A stretch of DNA of 64,000 bases, taken from NCBI RefSeq assembly GCF_006345805.1, contig NC_043023.1, forward strand, positions 15,872,001 to 15,936,000, given 5' to 3'. The notes under the pieces are model-generated. The model ran no database searches. It was given only the letters and a program-made list of their open reading frames with translations, and was not told where the DNA came from. Within the stretch, counting starts at the first letter, position 1; every line of letters starts with the position of its first letter. This document shows, piece by piece, positions 1-64,000 of the stretch. The stretch is from Octopus sinensis (lineage: Eukaryota). A program made the position numbers and the translations under genes.

Positions 1-24
1 ATATATATGTATATGTATATATAT

Positions 25-62
<38 letters not shown>

Positions 63-276
63 CTATATATATATATATTATAAATATATATACACAATAT
101 ATATATATAATATATACACACACAACATATATACATATATATAAACACACGCACAACTATATATATATATATGTAGAAAATTTTAGATTAAAAAAAAAAC
201 TCTGCCTATCTTAATTTTGAAAAATAAATTATAAAAAAACCCGCATTATTTATGGAATGACACAGAATATGTGTCG

Positions 277-675
277 AGTGGCTGTGTGGTAAGTTGCTTG
301 CTAACCAACCACATGGTTGCGGGTTCAGTCCCACTGCGTGGCATCTTGGGCAAATGTCTTCTGCTATAGCCCCGGGCCGACCAATGCCTTGTGAGTGGAT
401 TTGGTAGACGGAAACTGAAAGAAGCCTGTCGTATATATATATGTGTGTGTGTGTTTGTGTGTTTGTGTGTCTGTGTTTGTCCCTCTAGCATTGCTTGACA
501 ACCGATGCTGGTGTGTTTACGTCCCCGTTACTTAGCGGTTCGGCAAAAAGAGACCGATAGAATAAGTACTGGGCTTACAAAGAATAAGACCCGGGGTCGA
601 TTTGATCGACTAAAAATGCGGTGCTCCAGCATGGCCGCAGCCAAATGACTGAAACAAGTAAAAGAGTAAAAGAGT
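277..675 (+). mobile_element. tRNA-derived SINE, family A (octopus-type)
   Basis: A-box-like TGGCTGTGTGG, B-box-like GGTTCAGTCCC, internal (TA)n(TG)n, tail GAAACAAGTAAAAGAGT; more than 10 related full or partial copies in the window. Confidence 0.85.
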
Positions 676-1183
676 ATCCTTCATTCACCGATTTACGTGT
701 CTGTCCGACTGTCTGTCTGTCTCTCTCCATCTCCATCTCTCACCCCCTGCACTATAATGCTGGCATAACGTTTGGTGTTAAGGGAGAGTACTCACAAATA
801 TATTGTACAAGAGTTATTTCCCTTAAACAATGCCTCAAAACCGCTTGACTGCAATTTTTATGAAATTAACCTTTTAAGGGAGACTACTCTCAAATATAGG
901 TGGCTTATGTTTAAGAGTTCTCTCCCTTGACACAATTTATCTGCGAAATAGATTTTATCGTCCGACTGTTACAAGTTTCATTTCTTGGACAACTGCCATG
1001 CTGGAGCACCACATCAACGTGTTTAATCACACTCATCGACGGCTGGGCTTATCTCTCTTCAGACTGCTACTCATTCCTTCGTTCTCCTTTTGTCGAATTG
1101 CTAAGTTACGATGACGTGAACAGCCAAAACCGAAAATGAAGCGGTGACTAGGGACAAACACAAGTCACAGATATGGAAATAAA

Positions 1184-1783
1184 TGTGTGTGCGTGCGTGT
1201 GCGTGCGTGCGCGCGCGCGCGTGTGTGTGTGTGTGCGTGCGTGTGTGTGTGTGTGCGTCTGTGTGTGTGTGTCTGTGTGTGTGTGTGCGTGCGTATGTGT
1301 GTGTGCGTGTGTCTGTGTGTGTGTGTGCGTGTGCGTCTGTGTGTGCGTGTATTTGTGTGTGTGTGTGTGTGCGTGCGTGCGTGTGCGTGTGTGTGTGTCT
1401 GTGTGTGTGTGTGTGCGTGCGTGTGTGTGTGTGTGTGCGTCTGTGTTGTGGTGTCTGTGTGTGTTGTGTCGTGCGTATGTGTGTGTGCGTGTGTCTGTGT
1501 GTGTGTGTGCGTGTGCGTCTGTGTGTGCGTGTGTTTGTGTGTGTGCGTGCGTGCGTGTGTGTGCGTGTGTGTGTGTGTGTGTCTGAGTGTGTGTGTGTGT
1601 GCGTGCGTGCGTGTGTGTGCGTGTGTGTGTGTGTGTGTGTCTGAGTGTGTGTGTGTGTGTGCGTGCGTGTGCGTGTGTGTGTGTGTATGCGTGTGCGCGC
1701 GCGCCTAGTGTCTGCGAGCGCGTGTGTATGTGTGCATGTGTGTGCGTGCGCGTGTTTGCGCATGTAAGTGTGTGTGTGTGTGT
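1184..1783. repeat. Compound (GT)n/(GC)n microsatellite
   Basis: Visible directly; explains the overlapping His-Thr and Cys-Val ORFs. Confidence 0.95.
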
Positions 1784-2000
1784 GATAGATATATACATGT
1801 ATATATATATAATATATATATATACATACATATATACATATATACCTGCATATATATATATATATAATAATAATATATAGTATATATATGTAATGTTATT
1901 ATGTATGTATATATGTATTGTATGTATGTATATATCTATAATATATATATGTATGTTGTGTGTGTGTGTGTGTGTGTGTGAGTATGTATATAAGTTATCT

Positions 2001-2031
<31 letters not shown>

Positions 2032-2097
2032 TATGATAATATATATATATATATCTATATATATATATAATATATATACATATATTACATATATATA

Positions 2098-2127
2098 CGA
2101 GGGACGTTCAATAAGTAATGCCCCTAA
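2098..2127 (+). mobile_element. Mariner terminal inverted repeat at the gap edge
   Basis: TA+CGAGGGACGTTCAATAAGTAATGCCCCT is nearly identical to the TIR of the mariner at 19951-21212. Confidence 0.8.
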
Positions 2128-2227
2128 NNNNNNNNNNNNNNNNNNNNNNNNNNNNNNNNNNNNNNNNNNNNNNNNNNNNNNNNNNNNNNNNNNNNNNNNN
2201 NNNNNNNNNNNNNNNNNNNNNNNNNNN
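2128..2227. other. Assembly gap (100 N)
   Basis: Run of N. Confidence 1.
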
Positions 2228-2705
2228 ATGTTCAGGTCGTTTGGGCAAAGTTGGCGATATATTCTCCACATCGTGCAAATGATGTACCGCTCACGGCGAC
2301 GCTGGAGAGAGTAGAGTTTCAAGGCTTTAAGGCGATCCCAATAATCGAGAGCAGCCATGCATTCAATTCGTTTAGTGAGTGCCCTCTGGGGTGATTCAAT
2401 CCTCGAGATGTTTTGTCTTGTATGGGGAGACCACAGTGGGCAGTAGTATTCGAGGTGTGGCCGTACAAAGGAGGAGAAAAGTGGTATGATGACACCTTGT
2501 TCTCTGGACCGGAAAGTTCTTAAGATCCAGGAACTCATCCTACGAGCTATATCGACCTTCTTGTTGATGTGTGCACTCCAACTGAGATCGTCATCAACAA
2601 TTACACCCAGGTCTCTGATATTGTTAGAGGCTGTGAGCGGTTCCCCTGAAGGAAGAGAGTATGGCTGTTTTGGTGAGGAATTTCTTCCAAAATGCATCAG
2701 CTCAG
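2228..2705 (-). mobile_element. LINE (CR1/L2-like) ORF2 C-terminal fragment
   Basis: RDLGVIVDDDLSWSAHI...FVRPHLEYYCPLWSP...LYSLQRRRER motifs typical of CR1-group RT C-termini. Confidence 0.85.
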
Positions 2706-2837
2706 TTCAGTTGCATTTTGTTTCTGTCTGCCCATTGACTCACAGCATATAGATCAGACTGGAGTCTGATATATACACACATAGATACATTTATACATAT
2801 ATGTTTATATATCTGCACGTATGTATGTATGTATACT

Positions 2838-2880
<43 letters not shown>

Positions 2881-3363
2881 ATATATATATATATATATAT
2901 ACATACTTTTATATATATACATATATATATACTTATACATTCATACATACATATATATATATGAATGTATAAGTATATATATTGCTTTGGCTAATAATCA
3001 CTTTAAGGCGGTATTCCAGTATGGCCGTAGTCAAGTGACTGAAACAAGTAAAAGAAAAAGATCTCTCTCTCTCTCTCTTTCTTTCTCTCTCTACCTATAT
3101 ATATATATATATCAGAAATTAAAGAAGGAAAATACACACACTTTACGTAGATTTCATACGATTTTTAATTTATCTTGTATTGTGTTTGTCGACCGGTTTC
3201 TCTTTCGCTATTTGTGACATTAAAATTGATTTAAATACATATTTTCTTAAGAAGATTCTTTTCTTGTCTATGTTGTGTGTGAAGTTTCTTGCCGTTTAAG
3301 GGTTAACATATTGTCTGTACATTTTCATGTAAATTATTGATTTCTATCTATTTACTGATACAG

Positions 3364-3455
3364 TTACAGAGTGGCAGAAAGTATTTGAGATGACCCCAAA
3401 CTCATTCAAAAGAAGTCCTATTTATTTATACTGGGACAAATTGCCCATTGAAAAG
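3364..3455 (+). CDS. Internal exon of an uncharacterised host gene (TEWQKVFEMTPNSFKRSPIYLYWDKLPIEK)
   Basis: CAG acceptor, AAG|GTAATG donor, open frame ending in phase 0 and joining the 4714 exon in frame. Confidence 0.6.
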
Positions 3456-3499
3456 GTAATGAAGTTTCAAAATTCTCCTCATTTAATAAACAATCTCCA

Positions 3500-4140
3500 T
3501 TTTGGTCATTCCGCTATATTTTGGGGCATTTGATTTTTCCCTTTTTTTCTGTCGATATTATAAGGGTGTATGACTTCAGTGCCCTTCGTATCGTCTATTT
3601 TGTTCTTGCAGTTTGCCTTTAGTAACAAACAGGATCCAGTTTCGATACTCTGGCTTATTTTCATACACGTTATGGTTATAACTAGAAAAGGGGATTTAAG
3701 GGGGAGTTTGGAGAACGATAGAACCACAGCAGATGTTGGATCGATGAGGAATACATATTTTGAAGTGGAATAACAAGGGGCTTTAACTGCTAAAATCGAA
3801 ATAAGAATGGTGAGTGGTTATAAGTGTAGGTGTATAGGGTTGAGAAGACAATAGGTAGAGAAAGACGGAGAGAGATTATAAGAAGATTCTGTGTCAACGA
3901 GGAAAAACGTTTGTCTTGAATTGTAAAAGGAAGCGGTGGAAGGATGAAATTCACGAATATGTAGATGGGACAGTAAAAATGCTTTTAATTCGAGACGAAC
4001 TTCAGAAAAGCTACACTCTACCAGGGTCAAAAGAACTTGTTGGACACACCTTCACACCTACACTACCCCAGCATTTGGTCAGAAGCTACTGTCCCTCTGG
4101 CATCCGCTCCACCTAAGAGTCTTGACCAAGGAAGAGGCAG
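3500..4140 (-). mobile_element. Possible highly degraded LINE remnant
   Basis: Non-repetitive intronic stretch with weak resemblance (FHPSTASFYNS) to L2/CR1 ORF2 ends. Confidence 0.3.
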
Positions 4141-4713
4141 ATCGAAAGCCCCTTTCTTGAGGTGATGTCACAACTCCTTTACTTCCGTTCCTGATATCTC
4201 TCTTCATTCCTCCACAGAACATCGATATGTCGTTGATGTGGGATCGATTCTTGCTGTTTTTGTCTTTGTTTTATCCTGATTTTGTCAGGGTTTCTAGTTC
4301 CTATAGATGCAACAAAACTTTTAGAAAGACTCCGAAATCATGACTCATTAGTTAGTAGTCTGATTCTCTGTCTCGTAAGTCAGCCACGTTTTCCTCTCAA
4401 ACCCAATCACTTTCTGTCTTAATTTTGCACTTCTAACGCGACATAGCATTTCGTCTTCTCATTTTCTTTCATTCTGTCTGTCTGTCTCTATCTCTCTCTC
4501 TCTCTCCTCCTCTTCCTTCTATCTCTTGTCTTCTCTACTCTTTTTCTCCTGCACTCAAAGTCTTACTCTTCCCCCCCACTGTTCTCTCCATCTCATCCTA
4601 GCCCTCCTACTCTCTCCTTATATCACATCCTAGTCTCCTTTCTCTTCCTACAACTCTGCCATCCCTCATTCTCTGAGATTTGTCACTGGTTCGAGTTTAC
4701 TTTCCATTTGCAG

Positions 4714-4859
4714 GTGGAATTTCGGGTGAAAAATGGACCTGTTTCTTTAGCATTCGTTTTCAATGGAAAAGGGACGAATTCTACATCGTGGTTCCAGAAA
4801 GATAAACTCATTGCAAAGACGTGGATATGGGATCTACAAACTGTGACTTTCAATGCGAA
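4714..4859 (+). CDS. Next exon of the same gene (VEFRVKNGPVSLAFVFNGKGTNSTSWFQKDKLIAKTWIWDLQTVTFNA)
   Basis: Strong TTTCCATTTGCAG acceptor and open frame; the FNGxG...WF...W.DL pattern recalls an unnamed invertebrate extracellular domain; the donor (GTATAT) is weak, so the 3' end is uncertain. Confidence 0.6.
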
Positions 4860-5761
4860 GTATATATCATCTCCTTACTCATAATTAACATCTTTAATTA
4901 TCTAATAATTGTTCTTTTGAACACTTTCACGGTGTATATATAAGAGGAAAGTTCACAGATATACTTTATGTCTCATTGTTGTATAATATTATAATTCCAT
5001 AATAATAATCCTTTCCACTATAGGCAGAACGTCTGACAGTTTGTTGGGGGCGGGGAGTGGGGGGGTTGTCGACTGCATTGGTACCAGTGTCAAACTGGTA
5101 ATCATTTCAACGACCCCTGAAATGGTGATAGGCAAAATTGACCTCAGCGGAATTTGAAATCAGGATGTATAGACGGACAAAATACTGCTAAGCATTTTAT
5201 CCGGCATGCTAAAGATTCTGCCAACTCGCTGCCTTATAATAATGAGAATGATAATGTTTTCGTTATGAAGCTTAAGGTTTGGGAAAAAGATCGATGAGGG
5301 TACAATCGATTTTGTGTGGGATTACATTAAAAAAAACATGTAAACATAGAAAATAACAAAAACATAAGAAAAACAATTTATCAATTGTAATATATTAGTT
5401 TCAGTTACCCGAACTTTACCATTGCGAATGACTACAGGAAGATAGAAGTCAAAAGAAAAAGTGGAAATAAGGAAGAGTACGATATTTCTTACAAAACGCG
5501 AACCGGTGGTAAGTAAAACATCGCCTCTTGATTTCAGTGTAATTGATTGTATAACTCTGTGTTGGCGTGTGCGCATGCATGTGTGCGTGTGTGTGTGTGT
5601 GTGCGTGTGTGTGTGTATGCGCGCACAGGTCTGGTTTTCAAGAAGCATTGTCTCATAAACAAATCTTTTAAATAGTTTTTCTTTTAAGCCAAAACAATGC
5701 AAGATGTACCAAAATATTAATAATACAAGTCAGTGGTTTATACTCTTCTCTAGTATTTCAG

Positions 5762-6058
5762 TATTTCGGAGCAAGGAATCCTTCTTCGGGAAATTTACGG
5801 AGAAACGGTGCTGATAACTGTTTTCCCTGCTCTCTGGCGTGTGATTATGAAGAGTTGGTTTGTGTTGCTATACACTGAACCGCAAAAGAAACGCGACATG
5901 TGTGTGACTGTGAAATATGTTTTAATTTCTTTATGTCTGAGATCAATTTTGATAAATCTGATAAACCTATCAATGGATTCAGTGATAGGTTGAATATTTT
6001 TTCAGTGTCTAAAAAGCATTACGGTGAGAAAAGACAAAGACAGTACGTGGATTGCTAG
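5762..6058 (+). pseudogene. Probable terminal exon of the same gene, apparently frameshifted
   Basis: Pyrimidine tract with AG at 5753 and 5761; ISEQGILLR...SWFVLL in one frame, then CDCEICFNFFMS...SDRLNIF...* after a shift at a (TG) run near 5900. Confidence 0.35.
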
Positions 6059-6399
6059 AAATCGGATCTGATACATCACCAACTCGCCTCACTCCTGCCT
6101 TTCCGTTTTCGGAAAACAGGTGCACAGTTATTTGCGGAATGGTCAAATTAATTTCAATGACACAAAAACCTGAAATATTATCAATTTTATTTAGTGTTTT
6201 CAGCGGTCAACTTAGTAACAAACTTTACTTTTTATAAGGATATATGTGTATGTATGTATGTATGTATGTATGTATGTATGTATGTATGTATGTATGTATG
6301 TATGTATGTATGTATATATACATATATATGTATATATATATATATATGTGTGTGTGTATATATATATATACACACACACAGATATATAGATATATAATA

Positions 6400-6443
<44 letters not shown>

Positions 6444-6562
6444 ATATATATATATTAAATACTCATTACCGAATCTCAGTTCTTTTATACGCTAGACCAC
6501 TCGTGTTAAAATTGATGTTATCAAATGAATATCTAATATTTCACCCTCATTTTGATTTTAAT

Positions 6563-6595
<33 letters not shown>

Positions 6596-6987
6596 CATTC
6601 GCATCATTTTAATCCTTCTTATGCTTAATATATTTTCTGAAATATTCTGTTGCACACAAAGACAAGTTTATGTATTTGCTTTCCCAATGTAATATTCAAA
6701 GAGTGATTATTCTATGTTGTTTCTTTGCTGTTGTAATTTTTCCTCTGTGACTCATTTATTTATTTTATTGTTGTTAAATAAAACATTTTTCATCTGAGAA
6801 AAAGCCTCGTCTGTCATATTTCTGAAACACTTCTCTTCTTCTCTATATCAACTACAACACACGACATTAATGTTAAAGGGGTGACTCCACCGTAAGGAAT
6901 CTTATTTAGCAACTGACGAACCAACGCTTAAAAGAACTTCTACAAACATTTTAAGGTTTGAGATCTATACAACCATTCAAACAGCTC

Positions 6988-7200
6988 TGTGAGCTGTTTG
7001 AAACGATAGCACGCCGGGCGAAATACTTAGCGATATTTCATCTGTCGCTACGTTCTGAGTTCAAATTCCGCCGAGGTCGACTTGGCATTTTATTCTTTCG
7101 GGGTCAATAAAATAAGTACCAGTTGAATATTGGGGTCGAAGTAATCGACTAACCCCCGTCTCCCAAATTTCAGGCCTTGTGCCTATAGTAGAAAAGGATT
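6988..7200 (+). mobile_element. SINE family B
   Basis: GAGTTCAAATTCCGCCGAGGTCGAC core shared with copies at 10951, 46284 and 49545. Confidence 0.75.
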
Positions 7201-7235
7201 ATTATTATTATGAAGGATAAGGTCGCGAGTTGGGA

Positions 7236-7610
7236 GTGTGTGTGTGTGTGTGTGCACGTGTACGCGTGCGTGTGTATTTATGCGTGTATACGTATAGACG
7301 ACAACCCTACATACATACATGAATACATATATATATATATATGTATGTGTGTATACATGTATGTGTGTGTGTGCACGTGTACGCGTGTGTGTGTATGTAT
7401 GCGTGTATATGTATAGACGACAACCCTACATACATACATGAATACATATATATATATATATGTATGTGTGTATATATGTTTGTGTGTGTGTGTGCACGTG
7501 TACGCGTGCGTGTGTATTTATGCGTGTATATGTATAGACGACAACACTATATACATACATGAATACATATATATATATATGTATGTGTGTATATATGTAT
7601 GTGTGTGTAT
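7236..7610. repeat. About 120-bp minisatellite, 3 copies
   Basis: GTGCACGTGTACGCGTG...TAGACGACAAC...CATGAATAC recurs three times. Confidence 0.85.
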
Positions 7611-8998
7611 GTATTCATGTATAAAAAGTTTAATAATAATAAAAAAATGAAATATAAAAAATAAAATTAAATATATATATATATATATATATATAAATTT
7701 ATTAATATAATTTAATAATTTTTAATTTTTAACTTTAAATTTAACTTTTGAAATTTATGTTTTATATTTTGTATATTATATTTATTAATTTTATTTCTAT
7801 GTTTTGGTTTATGTTTTTCACTGTTTGATTTGCCTAATAGTGGTTTTATCTCTAATTTAATTTATATATATATATATATATACACGCATATATACACACA
7901 CACGTGTACACGTCCACACACACGTGTACACGTCCACACACACGTGTACACGTCCACACACACACATCCTCATTAAAATGATACATCTGCAACGTCATGA
8001 TAAAATCACAAATGAAATGAATTTTAAAGATAGGAAAAAAGCCTCATTAATTTAAGAAAAGTAACAAGTTCGAACACGAAATATTCGTGAAGTCTTTCCA
8101 ACGCTGAGGCATAATCACTTTGAAAGAATGAATTGAAAATATTAATTAATAATATCCGGCTGCTGATTGTGATAAACATCCTTGAGTCTATTCAATATGT
8201 AGTCAACCGTGATTCATTTGTTGAAAGTATATTTTCATTGTTTTTCCTCTTAAGTAGCCATGTTTTCCGTGGAGTATAATCTAGTTATGTTCTTAGTATC
8301 GATTAGTATCCAGAAGTGATAAGATACTCACAATCAGGGAAAATGATTATTGTTTTATTGAATTTTAAAATATAATCCCTACGATTATACTTTTTTCCAT
8401 CGGTGAATGTGCGTGGCTTAGGGGTCAAGATTTGCACTCACGATTCGCTGAACGTGCGATCGATTCCTGGACGGGATGGCGTGTGTGATTCTTGAGCAAA
8501 GTTCTGCATTTCACGTTGCCCCAGGGCTGTGAGGGGACTGGCATATCAATGAATAGACCCAACGTTTCTTCTGGGCTTCGTAAAAAGTGACTAATTTAGG
8601 ATCTCGCCTAAATTGTAAAAAGGGGTCATCTGACAAGGAATCCCTTAGAAATGGGGGATGAAGCGACGCACTGTAACACAGCATGCTTCCATGAATGTAT
8701 GAATGTGTGTGTATATATGTATGTGCGAAATAAATGGCATTTTATGTACGTTCAGAAAATAAAATTTTTCTTTTCATTATTTCTTATTTTGAGCTTTTAT
8801 TAAGCCTCCAAAGGTGTCAGGTCATTTTGGTCTATATATAACCAACCACATGGTTCCAGGTTCAGTCCCACTGCGTGGCACCTTGGACAAGTGTCTTCTA
8901 CTATAGCCTCAGGCCGACAAAAGCCTTGTGAGTGGATTTCTTGGACGGAAACTGAAACAAGCCTGTCGTAATATATATATATATATAGGAGAAGGTAA

Positions 8999-9165
8999 GA
9001 AGCCATATCATTGTGATACCTGTGGTAAATCATTTTCCAAAAACAGCACTTTGTCTAGTCTCAAATGTTTTCATACATGAGAGAAGCCATATCATTGAAA
9101 CATGTGGCAAATCATTTGCTTATAGAAGCAGCGTAACTACTTCCTTAAACCTTCATGAGAGACAA
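8999..9165 (+). pseudogene. C2H2 zinc-finger gene remnant (2 degenerate fingers)
   Basis: KPYHCDTCGKSFSKNSTL...HT*EKPYH..TCGKSFAYRSS, with stops and a frameshift. Confidence 0.8.
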
Positions 9166-9755
9166 ACCATACCAGTCATCTGTCATCATTGTTCTCCATG
9201 TCCACATTTGCCAATCTCTCATTGGTGAGATGATATTTATTGAGGTGAATTTTCACTGTCCAGATGCCCTTCCTGTTGCCAACCTTCACCTGTTTCAAAC
9301 TAAAATATTTCCCTGTGACCTGACATGTTTTTGTGGCAGATTGGCGATGGACATTGCTTGCATGGCAGTGACACCCACAACTATCACACAGTCTCCAGGC
9401 AAGGATATAATAACCCACACACACACACATTTATAAGCCCCTCATACTTCTATGAAACATCCCCCTCTATCCTTTGTACCACTAATATTCCCCCACCACC
9501 ACTACCTTTTGTGTATGTCCTCATACATCTCCATCACCATACATTTCTCTCTATATACTCTTTACTCTTTTACATGTTTCAGTCATTTGACTGCAGCCAT
9601 GCTGGAGCACCGCCTTTAATCGAGCAACTCAACCCCGGGACTTATTCTTTTGTAAGCCCAGTATTTATTTTATCGGTCTCTTTTGCCGAACCGCTAAGCA
9701 TCAGTTGTCAAGCAACGCTAGGAGGACAAACACAGACACATAAACACACACATGA

Positions 9756-9789
<34 letters not shown>

Positions 9790-10780
9790 TAATAAAAGGA
9801 ATTCCAACCTTGTCTGATTTTCACGTTTTATTTACAATCTTATAATGATATATTATAAGGTAATATATTATAATTGAATAAAATAAAATGAAATAGTAGA
9901 ATGTTAAATGTTCATTCTGATTGAACTAGTACTTTCATGCATTGAATTCTGCAATCTTCGGGTTCATGTAGTAGTGTTGACAGTCATGCTTCACAATTTT
10001 TGACTGTAGCAAGATGATTGATTCTGTGCTATAAATACAGCTGTGTAGGCTCCAGAGTGCTAGGTTTTGCAAACTGTATTCTGACCAATCAGTGTGTAGT
10101 ATCACTCAATTACTTAAGCTGATTGGTTGGTTGAGCTGATTGGTTTAGGCATCACGCTTTGTTGGACATGTCAAGAGTCCTGTATCTTGACCCTGGCCGA
10201 AGCAGCAATTGTTGGGTTATTTTTAGAAATGTTGTAAATATCCTTTGTCAGAGACTTTTATATTTTTATATTTCAATTGTCATCATCATCATTGTCAGCA
10301 CCTTAATTATTGTTGCTAGTGGTGATGGTGGTGGCAATAGAACTTTTAACCCTAAATAAGATAATTTTCCTGCTATCTTCATCATGATCACCTTTAGTAT
10401 TGTTGCTGTTGTTAGTGGTCATGGTCGTAGCAGTAGAAGTAGTACCTCTAAGTATTATTATTATTGCTTATTTAGCTTGGGTTCGAATTTATCAATAAAA
10501 TTATTTTCTCTGATTTTCCTCTCGATTTCACTTGGGCTGTGTAATTTGTAGAATGAAAATATTATATATATTTTCCGGCCACATGTTGCTAGGTGGTTAC
10601 TCAAAGGTATCTGACGGACCTCTGGGTCTCTAATCTGTTGTCGGTGTACACGTGAGCGTTCTAATAGTGCATTTCCCGTCTGACCTACATATATTTCTTC
10701 ACAATTTGGGCATTTGATGCAGTAAATTAAATTTCTGCTTTTGCAGTTCATATTCGCGTTTGTGAATATTTTCCCGGTAA
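9790..10780 (-). mobile_element. Penelope-like element 3' part (GIY-YIG endonuclease plus terminal region)
   Basis: ORF 10461-10796: CKSRNLIYCIKCPNCEEIYVGQTG...RVHR...NHL...RENNFI, a PLE-type GIY-YIG domain; truncated at a SINE. Confidence 0.85.
9922..9966 (-). ncRNA. Minimal hammerhead-like motif in the PLE terminal region (U4C variant)
   Basis: Minus strand: TGAAC-CCGAAGA-TTGCA..TGCAT-GAAAGTACTA-GTTCA; stem I TGAAC/GTTCA, palindromic AGTACT stem III. Confidence 0.5.
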
Positions 10781-10950
10781 ACAAGCTGCTTACCACACAG
10801 CCACTCCTGCACCTATATATCTGTCATTCTCTCCGTTCTTTTCCTAGTTTGTGTTTGGAAGGGCATCCAGTCATAGAAACCATACCAAAGGAGACCAACA
10901 ACCCTAGTGCATCTCTCTGCTTGACCAGCTTTTGTCAAACGGTATAAAGA

Positions 10951-11184
10951 AGGTGGCGAGCTGGCAGAAACGTTAGCACACCGGGCGAAATGCTTAGCCG
11001 TATTTCATCTGCCGTTGCGTTCTGAGTTCAAATTCCGCCGAGGTCGACTTTGCCTTTCATCCTTTCGGGGTCGATAAATTAAGTACCAGTCACGCACTGG
11101 GGTCGATGTAATCGACTTAATACCTATGTCAGTCCTTGTTTGTCCCCTCTATGTTTAGCCCCTTGTGGGTAATAAAGAAATAGG
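10951..11184 (+). mobile_element. SINE family B
   Basis: GGCGAGCTGGCAGAAACGTTAGC...GAGTTCAAATTCC...AAAGAAATAGGTA. Confidence 0.8.
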
Positions 11185-11290
11185 TATAATGCTTATTTTT
11201 TCTGTATAAATTTACTAAAACCATTAAATGGTTAACTACTTTCTGAAGTTTCATGTTTGTGCTAGTAATCACAGTCTGGACCATATTTTA

Positions 11291-11426
11291 CTGATATATA
11301 TTACTATGCATTCTGATGTAGGTGGTTTCTACACAGACGGTCAACATTTCAATCAAGTTCCTTATTGGTATACTAATGCCTTCTTTTAGATGGGTGTCTG
11401 ACACTAGTTTTTCTTGAATCACTGAT
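11291..11426 (-). mobile_element. Penelope-type RT relic, downstream half (split by the RTE)
   Basis: SVIQEKLVSDTHLKEGISIPIRNLIEMLTVCVETTYIRMHSNIYQ continues the LDVISLFTKVSTDEAL peptide on the other side of the RTE. Confidence 0.75.
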
Positions 11427-14400
11427 TCAATGTTCGTCCTTCGGTTCGAAGATGACAAACTGACATCATCTGATGGAACTGCCGCCATGAGACCTGAGGT
11501 GGCTGGTGAGGCCAATCCGGGCAAGGAAGCCCCTCCCACAGGTGGGGCAGAAGTGGGTAGGGGCAGTGCTACTGGTGCAGGCGGCTCTGGCTTTACGCAT
11601 CTGACGTTTCTGCTCCGCTGACCGAATCCGTCCCTCCTCGGCTGTCCCTGCTCCCACGGTGATTGCGCTGCGCCAGGATGAGCGGTTGGCAGCAAGTGTC
11701 TCCCAGGTCTCTGTTCCGATGGAGAAGTCTTTGAGAGAGACCTTAAGACTATCCTTGTAGCGCTTCTTCTTCCCTCCGACTTTGCGCCTGCCCTGGCCGA
11801 GTTCACCGTAGAAGAGCTGTTTTGGGATGCGAGTGTCGGACATGCGGCAGACGTGGCCCGCCCATCTCAGCTGGGCCTTGCGCATGATTGTGATGGTGCT
11901 AGGGAGATCTGCCTGCTTCAGAACTTCCGTGTCTGGGACTTTGTCCTGCCAGCGGATATGAAGGAGATTCCGAAGACACCTGAGATGGAAGTGGTTTATC
12001 TGGCGCTCGTGCCTTCGGTAAGCAGTCCACGTCTCGCAGCCGTATAGTAGGGTGGTAAGCACGACTGCCCGGTAGACTTTCAGCTTGGTGTTGAGGCTGA
12101 TTCCTCTCCGCTCCCAGACTTTCTTTCGCAGTCTCCCAAACGCGCTGCTTGCCTTGGAGATTCTGTTGATGGTTTCAGCATCTATGTTGGCATTGCAGGA
12201 GAGAGTGCTGCCCAGGTAGGTGAAGTTTTCCACCACTCGTAGGATCCGTCCGTTCACCCTTATCTGAGGCTCATGGTATTGTTTGCCGGGGGCTGGCTGA
12301 AACATCACTTCGGTTTTCTTGGCACTGATGGTGAGACCGAAGTTGTCACAGGCTGATGAGAACCTGTCCATCTCGAGCTGCATCTCCTGCTCATCGATTG
12401 CATTAAGGGCGCAGTCGTCAGCAAAGAGAAAGTCTCTGACGACTGTCTCCCTCACCTTTGTGACAGCCTGCAATCTTCTGGAGTTGAAAAGTTTCCCGTC
12501 TGTCCTGTACTTGATGTCGATACCGGACTTGCAGTCCCTAAAGGCGTCGAACAGCATTGCCGAGAACATGATGCTGAACAGTGTTGGGGCCAGGACACAG
12601 CCCTGCCTGACTCCGTTGGTCACCTGGAAGGCTTCAGATGAGTTGCCGTCTTCAAGGACTCTGGCTGTCATTCCGTCGTGGAACTGGCGGACAATTGCAA
12701 TAAATTTGCTGGGGCAACCAAATTTTCCCATGACCTTCCATAGTCCCTCCCGACTGACTGTATCAAAGGCCTTGGTGAGGTCAACAAAGGTCATGCAGAG
12801 GTCAAGGTGCTGCTCCATGCATTTCTCCTGGAGCTGGCGGGCGGCGAATATCATGTCAGTGGTCCCTCGACCCGCGCGGAAGCCACACTGGCTCTCAGAG
12901 AGAAGGCCTTGCTCCAAGTGTTCCAGAAGGCGGTCAAGCAGGACCCGGGCCAGGATCTTGCCTGCTATGGACAAGAGGGAGATACCTCGGTGGTTGTCGC
13001 AGGACTGCCGATCTCCTTTCCGCTTATAAATGTGGACGATTGTTGCGTCCCGGAAATCTTGAGGGAGTTGTTCCCTGTCCCACATCGACTGGAACAGGCT
13101 GGTGAGCTGACTGATCATGGTGGGGCCGCCCGACTTGAACACCTCTGCAGGGATGGCGTCAGAGCCTGGAGCTTTGCCGGTGGACATTTTTTTGATGGCT
13201 CTGCTCACTTCCTCGACTGCGGGGGGAACAGCCAACTCGTGGTTTGTCGGCACCTGGGGGAGTCGTGCGATGGCTTCCTCGTTGATCTGGGCTGGTCGGT
13301 TGATCACGATGTTGAAATGCTCCGCCCATCTCTCCAGGATCAGCCTCTTGTTAGTCAGGAGTGAGGTTCCATCCGAGCTGAGCAGGGGGGTTGATCCAAA
13401 GGAGAACTGCGGTCCATAGACAGCTTTCAGCGCCTCGTAGAATTTCTTGGTGTCGTGTTTGTCTGCGTATCCCTGAATCTCATCCGCCTTGGCGCTTAAC
13501 CATGCGTCTTGCATGAGGCGGAGTTTAGCCTGGACTGTGCTGCGAATGTTGTTGAAAGCGGCCTTCTTTGCCGTGCAGGTGGTGTCGTTTTGGTGAGCCC
13601 GCAGCAGACGGCGTTTCTCTTCCAGGAGCTTTTGGATTTCCTGGTCGTTTTCGTCGAACCAGTCCTGGTGGTTCCTCGTAATTTGGCCCAGAGTTTCAAG
13701 GGCGATGGAATGAACCGTGTCCCTGAATGATTCCCACTGCTCATCGATGCTGGACTGGTCACTCCGAATGTCCAACAGCTTGCTGTCCATACGTGACTGG
13801 AGATCTTGTGCAGTCAGCTGGTTCTTTAATTTCGTGATGTTAAGCTTCCTCGTCACTTTCTGACCCTGTGGTCTTCTCTTAGGTCGGATGTAGAAATCCA
13901 TCCTGGAGATGATGAGGCGATGGTCCGTCCAGCAGTCAGCTCCGCACATGGCTTTGACCAGTCTCACGTCCTGCCTGTCTTTCGCCCTGACGATGACGTA
14001 ATCTATCAGATGCCAGTGTTTGGAGCGTGGATGCATCCATGATGTCGTATTGCGTGTTGGCAGACGGAACAAGTTGTTGGCGATGGTAAGATCATGAGAG
14101 GCACACGCACGCAGGAGGAGCTGCCCTTTGTTGTTGCACTTTCCGATTCCTTGCTTTCCCAGTACGCGATGCCAGGCTTGGTGGTCAGTCCCGACACGGG
14201 CGTTAAAATCCCCAAGGAGGATGAGCTTCCCAGGCTGGGCTGACGTGATGAGGGAGTCGAGTTCCTCATAGAACCTGTCCTTAACTTCTTCAGGGTTGGT
14301 CATGGTGGGGGCGTAAGCACTGATGATGGTCGCACTAGTCTTGTTTCCAAGTGGGAGCTGCATCTTCATCAGCCGATCGTTGATACCCTCGGGGGGGGGG

Positions 14401-15398
14401 GCTTTCCAGTTTCCGCACGTGTACTGACTTGATGGCAAAACCATCACCAGCCTCACGACGCTCTTCGCTGCTGCGACCACTCCAAAAGAAAGTATAGCCG
14501 CCGCCTGTCTCTGTCAGCTGGCCTTTGTCCCCAAGGCGGGTCTCGCTCAGTGCTGCAATATCGACATTGTATCGGCTCAGTTCTCTGGCCACCAGGGCAG
14601 TTCGTCTCTTTGGTCTGTCCGCTTTGGTGTTGTCAAGCAGAGTTCTCACGTTCCAAGTTGCGAAAGTGAGCACCTTTGTTTGTTTTCTTCTTTCTTTGTT
14701 TCGACCGCTTGGAAAGGATCCCCGCCAGCCGCGGTTTGCTGACCAGGGTGAGGTGAGGCAGGCTATGTTTAGGGCAACCTTTTCTAGCCCCGTCCTCATG
14801 CTGGGGAGGCGAGCAGAGCGATCCTGAAGAGGGCTGCTCGGTCACTCAGGAGGCTGCCGGACTCCACTGCTGCCTCAGTTCAGTGAGGGGCGACCACATG
14901 TCCTGAGCCGCCTGTGTGTGGGTTCACGACTGCAGCTCCCAGTGTATCCTCACCTGCTACTTCGCCGTTTCCCCATCGCCACAGGACTTTGGGATGGTGT
15001 CATGACGTCATGATGTCGTGACATGCGCGTGAATTGGATTATAGTGAGGGTGACTTGCGCAGGATCAGCCTCACTCTCTCGTCCTGGTGCGCCGGATCCA
15101 GTGGCAAGACAAAGTCAAGACGACTGGGGGTAGACCAAGATGCAGGAGCTGCCGGAAGGTGGCACGCATGGCGCAATCCAACCGCCTTAGGGGCTCCACT
15201 CCGGATTTTGGATGGCCATTGACTCATGAGAGAGTTCCTCTGCCCTTTGACAGGTTTTGTTTTTAGTCCTGCTGGGTGTCCAAATCACCCTCCTCACCAA
15301 GAAATCTTGGTGGGGTTGCCAGTTTAGTCGCCAACGACCATGTAACAGGTTGTACTGGGTTACATGTTACCAGTAGCTCCAAGCGGAGACCTGACAAC
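11427..15398 (-). mobile_element. RTE-clade LINE, apparently full length (about 3.97 kb), 10-bp TSD AATCACTGAT
   Basis: TSD at 11417-11426 and 15399-15408; single APE+RT ORF; short 3' end GTCATCTTCGAA..GAAGGACGAACA; about 600-bp 5' UTR. Confidence 0.95.
11466..14799 (-). CDS. RTE ORF: AP endonuclease, reverse transcriptase and C-terminal C2H2 finger; one frameshift in a G11 run (14391-14401)
   Basis: TWNVRTL, LSETR, GDFNARVG, IDYVIV, TDHRL, QCGFR, FVDLTKAFD, GVRQGC, LFADD, CPTC..H..H. Confidence 0.92.
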
Positions 15399-15456
15399 AA
15401 TCACTGATAGTGCTTCATCAGTTGAGACTTTGGTGAACAGACTTATCACATCTAGA
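15399..15456 (-). mobile_element. Penelope-type RT relic, upstream half
   Basis: Minus-strand LDVISLFTKVSTDEALSVI (PLE RT DVxSLFT motif). Confidence 0.7.
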
Positions 15457-16624
15457 CATTTGGTCGACTTTCCTTTATGCTGGACGGTATAAAGCTTATT
15501 TTTACTTTATAAATTTACTAAAACTATTAAATGGTTAACTACTTTATGAAGTTTCACTTTGATGCTGGTAATCACAGTCTGGGCCATATTTTACTGTATC
15601 TAACACCGCCGACAACATCATAATACATCCTTGTGCATGTAAACTCCCTAAGTAAATATGACGTAGCATTCCTACAGAAACCTTCATTTACTTTATACGA
15701 TGTTTAATGTTGTTTCACATTCATGTTGAATTATGCAGCAGTCTTATGTTCTCTTCACAGAACACTTGTAATGTATGTATTACCAGTTGTTTTGGTATTG
15801 TAGATCTTTGCTATCCTTGTTTACGTCTCCTCACAGATGTGTATATTCTAACAAGTCACTTCTTAAATTTCCCACCTCTCTTGTTCAATAAACACTGAGT
15901 TAAACTTGCAAAGCTGTTTATTTTCTCTTTTTGATTTTTATTGTTTATTTCAGCAGGTTACCAAACTATCAGTTTCGTCTCCCGGCTAAAACAGTTGTGA
16001 CAGATTTTAAAGTTTGTTTGACATTTTAGAAGTGTGAAAGGGATTAAAATTTCGATACTCCATATCAAAGGTTCCGACAAGAATAGGCAGAAAATCAGAG
16101 CTTGAGACAAGAAGACACTTTCGACCAATCAGAATTCTGTTTACATAATCAGTTTGATTGGACACCTTCCTCTGTCATTTGATTAAGTGTCATCCAAGCT
16201 GATGTTTATTGGTAATTAAACTTAATTTGCAACACCTGTGCATATTTATCAGCTTTGTTTTTGTTGATGAGAACTGGCAACAACTTTTCCTATGATCGTG
16301 ATTTGGGAAGACCTACAGAAGAATACGAAAGATCGGACATAATCTCTTGAGGGCAAGAAACCTCTATATATATAAACGGCAAAATGTCTGTCTGTGTGTG
16401 TCCTTTATACAAATCCACAATTTTTCAGTTAGAGGGCTTGCACTTTCTATGGTCATTCAAAACTATCCAAGGGTGGTCGTGCACATCTTTACATTTCCCC
16501 AGCCACCCCACAAAGCCATTAAACAATCAATAGAAGTGGTTTTTTGTGAATTTTCTATCCCAACCCAATCAAAATACCTGAAACATGATACGCCAATTGA
16601 ATGCCAGCTAGCTGTATGGTTGTT

Positions 16625-16897
16625 CCTGCTTGAGCCATGCCTGGCTCATAAGGGCCGGTTTCTTGATGTATAGGTTCCCCACCAGGATGGGACGCCAGTC
16701 CATCGCAGGTGAGCTGCAAGATGCAGGAGGATAGAGTGAGAGAAAGAGTCAGCAGACGTTTCACCATTACCTTCTGCCGGAGCCACGTGGAGCTTAGGTG
16801 TTTCGCTCATAAACACACACATCGTCCGGTCTGAGATTCGAACCCGCCATCCCTTGACCGCAAGTCTGCTGCTCTAACAACTAGGCCATGTGCCTCT
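16625..16897 (-). mobile_element. tRNA-derived SINE, family C
   Basis: Minus-strand GGCCTAGTTGTTAGAGCAGC...GGGTTCGAATCTC head; related copies near 25127 and 63633. Confidence 0.7.
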
Positions 16898-17904
16898 GCA
16901 GCTAGCTGTATGTGATTGGTCAGAGATTTGGACAGTACTCGCGTGTATGTGTGCACACACGCAGCTGTATATGCATGCACTAGCACTATGACCCAGAGTT
17001 GCGGGGTCATATTGCTAGTGTAAAATAAAGTTTATTATAAACAACACAAACACTTCATAATTTAATAACTTTCAATGTGATACCTGTTAAACAGAAATTA
17101 TTTTTAATTAGTGAAAATTTAATAAAATCTAATCATGAGTAAGTGAAATTATGCTAAATACAACTAAATTGGAAACCTTTTCCCTCTGGCCAACAATTGG
17201 GTGTGAATTTTACACGAGTAGAAGCTTCTTTTTAACAGTTTTTATCCTGAAAATTACCTGTGTAAATTACACAGGTGTGCAAATTACATGTTTTTATGGC
17301 GTACATATATATATATATAGGTTATAATAGGTTATGGTGTCAGGTAATGTTGAATAAGTGCTATAGACACCATAGTTAAGTTCCAGGTTCGGTAATTTTT
17401 CGAAGGGGTTTCAACATTGGTCACTTGTCAGCGTGTGTGTATAAAAATTATTTGTGTAATGAGATAAAGAACCAAGGCTGTGTAGATATGAGGCGAGGCT
17501 GGCAACGGCCACGAACAGATGGTTCGCTTACTTGTCACTGGCACTGGTATCACAGCTGCAATTTCCATTGATGTTGATCGACTTCGATTTTGGTTCTGCT
17601 TTCTGATATCTGATTTGATTTGGTTTAATTTTGATTTTGATTTTCACTTGCCTCAACGGGTCTTCACAAGTGGAGTTTTGTGTCCCAAGAAGGAAAGGTA
17701 TGTATAAGTCGACAGGCTACATACCAGGTAGAGGCTACGGGTTATGGTCTCACTAGTCTTGCCGGGTCTTCTCACGCACAGCATACTTCCATAGGTCTCG
17801 GTCTCTAGTCATTTCCTTGGTGAGACCTAAAGTTCAAAGGTTGTGCTTCACCACCTCGTCCCAGGTTTTCCTGGGTCTACCTCTTCCACAGGTTCCCTCA
17901 ACTG

Positions 17905-17944
<40 letters not shown>

Positions 17945-18097
17945 ATATGAATGTATGCATAAATATATATACATACATATATATATACATCTCCAAGGGA
18001 TCTGGGTTCAAGTCCCATGGCTGGTTGTTGACAAATTTTTAAATGGCGGTGCCCCAGCATGGCCACAGCTCATGAGCTGAAATTAGATGAAATGAAA

Positions 18098-18182
<85 letters not shown>

Positions 18183-18216
18183 TATATATATATGCGTGTG
18201 TATGTGTGAGTGTATA

Positions 18217-18255
<39 letters not shown>

Positions 18256-18258
18256 TAT

Positions 18259-18311
<53 letters not shown>

Positions 18312-18382
18312 TATATACATATATATACACACACGCACATATATATATATATATACATATATATACACACACACACATATAT

Positions 18383-19090
18383 ATGTAGAAAATTTTAGAT
18401 TAAAAAAACATCTTAATTTTGAAAAATAAATTTTTAAAAAACCCGAATTATTTATTGAACGGCACAGAATACGTGTCTCTCCTTCATTCACCGATTTACG
18501 TGTCTGTCCGACTGATTGTCTGTCTGTCTCTCTGCATCTACGTCTCTCACCCTCCGCATTATAACGCTGGCATAACATTTGGTGTTAAGGGAGACTACTC
18601 ACAAATATATTGTACAGGAGTTAGCTCCCTTAAACAAAGCTGCGAAACCGCTTCACTGCCATTTTTTGAATTCAACCGCTTAAGGGAGACTACTCTCAAG
18701 TATAGATGGTTTATATATAGGAGTTCTTTCCCTTGACACCATTTACCTACAAAATAGATTTTATCGTCCGAAGTTTACTAGTTTCGATTCTTGGACAACC
18801 GCCATGCTGGAGCACCACATCAACGTGTTTACCCATACTCATCGACGGCTGGGCTTATCTCTCTTCAGACTGCTACTCATTCCTTCCTTCTCCTTTTGTC
18901 GAATTGCTAAGTTACGATGACGTAAACAGCCAAAACCGAAAATGAAGCGTTGATTTGGGACAAACACAAGTCACAGATATGGAAATATATGTGTGTGCGT
19001 GTGCGTGCGAGCGCGTGTGTATGTGTGCACGTGTGCTTGCGCACGTAAGTGTGTGTGTGTGTGTGATATATATATACATGTATATATATA
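18383..19090. repeat. Dispersed duplicated segment, copy 2 (empty site for the SINE at 277-675)
   Basis: CACAGAATACGTGTCTCTCCTTCATTCACCG is contiguous here but interrupted in copy 1. Confidence 0.85.
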
Positions 19091-19950
19091 CACCTTTTAC
19101 ACATTTTTTTCCATTTTTGCCACGCCGGAACGAATCTAGTACGGTTGATCGTGTGAGTTTTCCAAGCCCCCTCCCCACCCCCTCCTTTGTCAGCGCGCTT
19201 TTTTTTTTTCATCATATACCTTCAATATACGATGCCTTACACCTGTTACACATATTTTTTTTCCGTTTTTGCCACCTGGGCGCGGATCTATAAATTAACC
19301 AAAATTTTGAATTTCCAAAGATTTGCGACAATAAAAGGTTTTGTACAAAGAGAAAACGAACTTAAATCTAAAAAATAAGACGAAATTATTACTTTACTCA
19401 CGATTAAATCTCAATCGTTATCTTCGAAGGAGTCCTTTTCCCTGCAGTTTTGATACAGAAGAAGAAATTCATGCAGAAAAGTCGCTAATTTCAAAAAAGG
19501 GATCAAAGAACTTCTCAGACACCAGAAACGATCCTCACCAAAAAATACCGTTAAAAATGGGGTGTGTATAAAACATGAATTGGTTTGTTTTGAATACCGA
19601 AACGAAATTGTATATCGTACCAAACTTATCGGCAATTATTTAGGCCAAACAATGTTTTTTTTTTCTATTTTATTCTGAGCTTAAATTCTGCCAATGTCAA
19701 TTTTACCTTTCATAGCTTCGGAATCAATAAAATAAAGACCCAGTCAAAAACAGAAGTCGATGGTAGTCCAACCAGCGTATCAAGTGAAGCCTAGGAGGTC
19801 TCTACATATGCTAGAAATGGCAGCCAAATCTCTTGAATTTACATGCAAACGAGTGGGAATTGCGGTGGTGAAATATGGCAGATTCAGTTTTAGGGTTTTT
19901 TTTTTTGTTAACTTTTTTACAAACCTGTTCCAACATTTCACATGATTCTA

Positions 19951-21212
19951 CGAGGGGCGTTCAATAAGTAATGCCTCTGACCCACTTGCCTTTGTTTGAT
20001 CTAGCTGAAATTTTGCATGTGCAATTATTGATATCTCTATAGATTAAGTGGCAAATTACAGCTCCGAACTAATTGTGGTTTCTGATTTACAGGTGTTTGA
20101 AATGAGTCAAGTGGGAAATGGAGCATGTTGAGTGTCGAGCAGTGATCCGGTTTTTGTATTTGAAAGGACGCACACCACAGGAGACTTTTAATGAAATGAA
20201 AGTAACTTATGGTGATGATGCCCCATCATATGACCTTGTAATACGCTGGCATCGTGAATTCAAACATGGTCGGAACTCTGTGGAAACAGCTCCCAGATCT
20301 GGTCGCACCCCTTCTGCCATTGATGAGGCATCTGTCCGTCAAGTTGAGGCTACCATTTTGGAAGATCGACGCATAACTATTTCGCGAAATAGCCCATGAG
20401 GTCAAGATTAGTACCGGGTCTGTGGAAACTATCATTCATGACCATTTGCATATGCAAAAGGTGTCTGCCAGATGGATTTCCAGGTTGCTCACACTTTTCC
20501 AGAAGCAAGAACGCAAGAATTTAGGGATGTGCCAAGATGAGTCAAACTTTTTCAAAAGACTGATTACACAGGATGAGACCTGGGTCCATCACTATGATCC
20601 AGAGACCAAAGCCCAGTCAATGCAGTGGAAGCACCATGACTCACCTCCTCCAAAGAAGGCAAGGGTGCAGCCCTCCGCTGGCAAGGTCATGCTCACAGTC
20701 TTCTGGGACCAGGACGGAGTAGTGATGACAGATTTCCTGGCAAAGGGTACCACAATTGCAGGAGCCTATCATGTTTCACTTTTGAGGAAATTAAGAGAAG
20801 CTATCGAAACCAAGAGGCGGGGCAAGATCAGCAAAGGCATCCTCCTCCTGCAGGACAACGCTCCGGTCCACAACTCGCGTGTCGCCAGATCAGAAGCACA
20901 GGCGTGCGGCTATGAACTCTTCCCCATCCCCCCTACTCTCCTGACCTTGCACCCTCTGATTTTCACCTCTTCCCAGCCATGAAGTTGTTTTTGAAAGGAA
21001 AGCGTTTCCTAGATGATGCAGCCTTGATTTCTGAAGTCACGTCGTGGTTGGAGGACCAGGCTGGTGTCTTCTATGAAAACCGTCTCCAGAACTGCATCAA
21101 ACGATGGGAGAAATGCGTACCTCTGGGTTGTTCCTATGTAGAAAAAGACTAATACCTGTGCCAAGTTTCGTTGTTCTACTGGTCAGGGGCATTACTTATT
21201 GAACGCCCCTCG
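19951..21212 (+). mobile_element. Full-length mariner (DD34D-type) transposon with TA TSD
   Basis: TIRs CGAGGGGCGTTCAATAAGTAATGCC / GGCATTACTTATTGAACGCCCCTCG flanked by TA; 1262 bp. Confidence 0.95.
20118..21152 (+). pseudogene. Mariner transposase, frameshifted
   Basis: HTH N-terminus, ITQDETWV, LLQDNAP, YSPDLAPSDFHLF and RWEKCV spread over shifted frames. Confidence 0.92.
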
Positions 21213-21639
21213 TATTTATTAAAACTTATTAAAACTTCGATCGTTGTATGCCTGGTCGTCATAATGTTGCCACCATGCACAAAATGCCAACTTCTCTGAT
21301 TGAGTAAAAATGCCCTTTTACTTGTTTCAGTCATATGACTGCGGCCATGCTGGAGCACCGCCTTTAGTCGAGCAAATCGATGAAAGACGACAAGCCGTTC
21401 CATTGTTTGAGAGAAAATAAGATTTTATTTACAAGGTGTTAAGGTTAGAAGGTTGTGAGTGCTAGCAAGTGTTGTGTATGTGCGCAAGCAACAAGTGCTT
21501 TTGTGTCTGTGGCAGATACAAATGAGGGTGAATGCGTGTGACACAGAAAGTACAGAGCATAGAGTTAATGATGGAGATTGGTTTACAGTTCGTAAGGTAC
21601 ACGATATGTAAGAGTTCCATATCAAGATGTGTTTCAGGC

Positions 21640-21930
21640 GGAGACCGGTTGGGCGAATATTGTCGAGCCGCGATTTCATCGTTGAACTTACTCTCCTCCG
21701 ACCGCCCGTTGCGGCAGAAGTTTTCGGCTTTTACTGACGCGTATGTTGCGTCAGGGTGGGGACTCATTATGAGATCCCTGACCGATGTGGCGAGTTTGGG
21801 AGGCAAACTCGAATAGAGCAGATGCAACTGCTGCCGTGGAGGAACGGCATGGGCGGAAAAATGCGACTCCACCTGGGCAAACCACAGACCCGCATCCCCC
21901 GTGAACAAAGGCAAACCTGGTGCAGCCATG
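21640..21930 (-). mobile_element. Ty3/Gypsy gag N-terminal fragment
   Basis: MAAPGLPLFTGDAGLWFAQVESHF...PDATYASVKAE; similar to the gag pieces at 55.1-56.2 kb. Confidence 0.75.
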
Positions 21931-22295
21931 TTCGTCCGAAAACGCCTGTCAGAAAGGGGCAGAAGGTAAGAACGAGAAGCGGAGAACACGCGGAACCGAC
22001 AAAACAAACCAAAAAATAAAATGTGTTTGTGTACTGGTGTGTGTGTGTGTGTGCACTTTGTGGGTAGTAGAGAAATAGGTGTGTGTGCACAAAGGAAAAA
22101 CAAAGGCTACAGAAAAATAATGTGTGAGGACTATTTTTTTTTTTTTTTCAGTGTACTGAGTGCGATGGATAAAACTTTTTGTACGCACCTTCGCCGTCCT
22201 GAAATGGAAAAAAAAATGAAACTGAAACTGAGAGGTCAATCCACGTGTGTGCTGACTGGCAAGCCTGTTCGCTGCGTCTTCTGTTTATTTTTTTC

Positions 22296-22700
22296 TCTCG
22301 GGGTCACTAATTGTAACAGGATCAGGTTCGGTAACACTGGAGGGGTGTCCGATCTGATCCCGTCACATACAATTTAGGTAGAATAACAGAGACAAAGTCA
22401 GGCGGTCTACGATCACAGCAAAATGGTTGTTTATTTCTCGTCACAATCAACAACCGGTGGGAAACCGACAGCCGAATCCGCAGCACTGATCGCTCGCTTT
22501 CTTGTTTGTTAGTCGAACGATTCGTCGGCTTCGCTGCTTGGTTGGGATGAAGTGCTCAAAGAGACAGTCAATACACGTCCGTTCTCCGGTGCTGCCTGAG
22601 CCAGAAAAAGGTGAGTGAGCGACCTGCGTGTTAGAGGTCCGTTCCTGCGCATGAGAAAGACTTCCGGTGATAGTTGCTTATTTCATTCACTTCAGAAAGT
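22296..22700 (-). mobile_element. Gypsy LTR remnant with PBS
   Basis: Minus strand ...CTGTTACA|ATTAGTGACCCCGAG upstream of gag; matches CTGTTACA|ATTGGTGACCCC at 55568 and 57179; distal boundary uncertain. Confidence 0.55.
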
Positions 22701-22979
22701 AGCAGTTGCCCATTGAACGAGCACCTCTAAGTTAGTTTTCACAAACTTATTAACTAATAATTATAATCGAAATAATGCTAATAATCACATACGTGGTGGA
22801 ATTTTGGAAGATTTGCTCTAAAAACTACCATTTCTTTTTTTTTTTTTTTTTTTTACATTTTTTCGACACAACCCCAACTTTTTCGGCTGCGGGGAATACG
22901 AATATAGTGGGAATTACAAATAACGCGCGTACGTATCATAGTTGTAAATAAACAGACACACTAAATATAATATACATAC

Positions 22980-23061
<82 letters not shown>

Positions 23062-23062
23062 C

Positions 23063-23266
23063 GGAGATGTACTTGCATAGCAAGTGATTTGATCTGAGAT
23101 CGTGTGCTGAAACGAAAACAATTACTGCGTAGAAGGTGTTTATAAGCCATTTAAGAAGCACAAAAATATTTTCGTCGCTTTAAGACCACGACGAAAATTT
23201 TTGACAAATCAAACTTAAATGTTGAAGTGAATCTAACAGATTTCGTGTGTGTATATATAATATATA

Positions 23267-23299
<33 letters not shown>

Positions 23300-23492
23300 G
23301 GAGATGTACTTGCATAAGCAAGTGATTTGATCTGAGATCGTGTGCTGAAACGAAAACAATTACTGCGTAGTAGAAGGTGTTTATAAGCAATTAAGAAGCA
23401 CAAAAAAATATTTTCGTCGCTTTAAGAACACGACGAAAATATTTTGACAATCAAACTTAAATGTTGAAGTGAATCTAACAGATTTCGTGTGT
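23063..23492. repeat. Two tandem copies of a ~190-bp interspersed repeat separated by (TA)n
   Basis: GGAGATGTACTTGCATA...GAATCTAACAGATTTCGTG occurs twice; same family forms the hairpin at 48043-48382. Confidence 0.8.
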
Positions 23493-24073
23493 GTATATAT
23501 ATATATATATATATGTATTCTACCAAATATATACATTTTTATTATTTTGGGAGAAAGAGAAAGGCAGAGATAAAGGAGGAGAAAAACAGATAGATATAGA
23601 AAGGCAGAGAAAGAATGAGAGAGAGAAAAAGTGAAATAGACACACTCTACTAAATATATACGTTTTTATTATTTTGCAATTTACTTAATCATCGGCATAA
23701 TGAGATGGCAAATATTTCCTTATTGTTTTCACGTATTTTTGTATTTTTATTCGTGTACATCATCCGTTCTCCGTCCTTGTGTTGTATACATTCAAGGCTT
23801 TCTTCCAGGGGATCTAATGCGCTTGGCTTAGATTTCCCTTGGGGGCAGCCCAGGTCGGAGCAATCTCAAGATTAATCAGCCGAAATTACGAAGATGACCC
23901 GGTTCTTGACTGATGATTGAGGGCTTCGAATGTCCCGTCCTGTGTTTCTTGTGTCGTCTTCTAGGTGTTTCACGTTCTTATCCCAGTTTGTATGTATTTT
24001 TTACTTTTACATATATATATATATCCATCTATATCTATCTATATATATATCCATCTATACTAATCTATCTATA

Positions 24074-24156
<83 letters not shown>

Positions 24157-24264
24157 TATATATACAATTAAAGGCCCCTAAATTAAGATGCCGAGTGCTG
24201 GGGACACAAAGAAGATGAACTTATCGAGAGTGAAAATCAAAAACATTTACCGATAACTTTACTC

Positions 24265-24336
24265 CTCGGACCGATCAGTTTCTGCCTCTTTCTAGCAAAA
24301 CACAAAATGTTTGCTAAGGCTGGCTTTATCAACGAG
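24265..24336 (-). ncRNA. Hammerhead-like motif (U3-A8 variant), left arm
   Basis: Reverse-complement counterpart of the motif at 24487-24560. Confidence 0.55.
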
Positions 24337-24486
24337 TCGCCTAAATTGAATCGAGGTCTGCAGCGAGTGAGAACATGTGTCGATCTCGACTACTAGCAGA
24401 TCTTAACTTTTCAAATCTCTGCGCAGACGCAAAATCTACACGGCATTATAAGGCATGCCAGGAAGAATTCGATTCAATTTAGGCGA

Positions 24487-24560
24487 CTCGTTGATAAAGC
24501 CAGCCTTAGCAAACATATTTTGTGTTTTGCTAGAAAGAGGCAGAAACTGATCGGTCCGAG
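24487..24560 (+). ncRNA. Type I hammerhead-like motif with U3-A8 core covariation
   Basis: CTCG-TTGATAA-aGCC...GGCa-GAAAC-TGATCG-GTC-CGAG. Confidence 0.6.
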
Positions 24561-24790
24561 GTGTAAAGTTATCGGTATATGTTTTTGATTTTCACTCTCG
24601 ATAAGTTCATCTTCTTTTTGTGTCCTCAGCACTCGGCATCCTAATTTAGGGGCCTTTAATTGTATTACTACATGAATAATATTTTTCTATACGAATAATA
24701 TTTTTGTCTTATGACTGATTCGTCTTTTGTGCTGGGCACCTGGTAGTAACTAATATTTCTACTCTTCTTGCTTATATTCGCATATATAAA

Positions 24791-25127
24791 GGGTAAAGAC
24801 CCCCTTCGGTCATGAATGACCATGGGATTGCACCTAGAAAGTTACCCTCCTAGACACAAGTCCGGGCAAGGTTGTTTATGGAAGACCAGCAGTCGCCCAT
24901 GCATACCGGCCTCCCCTCTCCACGCCACCAGTGTTATCCAAGGGAAAGACAAAGGCCGATACAGCTTGGCACCCCTGACGTCACAACTCATTTCTACAGC
25001 TGAGTGAACTGGAGCAACGTGAAATAAAGTGCCTTGCTCAAGAACACAACACGCAGCCCGGTCCGGGATTCGAGCTCACAACCTCACGATCGTAAGCTCG
25101 ACGCTCTAACCACTGAGCCATGCGCCA
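24791..25127 (-). mobile_element. tRNA-derived SINE, family C-related
   Basis: Minus-strand GGCGCATGGCTCAGTGGTTAGAGCGTC...GCTCGAATCCCGG tRNA-like head. Confidence 0.75.
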
Positions 25128-25329
25128 TCCATCTATATCTATCTATCTATCTATATAATATATCTATCTATCTACCTACCTATCTATCTATCTATCTATC
25201 TATATATATATATATCCATCTATATCTATCTATCTATCTATCTATCTATATATATATATATCCATCTATATCTATCTATCTATCTATATATATACATCTT
25301 ATATATATATATCCATCTATATCTATCTA

Positions 25330-25374
<45 letters not shown>

Positions 25375-25469
25375 TATCCATCTATATCTATCATATATAT
25401 AATCCCCATTCTATATATCTATATATATATCCATCTATATCTATCTATCTATCTATCTATCTATTATAT

Positions 25470-25513
<44 letters not shown>

Positions 25514-25736
25514 ATATATATATATCCATCTATATATATATATATCCATCTATATACATATATATATATCCATCCATCTATATCTATATATATATCCATC
25601 CATCTAATCTATCTATCTATATATATATATATATCCATCTATATCTATCTATCTATCTATTATATATATATATATCCATCTATATCTATCTATCTCTATA
25701 TATATATATATATATATATCCATCTATATCTATCTA

Positions 25737-25813
<77 letters not shown>

Positions 25814-25895
25814 ATCTATATCTATATATATATATATATATATATATTCCATCTATATCTATATATATAATATATATATACTATATATATATATA
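25128..25895. repeat. (TA)n/(TCTA)n compound microsatellite
   Basis: Visible directly; the same type of tract resumes at 29626 and 30183-30650. Confidence 0.95.
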
Positions 25896-28891
25896 TCAAC
25901 AATCAAGGAACGGCCATATAGGCCATTCACCCACTAGAAATAACAGCCAAAGCTTCAACCGCAATAAAGATTAATTCCGTAAACAGGAAAATTTTAAAAA
26001 CATTACCCTGTAATTCTTGTACGATGCACCGTTTCGTCTGCTGTTGATGGTTTAAACTAACCTGATTAATTAAATCAAGCCAATCTTCCATAGGCCCTCA
26101 GATTCTTCAGCAAGAAATAGCCAAGTCGGAACAGATATTTTCACGAGGCATTCCGACCCTGCCAAGGCAATATAGACCTAAAATTTTCAAATCGTCGCAC
26201 TCGCGCCAAATTTATCGGCAGCAAATAAATATAAGCCGTGATTCCATTACGGAATTAACCACAAAATTCATAATTAATCAATATAGGGTGGCGAAAAAAA
26301 TTTTGTAGAATTCTTTTTGCCACCAGCGGCCTAGTGGGAAAAAATAAATAGTCTAGACCATTTTTAAGTTCAACATCACAACAATCAAGGAACGGCCATA
26401 ATAGGCCATTCACCCACTAGAAATAACAGCCAAAGCTTCAACCGCAAAAAAGATAATTCCGTAAACAGAGGAAAATTTAAAAAACATTTACCCTGTAATT
26501 TCTTGTACGATGCACCGTTCGTCTGCTGTTTAATGGTAAACTAACCTGATTAAATTAAATCAAGCCAATCTTCCATAGGCCCTCAGATTCTTCAGCAAGA
26601 AATAGCAAAGTCGAACAGATATTTTCACGAGGCATTTCCGACCCTGCCAGGCAATATCTGACCTAAAATTTTCAAATCGTCGCACTCGCGCCAAATTATC
26701 GGCAGCAAATAAATATAAGCCGTCGATTCCATTACGGAATTAACCAGAAAATTCATAATTAATCAATTATAGGGTGCGAAAAAAAATTTTGTAGAATTCT
26801 TTTTGCCACCAGCGGCCTAGTGGGAAAAAATTAAATAGTCATAGACCATTTTTAAGTTCAACATCAACAATCAAGGAACGGCCATAATAGGCCATTCACC
26901 CACTAGAAATAACAGCCAAAGCTTCAACCGCAAATAAAGATTAATTCCGTAAACAGGAGAAAATTTTAAAAACATTTACCCTGTAATTCTTGTACGATGC
27001 ACCGTTTCGTCTGCTGTTTAATGGTAAACTAACCTGATTAAAATTGAAATCAAGCCAATCTTCCATAGGCCCTCAGATTCTTCAGCAAGAAAAGAAATAG
27101 CCAAGTCGGAACAGATATTTTCACGAGGCATTTCCGACCCTGCCAAGGCAATATCTGACCTAAAATTTTCAAATCGTCGCCACTCGCGCCAAATTTATCG
27201 GCAGCAAATAAATATAAGCCGTCGATTCCATTACGGAATAACCAGAAAATTCATAATTAATCAATATAGGGTGGCGAAAAAAAATTTGTAGAATTCTTTT
27301 TGCCACCAGCGGCCTAGTGGAAAAAATTAAATAGTCATAGACCATTTTTAAGTTCAACATCAACAATCAAGGAACGGCCATAATAGGCCATTCACCCACT
27401 AGAAATAACAGCCAAAGCTTCAACCGCAAATAAAGATTAATTCCGTAAACAGGAGAAAATTTAAAAAACATTTACCCTGTAATTTCTTGTACGATGCACC
27501 GTTTCGTCTGCTGTTTAATGGTAAACTAACCTGATTAAATTAAATCAAGCCAATCTTCCATGCCCTCAGATTCTTCAGCAAGAAATAGCCAAGTCGGAAC
27601 CGATATTTTCACGAGGCATTTCCGACCCTGCCAAGGCAATATCTGACCTAAAATTTTCAAATCGTCGCACTCGCGCCAAATTTATCGGCAGCAAATAATA
27701 TATAAGCCGTCGATTCCATTACGGATTAACCAGAAAATTCATAATTAATCAATATAGGGTGGGAAAAAAAATTTTGTAGAATTCTTTTTGCCACCAGCGG
27801 CCTAGTGGGAAAAAATTAAATAGTCATAGACCATTTTTAAGTTCAACATATCAACAATCAAGGAACGGCCATAATAGGCCATTCACCCACTAGAAATAAC
27901 AGCCAAAGCTTCAACCGCAAATAAAATTAATTCCGTAAACAGGAGAAAATTTAAAAAACATTTACCCTGTAATTTCTTGTACGATGCACCGTTTCGTCTG
28001 CTGTTTAATGGTAAACTAACCTGATTAAATTAAATCAAGCCAATCTTCCATAGGCCCTCAGATTCTTCAGCAAGAAATAGCCAAGTCGGAACCGATATTT
28101 TCACGAGGCATTTCCGACCCTGCCAAGGCAATATCTGACCTAAAATTTTCAAATCGTCGCACTCGCGCCAAATTTATCGGCAGCAAATAAATATAAGCCG
28201 TCGATTCCATTACGGAATTAACCAGAAAATTCATAATTAATCAATATAGGGTGGCGAAAAAAAAATTTTGTAGAATTCTTTTTGCCACCAGCGGCCTAGT
28301 GGGAAAAAATTAAATAGTCATAGACCATTTTTAAGTTCAACATCAACAATCAAGGAACGGCCATAATAGGCCATTCACCCACTAGAAATAACAGCCAAAG
28401 CTTCAACCGCAAATAAAGATTAATTCCGTAAACAGGAGAAAATTTTAAAAACATTTACCCTGTAATTTCTTGTACGATGCACCTTCGTCTGCTGTTTAAT
28501 GGTAAACTAACCTGATTAAATTAAATCAAGCCAATCTTCCATGGCCTCAGATTCTTCAGCAAGAAATAGCCAAGTCGGAACGATATTTTCACGAGGCATT
28601 TCCGACCCTGCCAAGGCAATATCTGACCTAAAATTTTCAATCGTCGCACTCGCGCCAAATTTATCGGCAGCAAATAAATATAAGCCGTCGATTCCATACG
28701 GAATTAACCAGAAAATTCATAATTAATCAATATAGGGTGGCGAAAAAAATTTTGTAGAATTCTTTTTGCCACCAGCGGCCTAGTGGAAAAAAATTAAATA
28801 GTCATAGACCATTTTTAAGTTCAACATCAACAATCAAGGAACGGCCATAATAGGCCATTCACCCACTAGAAATAACAGCCAAAGCTTCAAC
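25896..28891 (-). mobile_element. Tandem array of ~490-bp units (6 full + 1 partial), each with a minus-strand hammerhead motif: retrozyme/PLE-LTR-like
   Basis: Unit start CAACAATCAAGGAACGGCC near 25897, 26380, 26864, 27361, 27852, 28344 and 28828; no ORF; units differ mainly by homopolymer indels. Confidence 0.85.
27972..28078 (-). ncRNA. Type I hammerhead ribozyme (representative array copy)
   Basis: ATTTCTTG-CTGAAGA-aTCTG..long hairpin..CAGAc-GAAAC-GGTGCATC-GTA-CAAGAAAT; equivalents near 26012, 26498, 26986, 27482 and 28464. Confidence 0.8.
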
Positions 28892-29625
28892 GGTGAATCG
28901 TACAAGAAATTACAGGGTAAATGTTTTTTAAATTTTCTCCTGTTTACGGAATTAATCTTTATTTGCGGTTTGAAGCTTTGGCTGTTATTTCTAGTGGGTG
29001 AATGGCCTATTATGGCCGTTCCTTGATTGTTGATGTTGAACTTAAAAATGGTCTATGACTATTTAATTTTTTCCCACTAGGCCGCTGTGGAAAAAAAGAA
29101 TTCTACAAAATTTTTTTCGGCACCCTATATTGATTAATTATGAATTTTCTGGTTAATTCCGTAATGGAATCGACGGCTTTATATTTATTTGCTGCCGATA
29201 AATTTGGCGCGAGTGCGACGATTTGAAAATTTTAGGTCAGATATTGCCTTGGCAGGGTCGGAAATGCCTCGTGAAAATATCGGTCCGACTTGGCTATTTC
29301 TTGCTGAAGAATCTGAGGGCCTATTGGAAGATTGGCTTGATTTAATTTAATCAGGTTAGTTTACCATTAAACAGCAGACGAAACGGTGCATCGTACAAGA
29401 AATTACAGGGTAAATGTTTTTTAAATTTTCTCCTTTACGGAATTAATCTTTATTGCGGTTTGAAGCTTTGGCTGTTTTCTATGGGTGAATGGCCTATTAT
29501 GGCCGTTCCTGATTGTTGATGTTGAACTTAAAAATGGTCTATGACTATTTAATTTTTTCCCACTAGGCCGCTGGTGGCAAAAAGAATTCTACAAAATTTT
29601 TTTTCGCCACCCTATATTGATTAAT
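28890..29625 (+). repeat. Inverted ~1.5 copies of the 490-bp unit
   Basis: Reverse complement of the array, beginning inside hammerhead stem III (ACGGTGAATCGTACAAGAAAT). Confidence 0.9.
29296..29403 (+). ncRNA. Type I hammerhead ribozyme in the inverted unit
   Basis: 8-bp stem I (29296-29303 with 29396-29403), CTGAAGA at 29304, GAAAC at 29380, GTA triplet 29393-29395. Confidence 0.8.
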
Positions 29626-29730
29626 AAAATATATATATATATATATATCCATCTATATCTATCTATATATTATATAATATATATCTATATATATATATAT
29701 AATACATATATATATAATATATATGTTAGT

Positions 29731-30182
29731 AATGCTTGTGTTAGTAATACCAGCGATTATAATTATTTTTATTTTATCGCAATTTGATTTGTTACATATT
29801 TCTCGATAAATTACGAGCGCCAGGCGATATACCAGAATTCCCTAGTTTTGTCGGGGACGTTCGGAGTCTGCGCAGTGATACGATTAGTTAGGGAGAGTAA
29901 ACCATTAGACGCACATGCTTCTAGTGAGTTAGGATCCCAGAGAAACAGGGTCTCACTGAAGAATTCTCCCTGAGCAAATAATTATCTTTATTGCTGAAAA
30001 GAAAGAAACTGCAGTCTGAGATTACCGGTTTAGTAATGTTTTTATCTTCATTTCACTTAATTTATCAAGCTTCTGTATTCCTAGCACATATTTCGCCTTA
30101 ATGTACTGATATATGAAAATATATGGCTTGTTTAGTAATACCGCGATTATATTATTTTATTTTATCGCAATTTGATTTGTTT
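29731..30182 (+). mobile_element. About 390-bp hammerhead-bearing element with ~60-bp terminal redundancy
   Basis: TTAGTAATACC..GCGATTAT..TTTTATCGCAATTTGATTTGTT at both ends; flanked by (TA)n. Confidence 0.65.
29950..30022 (+). ncRNA. Type I hammerhead ribozyme
   Basis: TCTCA-CTGAAGA-aTTCT...AGAAa-GAAAC-TGCA-GTC-TGAGA. Confidence 0.75.
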
Positions 30183-30185
30183 ATA

Positions 30186-30222
<37 letters not shown>

Positions 30223-30385
30223 ATCTATATCTATCTATATATAATATATATATATATATCATCTATATCTATCTATATATATATATATAATATATAACCA
30301 TCTATATCTATCTATATATATATATATATAATCCATCTATATCTATCTATCTATATATATATATATATCCATCTATATCTATCTA

Positions 30386-30424
<39 letters not shown>

Positions 30425-30620
30425 TCTATATCTATCTCTGATATATATATATCCATCTATATCTATCTATCTATATATATATATATCCATCTATTCTCTC
30501 TCTATATATATATATATATATCCATCTATACCTATCTATCTATCTAATATATATATATCCATCTATATCATCGATCTATCTATATATATATATATATATT
30601 ATATATATAATCCATCTATA

Positions 30621-30654
<34 letters not shown>

Positions 30655-30778
30655 TTCAAACATATAAGGGATGGCCATAATAGGACATCCGACTCACTAG
30701 AAAGAGCAGTTAAACTCCAAACCACTAATAGTTGTAATTCTGAAATGGAAAGAGAAATAAAAACGTTTACCCTCTCCT

Positions 30779-30858
30779 TTCTGGACTATGCATAGTTTCG
30801 GCAATCTTTTGTAAATAAAATAAATTTATTTACAACTGGCGTTGCCTCTTCAGCAGAA
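30779..30858 (-). ncRNA. Type I hammerhead ribozyme, canonical core
   Basis: Minus strand TTCTG-CTGAAGA-GGCAA...TTGCC-GAAAC-TATGCATA-GTC-CAGAA. Confidence 0.85.
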
Positions 30859-31289
30859 TGCCAAGGATTAGCGTATAGCCACGATGCGATAATAGCCATG
30901 CCTCGAGTCTATATGCTATAACTTTTCTCCACACCACCCTCTCTGTCCCTTTGCTTCACTCTCTGGTACCTCTATCCCGCCCTCTCTCTGCCTTTCTTCT
31001 CCCTGCTCCCCCTAAGGTCCATCCCCTTGTCTCTCTTTTCCTCCCAGTCCCTTTTCTTTCTTTCTACTACACCTCTATCCCGCTCACTCTCCCCCTGCTG
31101 ACCTGCCATTCTTTCTCTTTTTTCTCTCTTTTTTTCTCTTCTCTCAGGACAATCCCCTCGTCTCTCTCTCTCTCTCTCCCCCCCCCCGGCTGATCTGCCA
31201 CCTGCTTTTCTCCTTTCTCCTCTCCCTCTCAGGTCAACCATCTTATCTTTCCTTCTCTCTCAGTTCCTATATTTCACTCTCACTGTATC

Positions 31290-31720
31290 TCGGGTCTGTG
31301 AGGAAGAAAAATATAAAAGAAGGAAAAATGGCGCACTGACCACTCCTGAAAGACGATATGCGGATGTAGTGCGCGGTAGCCCAACAAATGGCCGGCTTCA
31401 CCCAGAGGTGAGAAGGGCAGCAGCTGAACTGCAATCTTTTTTGTGCATGGCACAAAAAATTGTTCAGCAGCTGACCTGGCTACAAACAGAAAGCTGGAAG
31501 TACCATCACATAAGGCCACCACCACAGACACCACAAAAATATTTCTACTTAATGTAGGAGGGCTGCTGCGAGGCAACTGTAAAAGGAAAATCTCATTCCT
31601 GAGAGACCTTGTGACATGCAATCAAGCTATATGCATGGCACTCACAGAAACGCATCTTGGACCCGATATAGGGGATGCAGAAATACACATACCGCAATAT
31701 GCAGTCATACGCTCAGACAA
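31290..31720 (+). mobile_element. LINE fragment: ORF1 end and AP-endonuclease N-terminus
   Basis: KIFLLNVGGL...MALTETHL...EIHIPQYAVIRSD. Confidence 0.75.
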
Positions 31721-31803
31721 CCGATGTTCTCCGGGGGCTGCAAGCTACAGTAACACCCACGCTTAGTGGTTAGCCATATTAAGATGGCTAGAATACCTCA
31801 CAT

Positions 31804-31837
<34 letters not shown>

Positions 31838-32004
31838 ATATATATTATATATATACGGTTAAGTAATTGAGATTCTAGTGAATTCTAAAGAATTCACATG
31901 AATATGGTCCTTAACTAGGATGCACCGGAAATCTATATGGTGTTAACCATACGACAAGTGGGGTGATTACAAATAGGAAAAAAGCAACGAGAATGGATTA
32001 AAAT

Positions 32005-32090
32005 CTCGGTACGATCGTTTCGTACGAGGACATCTTTAATAAGCTACAAAAAATGCAGTGAATACAGATGGCTCGTACTCGTCAGCCGAA
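32005..32090 (-). ncRNA. Type I hammerhead ribozyme, canonical core
   Basis: Minus strand TTCGG-CTGACGA-GTACGAG...CTCGTAC-GAAAC-GATC-GTA-CCGAG. Confidence 0.85.
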
Positions 32091-32212
32091 AAAACATCAG
32101 AGAATTCCCAAACATATATATATATATATATATATAATTATAATAAAGGGTTATTTGCAACAAGTTGCTTAAACCACATACCGAAAATAATAGAAACAGC
32201 AGCCAAATAGGC

Positions 32213-32402
32213 TACTATTACTACAAAAATAAGTCTCCACAAACAACAGTATTTGCAACCCGTATATGGTAAAAGGAAGGAAGGCAACGAAATCACACAG
32301 TCTAATCCAGGAGACCGTGTGATTTCATTGCCTTTCTTCTTTTTACCATATATGGGTTACAAATACTGTTGTTTGTGGAGACTTATTTTTGTAGTAATAG
32401 TA
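32213..32402. repeat. Imperfect hairpin, about 90-bp arms
   Basis: TACTATTACTACAAAAATAAGTCTCC... mirrored by ...GGAGACTTATTTTTGTAGTAATAGTA. Confidence 0.85.
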
Positions 32403-32654
32403 ATGTCTCTCTGGAGCACCGCCTTTAGTCGAGCAAATCGACCCCGGGACTTATTCTTTGTAAGCCCAGTACTTATTCTATCGGTCCCTTTTTGCCGAAC
32501 CGCTAAGTGACGGGGACGTAAACACAGCATCGGTTGTCAAGCAATGCTAGGGGGACAAACACAGACACACAAACACACACATGTATATATAGGACGGGCT
32601 TCTTTCAGTTTCCGTCTACCAAATTGACTCACAAAGCTTTGGTCGGCCCGGGTG

Positions 32655-35600
32655 CCACGCAGTGGGACTGAACCCGGAACCATGTGGTTGGTTAGCAAGC
32701 TACTTACCATACAGTCACTCAGAATTTCCCAGATTTTTAACACTTCAATGGCGTCGATCAGAGAAACAGACTCCACGGTTAATATTAGTAATCTACGTGT
32801 TCGTTAAACTTTAGTGAGTGAAAGAGCGGGAGGGGGAAGTAGGAAGTAAGGCGAATGAATACAGTCATATTAAGAGAGAGAGAGAGGGGAGTGGCCACGA
32901 AAGGCGGTTATATTGAGAGACAGAGGAGATAGAATATGTATGAACGAAAGTAGATATAAACAAGCAAATTGCAGCAAACCTTCGTACATCCAGGCGTGCC
33001 ATAGAGACCATTGTATAAATCCGATTACGTTGCCAATTAAACTTTCTCTTTCGTATTTCGTGCACATGCGCAGTGTGTAAGTTTTTTGGGCGGGGCATCT
33101 TTTCCTTTTGGACGGCAGACATTTCTAGTTAACTAAACACTTTTAAACTTCGTATACTGGTAGAATGTGTCAAAATAAAACATTTCTTGGATCTTTTCCT
33201 TTTGAACGGCAGTTTTCAACACAATTTCTAGTTAACTAAACACTTTTTAAACTTCGTATACTGGTAGAATGTGTCAAAATAAAACATTTCTTGGATCTTT
33301 TCCTTTTGAACGGCAGTTTTCAACACAATTTCTAGTTAACTAAATACTTTTAAACTTCGTATACTGGTAGAATGTGTCAAAATGAAACATTTATTCTCTT
33401 GGCTTTCTTGAGAAAATTGTAATTTGTTTAACGTAGTTTAATTTTTCGAATTTTAACCAATCCTATGCTCTCTTTTGAGCTAAAATCATTTGCTGCGTCT
33501 AAAACTGAGACAACATCATACACACGGAAAGCGTGTGTATAAAATTATTTTGTTTGTTAATTGTTTAAATCATTTCTCTAGGAAAAGGAAAGAAAAAGAA
33601 TCAGATTTTTTTCCGTTTGATCGACAGATCGATAGATTAATTTTTTTGGCGATCTTTCGTTTGTAGTAGCACGTTTCCGTCGATGAATTCCGTAAAAAAC
33701 TTTTATTTTTTTACATATGGGCTTGCGGGAACATTTGAAGTAATGAGAGCGAAAGAGACTAAGAGGAAGCGATTGTATGACGAGGGAATTTCTTTTGAAG
33801 TCCCCGAAGCATTGATGTACATGTGTGTGTGTGTTTGATGGGGTGTGGGAGACAGACAGTATGTTGTGTAAGTGAAGTGCTTCTGTTAGTGTGTGTGAAG
33901 AGACAGAGAGAGTAATGTGTGAAAGAGAGAGATAACTGAAATTTTTTACTCGGTGTATGTGTATATGTATGTGTGTGTGTGTATGTATGTATGGCCGATT
34001 CAGTGTAATTTTTTACTCGGTGTATGTGTATATGTATGTCTGAATGTATGTGTGTGTGTGTGTAAGTATGTGTGTGTGTATGTATGTATGTATGTATGGC
34101 CGATTCAGTGTACACTGAATCGGCCATACATACATTCAGACATACATATACACATACACCGAGTAAATAATTACACTGAATCGGCCATACATACATACAT
34201 ACACACACACATACATAGATACATACACACACACACATACATGCAGACATACATATACACATACACCGAGTAAAAAATTTCACTTATCTCTCTCTTTCAC
34301 ACATTACTCTCTCTGTCTCTTCACACACACTAACAGAAGCACTTCACTTACACAACATACTGTCTGTCTCCCACACCCCATCAAACACACACACACACAC
34401 ACATGTACATCAATGCTTTCCATGCACGGTAACTTCAAAAGAACTTCCCTCGTCATACAATCGCTTCCTCTTAGTCTCTTTCGCTCTCGTTACTTCAAAG
34501 GTTCCCGCAAGCCCATATGTAAAAAAATAAAAGTTTTTTACGGAAATCATCGACGGAAACGTGCTACTACAAACGAAAGATCGCCGCTGGCCGGCTCGAG
34601 GCTATAGGAGAAGACACTTGCCCAAAATGCCACGCAGTGGGACTGAACCCGGAACCATGTGGTTGGTTAGCAAGCTACTTACCATACAGTCACTCAGAAT
34701 TTCCCAGATTTTTAACACTTCAATGGGGTCGATCAGAGAAACAGACTCCACAGTTAATATTAGTAATCTACGTGTTCGTTAAACTTTAGTGAGTGAAAGA
34801 GCGGGAGGGGGAAGTAGGAAGTAAGGCGAATGAATACAGTCATATTAAGAGAGAGAGAGAGGGGGGTGGCCACGAAAGGCGGTTATATTGAGAGACAGAG
34901 GAGATAGAACATGTATGAACGAAAGTAGATATAAACAAGAAAATTGCAGCAAACCGTAATGGTACATCCAGGCGTGCCATAGAGACCATCGTATAAATCC
35001 GATCGCCGTTGCTAATTAACCTTTCACTTTCGTATTTCGTGCACATGCGCAGTGTGTAAGTTTTTTGGGCGGGGCATCTTTTCCTTTTGGACGGCAGACA
35101 TTTCTAGTTAACTAAACACTTTAAAACTTCGTATACTGGTAGAATGTGTCAAAATAAAACATTTTTTTGGATCTTTTCCTTTTGAACGGCAGTTTTCAAC
35201 ACAATTTCTAGTTAACTAAACACTTTTAAACTTCGTATACTGGTAGAATGCGTCAAAATAAAACATTTTTTTGGATCTTTTCCTTTTGAACGGCACATGT
35301 CAGCACAATTTCTAGTTCACTAAATACTTTTAAACTTCGTATACTGGTAGAATGTGTCAAAATAAAACATTTTTTTCTCTTGGCTTTCTTGAGAAAATTA
35401 TAATTTGTTTGTTTAACGTAGTTTAATTTTTCGAATTTTAACCAATCCTATGCTCTCTTTTGAGCTAAAATCATTTGCTGCGTCTAAAACTGGGACAACA
35501 TCATACACACGGAAAGCGTGTGTATAAAATTATTTTGTTTGTTAATTGTTTAAATCATTTCTCTAAGAAAAGGAAAGAAAAAGAATCAGATTTTTTTCCG

Positions 35601-36531
35601 TTTGATCGACAGATCGATAGATTAATTTTTTTGGCGATCTTTCGTTTGTAGTAGCACGTTTCCGTCGATGATTTCCGTAAAAAACTTTTATTTTTTTACA
35701 TATGGGCTTGCGGGAACATTTGAAGTAATGAGAGCGAAAGAGACTAAGAGGAAGCGATTTTATAACGAGGGAATTTCTTTTGAAGTCCCCGAAGCATTGA
35801 TGTACATGTGTGTGTGTGTGTTTGATGGGGTGTGGGAGACAGATAGTATGTTGTGTAAGTGAAGTGCTTCTGTTAGTGTGTGTGAAGAGACAGAGAGAGT
35901 AATGTGTGAAAGAGAGAGATAACTGAAATTTTTTACTCGGTGTATGTGTATATGTATGTGTGTGTGTGTATGTATGTATGTATGGCCGATTCAGTGTAAT
36001 TTTTTACTCGGTGTATGTGTATATGTATGTCTGAATGTATGTGTGTGTGTGTGTATGTATGTATGGCCGATTCAGTGTACACTGAATCGGCCATACATAC
36101 ATTCAGACATACATATACACATACACCGAGTAAATAATTACACTGAATCGGCCATACATACATACATACACACACACATACATACATACACACACATATG
36201 CAGACATACATATACACATACACCGAGTAAAAAATTTCAGTTATCTCTTTCTTTCACACATTACTCTCTCTGTCTCTTCACACACACTAACAGAAGCACT
36301 TCACTTACACAACATACTGTCTGTCTCCCACACCCCATCAAACACACACACACACATGTACATCAATGCTTCGGTAACTTCTAAAGAAATTCCCTCGTCA
36401 TACAATCGCTTCCTCTTAGTCTCTTTCGCTCTCATTACTTCAAATGTTCCTGCAAGCCCATATGTAAAAAAATAAAAGTTCTTTTACGGAAATCATTGAC
36501 GGAAACGTGCTACTACAAACGAAAGATCGCC
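32655..36531. repeat. About 1.97-kb tandem duplication, each copy ending in a ~0.9-kb palindrome
   Basis: 32655-34585 matches 34630-36531; palindrome centres CAGTGTACACTG at 34111/2 and 36078/9. Confidence 0.9.
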
Positions 36532-36933
36532 ATTTTTTTTTTAGCTAAACACTCTCAAACTTCGGACCCTGGTAGAATGTGTCATATAGAACATCTTTTA
36601 CTCCTAGCATTGTTGAGAAAGGTTATTGATTACCAAGTTATTTCATATTTAAGTTGTATTTCTTTAATTTCAACCAATCAATGGCGTGTATTCAGCAGAA
36701 TAAAATTACTGCTGTTGTTTGTCAACAACTTCCGGCGATGAATATTTCGTTTGTTACTGTTATTTATGACATCGTTGGTGCGCTTGTACTGGTTTTAGCT
36801 TTAGGGTTTGGGTTACGGAAAAAAGTGAAAAATGTAGAAATTGGAGGGGAAGGGGGGGTGTAAAAATTCCGATTTTGGGAAATTTTCCGGATTCTCCAAA
36901 TCCGAAAAGCTGCATTTTTGGCAAAAAAAAAAT

Positions 36934-37099
36934 AGGCGCAGGTGTGGCTGTGTGGTAAGTAGCATGTTTACCAACCACATGGTTCCGGGTTCAGTCCCAC
37001 TGCGTGACACCTTGGGCAAGTGTCTTCTACTATAGCCTCGGGCCGACCAAAGCCTTGTGAGTGGATTTGGTAGACGGAAACTGAAAGAAGCCCGTCGTA

Positions 37100-37136
<37 letters not shown>

Positions 37137-37350
37137 GTGTGTGTGTTTGTGTGTCTGTGTTTGCCCCCCTAGCATTGCTTGACAACCGATGCTGATGTGT
37201 TTACGTCCCCGTCACTTAGCGGTTCGGCAAAAGAGACCGATAGGATAAGTACTGGGGTTACAAAAGAATAAGTTCCAGGGTCGATTAAAGGTGGTGCTCC
37301 AGCATGGCCAGTCAAATAACTGAAACAAGTAAAAGAGTAAAAGAGAGAGT
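36934..37350 (+). mobile_element. SINE family A, near full length
   Basis: GGCGCAGGTGTGGCTGTGTGG head to AAGTAAAAGAGT tail. Confidence 0.85.
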
Positions 37351-38092
37351 AATTTATGAGAAAATGGGTGGGGGACAGAAGTATTTCCAAAAATAGCTGA
37401 AAAATAAGAAAAAGCCCCTAAAAGACCCTTCATAAATTAGATAGTTGAGCTCTGATTGGCTGCATGCAAATGAATTCATAACTGGGGTCCAGAACTCTAG
37501 TGGGAAAAAAAATTCACATCTTGGAATCATTGGAAGATTTTTTTTTTCTTTTGCATTGAATGAATTCCACAAAATTCCACAAAACCCATGTTTTGGTCCG
37601 GAAAGCTGGGTGGTGTGTGGTGGAACCCTTGGAGAGTTCACCCCCATTTTCAAATTAGGAGGTCACCGTATTTCATTCAACAAAAAAAGATTCCAATGAT
37701 TCCGGGATGGGATGGTGGAGCGGATCTGGGCCCAATCCTTTTCTTTTTTTCTGAAGAAAAGTAAGGGGTTCGCGGTATATTAGAAGGTCAGGGTACTTCA
37801 TTTCACACAAAAGATCAGGGTTTGTTTTTTCTTAGTGAAAGTATTAAGATTCACCTTTTTTTTTTATAGCAACTATAGCTTAAAAGGTTGGTATTTGTTT
37901 ATAGGTGTAGGACTGGCTGTGTGGTAAGTAGCTTGCTTACCAACCACATGGTTCCGGGTTCAGTCCCACTACGTGGCACCTTGGGCAAGTGTCTTCTTCT
38001 ATAGCCTCGGGCCGACCAAAGCCTTGTGAGTGGATTTGGTAGGTGGAAACTCAAAGGACCCTGTCGTATATATGTATATATATATATATATA

Positions 38093-38235
38093 TAATACTT
38101 AATAATTAGGGTTCAGCAAAGATTTGCTTTACCACATACCGAAGTTTAGAAATAGCAGCCAAAAAACGTTAGCTATTTCTAAACTTCGGTATGTGGTAAA
38201 GCAAATCTTTGCTGAACCCTATTTATTAAGTATTA
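38093..38235. repeat. Near-perfect hairpin, ~64-bp arms, 15-nt loop
   Basis: AGGGTTCAGCAAAGATTTGCTTTACCACATACCGAAGTTTAGAAATAGC and its exact reverse complement. Confidence 0.92.
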
Positions 38236-38337
38236 CTTAAGTTTACCGTGAAATGGTCCTTTTTTCATGCCGAATTCTACTTGGTGAAATTAATGATTAC
38301 TTGTTAATTAATTAATTTTACCCTTTGTTATTATGTG

Positions 38338-38370
<33 letters not shown>

Positions 38371-38959
38371 GTCCCCCACCCATTTTCTCATAAATTACTC
38401 TCTCTTTTACTCTTTTACTTGTTTCAGTTATTTGACTGCAGCCATGAGAGAGAGAGAGAGAACTCAGCATCTTAAATCTGCTGTAATACTTACACCTTAC
38501 AATAAAATGTTGTAGTGTGAAACAATTGTACCAAATTACCGGAGTCATTCTTGTTGCTTATTTTCATTATAATCACCCCAAGGATTTTTATGGATAACAC
38601 CATTCAAAATTCTGGTGCATCTAAATTAAGTACCATATTCATTTGAATCTAAATTGTTGCTGAACTTTATATATGTATGTATGTGTGTGTGTATATGTTT
38701 GTGTATCTGTGTTTGCCCCCCCAACATCGCTTGACAACCGATGGTGGTGTGTTTACGTCCCCGTAACTTAGCGGTTCGGCAAAAGAGAATAAGTACTAGG
38801 CTTACAAAGAATAAGTCCTGGGGTCGATTTGCTCAACTAAAGGTGGTGCTCCAGCATGGCCACAGTCAAAATGACTGAAACAAGTAAAAGAGTTAGTAAA
38901 GCAATGCAAATAAACAGGCTTCAGTTCCTTGAATGCAATTTTCAGGATAATATTTCATA

Positions 38960-40643
38960 CATTGGATCTTTTCACTTTGACCGGCAGATTTAAAAAATAA
39001 TTTTTTTTCTAACTAAACACTTCTGAACTTCGCATATACTGGTAGAATGTGTTTTTTAAAAAACATCTTTTTCTCTTGGCTTTATTGAGAAAATTCTATG
39101 GTTTGTAAGATATTTGGGATCATTTCGGTTTGAACGGCAGTTTTTTAAAATAATTTCCACGTAACTAAACACTTTTAAACTTCGTATACTGGTAGAATGT
39201 GTTTATAAAACATCTTTTTCTCTTGGCTTTATTGAGAAAATTCTATAGTTTGTAAGATATTTGCTTTTTTTCTTCTTCAATTTCTGCAATTTCGACCAAT
39301 CAATGACGTCTATTGAGGTGAAAACATTCGGATCTTTTCTGTTTGAACGGCAGATTTTTAAAATAATTTCCATGTGACTAAACACTTTTAAACTTCGATT
39401 ACTGGTAGAATGTGTTTATAAAACATCTTTTTCTCTTGGCTTTATTGAGAAAATTCTATAGTATGTAAGATATTTGTTGGGTTTTTTTTTCTTCAATTTC
39501 TGCAATTTCAACCAATCAATGACGTCTTTTGAGGTAAAAAAACATTCTGTACCGTATGAATATGTCCATCATTTAAGAAACAGATTGGGTTTATTTACAT
39601 TTCTGAAGAAAAAAAGATGCCCTTTCCGGATCTTTTCGGTTTGAATGGCAGTTTTTTCTAGCGGTGTCATATGAAATTGTCACCCATAATTATGACCCTA
39701 GTATCGATCTATTGCATTTCAATCTGTTTTAGGGTTAGGGTTGGTTAGGGATGGGGGAAGGGTATCTGCTTTTCTTCAGAAATGTAAATAAACCCAATCT
39801 GAACCGGTAACCATGTGGCTCGTAAGCAAGCTCCTTACCACACAGCCACTCCTGTGCCTAAGTTTTGTCTTTTTTTTTTAAAATCCTTTTTGGTTGATGC
39901 TTTATGTTAAATTTTTCTGCTTTCTTTGCATTTTTGTTTTCAAAAATATGTTATATAGGAATGGGTGTGACTGTCATAAGAAGCTTGCGGGTCTTTTCCT
40001 TTTGAACGGCAGACAATTTCTAGTTAACTTTGAAACTTCGTATACTGGTAGAATGTGTCAAAATAAAACGTAATTTTTTCTTGGTTTTATTGAGAAAATT
40101 CTATAGTTTGTAAGATATTTTCACTATAAAATCAAGCATTTTGGCAATTTTAACCAATCAAATACGTCCATTTGGAGTCAAAGCATTCTGTGCCGTATGA
40201 ATATGTCCCTCCTTTAAGAAACAGATTGGGTTTATTTACATTTCTGAAGAAAAAAAGATACCCTAACCCTAGTCCTAAAATAGATTGAAATGCAATAGAT
40301 CGATACCAAGGCCATAATTATTGGTGACAATTTCATATGACACCGCTACGGAAAATGGGATTTTTTTCTAGCGGTGTCATATGAAATTGTCACCAATAAT
40401 TATGGCCCTGGTATCGATCTATTGCATTTCAATCTATTTTAGGGTTAGGAGAATGGTATCTTTTTGTCTTCGCAAATGTAAATAAACCCAATCTGTTTCT
40501 TAAACAAGGGACATATTCATACAGCACGGTTTGTTTTGACTCCAAATGGACGTATTTGATTGGTTAAAATTGCCAAAATGCTCGATTTTAAAGTGGGAAT
40601 ATGTTACAAACTATAGAATTTTCTCAATAAAACCAAGAAAAAA
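38960..40643. repeat. Cluster of GGATCTTTTC..TTTGAACGGCAG family repeats, ending in a ~570-bp palindrome (40075-40643)
   Basis: Recurrent AAACTTCGTATACTGGTAGAATGTGT units (also 33105-33400 and 35080-35380); symmetry centre near 40355. Confidence 0.8.
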
Positions 40644-40866
40644 TGGCCTTGCTTTTTGCTTTTTGAGCCAAAAAATTAACTTAACTTAACTTGGCAGAAT
40701 TTGAACCAAGAATGTAAATATCGATAGAATACCTCCAAGCATATTGTCCTGCAAGCTGACCATTTACCCAGGTCACCACCTTTGTAAAAGTAAATATCAA
40801 TAGTTTATTACATCGGTCATACTCTGGCGATCAGATTTCATTTTTGTTTTTATATTTTTTCAGATC

Positions 40867-40909
40867 ATGAAATTCACATTACCCATTTCTTTTCTTGTAT
40901 TAAGTTCCT
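40867..40909 (+). CDS. Orphan secreted/GPI protein gene, coding exon 1 (MKFTLPISFLVLSS)
   Basis: T-rich tract and CAG acceptor at 40863, ATCATGA start, T|GTAAGT donor, hydrophobic signal peptide. Confidence 0.8.
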
Positions 40910-40936
40910 GTAAGTTTTTTTATTTTATTTTCTTTC

Positions 40937-41165
40937 TTAATCCTTTTGATACTAACCCGCCTGAAACCGCCTCTGGCTCTGAGTACAAATGTCTGGTTTT
41001 CATAAGTTTTGAATTAAAATCTTCCACCAAACCTTAGTCACAATTTATGTTCCTAACACTAGCTTAATGATAACTAAGTTATTTTACTAAATTCTTTGTT
41101 ATATTTAAAATTAATTGAAAGAAACACAGAGCATCTCAACAGAAATATGGGAACAAAAGGGTTAA
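40937..41165. mobile_element. piggyBac-type MITE (TTAA TSD)
   Basis: TTAA-TCCTTTTG...AAAAGGG-TTAA; same family at 44345-44548 and 44572-44795. Confidence 0.65.
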
Positions 41166-41412
41166 ATCCTTTTTCTTTAACATTTTTTTTCTCGAAATAA
41201 TTGTTTCAAACATCATTTACGTTAACATTGGTGGTTCTTTTTTTCATTTTTGCTTTTATAAATATGTTGTGTTATTTATTTGGTTTTAGCCAATATGGCT
41301 ACAATTGTATTACAACAATGCTTCTATCATCATCATCATCATCATTTTGACAGTGTCGAAACATTTAAGAATCAATTGGTTCTGACAACCAGGATTTTCA
41401 AAGTATATATAC

Positions 41413-41456
<44 letters not shown>

Positions 41457-42046
41457 TCTTTTACATGTTTCAGTCATTTGACTGTGGCCATGCTGGAGCA
41501 CCGCCTTTAGTCAAGCAAATCGACCTCGGGACTTATTCTTTGTAAGACCAGTACTTATTCTATCGGTCTCTTTTGCCGAACCGCTAAGTGACAGGGATGT
41601 AAACACACCAGCATCGGTTGTCAAGCAATGCTAGGGGGACAAACACAGACACACAAACACATATATACATATACATATATACTTCTACTATAGCCTTGGG
41701 CCAACCAAAGCCTTGTGAGTGGATTTGGTAGATGGAAACTGAAAGAAGCCCGTCGTATATATGTATATATATATATATCATCATCATCATCATCGTCGTT
41801 TAACGTCCGTTCTCCATGCTAGCATGGGTTGGACATATATATATGTGTGTGTGTTTGTCCCCCCAACATCGCTTGACACCCAATTCTGGTGTAGTTGCAT
41901 CCCCGTCACTTAGCAGTTCGGCAAAAGAGACAGATAGAATAAGTTCTAGGCTTACAAAGAATAAGTCCTGGGGTTGATTTGCTTGACTAAAGGCGGTGCT
42001 CCAGCATGGCCGCAGTCAAATGACTGAAACAAGTAAAACAGTAGTG

Positions 42047-42081
<35 letters not shown>

Positions 42082-42182
42082 GTGTGTGTGTGTGTATATA
42101 TATATTTGTGTATACATATGTATATATATATGTGTATGTATATATATATTTGTGTATACATATGTATATATATATGTGTGAG

Positions 42183-42221
<39 letters not shown>

Positions 42222-42850
42222 ATATATATATATATTTGTGTATACATATGTATACATATGTGTGTGAGTATATCTATATATATCATCATCATCATCGGTT
42301 GATGTCTGCTTGGATGATTTGACTGAGGTCTGGCGAACCAGATGGCTGCACCAGACTCCAATCTGATCTGGCAGAATTTCTACACCTGGATGCCCTTCCT
42401 AACGCCAACCACTCCGAGAGTGTAGTGGGTGCTTTTACGTGCCACCGGTACGAGGGTCACTCAAGCAGTACTGGCAACGACCATGCTCAAATTGTGCTTT
42501 TTATGTGCCACCTGCACAGGAGCCAGTCCGGCGGCACTGGCAACGACCTCGCTCAAATGTTTTTTCACGTGCCAGTAGTATTTATATGTATATGCATATA
42601 TACTTGTATATATATATGTATACATGATGTGCAACATTTTGGCTTGACATGGCCAGTTTAAATGGTAGATAGTTTTTAACGATTGAACTGAGAACCACAT
42701 TTTCAATAACCTCTCTCGAAAATTCCACAGTATAGAACATGTAACTTCATCTCCTGTTAATTAGTATTTAATTATTGTAAAAGAAATAGTAAATAGTCCT
42801 GTTGATAAAACGTAAAATCTGAAAACGATTTTTTTTTGTCATTTTCACAG

Positions 42851-42919
42851 TAGCTGTAGAAGCAAAAGTCGTGTGGAATGCACATCGAAATGCAAATATA
42901 ACCAAAGGTTCCCAAAGTG
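42851..42919 (+). CDS. Orphan gene coding exon 2 (LAVEAKVVWNAHRNANITKGSQS)
   Basis: TTTTCACAG acceptor, G|GTAAGA donor, 69 nt phase 1-1; completes the signal peptide (AVEA). Confidence 0.8.
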
Positions 42920-43091
42920 GTAAGAAAGTTAATAAACCCTTTTTGAATCCTTTAAATTAGACACTCGCATACATGTGTGTGTATGTAAGTCTCTCTCTGT
43001 CTTTCTCTCTCTCTATATATATATAGAGATTCCTGTTCATCAAACGTAAAATCTGAAATCAGAATTTTTTTTTTTTATTCTTTCACAATAG

Positions 43092-43151
43092 ATGTAGAAG
43101 TCAAACTGGGGCCAGACACAAAAGCAGATGAAACCAAGGATTCCCGAAATG
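43092..43151 (+). CDS. Orphan gene coding exon 3 (DVEVKLGPDTKADETKDSRN), duplicate of exon 2
   Basis: TAG acceptor, G|GTAAGA donor, 60 nt phase 1-1, homologous flanking intron. Confidence 0.7.
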
Positions 43152-43216
43152 GTAAGAAAGTTTATAAACCCTTTTTGAATCCTTTAAATTAGACACTAAC
43201 ATAAATGTGTGTATAT

Positions 43217-43286
<70 letters not shown>

Positions 43287-44061
43287 TAATAAATAAAATA
43301 TATGCATACATACAAACATATATGTACGTACCTAAATCTACATGTATATATACATGCATATATAAATATATATACGTGAGTACAGGACACTACAACTAGA
43401 TGTAGAACTCAACGAGAAACGAAAAAGCAAAAACAAGCATGGAACAGACCGTTTTTTTAACAATGAAAAAACAGAGTACAAGACAACTACACAAGGAAAA
43501 ATCCCCTTCATCAGCTGTCACTAGTTCAACTCCAGCGTGTTTCGAAGGTGAGGACAGAACACGACTCGTCGAACTAGTCCTTCCTGCGAAAGAATTAAAT
43601 AAAATTCCTTTGCAGAGGGGTAAAAACAAGGAAAAAGAATTGTGACAAAAACAGGACGTAAAAACAATACAATTAAAAACAAATACAAAATATATATATA
43701 TATAATGTATGTTTGTAGGTATGCAAAATGGCGTCTTCTTTCTGTCAATCCCTCTATACCAAATCCACTCACTTTGGTTGTCTCTGGGCTATAATTACTA
43801 TTTAATTATTAGAACAGAAATAGTAAATACTAGCACCATGTCATGGTAGCGCTGGGTCATAGTGCTAGTGCATGCATATACACGTGAGTGCTGTCCAAAT
43901 CTGTTAATTACATATAATTATTGTAACAGAAATAAAGGCGGTGCTCCAGCATGGCCGCTGTCAAATGACTGAAACAAGTAAAAAGAGAGAAAAAAAGAGA
44001 GTAAATAGTCCAGTTGATAAAATGTAAAATCTGAAAAGAATTTTTTTTTTCATTTTCACAG

Positions 44062-44136
44062 TAGCTGTAGAAGAATCAACCTCCAGCGTGTATGATATAC
44101 ATCGAAATGCAGATGAAACCAAAGGTTCCCGAAATG
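44062..44136 (+). CDS. Orphan gene coding exon 4 (VAVEESTSSVYDIHRNADETKGSRN), duplicate of exon 2
   Basis: TTTTCACAG acceptor, G|GTAAGA donor, 75 nt phase 1-1. Confidence 0.75.
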
Positions 44137-44232
44137 GTAAGAAAGTTAATAAACCCTTTCTGAATCCTTTAAATTAGACACTCATATAAATGTGTGTGTA
44201 TTTAAGTCTCTCTATCTATCTATCTATCTATC

Positions 44233-44263
<31 letters not shown>

Positions 44264-44571
44264 GATTAATAAATAAAACATAGGAACGCACGCATCCATT
44301 TCTAAGTAAGATTGTTCTTGATATTAATAATGATGCGCACTCTTGACCTTTCTCAGCCTTCATTCTTTCTGGTTTCCTTGTTTTCATAAGTTTTGAATTA
44401 AAATCTTCCACCAAACCTTAGTCACAATTTATGTTCCTAACACTAGCTAAATGGTAACTAAGTTATTTTACTAAATTCTTCGTTATATTTAAAGTAATTG
44501 AAAGAAACACAGAGCATCTTGACAGAAATATGGTAAGAAAAGGGTTAAAATATATAATAGAGAAACAATTC

Positions 44572-44795
44572 TTAACCCTTTTGATACCAACCTGGCTGAA
44601 AGCACCTCTGACCCTGTAGTACAAATGTCTTGTTTTCATAAGTTTTGAATTAAAATCTTCCACCAAACCTTAGTCACAATTTATGTTCCTAACACTAGCT
44701 TAATGATAACTAAGTTATTTTACTAAATTCTTTGTCATATTTAAAAGTAATTGAAAGAAACACAGCATCTCAAAATATAGTAACGAAAGGGTTAA
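44572..44795. mobile_element. piggyBac-type MITE (TTAA TSD)
   Basis: TTAA-CCCTTT...AAAGGG-TTAA. Confidence 0.7.
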
Positions 44796-45610
44796 GGAAG
44801 GTTAAAGAGCTAGAAATACAAATCGGAGGGGCCACTAGAGCTGTACTTTGCTTGTAGTGTTGAAATGGCTGCTGGGGGTCAATTTAGGATTTTGTTGCTA
44901 AAATTTCTGTTTAATTAATTCCTTATAGTTTTATTATACTATAAGGTGCAGGAGGGGCTGTGTGGAAAGTAGCTTGGTTACCAACCACATGGTTCCAGGT
45001 TCAGTCCCACTGCGTGGCACCTTGGGCAAGTATCTTCTACTATAGCTTCAGGCTGACCAAAGCCTTGTGAGTGGATTTGGTAGACGGAAACTGAAAAGAA
45101 GCCCATCGTATATATATATACGAAATCAGCCGAAATTGCTACGATGATCCAGTTCTTGACTGAAGATTGAAGGCTTCGAATGTCCCGTCCGTGTTTTTTG
45201 TGTCGTCTTCTAAGTGTTTTGCGTTCTTGCCCCAGTTTGTATTTTTCTACATATAATAATAAAATATATATATATGTGTGTGTGTGTTTGTGTGTCTATG
45301 TTTGTCACCCCGATATCGCTTAACAACCGATGCTGGTGTGTTTACGTCCCCGTAACTTAGCGGTTCAGCAAAAAGAGACCAATAGAATAAGTCCTGGGGT
45401 CGATTAGCTCGACTAAAAGCGGTGCTCCAGCATGGCCACAGTCAAATGACTGAAAAGAGTAAAAGAGAATCAGAGGGTCCACTAGAGCTGTACTTTGCTT
45501 CTAGTGTTGAAATGGCTATTGGGGGCCAATTTAGGATTTTGTTGCTAAAATTTGTTTAATTGCTTATAGTTTTATAAAAGGCAATATATCCAAATATTTT
45601 GTTCTTATAG

Positions 45611-45667
45611 GTGGTGAAAGCAGAACTGTTACAAGTAGTGATGGATCTTCTACTACTATCAGACCTG
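45611..45667 (+). CDS. Orphan gene coding exon 5 (GGESRTVTSSDGSSTTIRP)
   Basis: TTTTGTTCTTATAG acceptor, G|GTAAGT donor, 57 nt phase 1-1. Confidence 0.75.
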
Positions 45668-45849
45668 GTAAGTGGGTTTCCTATTACATTTAGCGTTTGT
45701 GGCTAGAAACCTCATTCGTAATTCTTTCTTCAATACCACCCAATCTGTAAAAAAAAGGCATCTGAAAACCTTAGAAATACCCTACAGTCTAGATGTATTA
45801 CAAAGGTCAGCATTACTTGGGCCTGCATGCATATTGTTTAAAGTACTGT

Positions 45850-46200
45850 CTGTCTGAGGTTCTAGCTGAGACTTGACAAACAGTCCTGCTCGTGTCAGAG
45901 CATAAACAGCCACCAGCCTGAGGACACCCCTGTCACTACTGTTCATGTCCAGTATCACCAACTTAACTTGAGGGTCTACGAAGATAGGCCCCTCTGGAAA
46001 AACACTGCAGTTTCACCTTGTATTCCTGGTTGACATGGAGATAAATAGATCTTGGAAATGGCCAGAGAGTCTGGTTTCACTGATGGTCACGACATCAACA
46101 CTTAGTGACCTGAGGTCATTGAGTAGATGGCCCTGTTTCCAAGACAACCCAGGCCACATGCATTTATACTGCCTATTCCGAACAAGGCCATATCGGGTTA
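45850..46200 (-). mobile_element. L1/Tx1-like AP-endonuclease relic
   Basis: WKQGHLLNDLRSLSVDVVTISETRL; homologous to 53293-53555. Confidence 0.7.
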
Positions 46201-46489
46201 GACTACGGAAGAAGAAAAGGTTACTCACAGTACTTTTGTGGGGATGGATGTTCCATCCTCATTGGTATATATGGATGTTTCAAGGCAGCAAGCTGGCAGA
46301 GACGTTAGCACGGCAGGCGAAATGCTTAGTGGTATTTCGTCCGCCGCTGCGGTCTGAGTTCAAATTCCGCCGAGGTCGACTTTGCATTTCATCCTTTCGG
46401 GGTTGATAAATTAAGTACCAGTTATGCACTTATCCGTTTGTCCCCTCTGTGTTTAGCCCCTTGTGGGTAGTAAAGAAATAGGTATATAC

Positions 46490-46888
46490 TCTCTTTACTT
46501 GTTTCAGTCATTTGACTGAGGCCATGCTGGAGCACCGCCTTTAGTCAAGCAAATCGACCTCGGGACTTATTCTTTGTAAGCCCAGTACTTATTCTATCGG
46601 TCTCTTTTGCTGAACCGCTAAGTGACAGGGACATAAACACACCAGCATCGGTTGTCAAGCAATGCTAGGGAGACAAACACAGACACACAAACACATACTT
46701 ACATATATATACATACATATATACGACGGGCTTCTCTCAGTTTCCTTTTACCAAATCCACTCACAAGGCATTGGTCGGCCCGGGGCTATAGCAGAAGACA
46801 CTTGCTCAAGATACCACGCAGTGGGACTGAACCCGGAACCATGTGGTTGGTTAGCAAGCTACTTAACACACAGCCACTCCTGCGCCTA
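46490..46888 (-). mobile_element. SINE family A
   Basis: Reverse complement of the family A sequence. Confidence 0.85.
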
Positions 46889-48042
46889 TATATGGATGTT
46901 TCTTTATATAGTCTTTTATTGACGTCTCTTCCGAAGGACCCTACTCCGTCAGGAAATTTAGTTTTTATGGTATTGAGTCTTGTGATGTTTGGATGACCCC
47001 TATGTGTGTGTGATGTCTGTATGGTTATGTGTGTGACCCCTTGGGTCTTTATTGTTTGTGTTTATTGCTCTGTAGTTCAGAACGTTTGACCTTTGCTGGT
47101 GTTGAGACATTTGGGAGTTGTGTGTGTGAATTGGGTTGTGTGCTTGTGAGGGTGGTGTCGACGGTAGTGATTGGGGTGATGTTTGTTATTGAAGGTACTA
47201 GTGTGGGTGCTGTTGGTGGAAATATTTGTCAATTTGTTTTCAAAGGTGTTTCCTACCTGTCAGATTTTTGTGTTGATATTTCACCTGTTGACATTTTGCC
47301 ATTCAGACTCTTTGTCAGCACCATCCCCCTGTGAAGGACACGCCTGGCTGCCCTAATAGGTGAGGGACAAATTTGTAGGAATTTCTGTTGTTGTTTTTGC
47401 TGCTGTTTGCTGTGTGGAAACCCTAAATGTTGGTGAATTCTTTGTTCTGTTGGCTACTGTTGTTGTTGTTGTTCTTGTTGTTGCTTGATAGATATTGCTT
47501 TTCCAGCTCTAGTGGTCACCTGCCTCTGCTCTTGTTGTGGTTGTTGTTAAGCAATATCTTCAATCAGCAACCTCATCATATCGTTTACTGTACAATGACT
47601 ATAATAGCCCTGATGCAGTACCAGGCAGTGGCTCTGATGGCTTCTGATCTTAACTGATTGGAAGTGTTATCATGTACACTGTTTTGTCTTGGTATAAAAG
47701 ATGGGCTACAGCAAATATTCTGCTCAATACCACAGATTTGCTTGTCAGTTGTTTGACCGTAACCAGTTGAGCATGTCCCTTAGTGGCTGACGATATGTGC
47801 ATCTCTGATCACGAGCAGAAGTAGTGGGGGAGCATCATAGCCATGTGTTGAGAGGGATTCTTTGGGGTTTGAATAGTTCACCTCTGGAAACATGGGTGGT
47901 TCTTTCAACATCCTTAAACAACCCTTATTCAGGGACCGTTTGAGCAGGAGGGGCTACTCAACCTGAAGAAAATTCTAACTGGGCCCCACCTGCAAGGTCA
48001 TATGCTGTTTATCTTGATATGAGATCACCATGTCCTAATCAT

Positions 48043-48382
48043 GAAAATAATTGCAGCGTGGAAGGTGTTTGTAAGCCATTTAAGAAACACACAAAAGCCG
48101 TTCGATTCACTTCAACATTTAAGTTTAATTTGTCAAAATATTTTCGTCCCTTTAAGACCGCAACCTGTTTACTGACAAAAATCCGTGCTGCATCTTGTCA
48201 GTGAACAGGTGGCGGTCTTAAAGCGAGGAAAATATTTTGACAAATTAAACTTAAATGTTGAAGTGAATCGAACGGATTTTATGTGTTTCTTAAATGGCTT
48301 ATTAACACCTTCCACGCTGCAATTGTTTTCATTCCAGTACACGATCTCAGATCAAATCACTTGCTATGCAAGTACATCTCCG
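48043..48382. repeat. Inverted repeat, about 135-bp arms
   Basis: TTGCAGCGTGGAAGGTGTT...CTGACAA mirrored by TTGTCAG...AACACCTTCCACGCTGCAA. Confidence 0.85.
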
Positions 48383-49544
48383 TAATATTTTTCTAATATT
48401 TAAACAAAAATCACAGTTTGTAACTGAACAAGTTCAAAAATTTCTTTTGAATTAGTTTTTTTTTTTTTGTTTTGTTTGACTGAATGGATTAGTTAGCTTC
48501 ATTCTCAAGGATCAACTATCTTTTTAACTATTTAGTTGCTATAGAATGGATTTGCATTCTCTAGTTTCTTGTTTGAGAAAGAAGAATTCAAAGAGAAAAA
48601 TATTATCAAGAATAAAAATTGACAGAAACCACTGTCTTTACCAATGCTAGATAATCCTTCTATCAGATGCAGGATAATTTACTAATTATTATTATTAATT
48701 ATTTACTAATTCATTTTTATCATGAGATTTTGGTTTTGGTTAATTTACTGATTATTCATTTTTATCATAAGATTTTGGTTAATTTATTAATTATAAATAA
48801 TTTACTAATTATTCATTTTTATCATGAGATTTGAGTTTTGGTTAATTTACTTTCACCATAGCCCTTAATATTTTCTTGGGTGTTTTATCCCCTCCCAATT
48901 CTTTATACCAGCCATTTTCATTGTTATGTTAAAATTTTGAGCCACCAAATTTAATTACACAAGAATGCCAGGAAATCCTTATACAACACTTGTTACGAAT
49001 TTAATAAATAAGAACGTTTCAGTTTTTTGTTTGAATAATGAGGAAATTAATTATATTTAAATAATAAGAAAAATAAATGCGCCCTTTTTAAAGACTAGCC
49101 AGGCTCATGGGCCCAGTTTCCCGATTTCTATGGCATGTATTCCCCAGCTGGACGGGACGCCAGTCCATCACAGCGTTACTCATTTTTGCCAGCTGAGGGG
49201 ACTGGTGCAACGTGGAATGAAGTGTTTTGCTCAAGAACACAATGCGTCGCCCAGTCCAGGAATCGAAACCACAATTTTACAATCATAGTGCTGACACCCT
49301 AACCCAGAAGCCTCCACTATTTAAATAATGTGTAAATCTATATGCTGCCCCTGGTAAACGATGGACTGATCCATTTTTGTGCTAAAAAAGTCAGTCCCCT
49401 TTGTTAATGCTTCGTAACCTTTCTAAATAATGGACTGATCTGAAGGAGAACATTTAATGAATTAGACATAGTAGTCCAAGATATTTGTGTCTGTCGACCC
49501 TTTTTCTTACCATGTTCCTGTTTAAATATATTGCCTTTGTTTAA

Positions 49545-49921
49545 GGTGGCGAGCTGGCAGAAACGTTAGCACGCCGGGCGAAATGCTTAGCGGTATTTCG
49601 TCTGCCGTTACGTTCTGGGTTCAAATTCCGCCGAGGTCGACTTTGCCTTTCATCCTTTCGGGGCCGATAAATTAAGTACCAGTTATGCACTGGGTCGACA
49701 TAATCGACTTAATCCGTTTGTCTGTCCCCTCTGTGTTTAGCCCCTTGTGGGTAGTAAAGAAATAGGTATTTCGTCTGCCGCTACGTTCTGAGTTCAAATT
49801 CCGCCGAGGTCGACTTTGCCTTTCATCCTTTCGGGGTCGATAAAATAAGTACCAGTTACACACTGGGGTCGACATAATCCGTTTGTCCCCTCTGTGTTTA
49901 GCCCCTTGTGGGTAGTAAAGG
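49545..49921 (+). mobile_element. SINE family B with tandemly duplicated 3' part
   Basis: GGTATTTCGTCTGCCG...GTAGTAAAG occurs twice. Confidence 0.8.
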
Positions 49922-50223
49922 AATATATATTGCCTTTGTTTCAATAAATTTTGGAAACAATAAAGAATTTAGGGGAACAATCTTGCCCTTACTAAGCTAG
50001 TGTTTGCAACACAAGTTTATTTGAAGTTTTGATGGAAAGTTTTACTTTAATGGCGGTGCCCCAGCATGGCCACAGCTCGTGAGCTGAAACTAGATGAAAT
50101 AAAAAATATTTAGATATCTTTAAAACAAGGTACTATAGAAACAAAGGCAGTTTTAAACAGGTTGGTATTACTATTTTTTATTAAAAACAAAAGGTATATG
50201 TGTTTATTTTTTGTCTTTTGCAG

Positions 50224-50333
50224 ATATGGGAACAACAAAAGAGCCTGGATCATACGCAGCAGTAACCAGCATGCCCAACTATGCCGTAGTGGTACTTTGC
50301 GTACTTGGTGCTTTGAAGCATTTCTTTTTATAA
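50224..50333 (+). CDS. Orphan gene terminal coding exon (DMGTTKEPGSYAAVTSMPNYAVVVLCVLGALKHFFL*)
   Basis: TTTTTTGTCTTTTGCAG acceptor, phase 1, small residues then a hydrophobic tail to TAA, GPI-signal-like. Confidence 0.75.
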
Positions 50334-51114
50334 TCTTCTTTTCAATTGGATCAAAATTCACGTTCTTTTGTAGGCGTAGGAGTGGCTGTGTGTTAAGTAG
50401 CTTGCTAACCAACCACATGGTTCCGGGTTCAGTCCCACTGCATGGCATCTTGGGCAAGTGTCTTCTGCTATAACCCCGGACCGACCAATGCATTGTGCCA
50501 TGCAGTGGGATTGAACCCGGAACCATGTGGTAAGCAAGCTAATTACCACACAGCCACTCTTGCACCACCCAACATATTTTGTTTATATTTAAAGTGTGTT
50601 TATCATCCAAATAAGATTCTCATTAAAGAATATATTTTTATTTAAAAAAACTGCATTAATACGTTTTGTGTTACTCTTTTCCTTGTTTCAGTCATTTGAC
50701 TGCGGCCATGCTGGAGCACTGCCTTTAGTCGAGCTACTCGACCCCGGGACTTATTCTTTTGTAAGCCCAGTACTGATTCTATCGGTCTCTTTGGCCGAAC
50801 CGCTAGGTGACGGGGACGTAAACACACCAGCATCGGTTGTCAAGCAATGCTAGGGGGACATACACGCACACATATATACGACGGGCTTCTTTCAGTTTCC
50901 GTCTACCAAATCCACTCACAAGGCTTTGGTTGGCCTGAGGCTATAGTAGAAGACACTTGCCTAAGATGCCACGCAGTGGGACTGAACCCGCAACCATGTG
51001 GCTGGTATGCAAGCTACTTACCACACAGCCCCTCCTGCACCTATATCAATATTATAAGAATATAAATAAAACATAAAAAACAGACAGAGTTGGAATTCCT
51101 TTGAGTAATATACA

Positions 51115-51620
51115 CCGTAAATCCCCAAATATAATCCACATTCCGCCCACAAAAAAATTTAAAGGTCAAAATCCCTAGTGCGTACAATATACGAGATTAA
51201 AATTGAAAAATATTTTCTAAGCAATGTCTCTATTTGCTGTCCGGCAATGTTTATTCAGATGCATTTTCTGATGTCGGGCACGAAAATACCTTAATCTAAG
51301 CCTGAAAGCAATGAAGCCATAAAAGAATCATCCATAACTTGCAGTAAGCAACATTTATTAAAATAAAAACTATTCAGAACACAGAATAATAAGTAAAAAA
51401 AAAAACAATTTGCAAACATATTTACATTCCCATATAACAGTTAAGAACATCACCATTATTGTATTACGCATGCATGGAAGTGTTTGTTCGACTAGATGCT
51501 GCTGGCTTAATTACGCACAACTCAAATTAGAGATGGGGTGTGTATTATACATGAGGTTTGGGTTTTTCAGAAGTACAGCCCCCTAAAAATCCCCTGCGTA
51601 TTATACTCAAGGATTTACAG
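51115..51620. mobile_element. Possible pogo/Tc1-type MITE
   Basis: Imperfect TIRs CCGTAAATCC..ATAAT / ATTAT..GGATTTACAG with TA on the right. Confidence 0.45.
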
Positions 51621-51872
51621 TATGTAAATAAATTTTTGATTTGTACAATAAAGACAATAAAACTGCATTAATACATTTTGTGTTATATTTTATTTATACT
51701 TAAAATGTGCATTATCCAAATCAGATTCACAAAAAAGAAAAAAAAAAGACATTTCAAAAACTACAGGCTCAACTCTCTGATGTTCAAAGGTTTTTGTGTA
51801 CGTTTGAGGCATCATATAAGCATTTGGGACTTCTCTTGTTTTTTGCTTGTTCAGTGTACAAATGGAAGGGGC

Positions 51873-52191
51873 TGTCTCTGCGGCCCCTTCTGCAACGGCG
51901 CTTGTGGTGGTTTGACCATTGCATGTAGGCATCCGGTGGGTGAACTGAGCCAGGATGTCCTTCTCCCAACTGGCTGAAGTCCTGGGTTAGACGATCAAGG
52001 AGGACCTCTCCGTGCTCATGGGACCGCAGGTGGTCGGCCTGCGCCGATGGAACCGTGACTGGTTCGCTATCTCCAGTGAACTGGCGCAGGACCGTCGCGC
52101 GTGGGCTGCCATGGTTGGAGATGCCTCAAGGGTGGTAGAAGAAGCAGACTCAACCCGCCCCGGGGTGAATGTTGCCACAAGTACAAGTAAG
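51873..52191 (+). mobile_element. RTE-like LINE 3' end
   Basis: IKEDL...LAQDRRAWAAMVGDA followed by an ACAAGT-repeat tail. Confidence 0.65.
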
Positions 52192-52494
52192 TGTACATGT
52201 GTGACAGAACAGTAGAATACTGAGAGAAAAATATGGGCATAAGAGGAATTAGATGTAGTGTGCAAGAGAGAAGACTAACATAAAATTAGACTGCCAAAAT
52301 AACACTAAAAAGGGATTAAGAAAAAATATTCTGTTGTGTCTGGGGAGAGTCATTTTCTTTTTGTGCCGTTTTATGTAACACACTCACCGGTAAAATTTCC
52401 ACTTATTTCTTATTTTCCTAAAATTTTCGTTGCGTCTTGCAACCTTATAAGGCACAGAAAGAAAATGACCCTCCCCAGACACAACAGAATATAC

Positions 52495-52710
52495 TTCAAC
52501 ACACAAACTCACATAAACAATCTTGCAAATCAAATCCAAAAATGAAATATAGAAAAAAAAAAAATGCTTCAACACACAAGCTCACATAAAGAATCTTGCA
52601 AACCAAATCCAAAAATGAAATATAGAAAAAAAAAAATGCTTCAACACACAAACTCACATAAAGAATCTTGCAAACCAAATCCAAAAATGAAATATAGAAA
52701 AAAAAAAAAT
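52495..52710. repeat. About 72-bp tandem repeat, 3 copies
   Basis: CTTCAACACACAA.CTCACATAAA..ATCTTGCAAA.CAAATCCAAAAATGAAATATAG. Confidence 0.85.
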
Positions 52711-52938
52711 TATTCTGTTGTGTCTGGGGAGAGTCATTTTCTTTTTGTGCCTTATAATTTAACACACACACTGGTAAAATTTCCACTGATTTCTTATAGA
52801 GCTTCCCAACAACAACAACAAAACTTTCACTACCACACTGCCACACACCAACACCATTACAGCAATAAACACGAACAACTTGTATCATGCATAAAAGAAA
52901 ACACAGACACTAAATACTCAGACTTTATTATAAAAACG

Positions 52939-53086
52939 CACAATACACCACCAGACTTTACCATACCAACACACAACACACCACCAGACTTTACCATACC
53001 AACACACAACACACCACCAGACTTTACCATACCAACACACAACACACCACCAGACTTTACCATACCAACACACAACACACCACCAG
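52939..53086 (+). repeat. 33-bp minisatellite (~4.5 copies) in a probable LINE ORF1 remnant
   Basis: CACAACACACCACCAGACTTTACCATACCAACA, encoding THNTPPDFTIP. Confidence 0.85.
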
Positions 53087-53292
53087 CACACATTCTTACA
53101 ATAAAGATAAACAAAACTATATATAATGAAATCAAGGAGAAATTCCCTAACGATGTCGGGTCGCTAGGGAGAAATTTCTCCCAAAAACTATATAAAAACC
53201 TGGTGGAAACACCCGTGCAAAAGCACAAGGGAGCCACCCCACCAAACAACAACAGTAAGTAGAGCCTTTTTCTCCTTCTGAACCTTTAAAAC

Positions 53293-53555
53293 ATGGCAAA
53301 ACTCAGAATCGGTTGCTTAAATGTGAGAGGCCTTGGGTCACCTTGGAAACAGGGTCACCTGTGAAACGACCTGAGGTTTCATAGCGTGGATGTAGCAGCC
53401 ATTAGTGAGACCAGGCTCTCCGACCCACAGGAACTCGCGGCCCTTTTCGGCGGATACGAGATTTTTCTATCTCCGTGTCGGCTGGGAGCGGGCGGTGGTG
53501 GTACTGCGGTGTTGTTTCGGAAGGGCCTGGATTTGTAAATAAGGACAGTCTTCCT
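53293..53555 (+). mobile_element. L1/Tx1-like ORF2 N-terminus (AP endonuclease), with stops
   Basis: MAKLRIGCLNVRGL...VDVAAISETRL...GGGTAVLFRK. Confidence 0.8.
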
Positions 53556-53899
53556 TATTAGCTCGACTAAAAGCGGTGCTCCAGCATGGCCGCAGTCAAA
53601 TGACTGAAAAGAGTAAAAGTGAATCAGAGGGTTCACTAGAGCTGTACTTTGCTTCTAGTGTTGAAATGGCTGCTGGGGGCCAATTTAGGATTTTGTTGCT
53701 AAAATTTCTGTTTAACTAATTGGAAGTATCACAAAGTATGGTGCCTTCGGCTGATGAAAGCGGAAGGTAGGAAAACTGGCAACAGGAGAACTTGGGTGAA
53801 GTTAAGTCTAACGACGCCAAAGGTGGCTACTCCTGCGAGATGGCAGCTAAGTCGATAGCAGCAGGAGACGAAAGGGCGCAAACTGGAAGGCAAGAGAGA

Positions 53900-54165
53900 G
53901 CGTCAGCAGGAACGTTCTTTTTCCAGGTATGTGTCAAATGTTACTAGTGAATCCAGGTGCCGGAAAGCACGAGGTGAGAGTTTGTCCGTTTTTGAACCCA
54001 GGGCAAACGTAAGGGGCTTGTGATCCGTATAGATCACAAAATCTCGCCCTTCAAGTTGATGCTGGAAATGAGGAACCGATAGATCGCTAGGAGCTCACGA
54101 TCAAAGGTGCTGTATCAGCTGGTTGCAGTTGGTGGAAAAAGAAAGCCAGAGGTCGAATACGATCA
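53900..54165 (-). mobile_element. Gypsy RNase H fragment (opposite strand to the adjacent RT)
   Basis: Minus strand RPLAFF...YSTFDRELLAIY...LEGRDFVIYTDHKPLTFA. Confidence 0.85.
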
Positions 54166-54169
54166 TCCT

Positions 54170-54995
54170 CTCTGGCCGTTCAACGGGAAAAGCCTACCCA
54201 CTCGACCCTCCATTTTATCACCACCACTGGGCCACCTGTATTTTCGCGCCCACGCCGCCTTGCGCCTGACCGACTAAAAGCGGCTAGGGCCGAGTTTGAG
54301 CACATGCTTCAACTTGGCCTTATACGCCCCTCCACCAGCCCATAGGCGTCTCCCCTTCATTTGGCGCGAAAGGGCGAGTCTGATTTTCGCCCGGTTGGAG
54401 ACTATCGACGCCTCAATGCCGTAATAGCCGACAGATATCCAATCAGAAATCTACAGGACTTTACGGCAAATCTCCATGGTTGTACCATTTTTTCGAAGGT
54501 CGACCTTATACGCACGTACCATCAAATACCGGTCAACCCAGCCGACGTTCAAAAAACTGCGATCACTACCCCCTTTGGGTGTTGAGTTTTTGTATATGAG
54601 TTTCAGTTTGCGGAATGCTACTAGCACTTTCCAGCGTTTCATTGATGAGGTTGTCCGCGGTCTTGATTTTGTGCTTGCCTATGTCGATGATATACTCATT
54701 GCGAGCGACACACGTGAAAATCATCTCCAGCACCTTTCTCAGCGTCTTCGCGCTTATAGTATATGTATAAATCCCGACAAGTGTGTTTTCGGACGCTCTT
54801 CCCTAGATTTTCTAGGCCATCATATTGATTCGAGTGGAATCAGCCCTCTGTCGTAAAAAGTCAATGCCATTCAACGCATCGCACCCCCCACTTCATTGCA
54901 CCAGCTCAGGCATTATCTAGGGATGATCAATTTCTACAGACGTTTTATTCCCGGTTGTGCAGATAAGCTACTACCTTTCACCAGGCTGTTAAAGT
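54170..54995 (+). mobile_element. Gypsy reverse transcriptase fragment, pseudogenised
   Basis: GDYRRLN, FSKVDL, KTAITTPFG, FQRFID, AYVDDILI, FLGH, GMINFYRRFIP. Confidence 0.9.
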
Positions 54996-54999
54996 ACAC

Positions 55000-56200
55000 T
55001 GCGGGCCACACCATCTCACGCCACCAATGCCAGCATTATATTGATGTCTCTCCACTGTTTTCATAATTTGGCTGAACCGAATATGAACGAAGTCTCAACA
55101 AGCAGGAAAAAACACATTTCCCAGCAATGTAACTGTTATGTTATAGATATCATTACAGATCCTAGCCCAGACGCCACCTATGCGACTTTCAAGGCAGAAA
55201 TTCGACGCAACACGCAGTCGGAAGAAAGTAAATTCAATGAGCTGATGGCAGATGAGCAGCCAGGGGACAGGACCCCGTCGCAATTCTTGCGTCGCTTGCG
55301 CAAATTAAGTGGGAACTCCGCAGACACGCCCTGCTTCGTAAAATGACTGAAAAGAGTAAAAGAGAATCAGAGGGTCCACTACAGCTGTACTTCACTTCTA
55401 GTGTTGAAATGGCTGCTGGGGGTCAATTTAGGATTTTGTGGCTAAAATTTGTTTAATTAATTGCTTATAGTTTTATTATAGGCAATATATCCAAATATTT
55501 TGCTCTTAATGGTGGTGAAAGTGGAACTATTACAAGTAGTGGTAGATCTACTATCAGACCTTTCATCCTGTTACAATTGGTGACCCCTGAACATAAAACG
55601 AACATGCGAGCCAACAGATGTACACAGCAACTCGCCCAGGTTTTTATACACTACTGTTTGTGAATAATTTCACTGTCGTATTCACAACTACTATACAACC
55701 TGCGGGCCAGACCATCTCACGCCACCAATATATTGATGTGTCTCCACTGTTTTCATAAGTTGGCTGAACCGAATACAAATGAAGTCTCAACAAGCAGGAA
55801 AAAACACATTTTCCAGCAATATAACTTATGTTATAGATCTCATTACAGATCCTAGCCCAGACGCCACCTATGCGACTGTCAAGGCAGAAATTCGACGCAA
55901 CACGCGGTCGGAAGAAAGTAAATTCAACGAGCTGATGGCAGATGAGCAGCCAGGGGACAGGACCCCGTCACAATTCTTGAGTCGCTTGCGCGAATTAAGC
56001 AGGAGCTCTGCAGACGCGCCTCTGCTTCGTATAATATTCTTCTCCAGGTTGCCTGCCAACCTTCAGACAATTTTGGCTACAGCCCTTGAGTCCAACACTG
56101 TGGACCAAATTGCCACGATGGCAGATAAAATTTTGGAATTTTCTGGCCAGCCAACGTCGCGTGGCGTGTGCGTTTGCACTGAGATCCCTTTGACAGCCTG
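55000..56200 (+). mobile_element. Two Gypsy gag fragments with an LTR-end/PBS between them
   Basis: PDATYAT.KAE...GDRTPSQFL.RLR twice; CTGTTACA|ATTGGTGACCCC at 55568-55587. Confidence 0.8.
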
Positions 56201-56242
56201 TTTCAGCCTCTTCTGTCACATGACACTATATCAGACTAAATA

Positions 56243-56778
56243 CAGAGTGTCCCCAAAAAATGTATACACTTGCTGCAACAGTCTGTCATGCCAAGCATTA
56301 GAGAGGACTTTGAACAGGAAGAGTTTTATTTCCAGCAAGATGGGGCACCTCCACACTACCATCGCAATGTTAGATCCTTTCTTGATGGGATCTTGCCAAA
56401 CAGGTGGATTGGACAGAGAGGTTTTGTCGAATACCATCCACGTTCACCAGACCTCACACCACTAGACTTCTTTTTATGGGGATACCTAAAGGACAAAGTC
56501 TACGCACAGAAACCTGCAACAGTCGTTCAATTGAGGGCAACCATTGAACATGAATGTACGAATATCCCAAGGGAATTGTTCCATGATGTGTGCCATTCCA
56601 TCGCATCGCGTTGTCAGCAGTGTCTGGAGCAGAACGGACATCAGTTTGAGAACATGCGATAACAAGACAATAGAATGATATTTGTAAATTCTTTTACATG
56701 TTGAAAATTATTCGAATTATAATAAACCCCAAATTTACAATTATTTAAGGTGTGTATACATTTTTTTGGGACACCCTG
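56243..56778 (+). mobile_element. Internally deleted DD41D (rosa/Visitor-type) Tc1/mariner element
   Basis: TA-flanked TIRs CAG.GTGTCCC.AAAAAATGTATACAC; 41 residues between the Asp of QQDGA and the Asp of PLDFFLWG. Confidence 0.88.
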
Positions 56779-56873
56779 TAGATGTACTGACACGATGCAT
56801 AGACGAGCTATATCGCTTGCGCGAATTAAGCGGGAACTCCGCAGGCGCGCCTCTGCTTCGTAAAATGAGTAAA

Positions 56874-57173
56874 AGAGAATAGGCAATATATCCAAATATT
56901 TTGCTTTTAATGGTGGTGAAAGTGGAACTATTACAAGTAGTGGTGAATTTTCTACTACTATCAGACCTTTCTATCAGAGAATAGGCAATATATCCAAATA
57001 TTTTGCTTTTAATGGTGGTGAAAGTGGAACTATTACAAGTAGTGGTGAATTTTCTACTACTATCAGACCTTTCTATCAGAGAATAGGCAATATATCCAAA
57101 TATTTTGCTTTTAATGGTAGTGAAAGTGGAACTATTACAAGTAGTGGTGAATTTTCTACTACTATCAGACCTT
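56874..57173 (+). repeat. 102-bp tandem repeat x3 derived from exon 5 of the orphan gene and its acceptor region
   Basis: AGGCAATATATCCAAATATTTTG at 56881, 56983 and 57085; similar to 45579-45666. Confidence 0.88.
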
Positions 57174-57264
57174 TCATCCTGTTACAATTGGTGACCCCTG
57201 AACTTAAAACGAACATGCAAGCCAACAGACGTACACAGCAACTCGCCCAGGTTTTTATACACTA

Positions 57265-58145
57265 CTGCCAGGAACTAAGATTGTCACAGATTCTTGGAGA
57301 GCGTATAATAGCCTACCAAACCATTTGACTGTGAACCAGTGTCACCTTTGTGGATACCAACAATGCCTCAATCGACACAAACACCGTGGAAGGGATGTGG
57401 AGTCACATGTAATCAAATTATCGGAGGATGCATGGAACGTTCCAGAATTTTCTTCCAAAATATTTCCATCAAATTTGTAGAGATCGACAAATTCAAGTTC
57501 ATGCACAGGAAATACCATCGCGGTAGTCATCGAGTCGGGCACTAGGTTCTTGGAATGGTGGAATGGGAAAGTCCGAGATGTGTTTAGTTCCTGTGGAAAA
57601 CAGAAGTCCAGCAACATTGTTGCCTATTATTAGCTGCCATGTTCTGCCAGGAACTAAGATTGTCACAGATTCCTGGGGAGCGTATAATAGCCTACCAAAC
57701 CATTTGACTGTGAACCAGTGTCACCTTTGTGGATCCCAGCAGTGCCTCAATCCATAAAAACACTGTGGAAGGGATGTGGAATCACATGAAATCAAATTTT
57801 CGGAGGATGCACGGAACGTTCCAGAATTTTCTTCCAAAATATTTCCATGAATTTTGTAGAGATCGATGAATCCAAGTTCATGCACAGGAAATACCATCGC
57901 GGTAGGTATCTTAGGAGACTATCCGCAGGGGTCTGGGTGGCAGCGGACCCAAACCACTTAATGTCAAAAGCTGTTTTCAGCCTGGAGACTTAATCAGCAA
58001 AAAATCTGGTGCTCCCAGATTTTCTAAGAATGGCTGGGACAAGGTATCTTGAGCGATGTGGAGTCACGTGAAATCAAATTATCGGAGGATGCACGGAACG
58101 TTCCAGAATATTCTTCCAAAATATTTACATGAATTTTGTTTTACT
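57265..58145 (+). mobile_element. Merlin (IS1595/ISXO2-like) transposase fragments in tandem
   Basis: VEIDESKF.HRKYHRG, IVTDSWGAY, HLTVN, NTVEGMW, YLHEF. Confidence 0.85.
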
Positions 58146-58277
58146 TCAAAAAGATTTCGTACAGAAGGAGACAGGAAAACGAATTGGTTACACAAACCTA
58201 ATAACGATAACTCCATGCGAGCAATTTCACATCCTACGTACGATTCCGTAATGAAGAAAAGGATTGGAATATGAAGA

Positions 58278-58425
58278 ATGGAAAACTCTGAATAAACCTT
58301 TCAAAGAAAAATTTGAAAATATGCCTTGGGGATACTTCGACAACAACAAATGCTACATGGAGAGAGACGTCTCTCTAAAAATATTCAGATCCACACTCAT
58401 GACCCAGGACATCATTGAATGAACA
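58278..58425 (+). other. Putative parvoviral capsid fragment (MPWGYFDNNKCYM)
   Basis: Resembles the parvovirus VP motif TPWGYFDFN; short match only. Confidence 0.5.
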
Positions 58426-58461
58426 TTTGTCTCAACAGTATGGGAATTAAGGCAGATTCTC

Positions 58462-58930
58462 CATAGCAAATGGCAGGACAGGATCGCTAACACAGAGGTT
58501 TTGGACAGTGTCAACATCATCTGTGAGAGGCGTCTTCAGTGGCTAGGCCATGTCAGCCGAATGGATGCAGGACGGATTGCAAAGGACCTACTGTACGGAC
58601 AGCTAGCGGAAAGCTCCAGAACAATGGGACGGCCCAAACTGCGCTTCAAGGATATTTGCAAGAAGGACCTAAAGCTATGCCAGAGCAACACCCAAACATG
58701 GGAATCCACCGCTGCCGACAGAGGCACCTGGCGACACAGTGTCAAACTAAAGAGAACCAGGCGAAAGGAGCAGCAACCACAGCTCTCGTCCCCTTTCACT
58801 TGCACCAGATGTGGTAGGGACTGCCACTCGATGATTGGTCTGCACAGCCACACCAGGAAGTGCAGATAGACCCACCACCTTTTCTGAGCTACACCATTGT
58901 CTCTTGAGATAGACGGATGCCGGATGCCAA
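58462..58930 (+). mobile_element. RTE LINE 3' fragment
   Basis: WQDRIANTEVL, RLQWLGHVSRM, GRPKLRFKD and a C-terminal CxxC..H..H finger. Confidence 0.88.
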
Positions 58931-58975
58931 AGATGGGAATTACTAACACAAAAAAAACCTAAAAGAAATCTTCAG

Positions 58976-59222
58976 GTATTAAGGGGCATTCCTAACTCTG
59001 GCAAATCAATGATAGCAAGAAGTATCGCAGATATGTTTACACACGTATCAACCATTCAAGGGACAACTAGTTCCCCCATTCCAGAACCTAGTAAATGTTG
59101 AAATTGGTTTAATAGAAGAACCAAACTTTACACTGGAAACACTACAAACTTTTAAAAAACTAGCTGAAGGCGTCGACACTGAAGTCGCAATTAAATTCAA
59201 ACGAGACCAAATTGTCCACAGG
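58976..59222 (+). pseudogene. Endogenous parvoviral NS1 SF3-helicase fragment, copy A
   Basis: VLRGIPNSGKSMIARS...IGLIEEP...FKKLAEG; +1 frameshift in a C run near 59075. Confidence 0.85.
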
Positions 59223-59251
59223 TTCTTCAATGTGGTGCCGAAACACTGGAA

Positions 59252-59920
59252 TATGTAGAGATCAACGAATCCAAGTTCATGCACAGGAAATACCATCGCG
59301 GTAGTCATCGAGAAGGGCACTAGGTTCTTGGAATGGTGGAATGGGAAAGTCCGAGATGTGTTTAGTTCCTGTGGAAAACAGAAGTCCAGCAACATTGTTG
59401 CCTATTATTAGCTGCCATGTTCTGCCAGGAACTAAGATTGTCACAGATTCCTGGGGAGCGTATAATAGCCTACCAAACCATTTGACTGTGAACCAGTGTC
59501 ACCTTTGTGGATCCCAACAGTGCCTCAATCCATAAAAACACAGTGGAAGGGATGTGGAGTCACGGGAAATCAAATTTTCGGAGGATGCATGGAACGTTCC
59601 AGAATTTTCTTCCAAAATATTTACATGAATTTTGCAGAGATCGACAAATTCAAGTTCATGCACAGGAAATACCATCGCGGTAGGTATCTTAGGAGACTAT
59701 CCGCAGGGGTTTGGGTGGCAGCGGACCCAAACCACTTAATGTCAAAAGCTGTTTTGAGCCTGGGGACTCAATCAGTAAAAAATCTGGTGCTCCCAGATTT
59801 TCTAAGAATGGCTGGGACAAGGTATCTTGAGGGATGTGAAGTCACGTGAAACCAAATTATCGGAGGATGCACGGAACATTCCAGAATTTTCTTCCAAAAT
59901 ATTTACATGAACTTTGTTTT
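59252..59920 (+). mobile_element. Merlin transposase fragments (duplicate of the 57476-58145 block)
   Basis: Colinear with an offset of about 1778 bp. Confidence 0.85.
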
Positions 59921-60049
59921 ACTTCAAAAAGATTTCGTACAGAAGGAGACAGGAAAGCGCATTGGTTACACAAACCTAATAACGATAACTTCATGCGAGC
60001 AATTTCACATCCTACGTACGATTCTGTAATGAAGAAAAGGATTGGAATG

Positions 60050-60290
60050 TGAAGAATCCAAAACTGAAGCTGATAGATCACAAGATAGTGGTGTAGGAGA
60101 AAGTCAAACTATGGGTGATCCACATGTAGGACCAGCACCTGGTGGGTCTGTGGCTATGGCAACAGGAGATCAACCACCAGACATAGGTGATATAAATCCA
60201 ATTGTATCTAAAAAATTTTCCACGGACATTCGTGCATTACGTGAACTGTAGCGATCTTCCTACCCTTAAAGCATATTATAAAAAACACAA
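60050..60290 (+). other. Putative parvoviral capsid N-terminal fragment
   Basis: Gly/Pro-rich MGDPHVGPAPGGSVAMATG then, after a 1-nt shift, KKFSRTFVHYVN, resembling the first VP beta strand. Confidence 0.45.
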
Positions 60291-60327
60291 TGGGGATACC
60301 TAAAGGACAAAGTCTACGCACAGAAAC

Positions 60328-61064
60328 TGAATAAGAAACTCCCAAAGTGTAATCTACTTGTATTAAGGGGCTTGCCAAATACTGGCAAATCTATGGTAGC
60401 TAGAAGTATTGCTGAGATGTTCACTCATGTCAGCACGATTCAGGGGACAAGGAGTTTCCCATTTCAAAACTTGATTAATGTCGAAATAGGTTTAATCGAA
60501 GAACCGAATTTCACTTTAGAAACACTTCAGACATTCAAAAAGCTTGCTGAAGGGACTGACACTGAAGTTTCTGTAAAATTCAAGCCAGACCAGGTTGTCC
60601 ACAGAACACCATTGATCATTACTTCAAACAACAAATTCGACAGCAACGCACCATTACACGAAAGATATGCTTTCATCACGAGATACACAGAATATCTTTT
60701 CCAAAAAACATCTCCTTTCCTTCAATATGTTAAGAAAAAAATTAATCCTATTATATGGAATGTATTATTTTATGAACATTGTTTTTCTTCTTTAATTAAT
60801 GACGATGGTTCCTCATCGGATGACAATTTATGTCACATTCTATGAAGAATATGAAAAGCTCACCAATCGAGAGACGCCGACAAAGAAAACAAGCGACCAG
60901 GTGGATTTCGGACTCTGTCTGGTTCTGGAAGCGGGTCAACCGTTAGAGTCTTCTCCGAAACAGACGAAGAAGAACAAGTCCCAGAAAGAAGGAAAAAGTT
61001 CAGAAAGCTGAGATACACACCAAATTACGAGGCTGATAGTGAACTATCAGATTCCGAACTGTAA
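60328..61064 (+). pseudogene. Endogenous parvoviral NS1 C-terminal half, copy B
   Basis: Walker A GLPNTGKS, Walker B IGLIEEP, B' FKKLAEG..V..KFK, motif C PLIITSN; same frame resumes after two TGA with RRKKFRK and an acidic end. Confidence 0.9.
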
Positions 61065-61520
61065 TTCTTTTGCATTTATCATTTATTTCTATTTTTCATT
61101 ATCAATTATATAATTTGTAATCTGGAAATGTATTCAGAACTTTTCAAATTAATTATATTTTTCTTGAAAATGTATTTGTATTTTAAATCTTTAAATAAAA
61201 ATGATTAAAAAATTTTTTATTTAAATTTAAATAAAAATTCAAAAAAAAAAAAAGAAGCGTGCCAAAAGGGGGAGACCAACCGGCCGAGAGGTCAGTTGGT
61301 CCCCTCCCCCCCAATTTTTTTTTTATTGAAGAGGATTGCACTGCTTCAAAGAAGTCACCTGGTCGGGAGGGAGGTAGATTATGTCATATATATTGATATT
61401 CATTAAATTTTTTTTTTCATTACTACATTTTACGAAAAACCCAGAATTTAATAATTGTTAAACATTTTCCTCTTTTCAGGTGAGCCAAAAATTTATGCAG
61501 TTAACCTAAATTTATTAATA

Positions 61521-62525
61521 ATGGCTAAAGGAAAGATGTTGACAGATAGTGAAATTGGGTGAAATTGTTAAATTACTTGCTGCAAAGAAGTCTACATTAG
61601 AAATTTCAAAAATTTTGAAACGAGATCATCGAACTGTGAAACGTTTCGTCATTGACAGCAAAGATGGAAGAAAAAAAGCACAAAAGTGTCAGACCAAAGG
61701 TGACTTCACCACGAGATTTGAGAAAAATCAAGAGGAGTGTGCTAGCAAACCCACACAGCACAAGCAAAGCTATTTTCGACCATGCAGGAGTGTCTGACAT
61801 CTCTAAAAGGACCCGAAATCGGATTTTGAAACAAATAGCGGACCAGAGAACACCGACAAAATGTCCTCCTTTGAGTGATATCAACTGTCAGATGCGACTA
61901 GCATGGGCCACTAAATATTTGAAAACCAATTTTCAAAATGTTCTCTGGACTGACGAGGCTAGAGCAACCCTCGACGGTCCCGACGGTTGGACCAAGTGAT
62001 GGCTTCTTAAAGGCAATAGCCCACGCTTGCGATTCAGACGTCAACAGGGAGGAGGGATTTGGGCTGGGATTATTGGAAGTGAGATTGTTGGTCCTTTTCT
62101 TGTCCCTGAAGGTGTCAAAATGAATTGTGAACTACTGCGAGTTTTTGGAAGAGAATTTATTGCCCTGGTTGAATTCACAAAATGATGCTGTCAACCAGAA
62201 TCTCATTGTTCAACAAGACAATGCCCCAAGCCATGCTTCTCGGTTCACAAAAGCTTGGCTTTCAGACCAGGGGATCTCTGGTGAACGTCTGATGGACTGG
62301 CCACCTCAGAGCCCGGATCTGAATCCGATAGAGAACCTCTGGTCGATTCTGAAGAGGAAGGTTTACGAAAAAGGGCATCAATTCAACAGTAAAAAAGACA
62401 TTTGGGAGAGGATCAAGGAGGTATCTTCTGAGATCACACCTCAACAAGTGCATAAATTAACATCCTCTGTTGATAGGAGGCTGATGGATTTGATTAAGAA
62501 TGGAGGAAAGCGTATCAAGGGTTAA
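61521..62525 (+). pseudogene. Tc1-like DD37E (TRT-type) transposase, frameshifted
   Basis: WTDEARATLDGPDG; 37 residues between the Asp of QQDNA and the Glu of PIENLW. Confidence 0.88.
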
Positions 62526-62707
62526 ATTGTTTTATAAATTTGTATTGTTTTGTTAATTGTTATTTGAGCAATAACTGTTGTTTTCTTGTAATATGTTATC
62601 AATATATGGTACTATTATCATAATGACACAATGTTTCAAATTATATTATGTTTAAAAATGTTATTATTTCGAATAAATGAGTCTTGCAAACTCTTTTGGC
62701 CCATATT

Positions 62708-63106
62708 TACTCTTTTACTTGTTTCAGTCAGTTGACTGCGGCCATGCTGGAGCACCGCCTTTTAATCGAGCAATTCGACCCCCGGGACTTATCCTTTTGT
62801 AAGCCCAGTACTTATTCTATCGGTCTCTTTTTCCGAACCGCTAAGTAACGGGGACATAAACACACCAGCATCGGTTGTCAAGCAATGCTAGGGGGACAAA
62901 CACAGACACACACACGCATATATATATATATATATATACATATATACGACGGGCTTCTTTCAGTTTCCGTCTACCAAATCCACTCACAAGGCTTTGGTCG
63001 GCCCGAGGCTATAGTAGAGGACATTTGCCCAAGATGCCACGCAGTGGGATTGAACCCGGAACCATGTGGTTGGTAAGCAAACTACTTACCACACAGCCAC
63101 TTCCTG
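62708..63106 (-). mobile_element. SINE family A
   Basis: Reverse complement of the family A sequence. Confidence 0.85.
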
Positions 63107-63259
63107 AAATTTTTTAAAAATCCATATTTCCCCCCCAGAATATGATTATTTGGTTTCCGTCTCTAGGAATTTACTTTATATATTTGCATATCGAACAATG
63201 AGTAACATAGTTATTTATATTGGAAAATATTGAAGCCTAAATTTATCAATATGGAATGG

Positions 63260-63633
63260 AAGCACTGTCGGTTATGACGACGAGGGTTCCGGTTGATCTA
63301 AATCAACAGAACAGCCTGCTCGTGAAATTAACGTGTAAGTGGCTGAGCACTCCACAGACACGCGTACCCTTAACGTAGTTCTCGGGGATATTCAGCGTGA
63401 CACAGAGTGTGACAAGGCCGGCCCTTTGAAATACAGGTACAACAGAAACAGGAAGAGTGAGAGAAAGTTGTGGTGAAAGAGTACAGCAGGGATCACCACC
63501 ATCCCTGCCGGAGCCTCGTGGGGCTTTAGGTGTTTTCGCTCAATAAACACTCACAACGCCCGGTCTGGGAATCGAAACCGCAATCCTATGACCACGAGTC
63601 CGCTGCCCTAACCACTGGGCCATTGCGCCTCCA
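63260..63633 (-). mobile_element. tRNA-derived SINE, family C
   Basis: Minus-strand GGCGCAATGGCCCAGTGGTTAGGGCAGC...GGTTTCGATTCCC head. Confidence 0.75.
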
Positions 63634-64000
63634 CAAAATTTATCAATATATACAATTTGCAAACACTTTTGACCCCATTTTTAAATGTTTTTCTCATTAT
63701 TATTTCTGGTGTCAGAGATGTTCTTTGATCTCATTTCTGAAATTAGCGATTTTTCTGGATGAATTTCTGCTTTTGTATCAAAACTGCAGGGAAAAACTTG
63801 TTTCTGATAAAAATCAAGATAAATTCCAAAGGGGCAATACATCTATTTCTGAGACTGATTTCTGGTGGCAAAATTTAAAGGAACGACCTCCAACCAAAGT
63901 GAATTGAAATTTGGAATTCAACACAAACCTTGCAATGGGATCAAACCTTACGTCAACCAATACAAGTCATGTAAGAAGCACTAGAATCGGTCAGATGTTT

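Follow-up and report, generated by a model that had tools for sequence, protein, structure and literature searches.

Exon structure and annotation of the window gene

In the window (the whole 64,000-nt stretch of the Octopus sinensis genome analysed here), there are six exons with GT..AG boundaries, which a script run on the window splices into a stop-free 414-nt frame encoding a 137-aa protein (Table 1). The protein is identical throughout to RefSeq XP_036370253.1, "uncharacterized protein LOC115225255 isoform X1", from Octopus sinensis. Exon 1 runs one base over a multiple of three, and each internal exon is divisible by three in length, which puts all junctions in phase 1. An earlier note, made from the sequence alone, had called six exons with canonical splice sites, all joined in phase 1, and both this plan and its 137-aa protein are reproduced exactly. 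The same note described the gene as hidden, which it is not: RefSeq already holds it as LOC115225255, with six annotated isoforms (X1–X6) that are stand-alone models with their own ATG. The RefSeq entry and the window gene do not differ, and the public record gives no function, family or localisation. The window gene is a real, ordinary, already annotated gene without an assigned function. Being in the public annotation, it carries little weight as a find, and it serves as a useful check on the exon calling in the note (six of six exact).

Table 1. Features of the LOC115225255 locus and of decayed exon-5 copies downstream of it
Feature	Position in window	Strand	Description
Putative upstream non-coding exon (exon 0)	40729..40789	+	Homolog of the first coding exon in public LOC115225104 models
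Exon 1	40864..40909	+	Coding 40867-40909 (43 nt, from ATG); where RefSeq isoforms X1-X6 begin; encodes the predicted signal peptide MKFTLPISFLVLSS and ends in phase 1
Exon 2	42851..42919	+	69 nt, phase 1-1; repeat type A LAVEAKVVWNAHRNANITKGSQS; predicted cleavage site (between AVEA and K) and N-I-T sequon
Exon 3	43092..43151	+	60 nt, phase 1-1; repeat type B DVEVKLGPDTKADETKDSRN; alternative acceptor 43098, 6 nt downstream
Exon 4	44062..44136	+	75 nt, phase 1-1; repeat type A VAVEESTSSVYDIHRNADETKGSRN; cassette exon
Exon 5	45611..45667	+	57 nt, phase 1-1; Ser/Thr-rich GGESRTVTSSDGSSTTIRP; cassette exon
Alternative last coding exon, isoform X4	47307..47356	+	Acceptor ttcag before AC; tail DSLSAPSPCEGHAWLP at 47309-47356, stop 47354-47356
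Exon 6	50224..50333	+	110 nt including TAA; DMGTTKEPGSYAAVTSMPNY and 17-aa hydrophobic tail AVVVLCVLGALKHFFL; predicted GPI-attachment signal
Decayed copy of intron-4 tail and exon 5	55482..55561	+	Downstream of the gene; acceptor lost; 84% identity
Three 102-bp units arranged head to tail; each is a decayed intron-4 tail and exon 5	56874..57175	+	Acceptor and donor lost

The isoforms differ in their use of the internal exons and of the last exon. Specifically, X1, X2, X3, X5 and X6, the five isoforms tested, are all exact joins of window exons, with the exon 3 acceptor at 43092 in X1, X3 and X5 and at 43098 in X2 and X6, exon 4 skipped in X5 and X6, and exon 5 skipped in X3. Isoform X4 uses an alternative last exon, yielding a form without the hydrophobic C-terminus. 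Exon 2 is a tandem duplicate of exons 3 and 4, intron flanks included (TRF period 232). The three 102-bp units downstream of the gene (TRF period 102, 3.0 copies, 99% matches) are 87–88% like 45581–45666. The locus sits among transposons, with decayed exon-5 pieces scattered nearby.

Position 40864, where exon 1 begins, is the base after the acceptor (ttttttcag followed by ATCATG), which is kept in four of four loci. Upstream of it, the putative exon 0 stretch is about 95% alike across four family loci in an alignment and, among the 40 genome matches listed, is present at full length only at the five family loci. The window reads ATA at the position of the paralogs' ATG and has a donor GT at 40790; exon 0 may be used as a non-coding exon in the window gene.

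Transcript evidence

The splice between exons 5 and 6 can be seen at its predicted sites in contigs from two public RNA-like runs, each from a different study. The joint, reported as 45666->50223 'GT..AG (cut +1)' and equivalent to 45667 joined to 50224, has a depth of 112.1 in run X2 and 60 in run X7, and is present in two of four runs and two of three studies; these reads cover one joint of five, in runs taken as RNA by guess and not by record. Exon 6 contigs, which cover 50223/50255–50423, reach depths of 78 (run X2) and 120 (run X7), as against about 5–25 on unique intron pieces, and place the end of the 3′ UTR at 50423 or beyond. In the other two runs, X1 and X6, exon 6 is scarce or missing; its depth in run X6 is zero, which indicates that the runs are not behaving as genomic DNA would. 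There is no processed copy of the gene in the assembly, all seven genome matches to exon 6 carrying intron flank. For the last exon of isoform X4 there is a weak hint, an extra depth at 47325–47330 of 34.3 (run X2) and 75.6 (run X7) versus about 6–31 nearby. We regard the locus as almost certainly a real spliced gene. The exon arrangement goes well beyond chance: its protein is a public RefSeq model, its last joint occurs in contigs of two runs, and four other loci share its plan.

The same runs differ from the reference at one base: position 50253 is A, not T, throughout the depth of runs X2 and X7, so that residue 112, Tyr in the reference, becomes Asn. All paralogs, as well as the O. vulgaris model, have Asn at this position.

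Predicted features of the protein

In the 90-aa body of the protein, Cys is absent, Ser/Thr number 23, Lys/Arg 13 and Asp/Glu 15, and the mean hydropathy is −1.1, in agreement with the Cys-free, Ser/Thr-rich and charged body that had been proposed. The proposed hydrophobic C-terminus also stands (best 15-aa Kyte-Doolittle mean 2.29), and this end is hydrophobic in the paralogs too. The proposed N-I-T sequon is present (N30-I31-T32) but is not conserved: the O. vulgaris ortholog reads N-K-I-K, and the sequons of other copies stand at other positions. The structural model predicted by AlphaFold2 has a mean pLDDT of 49.4 and a pTM of 0.16, with helices only at residues 7–32 and 121–136 and no confident fold.

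At the N-terminus (best 12-aa Kyte-Doolittle mean 2.07), Lys2 is followed by a hydrophobic core and then by A-V-E-A before K, which fits the −3/−1 rule. An N-terminal signal peptide is probably present; this call and the GPI call below are made from hydropathy and simple residue rules devised in this analysis. Phase-1 introns are reported to be over-represented at signal-peptide cleavage sites (PMC1626468).

At the C-terminus, the 17-aa tail comprises residues 121–137, with Lys-His near its end and no cytoplasmic residue after it. A GPI signal is usually built of small residues, a short polar spacer and a terminal hydrophobic segment. By simple residue rules, the candidate GPI sites are Ser111, which has Ala at +2, or, in the allele carried by runs X2 and X7, Asn112-Ala-Ala, followed by the spacer (A)VTSMPN; the reference Tyr at position 112 is not a small residue. 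'TSMPNY' and 'GS-N-A' ahead of the tail are conserved, and the hydrophobic ends are kept in all three open copies, though their exon 1 coding parts are only 58–60% alike. The balance of these features leans slightly towards a GPI anchor. The C-terminal segment could instead be retained as the transmembrane anchor of a secreted or type I membrane protein, with no GPI exchange, as the Lys-His within the 17-residue tail would suggest. In line with this, the copy at C4:11.39 Mb has lost its stop and gained 18 residues, some of them basic (..FLRREKI), past the hydrophobic segment, resembling a span with a short cytoplasmic tail. However, the window gene and its annotated paralog LOC115225104 both end in the hydrophobic segment, with no cytoplasmic residue. 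For a span of the membrane the segment is on the short side, and small residues and a polar spacer of 6–7 residues stand ahead of it, as is typical of a GPI signal; transmembrane retention is quite unlikely.

Searches for relatives and known look-alikes

Searches of 5.8 billion proteins returned protein relatives from two species, O. sinensis and O. vulgaris, and from no other. No Pfam family matches the X1 protein at E<=1, CD24 (PF14984) included, and a PDB profile search found no chain at E<=1, consistent with the earlier statement that no family is recognisable. Language-model look-alikes from the Atlas all fall below the 0.9 bar, with the CD24 cluster at 0.76 and 0.81. On paper, the window protein is reminiscent of vertebrate GPI-anchored peptides of the CD24/CD52 type, in that a predicted signal peptide and a predicted GPI-type signal at the C-terminus flank a disordered body that is short, Cys-free and rich in Ser/Thr. 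It differs from them in being longer and more charged, in having repeated phase 1-1 exons and few prolines, and in that its sole sequon is not conserved. Membership of CD24, or of another catalogued family of small surface peptides, is rejected, as there is no match to a family profile at E<=1.

Modular extracellular proteins arise by shuffling of phase 1-1 exons. The window gene shares with such proteins its symmetric phase 1-1 exons, a phase 1 intron after the predicted signal peptide, and an exon number that varies without loss of frame, but its modules are disordered repeats of 18–25 residues rather than folded domains.

One O. vulgaris relative is a model of an 'adhesion G-protein coupled receptor G6-like' protein (P0007, 1116 aa), whose last ~100 residues correspond to orthologs of exons 2, 3, 4 and 6, with 92 of 104 residues identical to isoform X3. 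On its face, this would make the window exons the 3′ end of an adhesion GPCR gene. Only residues 1015–1116 of P0007, i.e. four small exons, match the window, whereas the receptor part (leucine-rich repeats, 7TM) matches C27:8.4–9.7 Mb, on the window's own contig but at least 6 Mb away, or other contigs, in a strict first look that may miss weak matches. The six RefSeq models of the window gene stand alone with their own ATG, and the LOC115225104 paralog has stand-alone models in both octopus species. P0007 is most simply a chimeric prediction, and an origin of the exons in a receptor gene is scarcely credible. Membership of the adhesion GPCRs is rejected, since that same strict first look found no receptor exons upstream of or adjacent to the gene.

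A five-locus family in O. sinensis

The note's word 'orphan' does not hold if it is taken to mean a solitary gene, because the window gene has paralogs on C27 and C4. Four further loci have the same exon plan, one of them annotated (LOC115225104), one more open and two decayed, so that the family consists of five loci with the same phase 1-1 cassette exons in differing numbers. The spliced models of the two open copies, at C27:11.73 Mb (LOC115225104) and C4:11.39–11.42 Mb, encode 161 and 167 aa, respectively, in phase 1 throughout. The copy at C4:11.35 Mb has a stop in exon 1, while the copy at C27:7.29 Mb has a truncated, non-hydrophobic exon 1 and is without exon 6. Exon 1 is 43, 46 and 40 nt long in the three open copies, and the indels of exon 1 and the cassettes are all multiples of three.

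LOC115225104 and the O. vulgaris 'Hypothetical predicted protein' resemble the window gene in exon plan, phases, the two repeat types and the last exon, and LOC115225104-type proteins are 48–53% identical to X1. LOC115225104 departs from the window gene in having five cassette repeats, no exon of the exon-5 type, and basic clusters (RKKHRK, KKHRK). The public models of LOC115225104 (P0011, P0013 and P0014) and O. vulgaris P0012 start with MPPSILTSKLTIYPGHHLCK in the upstream exon. These four models skip the signal-peptide exon, giving a protein without a signal peptide, although the DNA of LOC115225104 carries this exon in intact, open form.

The repeated units, which end K-G-S-R-N, and the basic clusters of the paralog would also be compatible with a precursor that is processed to short soluble peptides of a bioactive or antimicrobial kind, one unit per cassette exon, as would fast evolution and the absence of a hydrophobic tail from X4. 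Yet the window gene has no dibasic pairs at the unit borders, where units end in SRN or SQS, most isoforms have the hydrophobic C-terminus, which is unusual in peptide precursors, and the searches returned no peptide family that resembles it. A peptide precursor is accordingly very unlikely.

Divergence of exons and introns

Comparison with the C4 paralogs reveals that the exons diverge faster than the introns, with all eight exon comparisons falling in the lowest 0–7% of non-exon windows. Exon versus intron identities are 188/237 versus 548/606, 93/120 versus 492/546, and 47/72 versus 267/284 (Fisher p = 3e-5, 3e-4 and 2e-9, respectively). Versus the C27:11.73 Mb paralog the pattern is weak, with three exons at the 0.28–0.30 quantile; exon 3 is 95% alike, and 95–96% like three exons of that paralog. 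pN equals or exceeds pS in seven of 10 exon pairs, and pN/pS is near 1. The faster change of the coding exons suggests that diversifying selection may act on the exposed peptide. Weak constraint would also account for a pN/pS near 1 and for the decay of two of the five copies.

Between species, exon 2 is the hot spot, with 9–10 of 23 residues different from the O. vulgaris ortholog. In exon 6, only one of 35 residues differs from O. vulgaris in the window gene, and none in the paralog.

The family might alternatively be young, weakly constrained and transcribed without a settled function, in which case the frame and the hydrophobic ends would persist through recency and the protein, if made at all, would have no specific role. 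The restriction of relatives to O. sinensis and O. vulgaris, the pN/pS of about 1, the decay of two of the five loci, the public paralog models that skip the signal-peptide exon, the lack of a fold, and the transposon-rich surroundings with scattered decayed exon-5 pieces all point in this direction. Against it, the indels in exon 1 and the cassettes of the three open copies are all multiples of three, both ends are still hydrophobic after ~40% sequence change, the exons diverge more than, rather than equally with, the introns versus the C4 copies, the segment before the tail is conserved, and exon 6 is nearly identical between species. On this evidence, we consider a family without settled function unlikely.

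Proposed model for the LOC115225255 family

Of the readings weighed here, we favour, as probable, that LOC115225255 encodes a small, disordered, Cys-free peptide with predicted secretory entry, held at the cell surface by a GPI anchor. Points that weigh against this reading are the public paralog models lacking the signal-peptide exon, the Lys-His in the tail, the reference Tyr at position 112, the non-conserved sequon, the two runs with scant exon 6, and look-alike scores that all lie under 0.9. Exon 1 would supply a cleavable signal peptide (cut between AVEA and K), the cassette exons a variable, charged, Ser/Thr-rich stalk, and exon 6 the GPI signal, with the small residues G-S-(Y/N)-A-A, the spacer VTSMPN and the 17-aa hydrophobic end. 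The frame would be kept through exon duplication, loss and skipping: because the internal exons are all phase-symmetric, each of these events preserves it, which would explain both the isoforms and the repeat numbers of the paralogs.

Our analysis adds to the public record a five-locus family that, within the reach of the searches, is confined to O. sinensis and O. vulgaris, its symmetric exon plan, and exons that outpace their introns. If the peptides do stand on the cell surface, the family would offer a compact case of lineage-restricted surface molecules arising and diversifying in cephalopods. A more specific proposal, which we hold to be doubtful, is that this is an octopus-restricted family of surface peptides whose outward-facing portion is put together from interchangeable phase 1-1 cassettes, serving as a surface code for recognition or defence rather than as a housekeeping coat, and diversified by exon duplication and loss, by skipping and the anchor-less end, and by positive selection. 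Between the sister species, exon 2 has changed at 9–10 of 23 residues, the rest being nearly fixed.

LOC115225255 is an annotated, uncharacterised gene

The earlier note had presented the six exons as a hidden gene. RefSeq already carries them as LOC115225255, with six isoforms that map to the window, and the gene was missed by the ORF track because none of its exons is longer than 110 nt. LOC115225255 is a real gene, already annotated, uncharacterised, and one of a small family. The exons called in the earlier note are exact.

We rebuilt the gene model by script after reading window 40600–50600. The six exons, joined, comprise 414 nt and encode a 137-aa protein ending at a TAA stop, the same protein that the earlier note had called, with GT..AG at all introns and phase 1 at all junctions. 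Position 40864, taken there as the start, is the base right after a strong acceptor (ttttttcag|ATCATG), indicating that the coding 'exon 1' is probably an internal exon with a non-coding exon ahead of it. Exons 2, 3 and 4 are mutual tandem duplicates, intron flanks included (TRF period 232; 76–83% identity).

Exons of LOC115225255 and other coding elements in the window
Feature	Position	Strand	Length	Basis
Exon 1, coding part	40867–40909	+	43 nt	script rebuild of model
Exon 2	42851–42919	+	69 nt	script rebuild of model
Exon 3	43092–43151	+	60 nt	script rebuild of model
Exon 4	44062–44136	+	75 nt	script rebuild of model
Exon 5	45611–45667	+	57 nt	script rebuild of model
Alternative last exon (isoform X4)	47307–47356			script
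Exon 6	50224–50333	+	110 nt	script rebuild of model
LINE-type endonuclease and reverse transcriptase	11469–14480	-	1004 aa	RVT_1, E 1.2e-32
Mariner-type transposase fragment	20422–20979	+		E 5.6e-23
DUF7041 frame	21465–22103	-		E 2.1e-11
Open frame	60372–60842	+	157 aa	Parvo_NS1, E 8.3e-11; papillomavirus E1 helicase domain, E 2.2e-7

As a query for longer proteins, we used the 40-aa open frame up to the exon 6 stop (window 50211–50330, four codons of intron included). A protein homology search with this query returned three RefSeq proteins of O. sinensis, all entitled 'uncharacterized protein LOC115225255', and a cluster look-up yielded six isoforms, which were resolved into exons by script. 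Specifically, isoform X1 (XP_036370253.1, 137 aa) is exactly equal to the six-exon join; isoform X2 (protein P0006, 135 aa) uses an exon 3 acceptor 6 nt downstream, at 43098; isoforms X3 (P0005, 118 aa) and X5 (P0010, 112 aa) skip exon 5 and exon 4, respectively; isoform X6 (P0004, 110 aa) combines the 43098 acceptor of X2 with the exon 4 skip of X5; and isoform X4 (P0008, 117 aa) uses an alternative last exon that places DSLSAPSPCEGHAWLP where the other end has the hydrophobic tail. None of the papers searched mentions the LOC, XP or UniProt identifiers of the gene, and among the papers listed on octopus, GPI-anchored proteins, signal peptides and novel genes, titles and opening parts of abstracts contained nothing on LOC115225255.

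The gene belongs to a family of five loci

The gene had been called an orphan, but it is not a lone gene: five family loci occur in its genome, namely the window itself, C27:11.73 Mb and C27:7.29 Mb, together with two clustered loci at C4:11.35–11.42 Mb. Searches of this genome with exons 1, 3, 5 and 6 returned 4, 13, 15 and 7 matches, respectively, and the solitary exon 6 copies lie at C4:11.377 Mb, C4:11.465 Mb and on C11529. The 15 look-alikes of exon 5 all lie within family loci, and the idea that exon 5 is a piece of a high-copy transposon was rejected. The 5′ region is matched at full length in 5 of the 40 matches listed. The ~54 nt that precede the conserved 5′ region (window 40640–40693) form the terminus of a high-copy repeat; a first look gave 170 candidates, 40 of which were scored, and 35 of these 40 were weak or covered only that part.

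The C27:11.73 Mb copy, annotated as LOC115225104, comprises exon 1, five cassette repeats and exon 6 (46, 75, 60, 60, 75, 60 and 110 nt), open over 161 aa as a spliced model. The C4:11.39–11.42 Mb copy (40, 75, 54, 57, 57, 57 and 164 nt) is open over 167 aa, contains three identical copies of exon 5, and has lost its stop codon, adding 18 residues. Phase 1 is kept throughout both copies. The other two copies are damaged at exon 1, which is interrupted by a stop at C4:11.35 Mb and is shortened and non-hydrophobic at C27:7.29 Mb, where exon 6 is also missing. In four of the four public paralog models (three of O. sinensis LOC115225104 and one of O. vulgaris), the signal-peptide exon is skipped in favour of an upstream start exon, MPPSILTSKLTIYPGHHLCK; the window has ATA at 40729–40731, where the upstream exon of the paralogs has ATG.

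Across C4:11391800–11420000, the three exon 5 copies have identical flanks and lie 9 kb and 5 kb apart, and exon 6 of this paralog, with the same lost stop codon, is found twice more, solitary and inverted, at C4:11.377 and 11.465 Mb. These repeated pieces on C4 reflect either recent segmental duplication or repeats in the assembly. A short element, with termini resembling TTAACCC..GGGTTAA, immediately follows exon 1 (40934–41166) and occurs twice in intron 4 (44377–44795); the paralogs carry it at the same positions, indicating that it was inserted before the family duplications.

Protein searches find relatives only in O. sinensis and O. vulgaris

We searched 5.8 billion proteins with isoform X1 and with a profile of seven family proteins. 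Within the reach of these searches, which required shared 5-residue words and protein lengths of 61–291 residues, relatives were found only in the two O. sinensis genes LOC115225255 and LOC115225104 and among O. vulgaris proteins. One of the latter, a 'Hypothetical predicted protein', is 96% identical to LOC115225104 (140/146). Consistent with the earlier statement that no family is recognised, Pfam gave no family and a PDB profile search no match at E ≤ 1; look-alikes in the Atlas all score below 0.9 and serve as leads only.

The 40-aa exon 6 query also recovered P0007, an O. vulgaris model of 1116 aa named 'adhesion G-protein coupled receptor G6-like', whose last ~100 residues correspond to ortholog exons 2, 3 (short form), 4 and 6, with 92/104 residues identical. 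Only its four small exons match the window, and in the window's genome, searched with a stricter first look, the receptor part maps at least 6 Mb away; we therefore dropped an adhesion-GPCR reading of the window exons. P0007 is probably a chimeric annotation that fuses an adhesion-GPCR-like protein to the ortholog exons. As an ortholog sequence it is nonetheless informative. Nine or 10 of its 12 differences fall within the 23 residues of exon 2, while the other ~79 residues contain a single difference, Tyr112Asn, the rest being the two-residue gap of the short exon 3. The N-I-T sequon of exon 2 is gone in the ortholog. We also considered whether O. sinensis has the O. vulgaris form of exon 2 as an additional cassette; this was dropped, since nothing in the genome matches that form better than exon 2 of the window itself (59% identity).

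Reads span the exon 5–exon 6 joint

None of the 20 sequencing data sets listed is on record as RNA, and runs X1–X14 (sequencing runs, distinct from the isoforms) are RNA by guess. We compared reads over window 45300–50450 in runs X1 and X6, from one study, and runs X2 and X7, from two other studies. A joint reported from 45666 to 50223, which skips 4556 nt with GT..AG (cut +1), is exactly 45667|50224, the exon 5–exon 6 junction. Of the spliced reads that the earlier note had asked for, those across this joint are present in runs X2 (depth 112.1) and X7 (depth 60), both RNA by guess, and absent from runs X1 and X6. The exon 6 contig reaches a depth of 78 in run X2 and 120 in run X7, versus ~5–25 on unique intron pieces. 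Exon 6 has little or no cover in runs X1 and X6. In run X6, the largest run, the depth of its bin is zero, which suggests that the runs behave as RNA, with expression varying by sample. Intron flank is included in seven of the seven exon 6 matches in the genome; the joint is thus not accounted for by a processed copy in the assembly. Both expressing runs have A, not T, at 50253, which turns Tyr112 into Asn, the state of all paralogs and of the O. vulgaris model. The read data cover the exon 5–exon 6 joint only, and those between exons 1 and 5 rest on the public isoform models.

Runs X2 and X7 also contain a head-to-tail 102-bp array. Its unit resembles the intron 4 tail plus exon 5 (window 45579–45666) at 95% or more, its 14-letter linker is identical to that of the window's decayed array (56874–57175), and its depth of 62–122 is close to that of exon 6. 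Because the window array is only 87–88% like 45579–45666, the transcribed array either matches this stretch more closely than the assembled one does or is sited elsewhere.

The predicted protein resembles a small GPI-anchored surface peptide

Residues 1–19 of isoform X1 comprise Lys2, a hydrophobic core, and a predicted cleavage site (AVEA|K). The 90-residue body is hydrophilic, with a mean hydropathy of -1.1, and contains no Cys, 23 Ser/Thr, 13 Lys/Arg and 15 Asp/Glu, in agreement with the Cys-free, Ser/Thr-rich and charged body described at the outset. The C-terminus consists of G110-S-(Y/N)-A-A, VTSMPN, and then 17 hydrophobic residues to the protein end. AlphaFold2 with the family alignment yields a low-confidence model (mean pLDDT 49.4, pTM 0.16) that has helices only at 7–32 and 121–136, and the Atlas model is similar (pTM 0.17).

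Both hydrophobic ends are much altered in sequence among the three open copies and keep their hydrophobicity, with best hydropathy windows of 2.07, 2.77 and 3.07 at the N-terminus and 2.29, 2.68 and 2.48 at the C-terminus. In cleavable targeting signals, sequence drifts and hydrophobicity stays. The best conserved coding part is the stretch right before the tail (GS-N-A..TSMPNY). By rules of thumb, we infer that the protein is built like a small GPI-anchored surface peptide and that isoform X4 would be soluble; the localisation and function of the protein are predictions.

Coding exons diverge more than their intron flanks

Among copies, the coding exons are less alike than their own 150-nt intron flanks. 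In particular, the window matches C27:11.73 Mb at 188/237 exon and 548/606 flank positions (Fisher p 3e-5) and C4:11.35 Mb at 93/120 and 492/546 (p 3e-4), while C27:11.73 Mb matches C4:11.39 Mb at 47/72 and 267/284 (p 2e-9). As a control, exon-sized windows were slid along the colinear alignments. For the two C4 copies, the eight comparisons of aligned exons all rank in the lowest 0–7% of windows outside exons; exons 3 and 6 lay outside these chains and were left out. For C27:11.73 Mb, where exons 1 and 5 are not aligned, the control is weak, with three exons at the 0.28–0.30 quantile and exon 3 at 0.75. pN equals or exceeds pS in 7 of 10 exon pairs, which overlap and offer just 13–25 synonymous sites each. 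Judged from these sequence comparisons, diversifying selection on an exposed peptide is the probable reading, and weak constraint is the main rival to it.

Other elements in the window

The LINE-type, mariner-type and DUF7041 entries of the table are transposon genes. The open frame at 60372–60842 is, by its domain matches, an SF3-helicase fragment, and may have entered the octopus genome from a virus. Transposons are abundant in the window.

Follow-up and report, generated by a model that had tools for sequence, protein, structure and literature searches.

In mouse, human and hamster, piRNA clusters lying downstream of genes (piC-DoGs) are, according to the accessible part of PMC11615739, packed over tens of kilobases with transposon fragments antisense to the upstream host gene and do not need a promoter of their own. 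The core piRNA clusters of mosquitoes, as described in the available portion of bioRxiv 10.1101/2022.08.22.504762, begin where an expressed gene ends, most of them at distance 0, are made by read-through, trap EVEs and are enriched in antisense viral fragments. Flamenco and flam-like clusters of Drosophila, in the section of PMC10643416 that we draw on, have a one-strand bias that can be seen in the sequence, are specific for Gypsy elements and use their own promoter, and excerpts of PMC7527727 describe a densovirus EVE of the insect Diaphorina citri that yields piRNAs, making a parvoviral EVE a possible piRNA source. For molluscs, the parts of PMC12479628 at hand report abundant piRNAs, octopus loci of piRNA size with ping-pong and phasing, and no dedicated endo-siRNA pathway; in the part of PMC6128900 available, piRNA clusters are described for snail and oyster only. 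Our literature searches found no description of read-through piRNA clusters in cephalopods; PMC13282606 does not mention piRNAs and PMC11067994 does not mention octopus.

We analysed a locus of Octopus sinensis within a window of 64,000 nucleotides (the whole stretch of DNA studied) that resembles piC-DoGs and mosquito core clusters in its dense one-strand fragments, which would be antisense to a candidate source gene nearby. Whereas the mammalian clusters capture L1 and ERV elements, octopus islands of this kind bring together LINE 5' ends, Tc1/mariner, Merlin, piggyBac, Helitron, Penelope-like and parvovirus pieces, and exclude SINEs. Most mosquito clusters begin directly at the gene, whereas the octopus core lies 9 kb from the HAUS7 stop, and its viral pieces come from a DNA parvovirus (NS1/VP). 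Flamenco, one of the models named by the initial annotation, is not the closest one, because the locus is small (9–18 kb) and of mixed families, with LINEs, DNA transposons, Helitrons and virus sharing the strand bias; a downstream-of-gene read-through cluster fits better. In contrast to the single insect EVE of D. citri, the octopus, a mollusc, has several loci. The features of the locus and its surroundings are as follows.

40867..50330, + strand: left neighbour, the small signal-peptide gene LOC115225255 (110-135 aa), stop at 50330
53051..53556, + strand: LINE ORF1 end/endonuclease start, presumably Tx1/L1-like (87% nt to L198; tblastn to an EN-RT ORF)
53620..62702: SINE- and microsatellite-free core, 9,083 bp
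53721..54174, - strand: Gypsy RNase H and linker (PF17917), locally inverted, the sole minus coding piece; it matches at ~90% the dispersed copies that the neighbouring reverse transcriptase matches too, hence the same Gypsy family
54175..55000, + strand: Gypsy reverse transcriptase (PF00078), 90-95% to at least 39 dispersed copies
54999..56236, + strand: two gag pieces of a more distant Gypsy family (72-79% to other copies), with a leader and primer-site-like start near 55560
55478..55561, + strand: copy of host exon 45610-45666, by sequence match
56243..56778, + strand: DD41D element (D-D spacing 41), internally deleted, with a TIR at each end and a TA target duplication; 96-97% to dispersed copies
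56874..57175, + strand: three tandem copies of host exon 45610-45666, 102 bp each
57266..58140, + strand: Merlin transposase pieces (homologues match PF12762)
57913-58049, + strand: LINE ORF1 piece amid the Merlin pieces
58134..58443, + strand: piece of the N-terminal half of parvovirus NS1 (tblastn)
58423..58930, + strand: RTE LINE 3' end
58948..59222, + strand: NS1 helicase piece A
59250..60065, + strand: local duplicate of 57472-58287 (816 bp, 96%)
60066..60261, + strand: parvovirus capsid (VP) piece, 75% aa to a 522-aa VP on G000:C12
60290..60328, + strand: 39-bp DD41D patch within the viral part, 100% to 56476-56513 and to dispersed copies
60328..61127, + strand: NS1 helicase and C-terminus, piece B (PF01057, E 3e-14), 87% nt to the G000:C10 copy and followed by an A-rich tail
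61410..63676, + strand: Tc1 DD37E (D spacing 37), short of ~110 bp at the 5' end; 6 near-full dispersed copies match it at 94-97%; SINEs are inserted in it at 62703-63106 and 63251-63636
G000:C27:15,943,617-15,977,870 (window-equivalent 71,617-105,870), - strand: HAUS7, past the window end

The near-absence of SINEs and microsatellites claimed by the initial annotation is borne out, since the core is the longest gap free of both in 164 kb around the window; the runner-up (5,563 bp) is a single RTE element, and the background carries 6.9 SINE blocks and 19 microsatellites per 10 kb. A further 11 kb (21381-32410) has no SINEs and is rich in microsatellite and satellite sequence. Transposon and virus coding debris covers 72% of the core, and coding bases between 53200 and 62710 amount to 6,420 bp on + against 446 bp on -, in agreement with the one-strand pattern that had been described with RNase H on minus. 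That RNase H piece had also been placed at the left edge, which the + strand LINE piece further left corrects. The listed Gypsy RT, RNase H, gag, DD41D, Merlin, RTE, two NS1 and DD37E fragments all stand, although DD41D turns out to be a whole, internally deleted element and not a mere scrap. The capsid-like pieces are mostly host-exon copies: 55478-55561 and 56874-57175 both match exon 45610-45666, ruling out a capsid reading, and 60066-60261 is the sole capsid match. As separate observations, LINE ORF1 pieces at 57913-58049 and 59741-59827 had gone unlisted, as had four further + pieces reaching ~69.9 kb.

Counting independent elements, nine of ten in the window are co-oriented (p 0.021), and 13/14 when the count is extended to 71.6 kb (p 0.0018). 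Background blocks number 44+/31- (p 0.17). A paralogous block 8.6 Mb away (G000:C27:7.27-7.29 Mb) has both flanks in common with the window locus and an empty site at the position of the DD41D element; it holds different LINE ORF1/ORF2 pieces, with 10/10 blocks co-oriented and a SINE-free gap of 10,172 bp. NS1 pieces A and B, being only 76% alike at the nucleotide level, represent separate sources. Local tandem duplication alone, which the initial annotation had named as an outcome that would overturn its reading, is insufficient, because the bias survives the collapsing of duplicates and the paralogue gained other fragments in the same orientation.

HAUS7 lies on the minus strand with its 3' end 9 kb to the right of the core, across a gap containing several SINEs, and its read-through would therefore be antisense to the fragments. 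The stop of LOC115225255 is nearer, ~3 kb from the core, and the two genes are convergent. Co-oriented debris lies behind the other three non-processed copies of the HAUS7 3' end (10/10, 4/4 and 5/5 blocks), and is absent at a processed copy on C1, where the surroundings are SINE-rich and blocks number 5+/2-. Three of the HAUS7 copies are incomplete, and none of the three has the HAUS7 promoter within the examined stretches. One stretch considered as a third mosaic, C27:19.051-19.062 Mb, consists for the most part of a mariner-like piece repeated in tandem and was counted only as co-oriented debris. An Atlas search with a HAUS7 exon returned nothing.

We then examined 10 NS1 loci; the genome search for NS1 gives lower bounds. 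Seven of them, the window locus included, lie in SINE-poor one-way islands of 9-95 kb with NS1 co-oriented. Co-oriented blocks number 14/17 at C10, 29/31 at C12, 17/19 at C16, 9/9 at C19a, 21/21 at C14 and 16/16 at C29, counts that include local duplicates, so that block p-values overstate independence. Pfam-only counts agree (C12 9-/1+, with one of the nine minus matches being a QRICH1-like domain; C10 11-/1+; C16 12+/0-). C19a, C14 and C29 were tested prospectively, three islands among five loci picked solely for carrying NS1. NS1 copies at C5 and C19b lie outside islands, and C1425 is mixed.

A neighbouring gene points antisense into the debris at all five resolvable loci: HAUS7, Pol-eta, DONSON, a FAM69-domain (FAM69-like) gene and FKBP-TPR. 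At C12 and C16 the antisense gene adjoins the island, and none turned up on the opposite side. The window locus, C19a and C29 each lie between convergent genes, so that one neighbour is antisense by construction and the transcribed strand is only inferred. C10 adjoins an assembly gap and no upstream gene was found there; at C14 the nearest gene is ~90 kb off, across satellite and gap, and a SINE-free part at 52.275-52.32 Mb was set aside as satellite. The transcribed strand is not revealed by poly(A)- or splice-motif asymmetry: the predicted precursor strand of five cores shows no shortage of AATAAA (163 seen vs 122.5 expected), with 8 occurrences in the window core and 11 more in the HAUS7 gap. 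At least half of the sequence words of 54900-61400 occur in 19 of 24 sequence sets, all of them contigs and 14 of them only possibly RNA, and these were given no weight for or against transcription.

From the arrangement of the DNA, we consider it likely, with a probability of about 0.68, that HAUS7 read-through feeds a one-strand piRNA cluster whose body is the mosaic. The uni-strand piRNA/EVE cluster originally proposed is retained as a probable reading, supported at the sequence level by independent replicate loci, by a minus-strand HAUS7 pointing in and by the failure of duplication alone. In Piwi-expressing cells, polymerase would pass the HAUS7 poly(A) site and the long read-through RNA would be cut into phased antisense piRNAs. 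Antisense insertions would be retained by selection for their effect of silencing the active family or virus they derive from, and would be trimmed and compacted by deletions and local duplications; SINEs and simple repeats would be eliminated, as piRNAs against them would strike host RNAs. The host genome (G000) gives 23 Piwi-domain matches, a domain common to Argonautes too.

A strand bias could also arise in an ordinary transcribed tail (a long 3' UTR, intron or read-through zone) that makes no piRNAs and loses sense insertions for their poly(A) or splice signals. C4, an ordinary SINE-rich gene region, lends this some weight, as 15/15 of its blocks are antisense (partly duplicates) and yet it is not an island; in mouse, moreover, the TE content downstream of genes generally does not track read-through, going by the accessible part of PMC11615739. 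We nevertheless regard such a tail as unlikely, since it leaves unexplained the coding cover (18-72% in the seven islands vs 1-14% in control regions), the loss of SINEs and microsatellites and the placing of seven of ten NS1 loci in such islands.

Origin from the sense strand, by template-switching reverse transcription of mRNAs or by + read-through of the left gene, would account for the proximity of that gene's stop, for short patch junctions such as the 39-bp DD41D patch and the host exon copies, for the Tc1 element without its 5' end and for the A-rich tail after NS1. It is an improbable origin all the same: DD41D entered by cut-and-paste, as its TA duplication and the empty site in the paralogue indicate, the pieces are of unequal age (66-97% to relatives), the sole adjacent gene found at C12 and C16 is antisense, and the C4 copies of LOC115225255 have no island. 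That the locus is a neutral graveyard built by local duplication and chance seems very improbable; the 816-bp and 102-bp duplications are real and the window was chosen after the fact, but the bias persists once duplicates are collapsed, recurs in the paralogue with different fragments and recurred in three of the five loci chosen solely for NS1.

If the read-through cluster reading is correct, piRNA traps of this type, so far seen in mosquitoes and mammals, work in molluscs too, suggesting a design that is general or has evolved repeatedly. It provides seven exact loci, each with a predicted strand, and a sequence-only signature for SINE-rich genomes, namely SINE-free one-way islands behind gene ends. 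EVE-derived piRNAs would be candidates for antiviral memory because molluscs are reported, in the portion of PMC12479628 available, to be piRNA-rich and to lack a dedicated endo-siRNA pathway. A bolder and rather doubtful proposal is that gene-tail piRNA traps serve cephalopods as a heritable memory against viruses and transposons, in which parvovirus fragments lying antisense behind genes for replication and cell division (HAUS7, Pol-eta, DONSON, FKBP6/shutdown-like) are kept selectively, traps spread by duplication with the gene's last exon and SINEs are excluded against self-targeting. Such a memory would make antiviral silencing available to a phylum that reportedly has no dedicated siRNA pathway.

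A family of octopus parvoviruses is preserved in these loci as well, and our literature searches found no description of it. A terminal hairpin sought at 61255-61410 found no support: folding of the segment is no better than that of shuffled sequences (z -1.08), and none of the other NS1 loci carries a match to it. NS1 carries an SF3 helicase, with PF01057 above its cut-off, and the C12 VP matches the PLA2-bearing PF08398, the VP piece of the window falling outside the PLA2 part.

We masked repeats using six SINE copies drawn from the window (C27:15,872,001-15,936,000) and a microsatellite pattern. Over 164 kb, against a background of 6.9 SINE blocks per 10 kb, the longest repeat-free gap is 53620-62702 (9,083 bp), in agreement with the approximately 8.5 kb nearly free of these repeats described in the initial annotation. 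This mosaic is a real feature, tiled almost completely by pieces identified through Pfam and tblastn or by their similarity to copies dispersed in the genome, which confirmed the fragments originally named (Gypsy, DD41D, Merlin, RTE, the parvovirus replication gene NS1 and Tc1). The full set comprises a LINE endonuclease start, Gypsy RNase H (-), Gypsy RT, gag twice, DD41D, Merlin, LINE ORF1, NS1 pieces, an RTE 3' end, a capsid piece, NS1 and Tc1. The reported plus-strand orientation of all coding pieces except RNase H also holds, with 6,420 coding bases on + versus 446 on -; the sole minus piece is RNase H, which shares its Gypsy family with the RT and is inverted in place. The 'capsid-like' pieces fared less well: only 60066-60261 matches a capsid, and most of them were rejected as copies of exon 45610-45666 of the small signal-peptide gene to the left. 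Four copies of this exon lie at 55478-55561 and 56874-57175; any minus-strand piRNAs from the mosaic would be antisense to that gene's family.

The mosaic contains local duplications (816 bp at 96%; 102 bp in three copies), and tandem duplication alone had been raised as an explanation of the bias. It fails, as the bias persists with duplicates collapsed by hand and Gypsy counted once (9/10 elements on +, p 0.021), and 13 of 14 elements are on + (p 0.0018) once four pieces between 66 and 70 kb are included, counting from the window start and past its end: a DD37D mariner, an RTE 3' end, a CR1-like 3' end and a pogo-like piece. Identities of mosaic pieces to their relatives span 66-97%, indicating that they arrived at different times. 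In background regions the blocks were 44+/31-, including 15+/0- from one gene region on contig C4, which shows that a one-way orientation is not enough to diagnose an island; islands stand out from the background by the combination of density, family diversity and SINE loss.

Two genes, both 100% matches to Octopus sinensis protein records, flank the mosaic:

40867-50330, +: left gene (small, signal peptide), stop at 50330
105,870 to stop at 71,617 (counted from the window start), -: HAUS7 (PF06694; PDB HAUS7 match, E 6e-13), pointing into the mosaic

The two genes converge, and the mosaic thus occupies part of the 21 kb between them, antisense to HAUS7. Counting against HAUS7 read-through, the left gene is nearer to the core and the 9 kb on the HAUS7 side contains SINEs. 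In this interval (62.7-70.3 kb) all 6 matches of the main SINE share one orientation. The O. vulgaris model P0040 runs an LRR adhesion GPCR together with exons of the left gene, a fusion that probably stems from annotation.

At C27:7.27-7.30 Mb, on the contig of the window, lies a paralogous block that shares with the window region its left block and its right flank as far as 71.8 kb. It lacks DD41D (empty TA site), NS1, RTE and Tc1, and instead carries several LINE ORF1/ORF2 pieces, with 10/10 blocks in the same orientation and its own SINE-free gap of 10,172 bp. Different contents in the same orientation indicate that both copies kept collecting different fragments one way. A Ras/Rab-family gene (+; C27:7,200-7,245 kb) stops about 25 kb short of that mosaic, again in the direction that gives antisense. 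The last HAUS7 exon has four further matches in the 2.72-Gb genome: three non-processed partial copies, each with co-oriented debris behind it (10/10, 4/4 and 5/5 blocks), and a processed, intron-less 3' copy without an island (C1:20,996 kb). Since these paralogues include parts of the left block too, they do not fix the strand alone. Behind one partial copy lies an 11-kb tandem array on a mariner-like fragment (C27:19,051-19,062 kb).

All NS1-bearing loci returned by two genome searches were followed (ten including the window; both searches are lower bounds). Six besides the window showed SINE-poor, one-way islands, with NS1 on the majority strand at each:

C10: 1 SINE block in 45 kb; 14/17 blocks one way
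C12: 7 in 90 kb; 29/31
C16: 0 in 45 kb; 17/19
C19a (one of two loci on C19): 0 in 35 kb; 9/9
C14: 5 in 45 kb; 21/21
C29: 2 in 45 kb; 16/16

C5 (8-/9+) and C19b (6/6) were ordinary and C1425 was mixed (5/5). Some of the roughly 50 natural ORFs in the query library came from C10, C12 and C16, and none from C19a, C14 or C29; island edges were placed by eye from SINE density, and six L172 shadow ORFs were removed before the final block counts. Strand-blind Pfam scans (104 and 114 ORFs) gave the same one-way picture.

Several further features were seen at these loci. Young families are shared between islands: near the window (66.2-69.9 kb), the DD37D mariner is 96% identical to a copy in C19a and the pogo-like piece 95% identical to one in C12; a Tc1 copy is also present in C19a. 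In three viral insertions (C12:57,497 kb, C12:57,540 kb and C16:40,712 kb) capsid sequence immediately precedes NS1 and has the same orientation, the reverse of the usual parvovirus gene order. The NS1 insertion at C10:97,294 kb matches a protein record of O. vulgaris at 98-99% identity and therefore probably predates the split from that species. Fragments of ankyrin-repeat and RING type were seen at C14:52,365 kb and at C29:13,023 and 13,060-13,062 kb, within or next to islands and on the strand of the transposon pieces.

Genes also adjoin the replicate islands:

C12, ends 57,457,895, +: Pol-eta, adjoining a minus island
C16, reaches 40,751.6 kb, -: DONSON, adjoining a plus island
C19, ends near 42,566.1 kb, +: FAM69-domain gene, at the edge of the C19a island
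C29, 12,987-13,001 kb, end near 13,001.2 kb, +: FKBP-TPR gene, in front of the island

The last may correspond to FKBP6/shutdown, itself a piRNA factor. An antisense-pointing gene is present at 5/5 resolvable loci, HAUS7 included (C10 and C14 are outside this count), and every one of the eight flanking genes seen at these five loci faces its island. Genes on both sides point in at three loci, namely the window, C19a (a GTPase) and C29 (a presumably FABP-like gene, a label that Pfam did not confirm), and this makes the strand call weaker. C12 and C16 break the tie toward antisense, as exon scans there detected no gene beyond the island. Counting against the proposal, the strand predicted for the precursor shows no depletion of AATAAA.

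What the sequence shows directly is the anatomy, the orientation, the recurrence at several loci and the gene context. In mosquitoes (bioRxiv 10.1101/2022.08.22.504762) and mammals (PMC11615739), one-strand piRNA clusters with abundant antisense transposon or viral fragments are known to be fed by read-through past gene ends. We infer, with a joint probability of about two in three, that read-through from HAUS7 would feed a one-strand piRNA cluster at the mosaic, that antisense insertions would be retained because they silence their source, and that SINEs and simple repeats would be purged, avoiding hits on host RNAs. The mosaic would work like a piC-DoG or a mosquito core cluster, of which it is a candidate member. 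The flamenco likeness suggested at the outset does not extend to Gypsy specificity, which PMC10643416 describes for flamenco-like clusters and the mosaic lacks. Our literature search took in piRNA clusters of octopus, cephalopods and molluscs with EVEs or read-through, as well as octopus parvoviral elements, with thin coverage of subscription papers, among them much of the work on octopus small RNAs. It returned piRNA clusters from molluscs and piRNA-sized loci from octopus; none of the papers covered described islands of this type in a cephalopod. Judged by sequence, the mosaic is likely a further member of the read-through kind.

Elsewhere in the window, 11466-14513 (-) holds an uninterrupted RTE reverse-transcriptase frame of 1,015 aa, and 25895-28891 a 488-bp satellite also found at C27:7.293 Mb. 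Both the window and the C4 paralogues have arrays of C2H2 zinc-finger genes on their flanks.

Follow-up and report, generated by a model that had tools for sequence, protein, structure and literature searches.

Fragments of two parvovirus-like viruses at one locus of the Octopus sinensis genome and the probable capsid-first gene order of their lineage

The viral locus and its features

The window analyzed here is a stretch of 64,000 nucleotides of the Octopus sinensis genome (assembly GCF_006345805.1, contig NC_043023.1, positions 15,872,001 to 15,936,000), which carries two fragments of a parvovirus-like NS1 gene, called copies A and B below, together with a piece of a capsid gene (VP) and a number of transposon fragments. 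Residues of NS1 are numbered along P0001, a full-length relative of 547 aa that is 81% identical to B. The features are:

53293..57754, plus strand: pieces of LINE, gypsy, mariner and Merlin elements that share one orientation (the exception being a gypsy RNase H piece on the minus strand, 53903-54094)
58134..58449, plus strand: 5' part of copy A, NS1 residues ~196-302 (tblastn with P0001, 55-66% identity)
58450..58932, plus strand: 3' fragment of an RTE-like LINE inside copy A (tblastn match to LINE RT proteins)
58934..59222, plus strand: helicase part of copy A, NS1 residues ~300-395, with Walker A, B and B' (frames, Pfam, tblastn)
59250..60065, plus strand: 816-bp local duplicate of 57472-58287 with 35 differences, holding Merlin/IS1595-like transposase pieces and the 5' end of A
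60066..60261, plus strand: VP fragment, residues ~107-172 of the 522-aa frame at C12:57.54 Mb (74% DNA match; tblastn 75%/65%)
60290..60327, plus strand: 38 bp of mariner-like sequence between the VP piece and B, identical to 56476-56513, 3.8 kb upstream
60328..61064, plus strand: copy B, NS1 residues ~303 to the stop (frames, Pfam, tblastn with P0001)
61065..61253, plus strand: AT-rich viral 3' UTR of B, with AATAAA at 61194-61199 and 61230-61235 and a run of 13 A
61254..61406, plus strand: likely right-hand terminal repeat of virus B (hairpin, T run, core, palindromic axis)
61410..62710 (3' end approximate), plus strand: Tc1-like transposon, six other genomic copies of which start matching at 61409-61410

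The original prediction had placed two NS1 fragments at 58976-61064 and quoted nearly identical helicase peptides from them. A frame check finds both peptides in the window, that of A as GIPNSGKSMIARSIADMF in the frame 58913-59101 and EIGLIEEPNFTLETLQTFKKLAEG in the frame 59016-59258, and that of B inside an open frame of 187 codons (60282-60845). The span itself was too narrow, as A begins at ~58134 and the viral sequence of B runs to ~61405.

Copy A covers NS1 residues ~196-395 between 58134 and 59222 and was already resident when the LINE inserted, since the LINE fragment interrupts it with a 10-bp target-site duplication on either side (58440-58449, 58933-58942); from its C-terminal motif we take this LINE to be of the RTE type. 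The reading frame of A's 5' part is broken near 58255-58265 and interrupted by a stop codon at 58420-58422; the helicase part of A, which ends before motif C, has a one-base frame break near 59073. The helicase frame of B is open to 60845 and its acidic tail is broken after ~60835, while the VP fragment is broken near 60211-60221. The 1.1 kb separating A from B are made up of the Merlin/IS1595-like duplicate, in which the 5' end of A occurs a second time (~59912-60065), the capsid fragment and the 38 bp of mariner, a label that rests on matches to Tc1/mariner DDE proteins. A triple 102-bp repeat at 56874-57175 is not capsid sequence and has a few relatives, at C27:7.28 Mb and C4.

Parvoviral identity of the NS1 and VP fragments

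The first piece of A matches the Pfam family Parvo_NS1 (E 6e-5), and B matches Parvo_NS1 (E 3e-14) above PPV_E1_C (E 6e-12). Among solved structures, AAV Rep and B19V NS1 are the best matches of NS1 by sequence and by fold. The predicted model of P0001 (pLDDT 80.8) aligns to AAV2 Rep and B19V NS1 with Z 21.8 and an rmsd of 3.2 over 250 residues, compared with Z 18.4 for papillomavirus E1, and its best matches among viral models are NS proteins of unclassified Parvoviridae sp. at 18-20% identity. Its residues 1-457 align to residues 6-477 of Rep68 (Z 21.4, rmsd 23.3, 369 aligned), with the HFH motif of P0001 on a strand; this putative N-terminal HUH endonuclease region is absent from the A and B fragments of the window. 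The Pfam and solved-structure matches thus give an NS1 with an SF3 helicase, as expected of the Parvoviridae, and a best match to a non-parvoviral SF3 helicase was not seen.

The capsid gene is best preserved as the 522-aa frame at C12:57.54 Mb, whose residues 4-75 match Phospholip_A2_4 (E 7e-13); a PLA2 domain at the N-terminus of VP1, as found in most members of the Parvoviridae, is therefore present in this copy. The best solved match of VP is the capsid of the Penaeus monodon metallodensovirus (E 5e-9 over 56 residues), and VP matches the atlas VP1 clusters at 0.93. Parvoviral capsids have a single jelly roll and T=1 symmetry; here the capsid is assigned by sequence match, its predicted model (pLDDT 36) being unusable. 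The VP fragment of the window differs from the C12:57.54 Mb gene with pS 0.57 and pN 0.18 over 52 codons (0.57-0.67 and 0.18-0.26 among the capsid copies), and the capsid genes, too, are under purifying selection. The parvoviral origin that was proposed for the NS1 fragments is therefore upheld both by the sequence and the fold of NS1 and by the lineage's capsid, which carries PLA2.

The family comprises six current subfamilies and is classified throughout by the SF3 helicase domain of NS1, according to the available part of PMC13426907. A midpoint-rooted tree was built from 147 helicase segments, copy A and seven short genomic frames not being among them. In it five further proteins and an Octopus bimaculoides protein fall together with the close octopus frames (support 0.99), and a wider clade (support 0.88) includes a Lamellibrachia satsuma protein; the deeper nodes, those towards the classified Hamavirinae, Densovirinae and Parvovirinae included, are weak. 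The nearest named protein to B is that of O. bimaculoides (A0A0L8GWZ8 / KOF81493, 90% over 172 residues), which is sister to B and C10. The suggestion that the fragments may represent a new lineage holds in part: the lineage is unclassified and uncharacterized, but cephalopod NS fragments, among them the one at 90% to B, are catalogued in PMC5013282, the accessible text of which lists the O. bimaculoides fragment in 2016 as endogenous and transposon-flanked, along with fragments from Lamellibrachia, Sepia and Euprymna and one O. vulgaris VP transcript (JR446908). The accessible main texts of PMC10433990 and PMC13055364 do not mention cephalopods. No relative was confirmed in the viral-contig scans or in two metagenome scans, and the phage collection gave no match.

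Divergence of copies A and B and the genomic record of the lineage

A and B are 76% identical in DNA over 255 nt. Over their 83 shared codons the differences fall 13/6/45 on the three codon positions, so that the many third-position differences reported earlier account for 45 of 64, and pS is 0.753 while pN is 0.113 (Fisher p 1e-19). An internal control is provided by the post-integration duplicate of A's 5' piece, where pS is 0.042 and pN 0.034 over 37 codons, as neutral decay would give; the Merlin frame of the 816-bp duplicate, tried for the same purpose, has only 3 differences and was not useful. Because pS is saturated (0.75) while pN is 0.11, A and B diverged as viruses and not as a genomic duplicate, and the dN/dS near 1 that would mark the latter was not seen. 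The earlier reading, divergence under viral purifying selection before integration followed by two captures, agrees with these values, and there is little doubt that the locus holds fragments of two separately captured parvovirus-like viruses.

When the genome was searched with protein sequence, 15 of the 20 candidates scored were matches. Among ten close-clade NS1 copies all 45 pairs have pS of at least 0.35 and pN below pS, the least diverged pair being B and C10 (pS 0.35, pN 0.03), and A is saturated at synonymous sites against all nine others; hidden frame breaks in single alignments (C16a, C14a) inflate both pS and pN there. By these pairwise values, none of the copies found is near enough to A or B to be its source, and the genome records about ten separate strains. 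With a species limit of 85% NS1 identity, as quoted in the accessible text of PMC13055364, A and B, at 83% over their most conserved 83 codons, are likely to represent different species.

Gene order, predicted splicing and genome ends

Two clean copies elsewhere in the genome show how the two genes are arranged. At C12:57.54 Mb, VP is followed on the same strand by NS1 residues 1-286, with 63 nt between the VP stop and the NS1 ATG, and at C16:40.71 Mb VP again precedes NS1 on the same strand with a stop-to-ATG distance of 50 nt; the pS of 0.84 between their NS1 genes marks the latter as an independent capture. A third copy, at C12:57.497 Mb, has the end of VP and the same start of the spacer, followed by an internally deleted NS1. 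The order extends to a distant relative, P0006 (33% to P0001), which lies on an 89-kb contig and has a mis-called N-terminal extension compatible in the +1 frame with the C-terminus of VP (score 86, maximum 39 in 200 shuffles; 25-40 against other parts of VP) and stopping ~23 codons before the NS1 start. P0006 was the one clear case among the 15 proteins to which this +1-frame test was applied; P0030 reached 36, where 30 shuffles gave at most 31. The VP-NS1 spacer has little tendency to fold (-3.5 kcal/mol), the stretch from NS1 to the hairpin shows no ORF, and CCAAT, TGACGT, CACGTG and TATAAA upstream of VP at C12:57.54 Mb are what we take to be promoter-like motifs. The usual layout of the Parvoviridae, typical though not formal, with NS on the left and VP on the right or the two in ambisense, is thus not that of these copies, and the lineage very probably has a capsid-first gene order with NS1 second on the same strand, a layout pieced together from separate broken genomic copies and not from a whole exogenous virus genome, none of the copies having both ends and both genes. 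A monosense parvovirus with the capsid before NS1 was not found in the literature searched, in which subscription papers and ICTV proposals are poorly covered. Because VP precedes NS1 on one strand, we file the sequences as a parvovirus-like lineage outside the usual layout and in no genus.

The motifs around VP suggest how both proteins could be made. A GTGAGT donor, seen in this one copy, stands 10 nt upstream of the VP ATG at C12:57.54 Mb, with an upstream ATG frame open to the donor in phase 0, and the spacers of both clean copies contain a pyrimidine tract and a TTACAG acceptor in phase 0 with NS1. A single left promoter would then serve both proteins, VP being translated from the unspliced RNA and NS1 from an RNA out of which the entire VP frame has been spliced. 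Judged by these splice motifs, the capsid ORF is rather likely to be an intron of the NS1 message. None of the 24 public-run entries was listed as RNA that carries the sequence; 20 of them (7 studies), of kinds that are mostly guessed, contain 68-87% of the sequence words.

At the right end, copy B resembles the C10 copy at 87% DNA identity as far as 61127, and the layout of its UTR recurs behind NS1 in the C5, C12 and C10 copies. In B, C5 and C12 the UTR and A run are followed by a homologous hairpin 3' of NS1 (alignment scores of 36 for B-C12 and 50 for C5-C12, shuffle maxima 26-27), the B-C5 alignment being marginal (28 against a shuffle maximum of 27) and mostly A run. The GC-rich hairpin of B (61268-61310) is more stable than expected (z -3.3, 0 of 200 shuffles), and beyond it lie a T run, a conserved core (61337-61374) and an imperfect palindromic axis. 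That the hairpin is part of the Tc1 element is ruled out, the six other Tc1 copies matching only from 61409-61410, and a retroposed mRNA, which the A run after AATAAA could suggest, is ruled out by the homologous hairpin after the A run in three copies.

The core of B also aligns to the palindromic junctions of an integrated array, C4049, with a score of 56 against a maximum of 44 in 1000 shuffles, the segments aligned having been picked after the likeness was noticed; a pattern built from the B core and the C4049 junctions occurs nowhere else in the 2.7-Gb genome. C4049 is a capsid-only concatemer with a 2.3-kb unit and near-perfect palindromic junctions, each consisting of a ~350 bp palindrome with UTR and promoter, and no partner segment for the capsid-only unit was found. 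Imperfect palindromic terminal hairpins, as in other Parvoviridae, are seen at the right end only, and a left terminal repeat of a VP-NS1 copy was not found. The sequence upstream of VP has no homology to the right ends in either orientation and so gives no support for a circular or homotelomeric VP-NS1 genome. The genome was probably linear and ~4 kb long, reading terminal repeat, promoter, VP, NS1, polyA and terminal repeat, and the virus would replicate by rolling hairpin. Virions of the family contain linear single-stranded DNA of 4-6 kb; the parts here sum to ~4 kb by inference, and the contigs that carry more distant relatives measure 3.9-4.2 kb. Overall, the locus probably contains two captured viruses of an unclassified capsid-first lineage, behind whose NS1 stand a polyA signal and a likely terminal hairpin.

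Integration and transposon context

Most junctions of the locus, whose absence from reads would have counted against the original prediction, are bridged by contigs of public runs from four studies under two organism labels, one of the four runs possibly being the source of the assembly. In all four runs the NS1-LINE-NS1-Merlin junctions are bridged, by single contigs in X1 and X5 and by pairs of overlapping contigs in X2 and X16. The duplicate-VP junction is likewise bridged in 4 of 4. The junction of terminal repeat and Tc1 is bridged, and B held, in two of the four (X1, X16), where the mariner/B junction has 30 letters on its left side, one below the bridging bar. Copy B is uncovered in X2 and X5, yet their word shares of 0.82 and 0.76 exceed the ~0.70 possible without B; coverage holes prove nothing here, and B is not called polymorphic.

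Since B keeps sequence past its polyA site and is joined to 38 bp of local filler, it was probably captured as viral DNA and not as mRNA. Such DNA is likely to have been patched into chromosome breaks, and the order of events would be A first, then the LINE insertion, the partial duplication, and last the VP piece (putatively of virus B) and B.

At ten viral loci, 47 of 50 transposon blocks have the orientation of the viral pieces, and 25 of the 27 Pfam-positive frames (193 scanned) are co-oriented; over the first 52 kb of the window, by comparison, the plus strand carries one of five blocks. A control of 20 arbitrary 20-kb stretches yielded 21 blocks; pairs of them were concordant in 18 cases, 15 of these from a single stretch, and discordant in 6. 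Block density is 21.5 per 100 kb at the viral loci and 5.2 in the control, the library having been drawn from the viral loci and thus biased, and the blocks are not independent. Dense co-oriented transposon fragments, one mark of a uni-strand piRNA cluster, are present as far as a thin control and a biased library can tell. We consider it somewhat likelier than otherwise that the locus acts as a trap resembling a uni-strand piRNA cluster, in which viral pieces are retained. Such a locus would give antisense small RNAs; the other mark of these clusters is an abundance of 26-31-nt, 1U small RNAs from one strand. According to the accessible part of PMC6128900, piRNAs occur throughout the molluscs.

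Discussion

The separate capture of A and B could be questioned if one insertion had been duplicated within the genome or if the two were paralogs of a selected, domesticated host gene, as the many local duplications (90-96% identity) and the 316-codon open frame of the C10 copy might suggest. This is most improbable: synonymous saturation with pN 0.11 is impossible by neutral decay, the 76% identity of A and B is far under that of the local duplicates, both copies are truncated and broken, and capsid and terminal sequence accompany them. Spread within the genome as a virus-derived transposon family would fit the terminal repeats, the non-autonomous look of the capsid-only unit and the P0011 cluster of one relative, in which eight near-identical NS1 proteins lie on four long contigs, but the ten octopus copies all lie far apart at synonymous sites (pS of 0.35 at the least), the terminal core is present at two loci only, and the PLA2 capsid is under purifying selection, which makes such a family very unlikely. 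Strand bias of transposons is also common inside transcribed genes, and one arbitrary control stretch has 6 of 6 blocks on one strand, so that an intron of a host gene or a long non-coding transcript has an appreciable, if lesser, chance of being the cause. Against a host transcript, the bias extends alike to viral pieces, Helitrons and DNA transposons in nine of the ten loci (the tenth has no block), and block density is higher than in the control, though measured with the biased library; a uni-strand piRNA cluster is the likeliest reading of the bias, ahead of a host transcript.

The capsid-first order could in turn be an artifact of an ordinary NS1-then-VP parvovirus, the adjacency of VP and NS1 being a head-to-tail concatemer or circle junction, and the C4049 array shows that concatemers of this virus group do integrate. 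A concatemer of a normal genome would, however, place a palindrome between VP and NS1, like the ~350 bp palindrome with UTR and promoter at the C4049 junctions, and the VP-NS1 spacer is short (50-63 nt), without a hairpin, and barely folds, from which we infer a linear capsid-first genome. The spacer motifs are alike in three copies, the polyA signal and hairpin stand behind NS1 and not VP in B, C5 and C12, the promoter-like motifs are upstream of VP, and the adjacency recurs in the distant relative P0006; the ordinary order is accordingly improbable. Scarcely more probable is a circular genome with one long palindromic origin, in which VP would still come first from the origin. The near-perfect palindromic junctions of C4049 are also expected from a circle and no free left end is seen, but linear parvoviruses such as AAV leave palindromic junctions in their concatemers as well, and NS1 is closest to the parvoviral Rep/NS1 proteins. 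A linear genome with VP before NS1 thus remains our preferred reading.

Two captures at one locus would by themselves be of modest interest, and the NS1 lineage had been catalogued before; what is new here is the genome layout, in which the cassettes are reversed, along with the terminal repeat and the concatemer of capsid-only units. In parvoviruses the replication genes stand under the first promoter and the capsid genes downstream or on the other strand, which underlies the switch from early to late expression. A capsid-first lineage with NS1 likely made by splicing would need a different control logic, and its order bears on the shuffling or segmentation of NS and VP cassettes in the history of the family. 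The fossils show, for a set of metagenomic NS1 proteins, which host they belong to, how the genes are ordered and what the terminal sequence is, record repeated infection of the octopus germ line in at least ten distinct captures in one genome, and provide defined loci for seeking virus-derived piRNAs in a cephalopod. As a tentative synthesis, which we hold with less than even confidence, they may belong to an undescribed, subfamily-level octopus/annelid lineage that is capsid-first, has a single promoter for the capsid and makes NS1 solely by splicing out the whole capsid gene, has capsid-only units and is archived as at least ten strains in piRNA clusters as a heritable antiviral memory. Within that synthesis the capsid-only units flanked by terminal repeats are read as a segment or satellite.

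Comparison with known systems

The Penaeus monodon metallodensovirus (Metallovirinae) shares the capsid match and a marine invertebrate host with the octopus lineage, the two being compared by capsid alone. Its capsid chain is 369 aa long and to our knowledge without PLA2, whereas the octopus VP has 522 aa with an N-terminal PLA2, and it has NS upstream of VP. By profile and fold, the nearest named NS1 proteins are those of the bird-swab Parvoviridae sp. (from Turdus hortulorum and Motacilla cinerea) and of the ichthama- and chapparvoviruses, at 18-20% identity in structural alignments and with a weakly supported placement in the tree; the bird-swab viruses have NS on the left and are monosense or ambisense, as described in the accessible part of PMC9896142.

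The O. bimaculoides A0A0L8GWZ8 and Lamellibrachia sequences of PMC5013282 belong to the same NS1 lineage, are genomic and adjoin transposons; the entries in its accessible text are helicase fragments, given there without any statement on the order of genes, on terminal repeats, on splicing or on the number of captures. The Swazi bat-associated megaparvovirus lineage, as presented in the available part of PMC13426907, is also monosense, with a PLA2 ORF upstream of NS1 and partly endogenous copies, but it has four large ORFs in ~6.4 kb and its capsid ORF comes after NS1, whereas the PLA2-bearing capsid of the octopus lineage comes before it. For the C4049 array there is a precedent in the Acheta domesticus segmented densovirus (PMC10267136, accessible text), which has a capsid-only unit with hairpin ends of its own; that virus is related to Brevihamaparvovirus and has 3.3-kb segments with T-shaped, non-ITR ends, in contrast to the 2.3-kb unit and palindromic junctions of the octopus array.

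Capsid-only array and other capsid-like fragments

A head-to-tail integrated array of a capsid-only unit lies at G000:C4049:~17600-25200 (L076, L077) in the searched genome, where about three units, each about 2316 bp long and 97-98% alike, meet at palindromic terminal-repeat junctions. The array contains promoter-like motifs, is flanked on either side by host SINEs, and encodes a VP sharing 41% identity with the C12 VP (the 522-aa capsid frame at C12:57.54 Mb); a search for NS1 in the 22 kb that holds the array gave no match. We interpret the unit either as a segment of a bipartite relative or else as a defective genome. More capsid-like fragments, with 20-48% identity to the C12 VP, are found elsewhere in the genome (L058, L063-L067):

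G000:C22:11594136-11594768, capsid-like fragment inside a 402-codon open frame
C5:125.6 Mb, C5:96.09 Mb, C1:103.0 Mb, C25:6.17 Mb and C14:66.79 Mb, capsid-like fragments

Repeats and open frames within the window

11469-14841, long LINE on the minus strand
25895-28891, six tandem copies of a 488-bp repeat, 95% alike
45441-45666, 55478-55656 and 56874-57267, low-copy unit
52546-53262, open frame of 238 codons containing a 33-bp tandem repeat

The LINE, possibly young, has a 1015-codon open frame with endonuclease and reverse transcriptase. The low-copy unit, tripled at 56874-57175 as a 102-bp tandem, is related to sequences at C27:7.28-7.29 Mb and at C4:11.36 Mb, and its open frame matched no Pfam family. 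Ahead of the 238-codon frame, which gave no convincing family, lie a 72-bp repeat and an imperfect inverted repeat (52326-52492).

Further NS1 fragments and frames lying among them

L029 2116-2205 (G000:C27), plus strand, NS1 N-terminus piece, 30 codons
G000:C14:52364039-52364467 (L014), distant-clade Parvo_NS1 fragment
G000:C19:42593401-42593757 (L013), distant-clade Parvo_NS1 fragment
G000:C29:13038092-13038364 (L015), distant-clade Parvo_NS1 fragment
L024 8313-9755 and L025 7154-7645 (G000:C14:52.36-52.37 Mb), intronless ankyrin-repeat frames

The viral mosaic reaches beyond the window, because the N-terminus piece (63% to P0001, the full-length NS1 relative) sits ~2.1 kb past its end. In the C10 copy, close to copy B, one open frame (L016 7835-9139) joins the NS1 N-terminal region to what looks like a LINE ORF1, and at the C14 locus ankyrin-repeat frames and NS1 fragments alternate along one strand. 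The distant-clade fragments form a second clade, at 27-32% to the first (which includes A, B and the C10 copy), and, judged by eye, resemble the Sepia and Euprymna sequences given in the supplement to PMC5013282.
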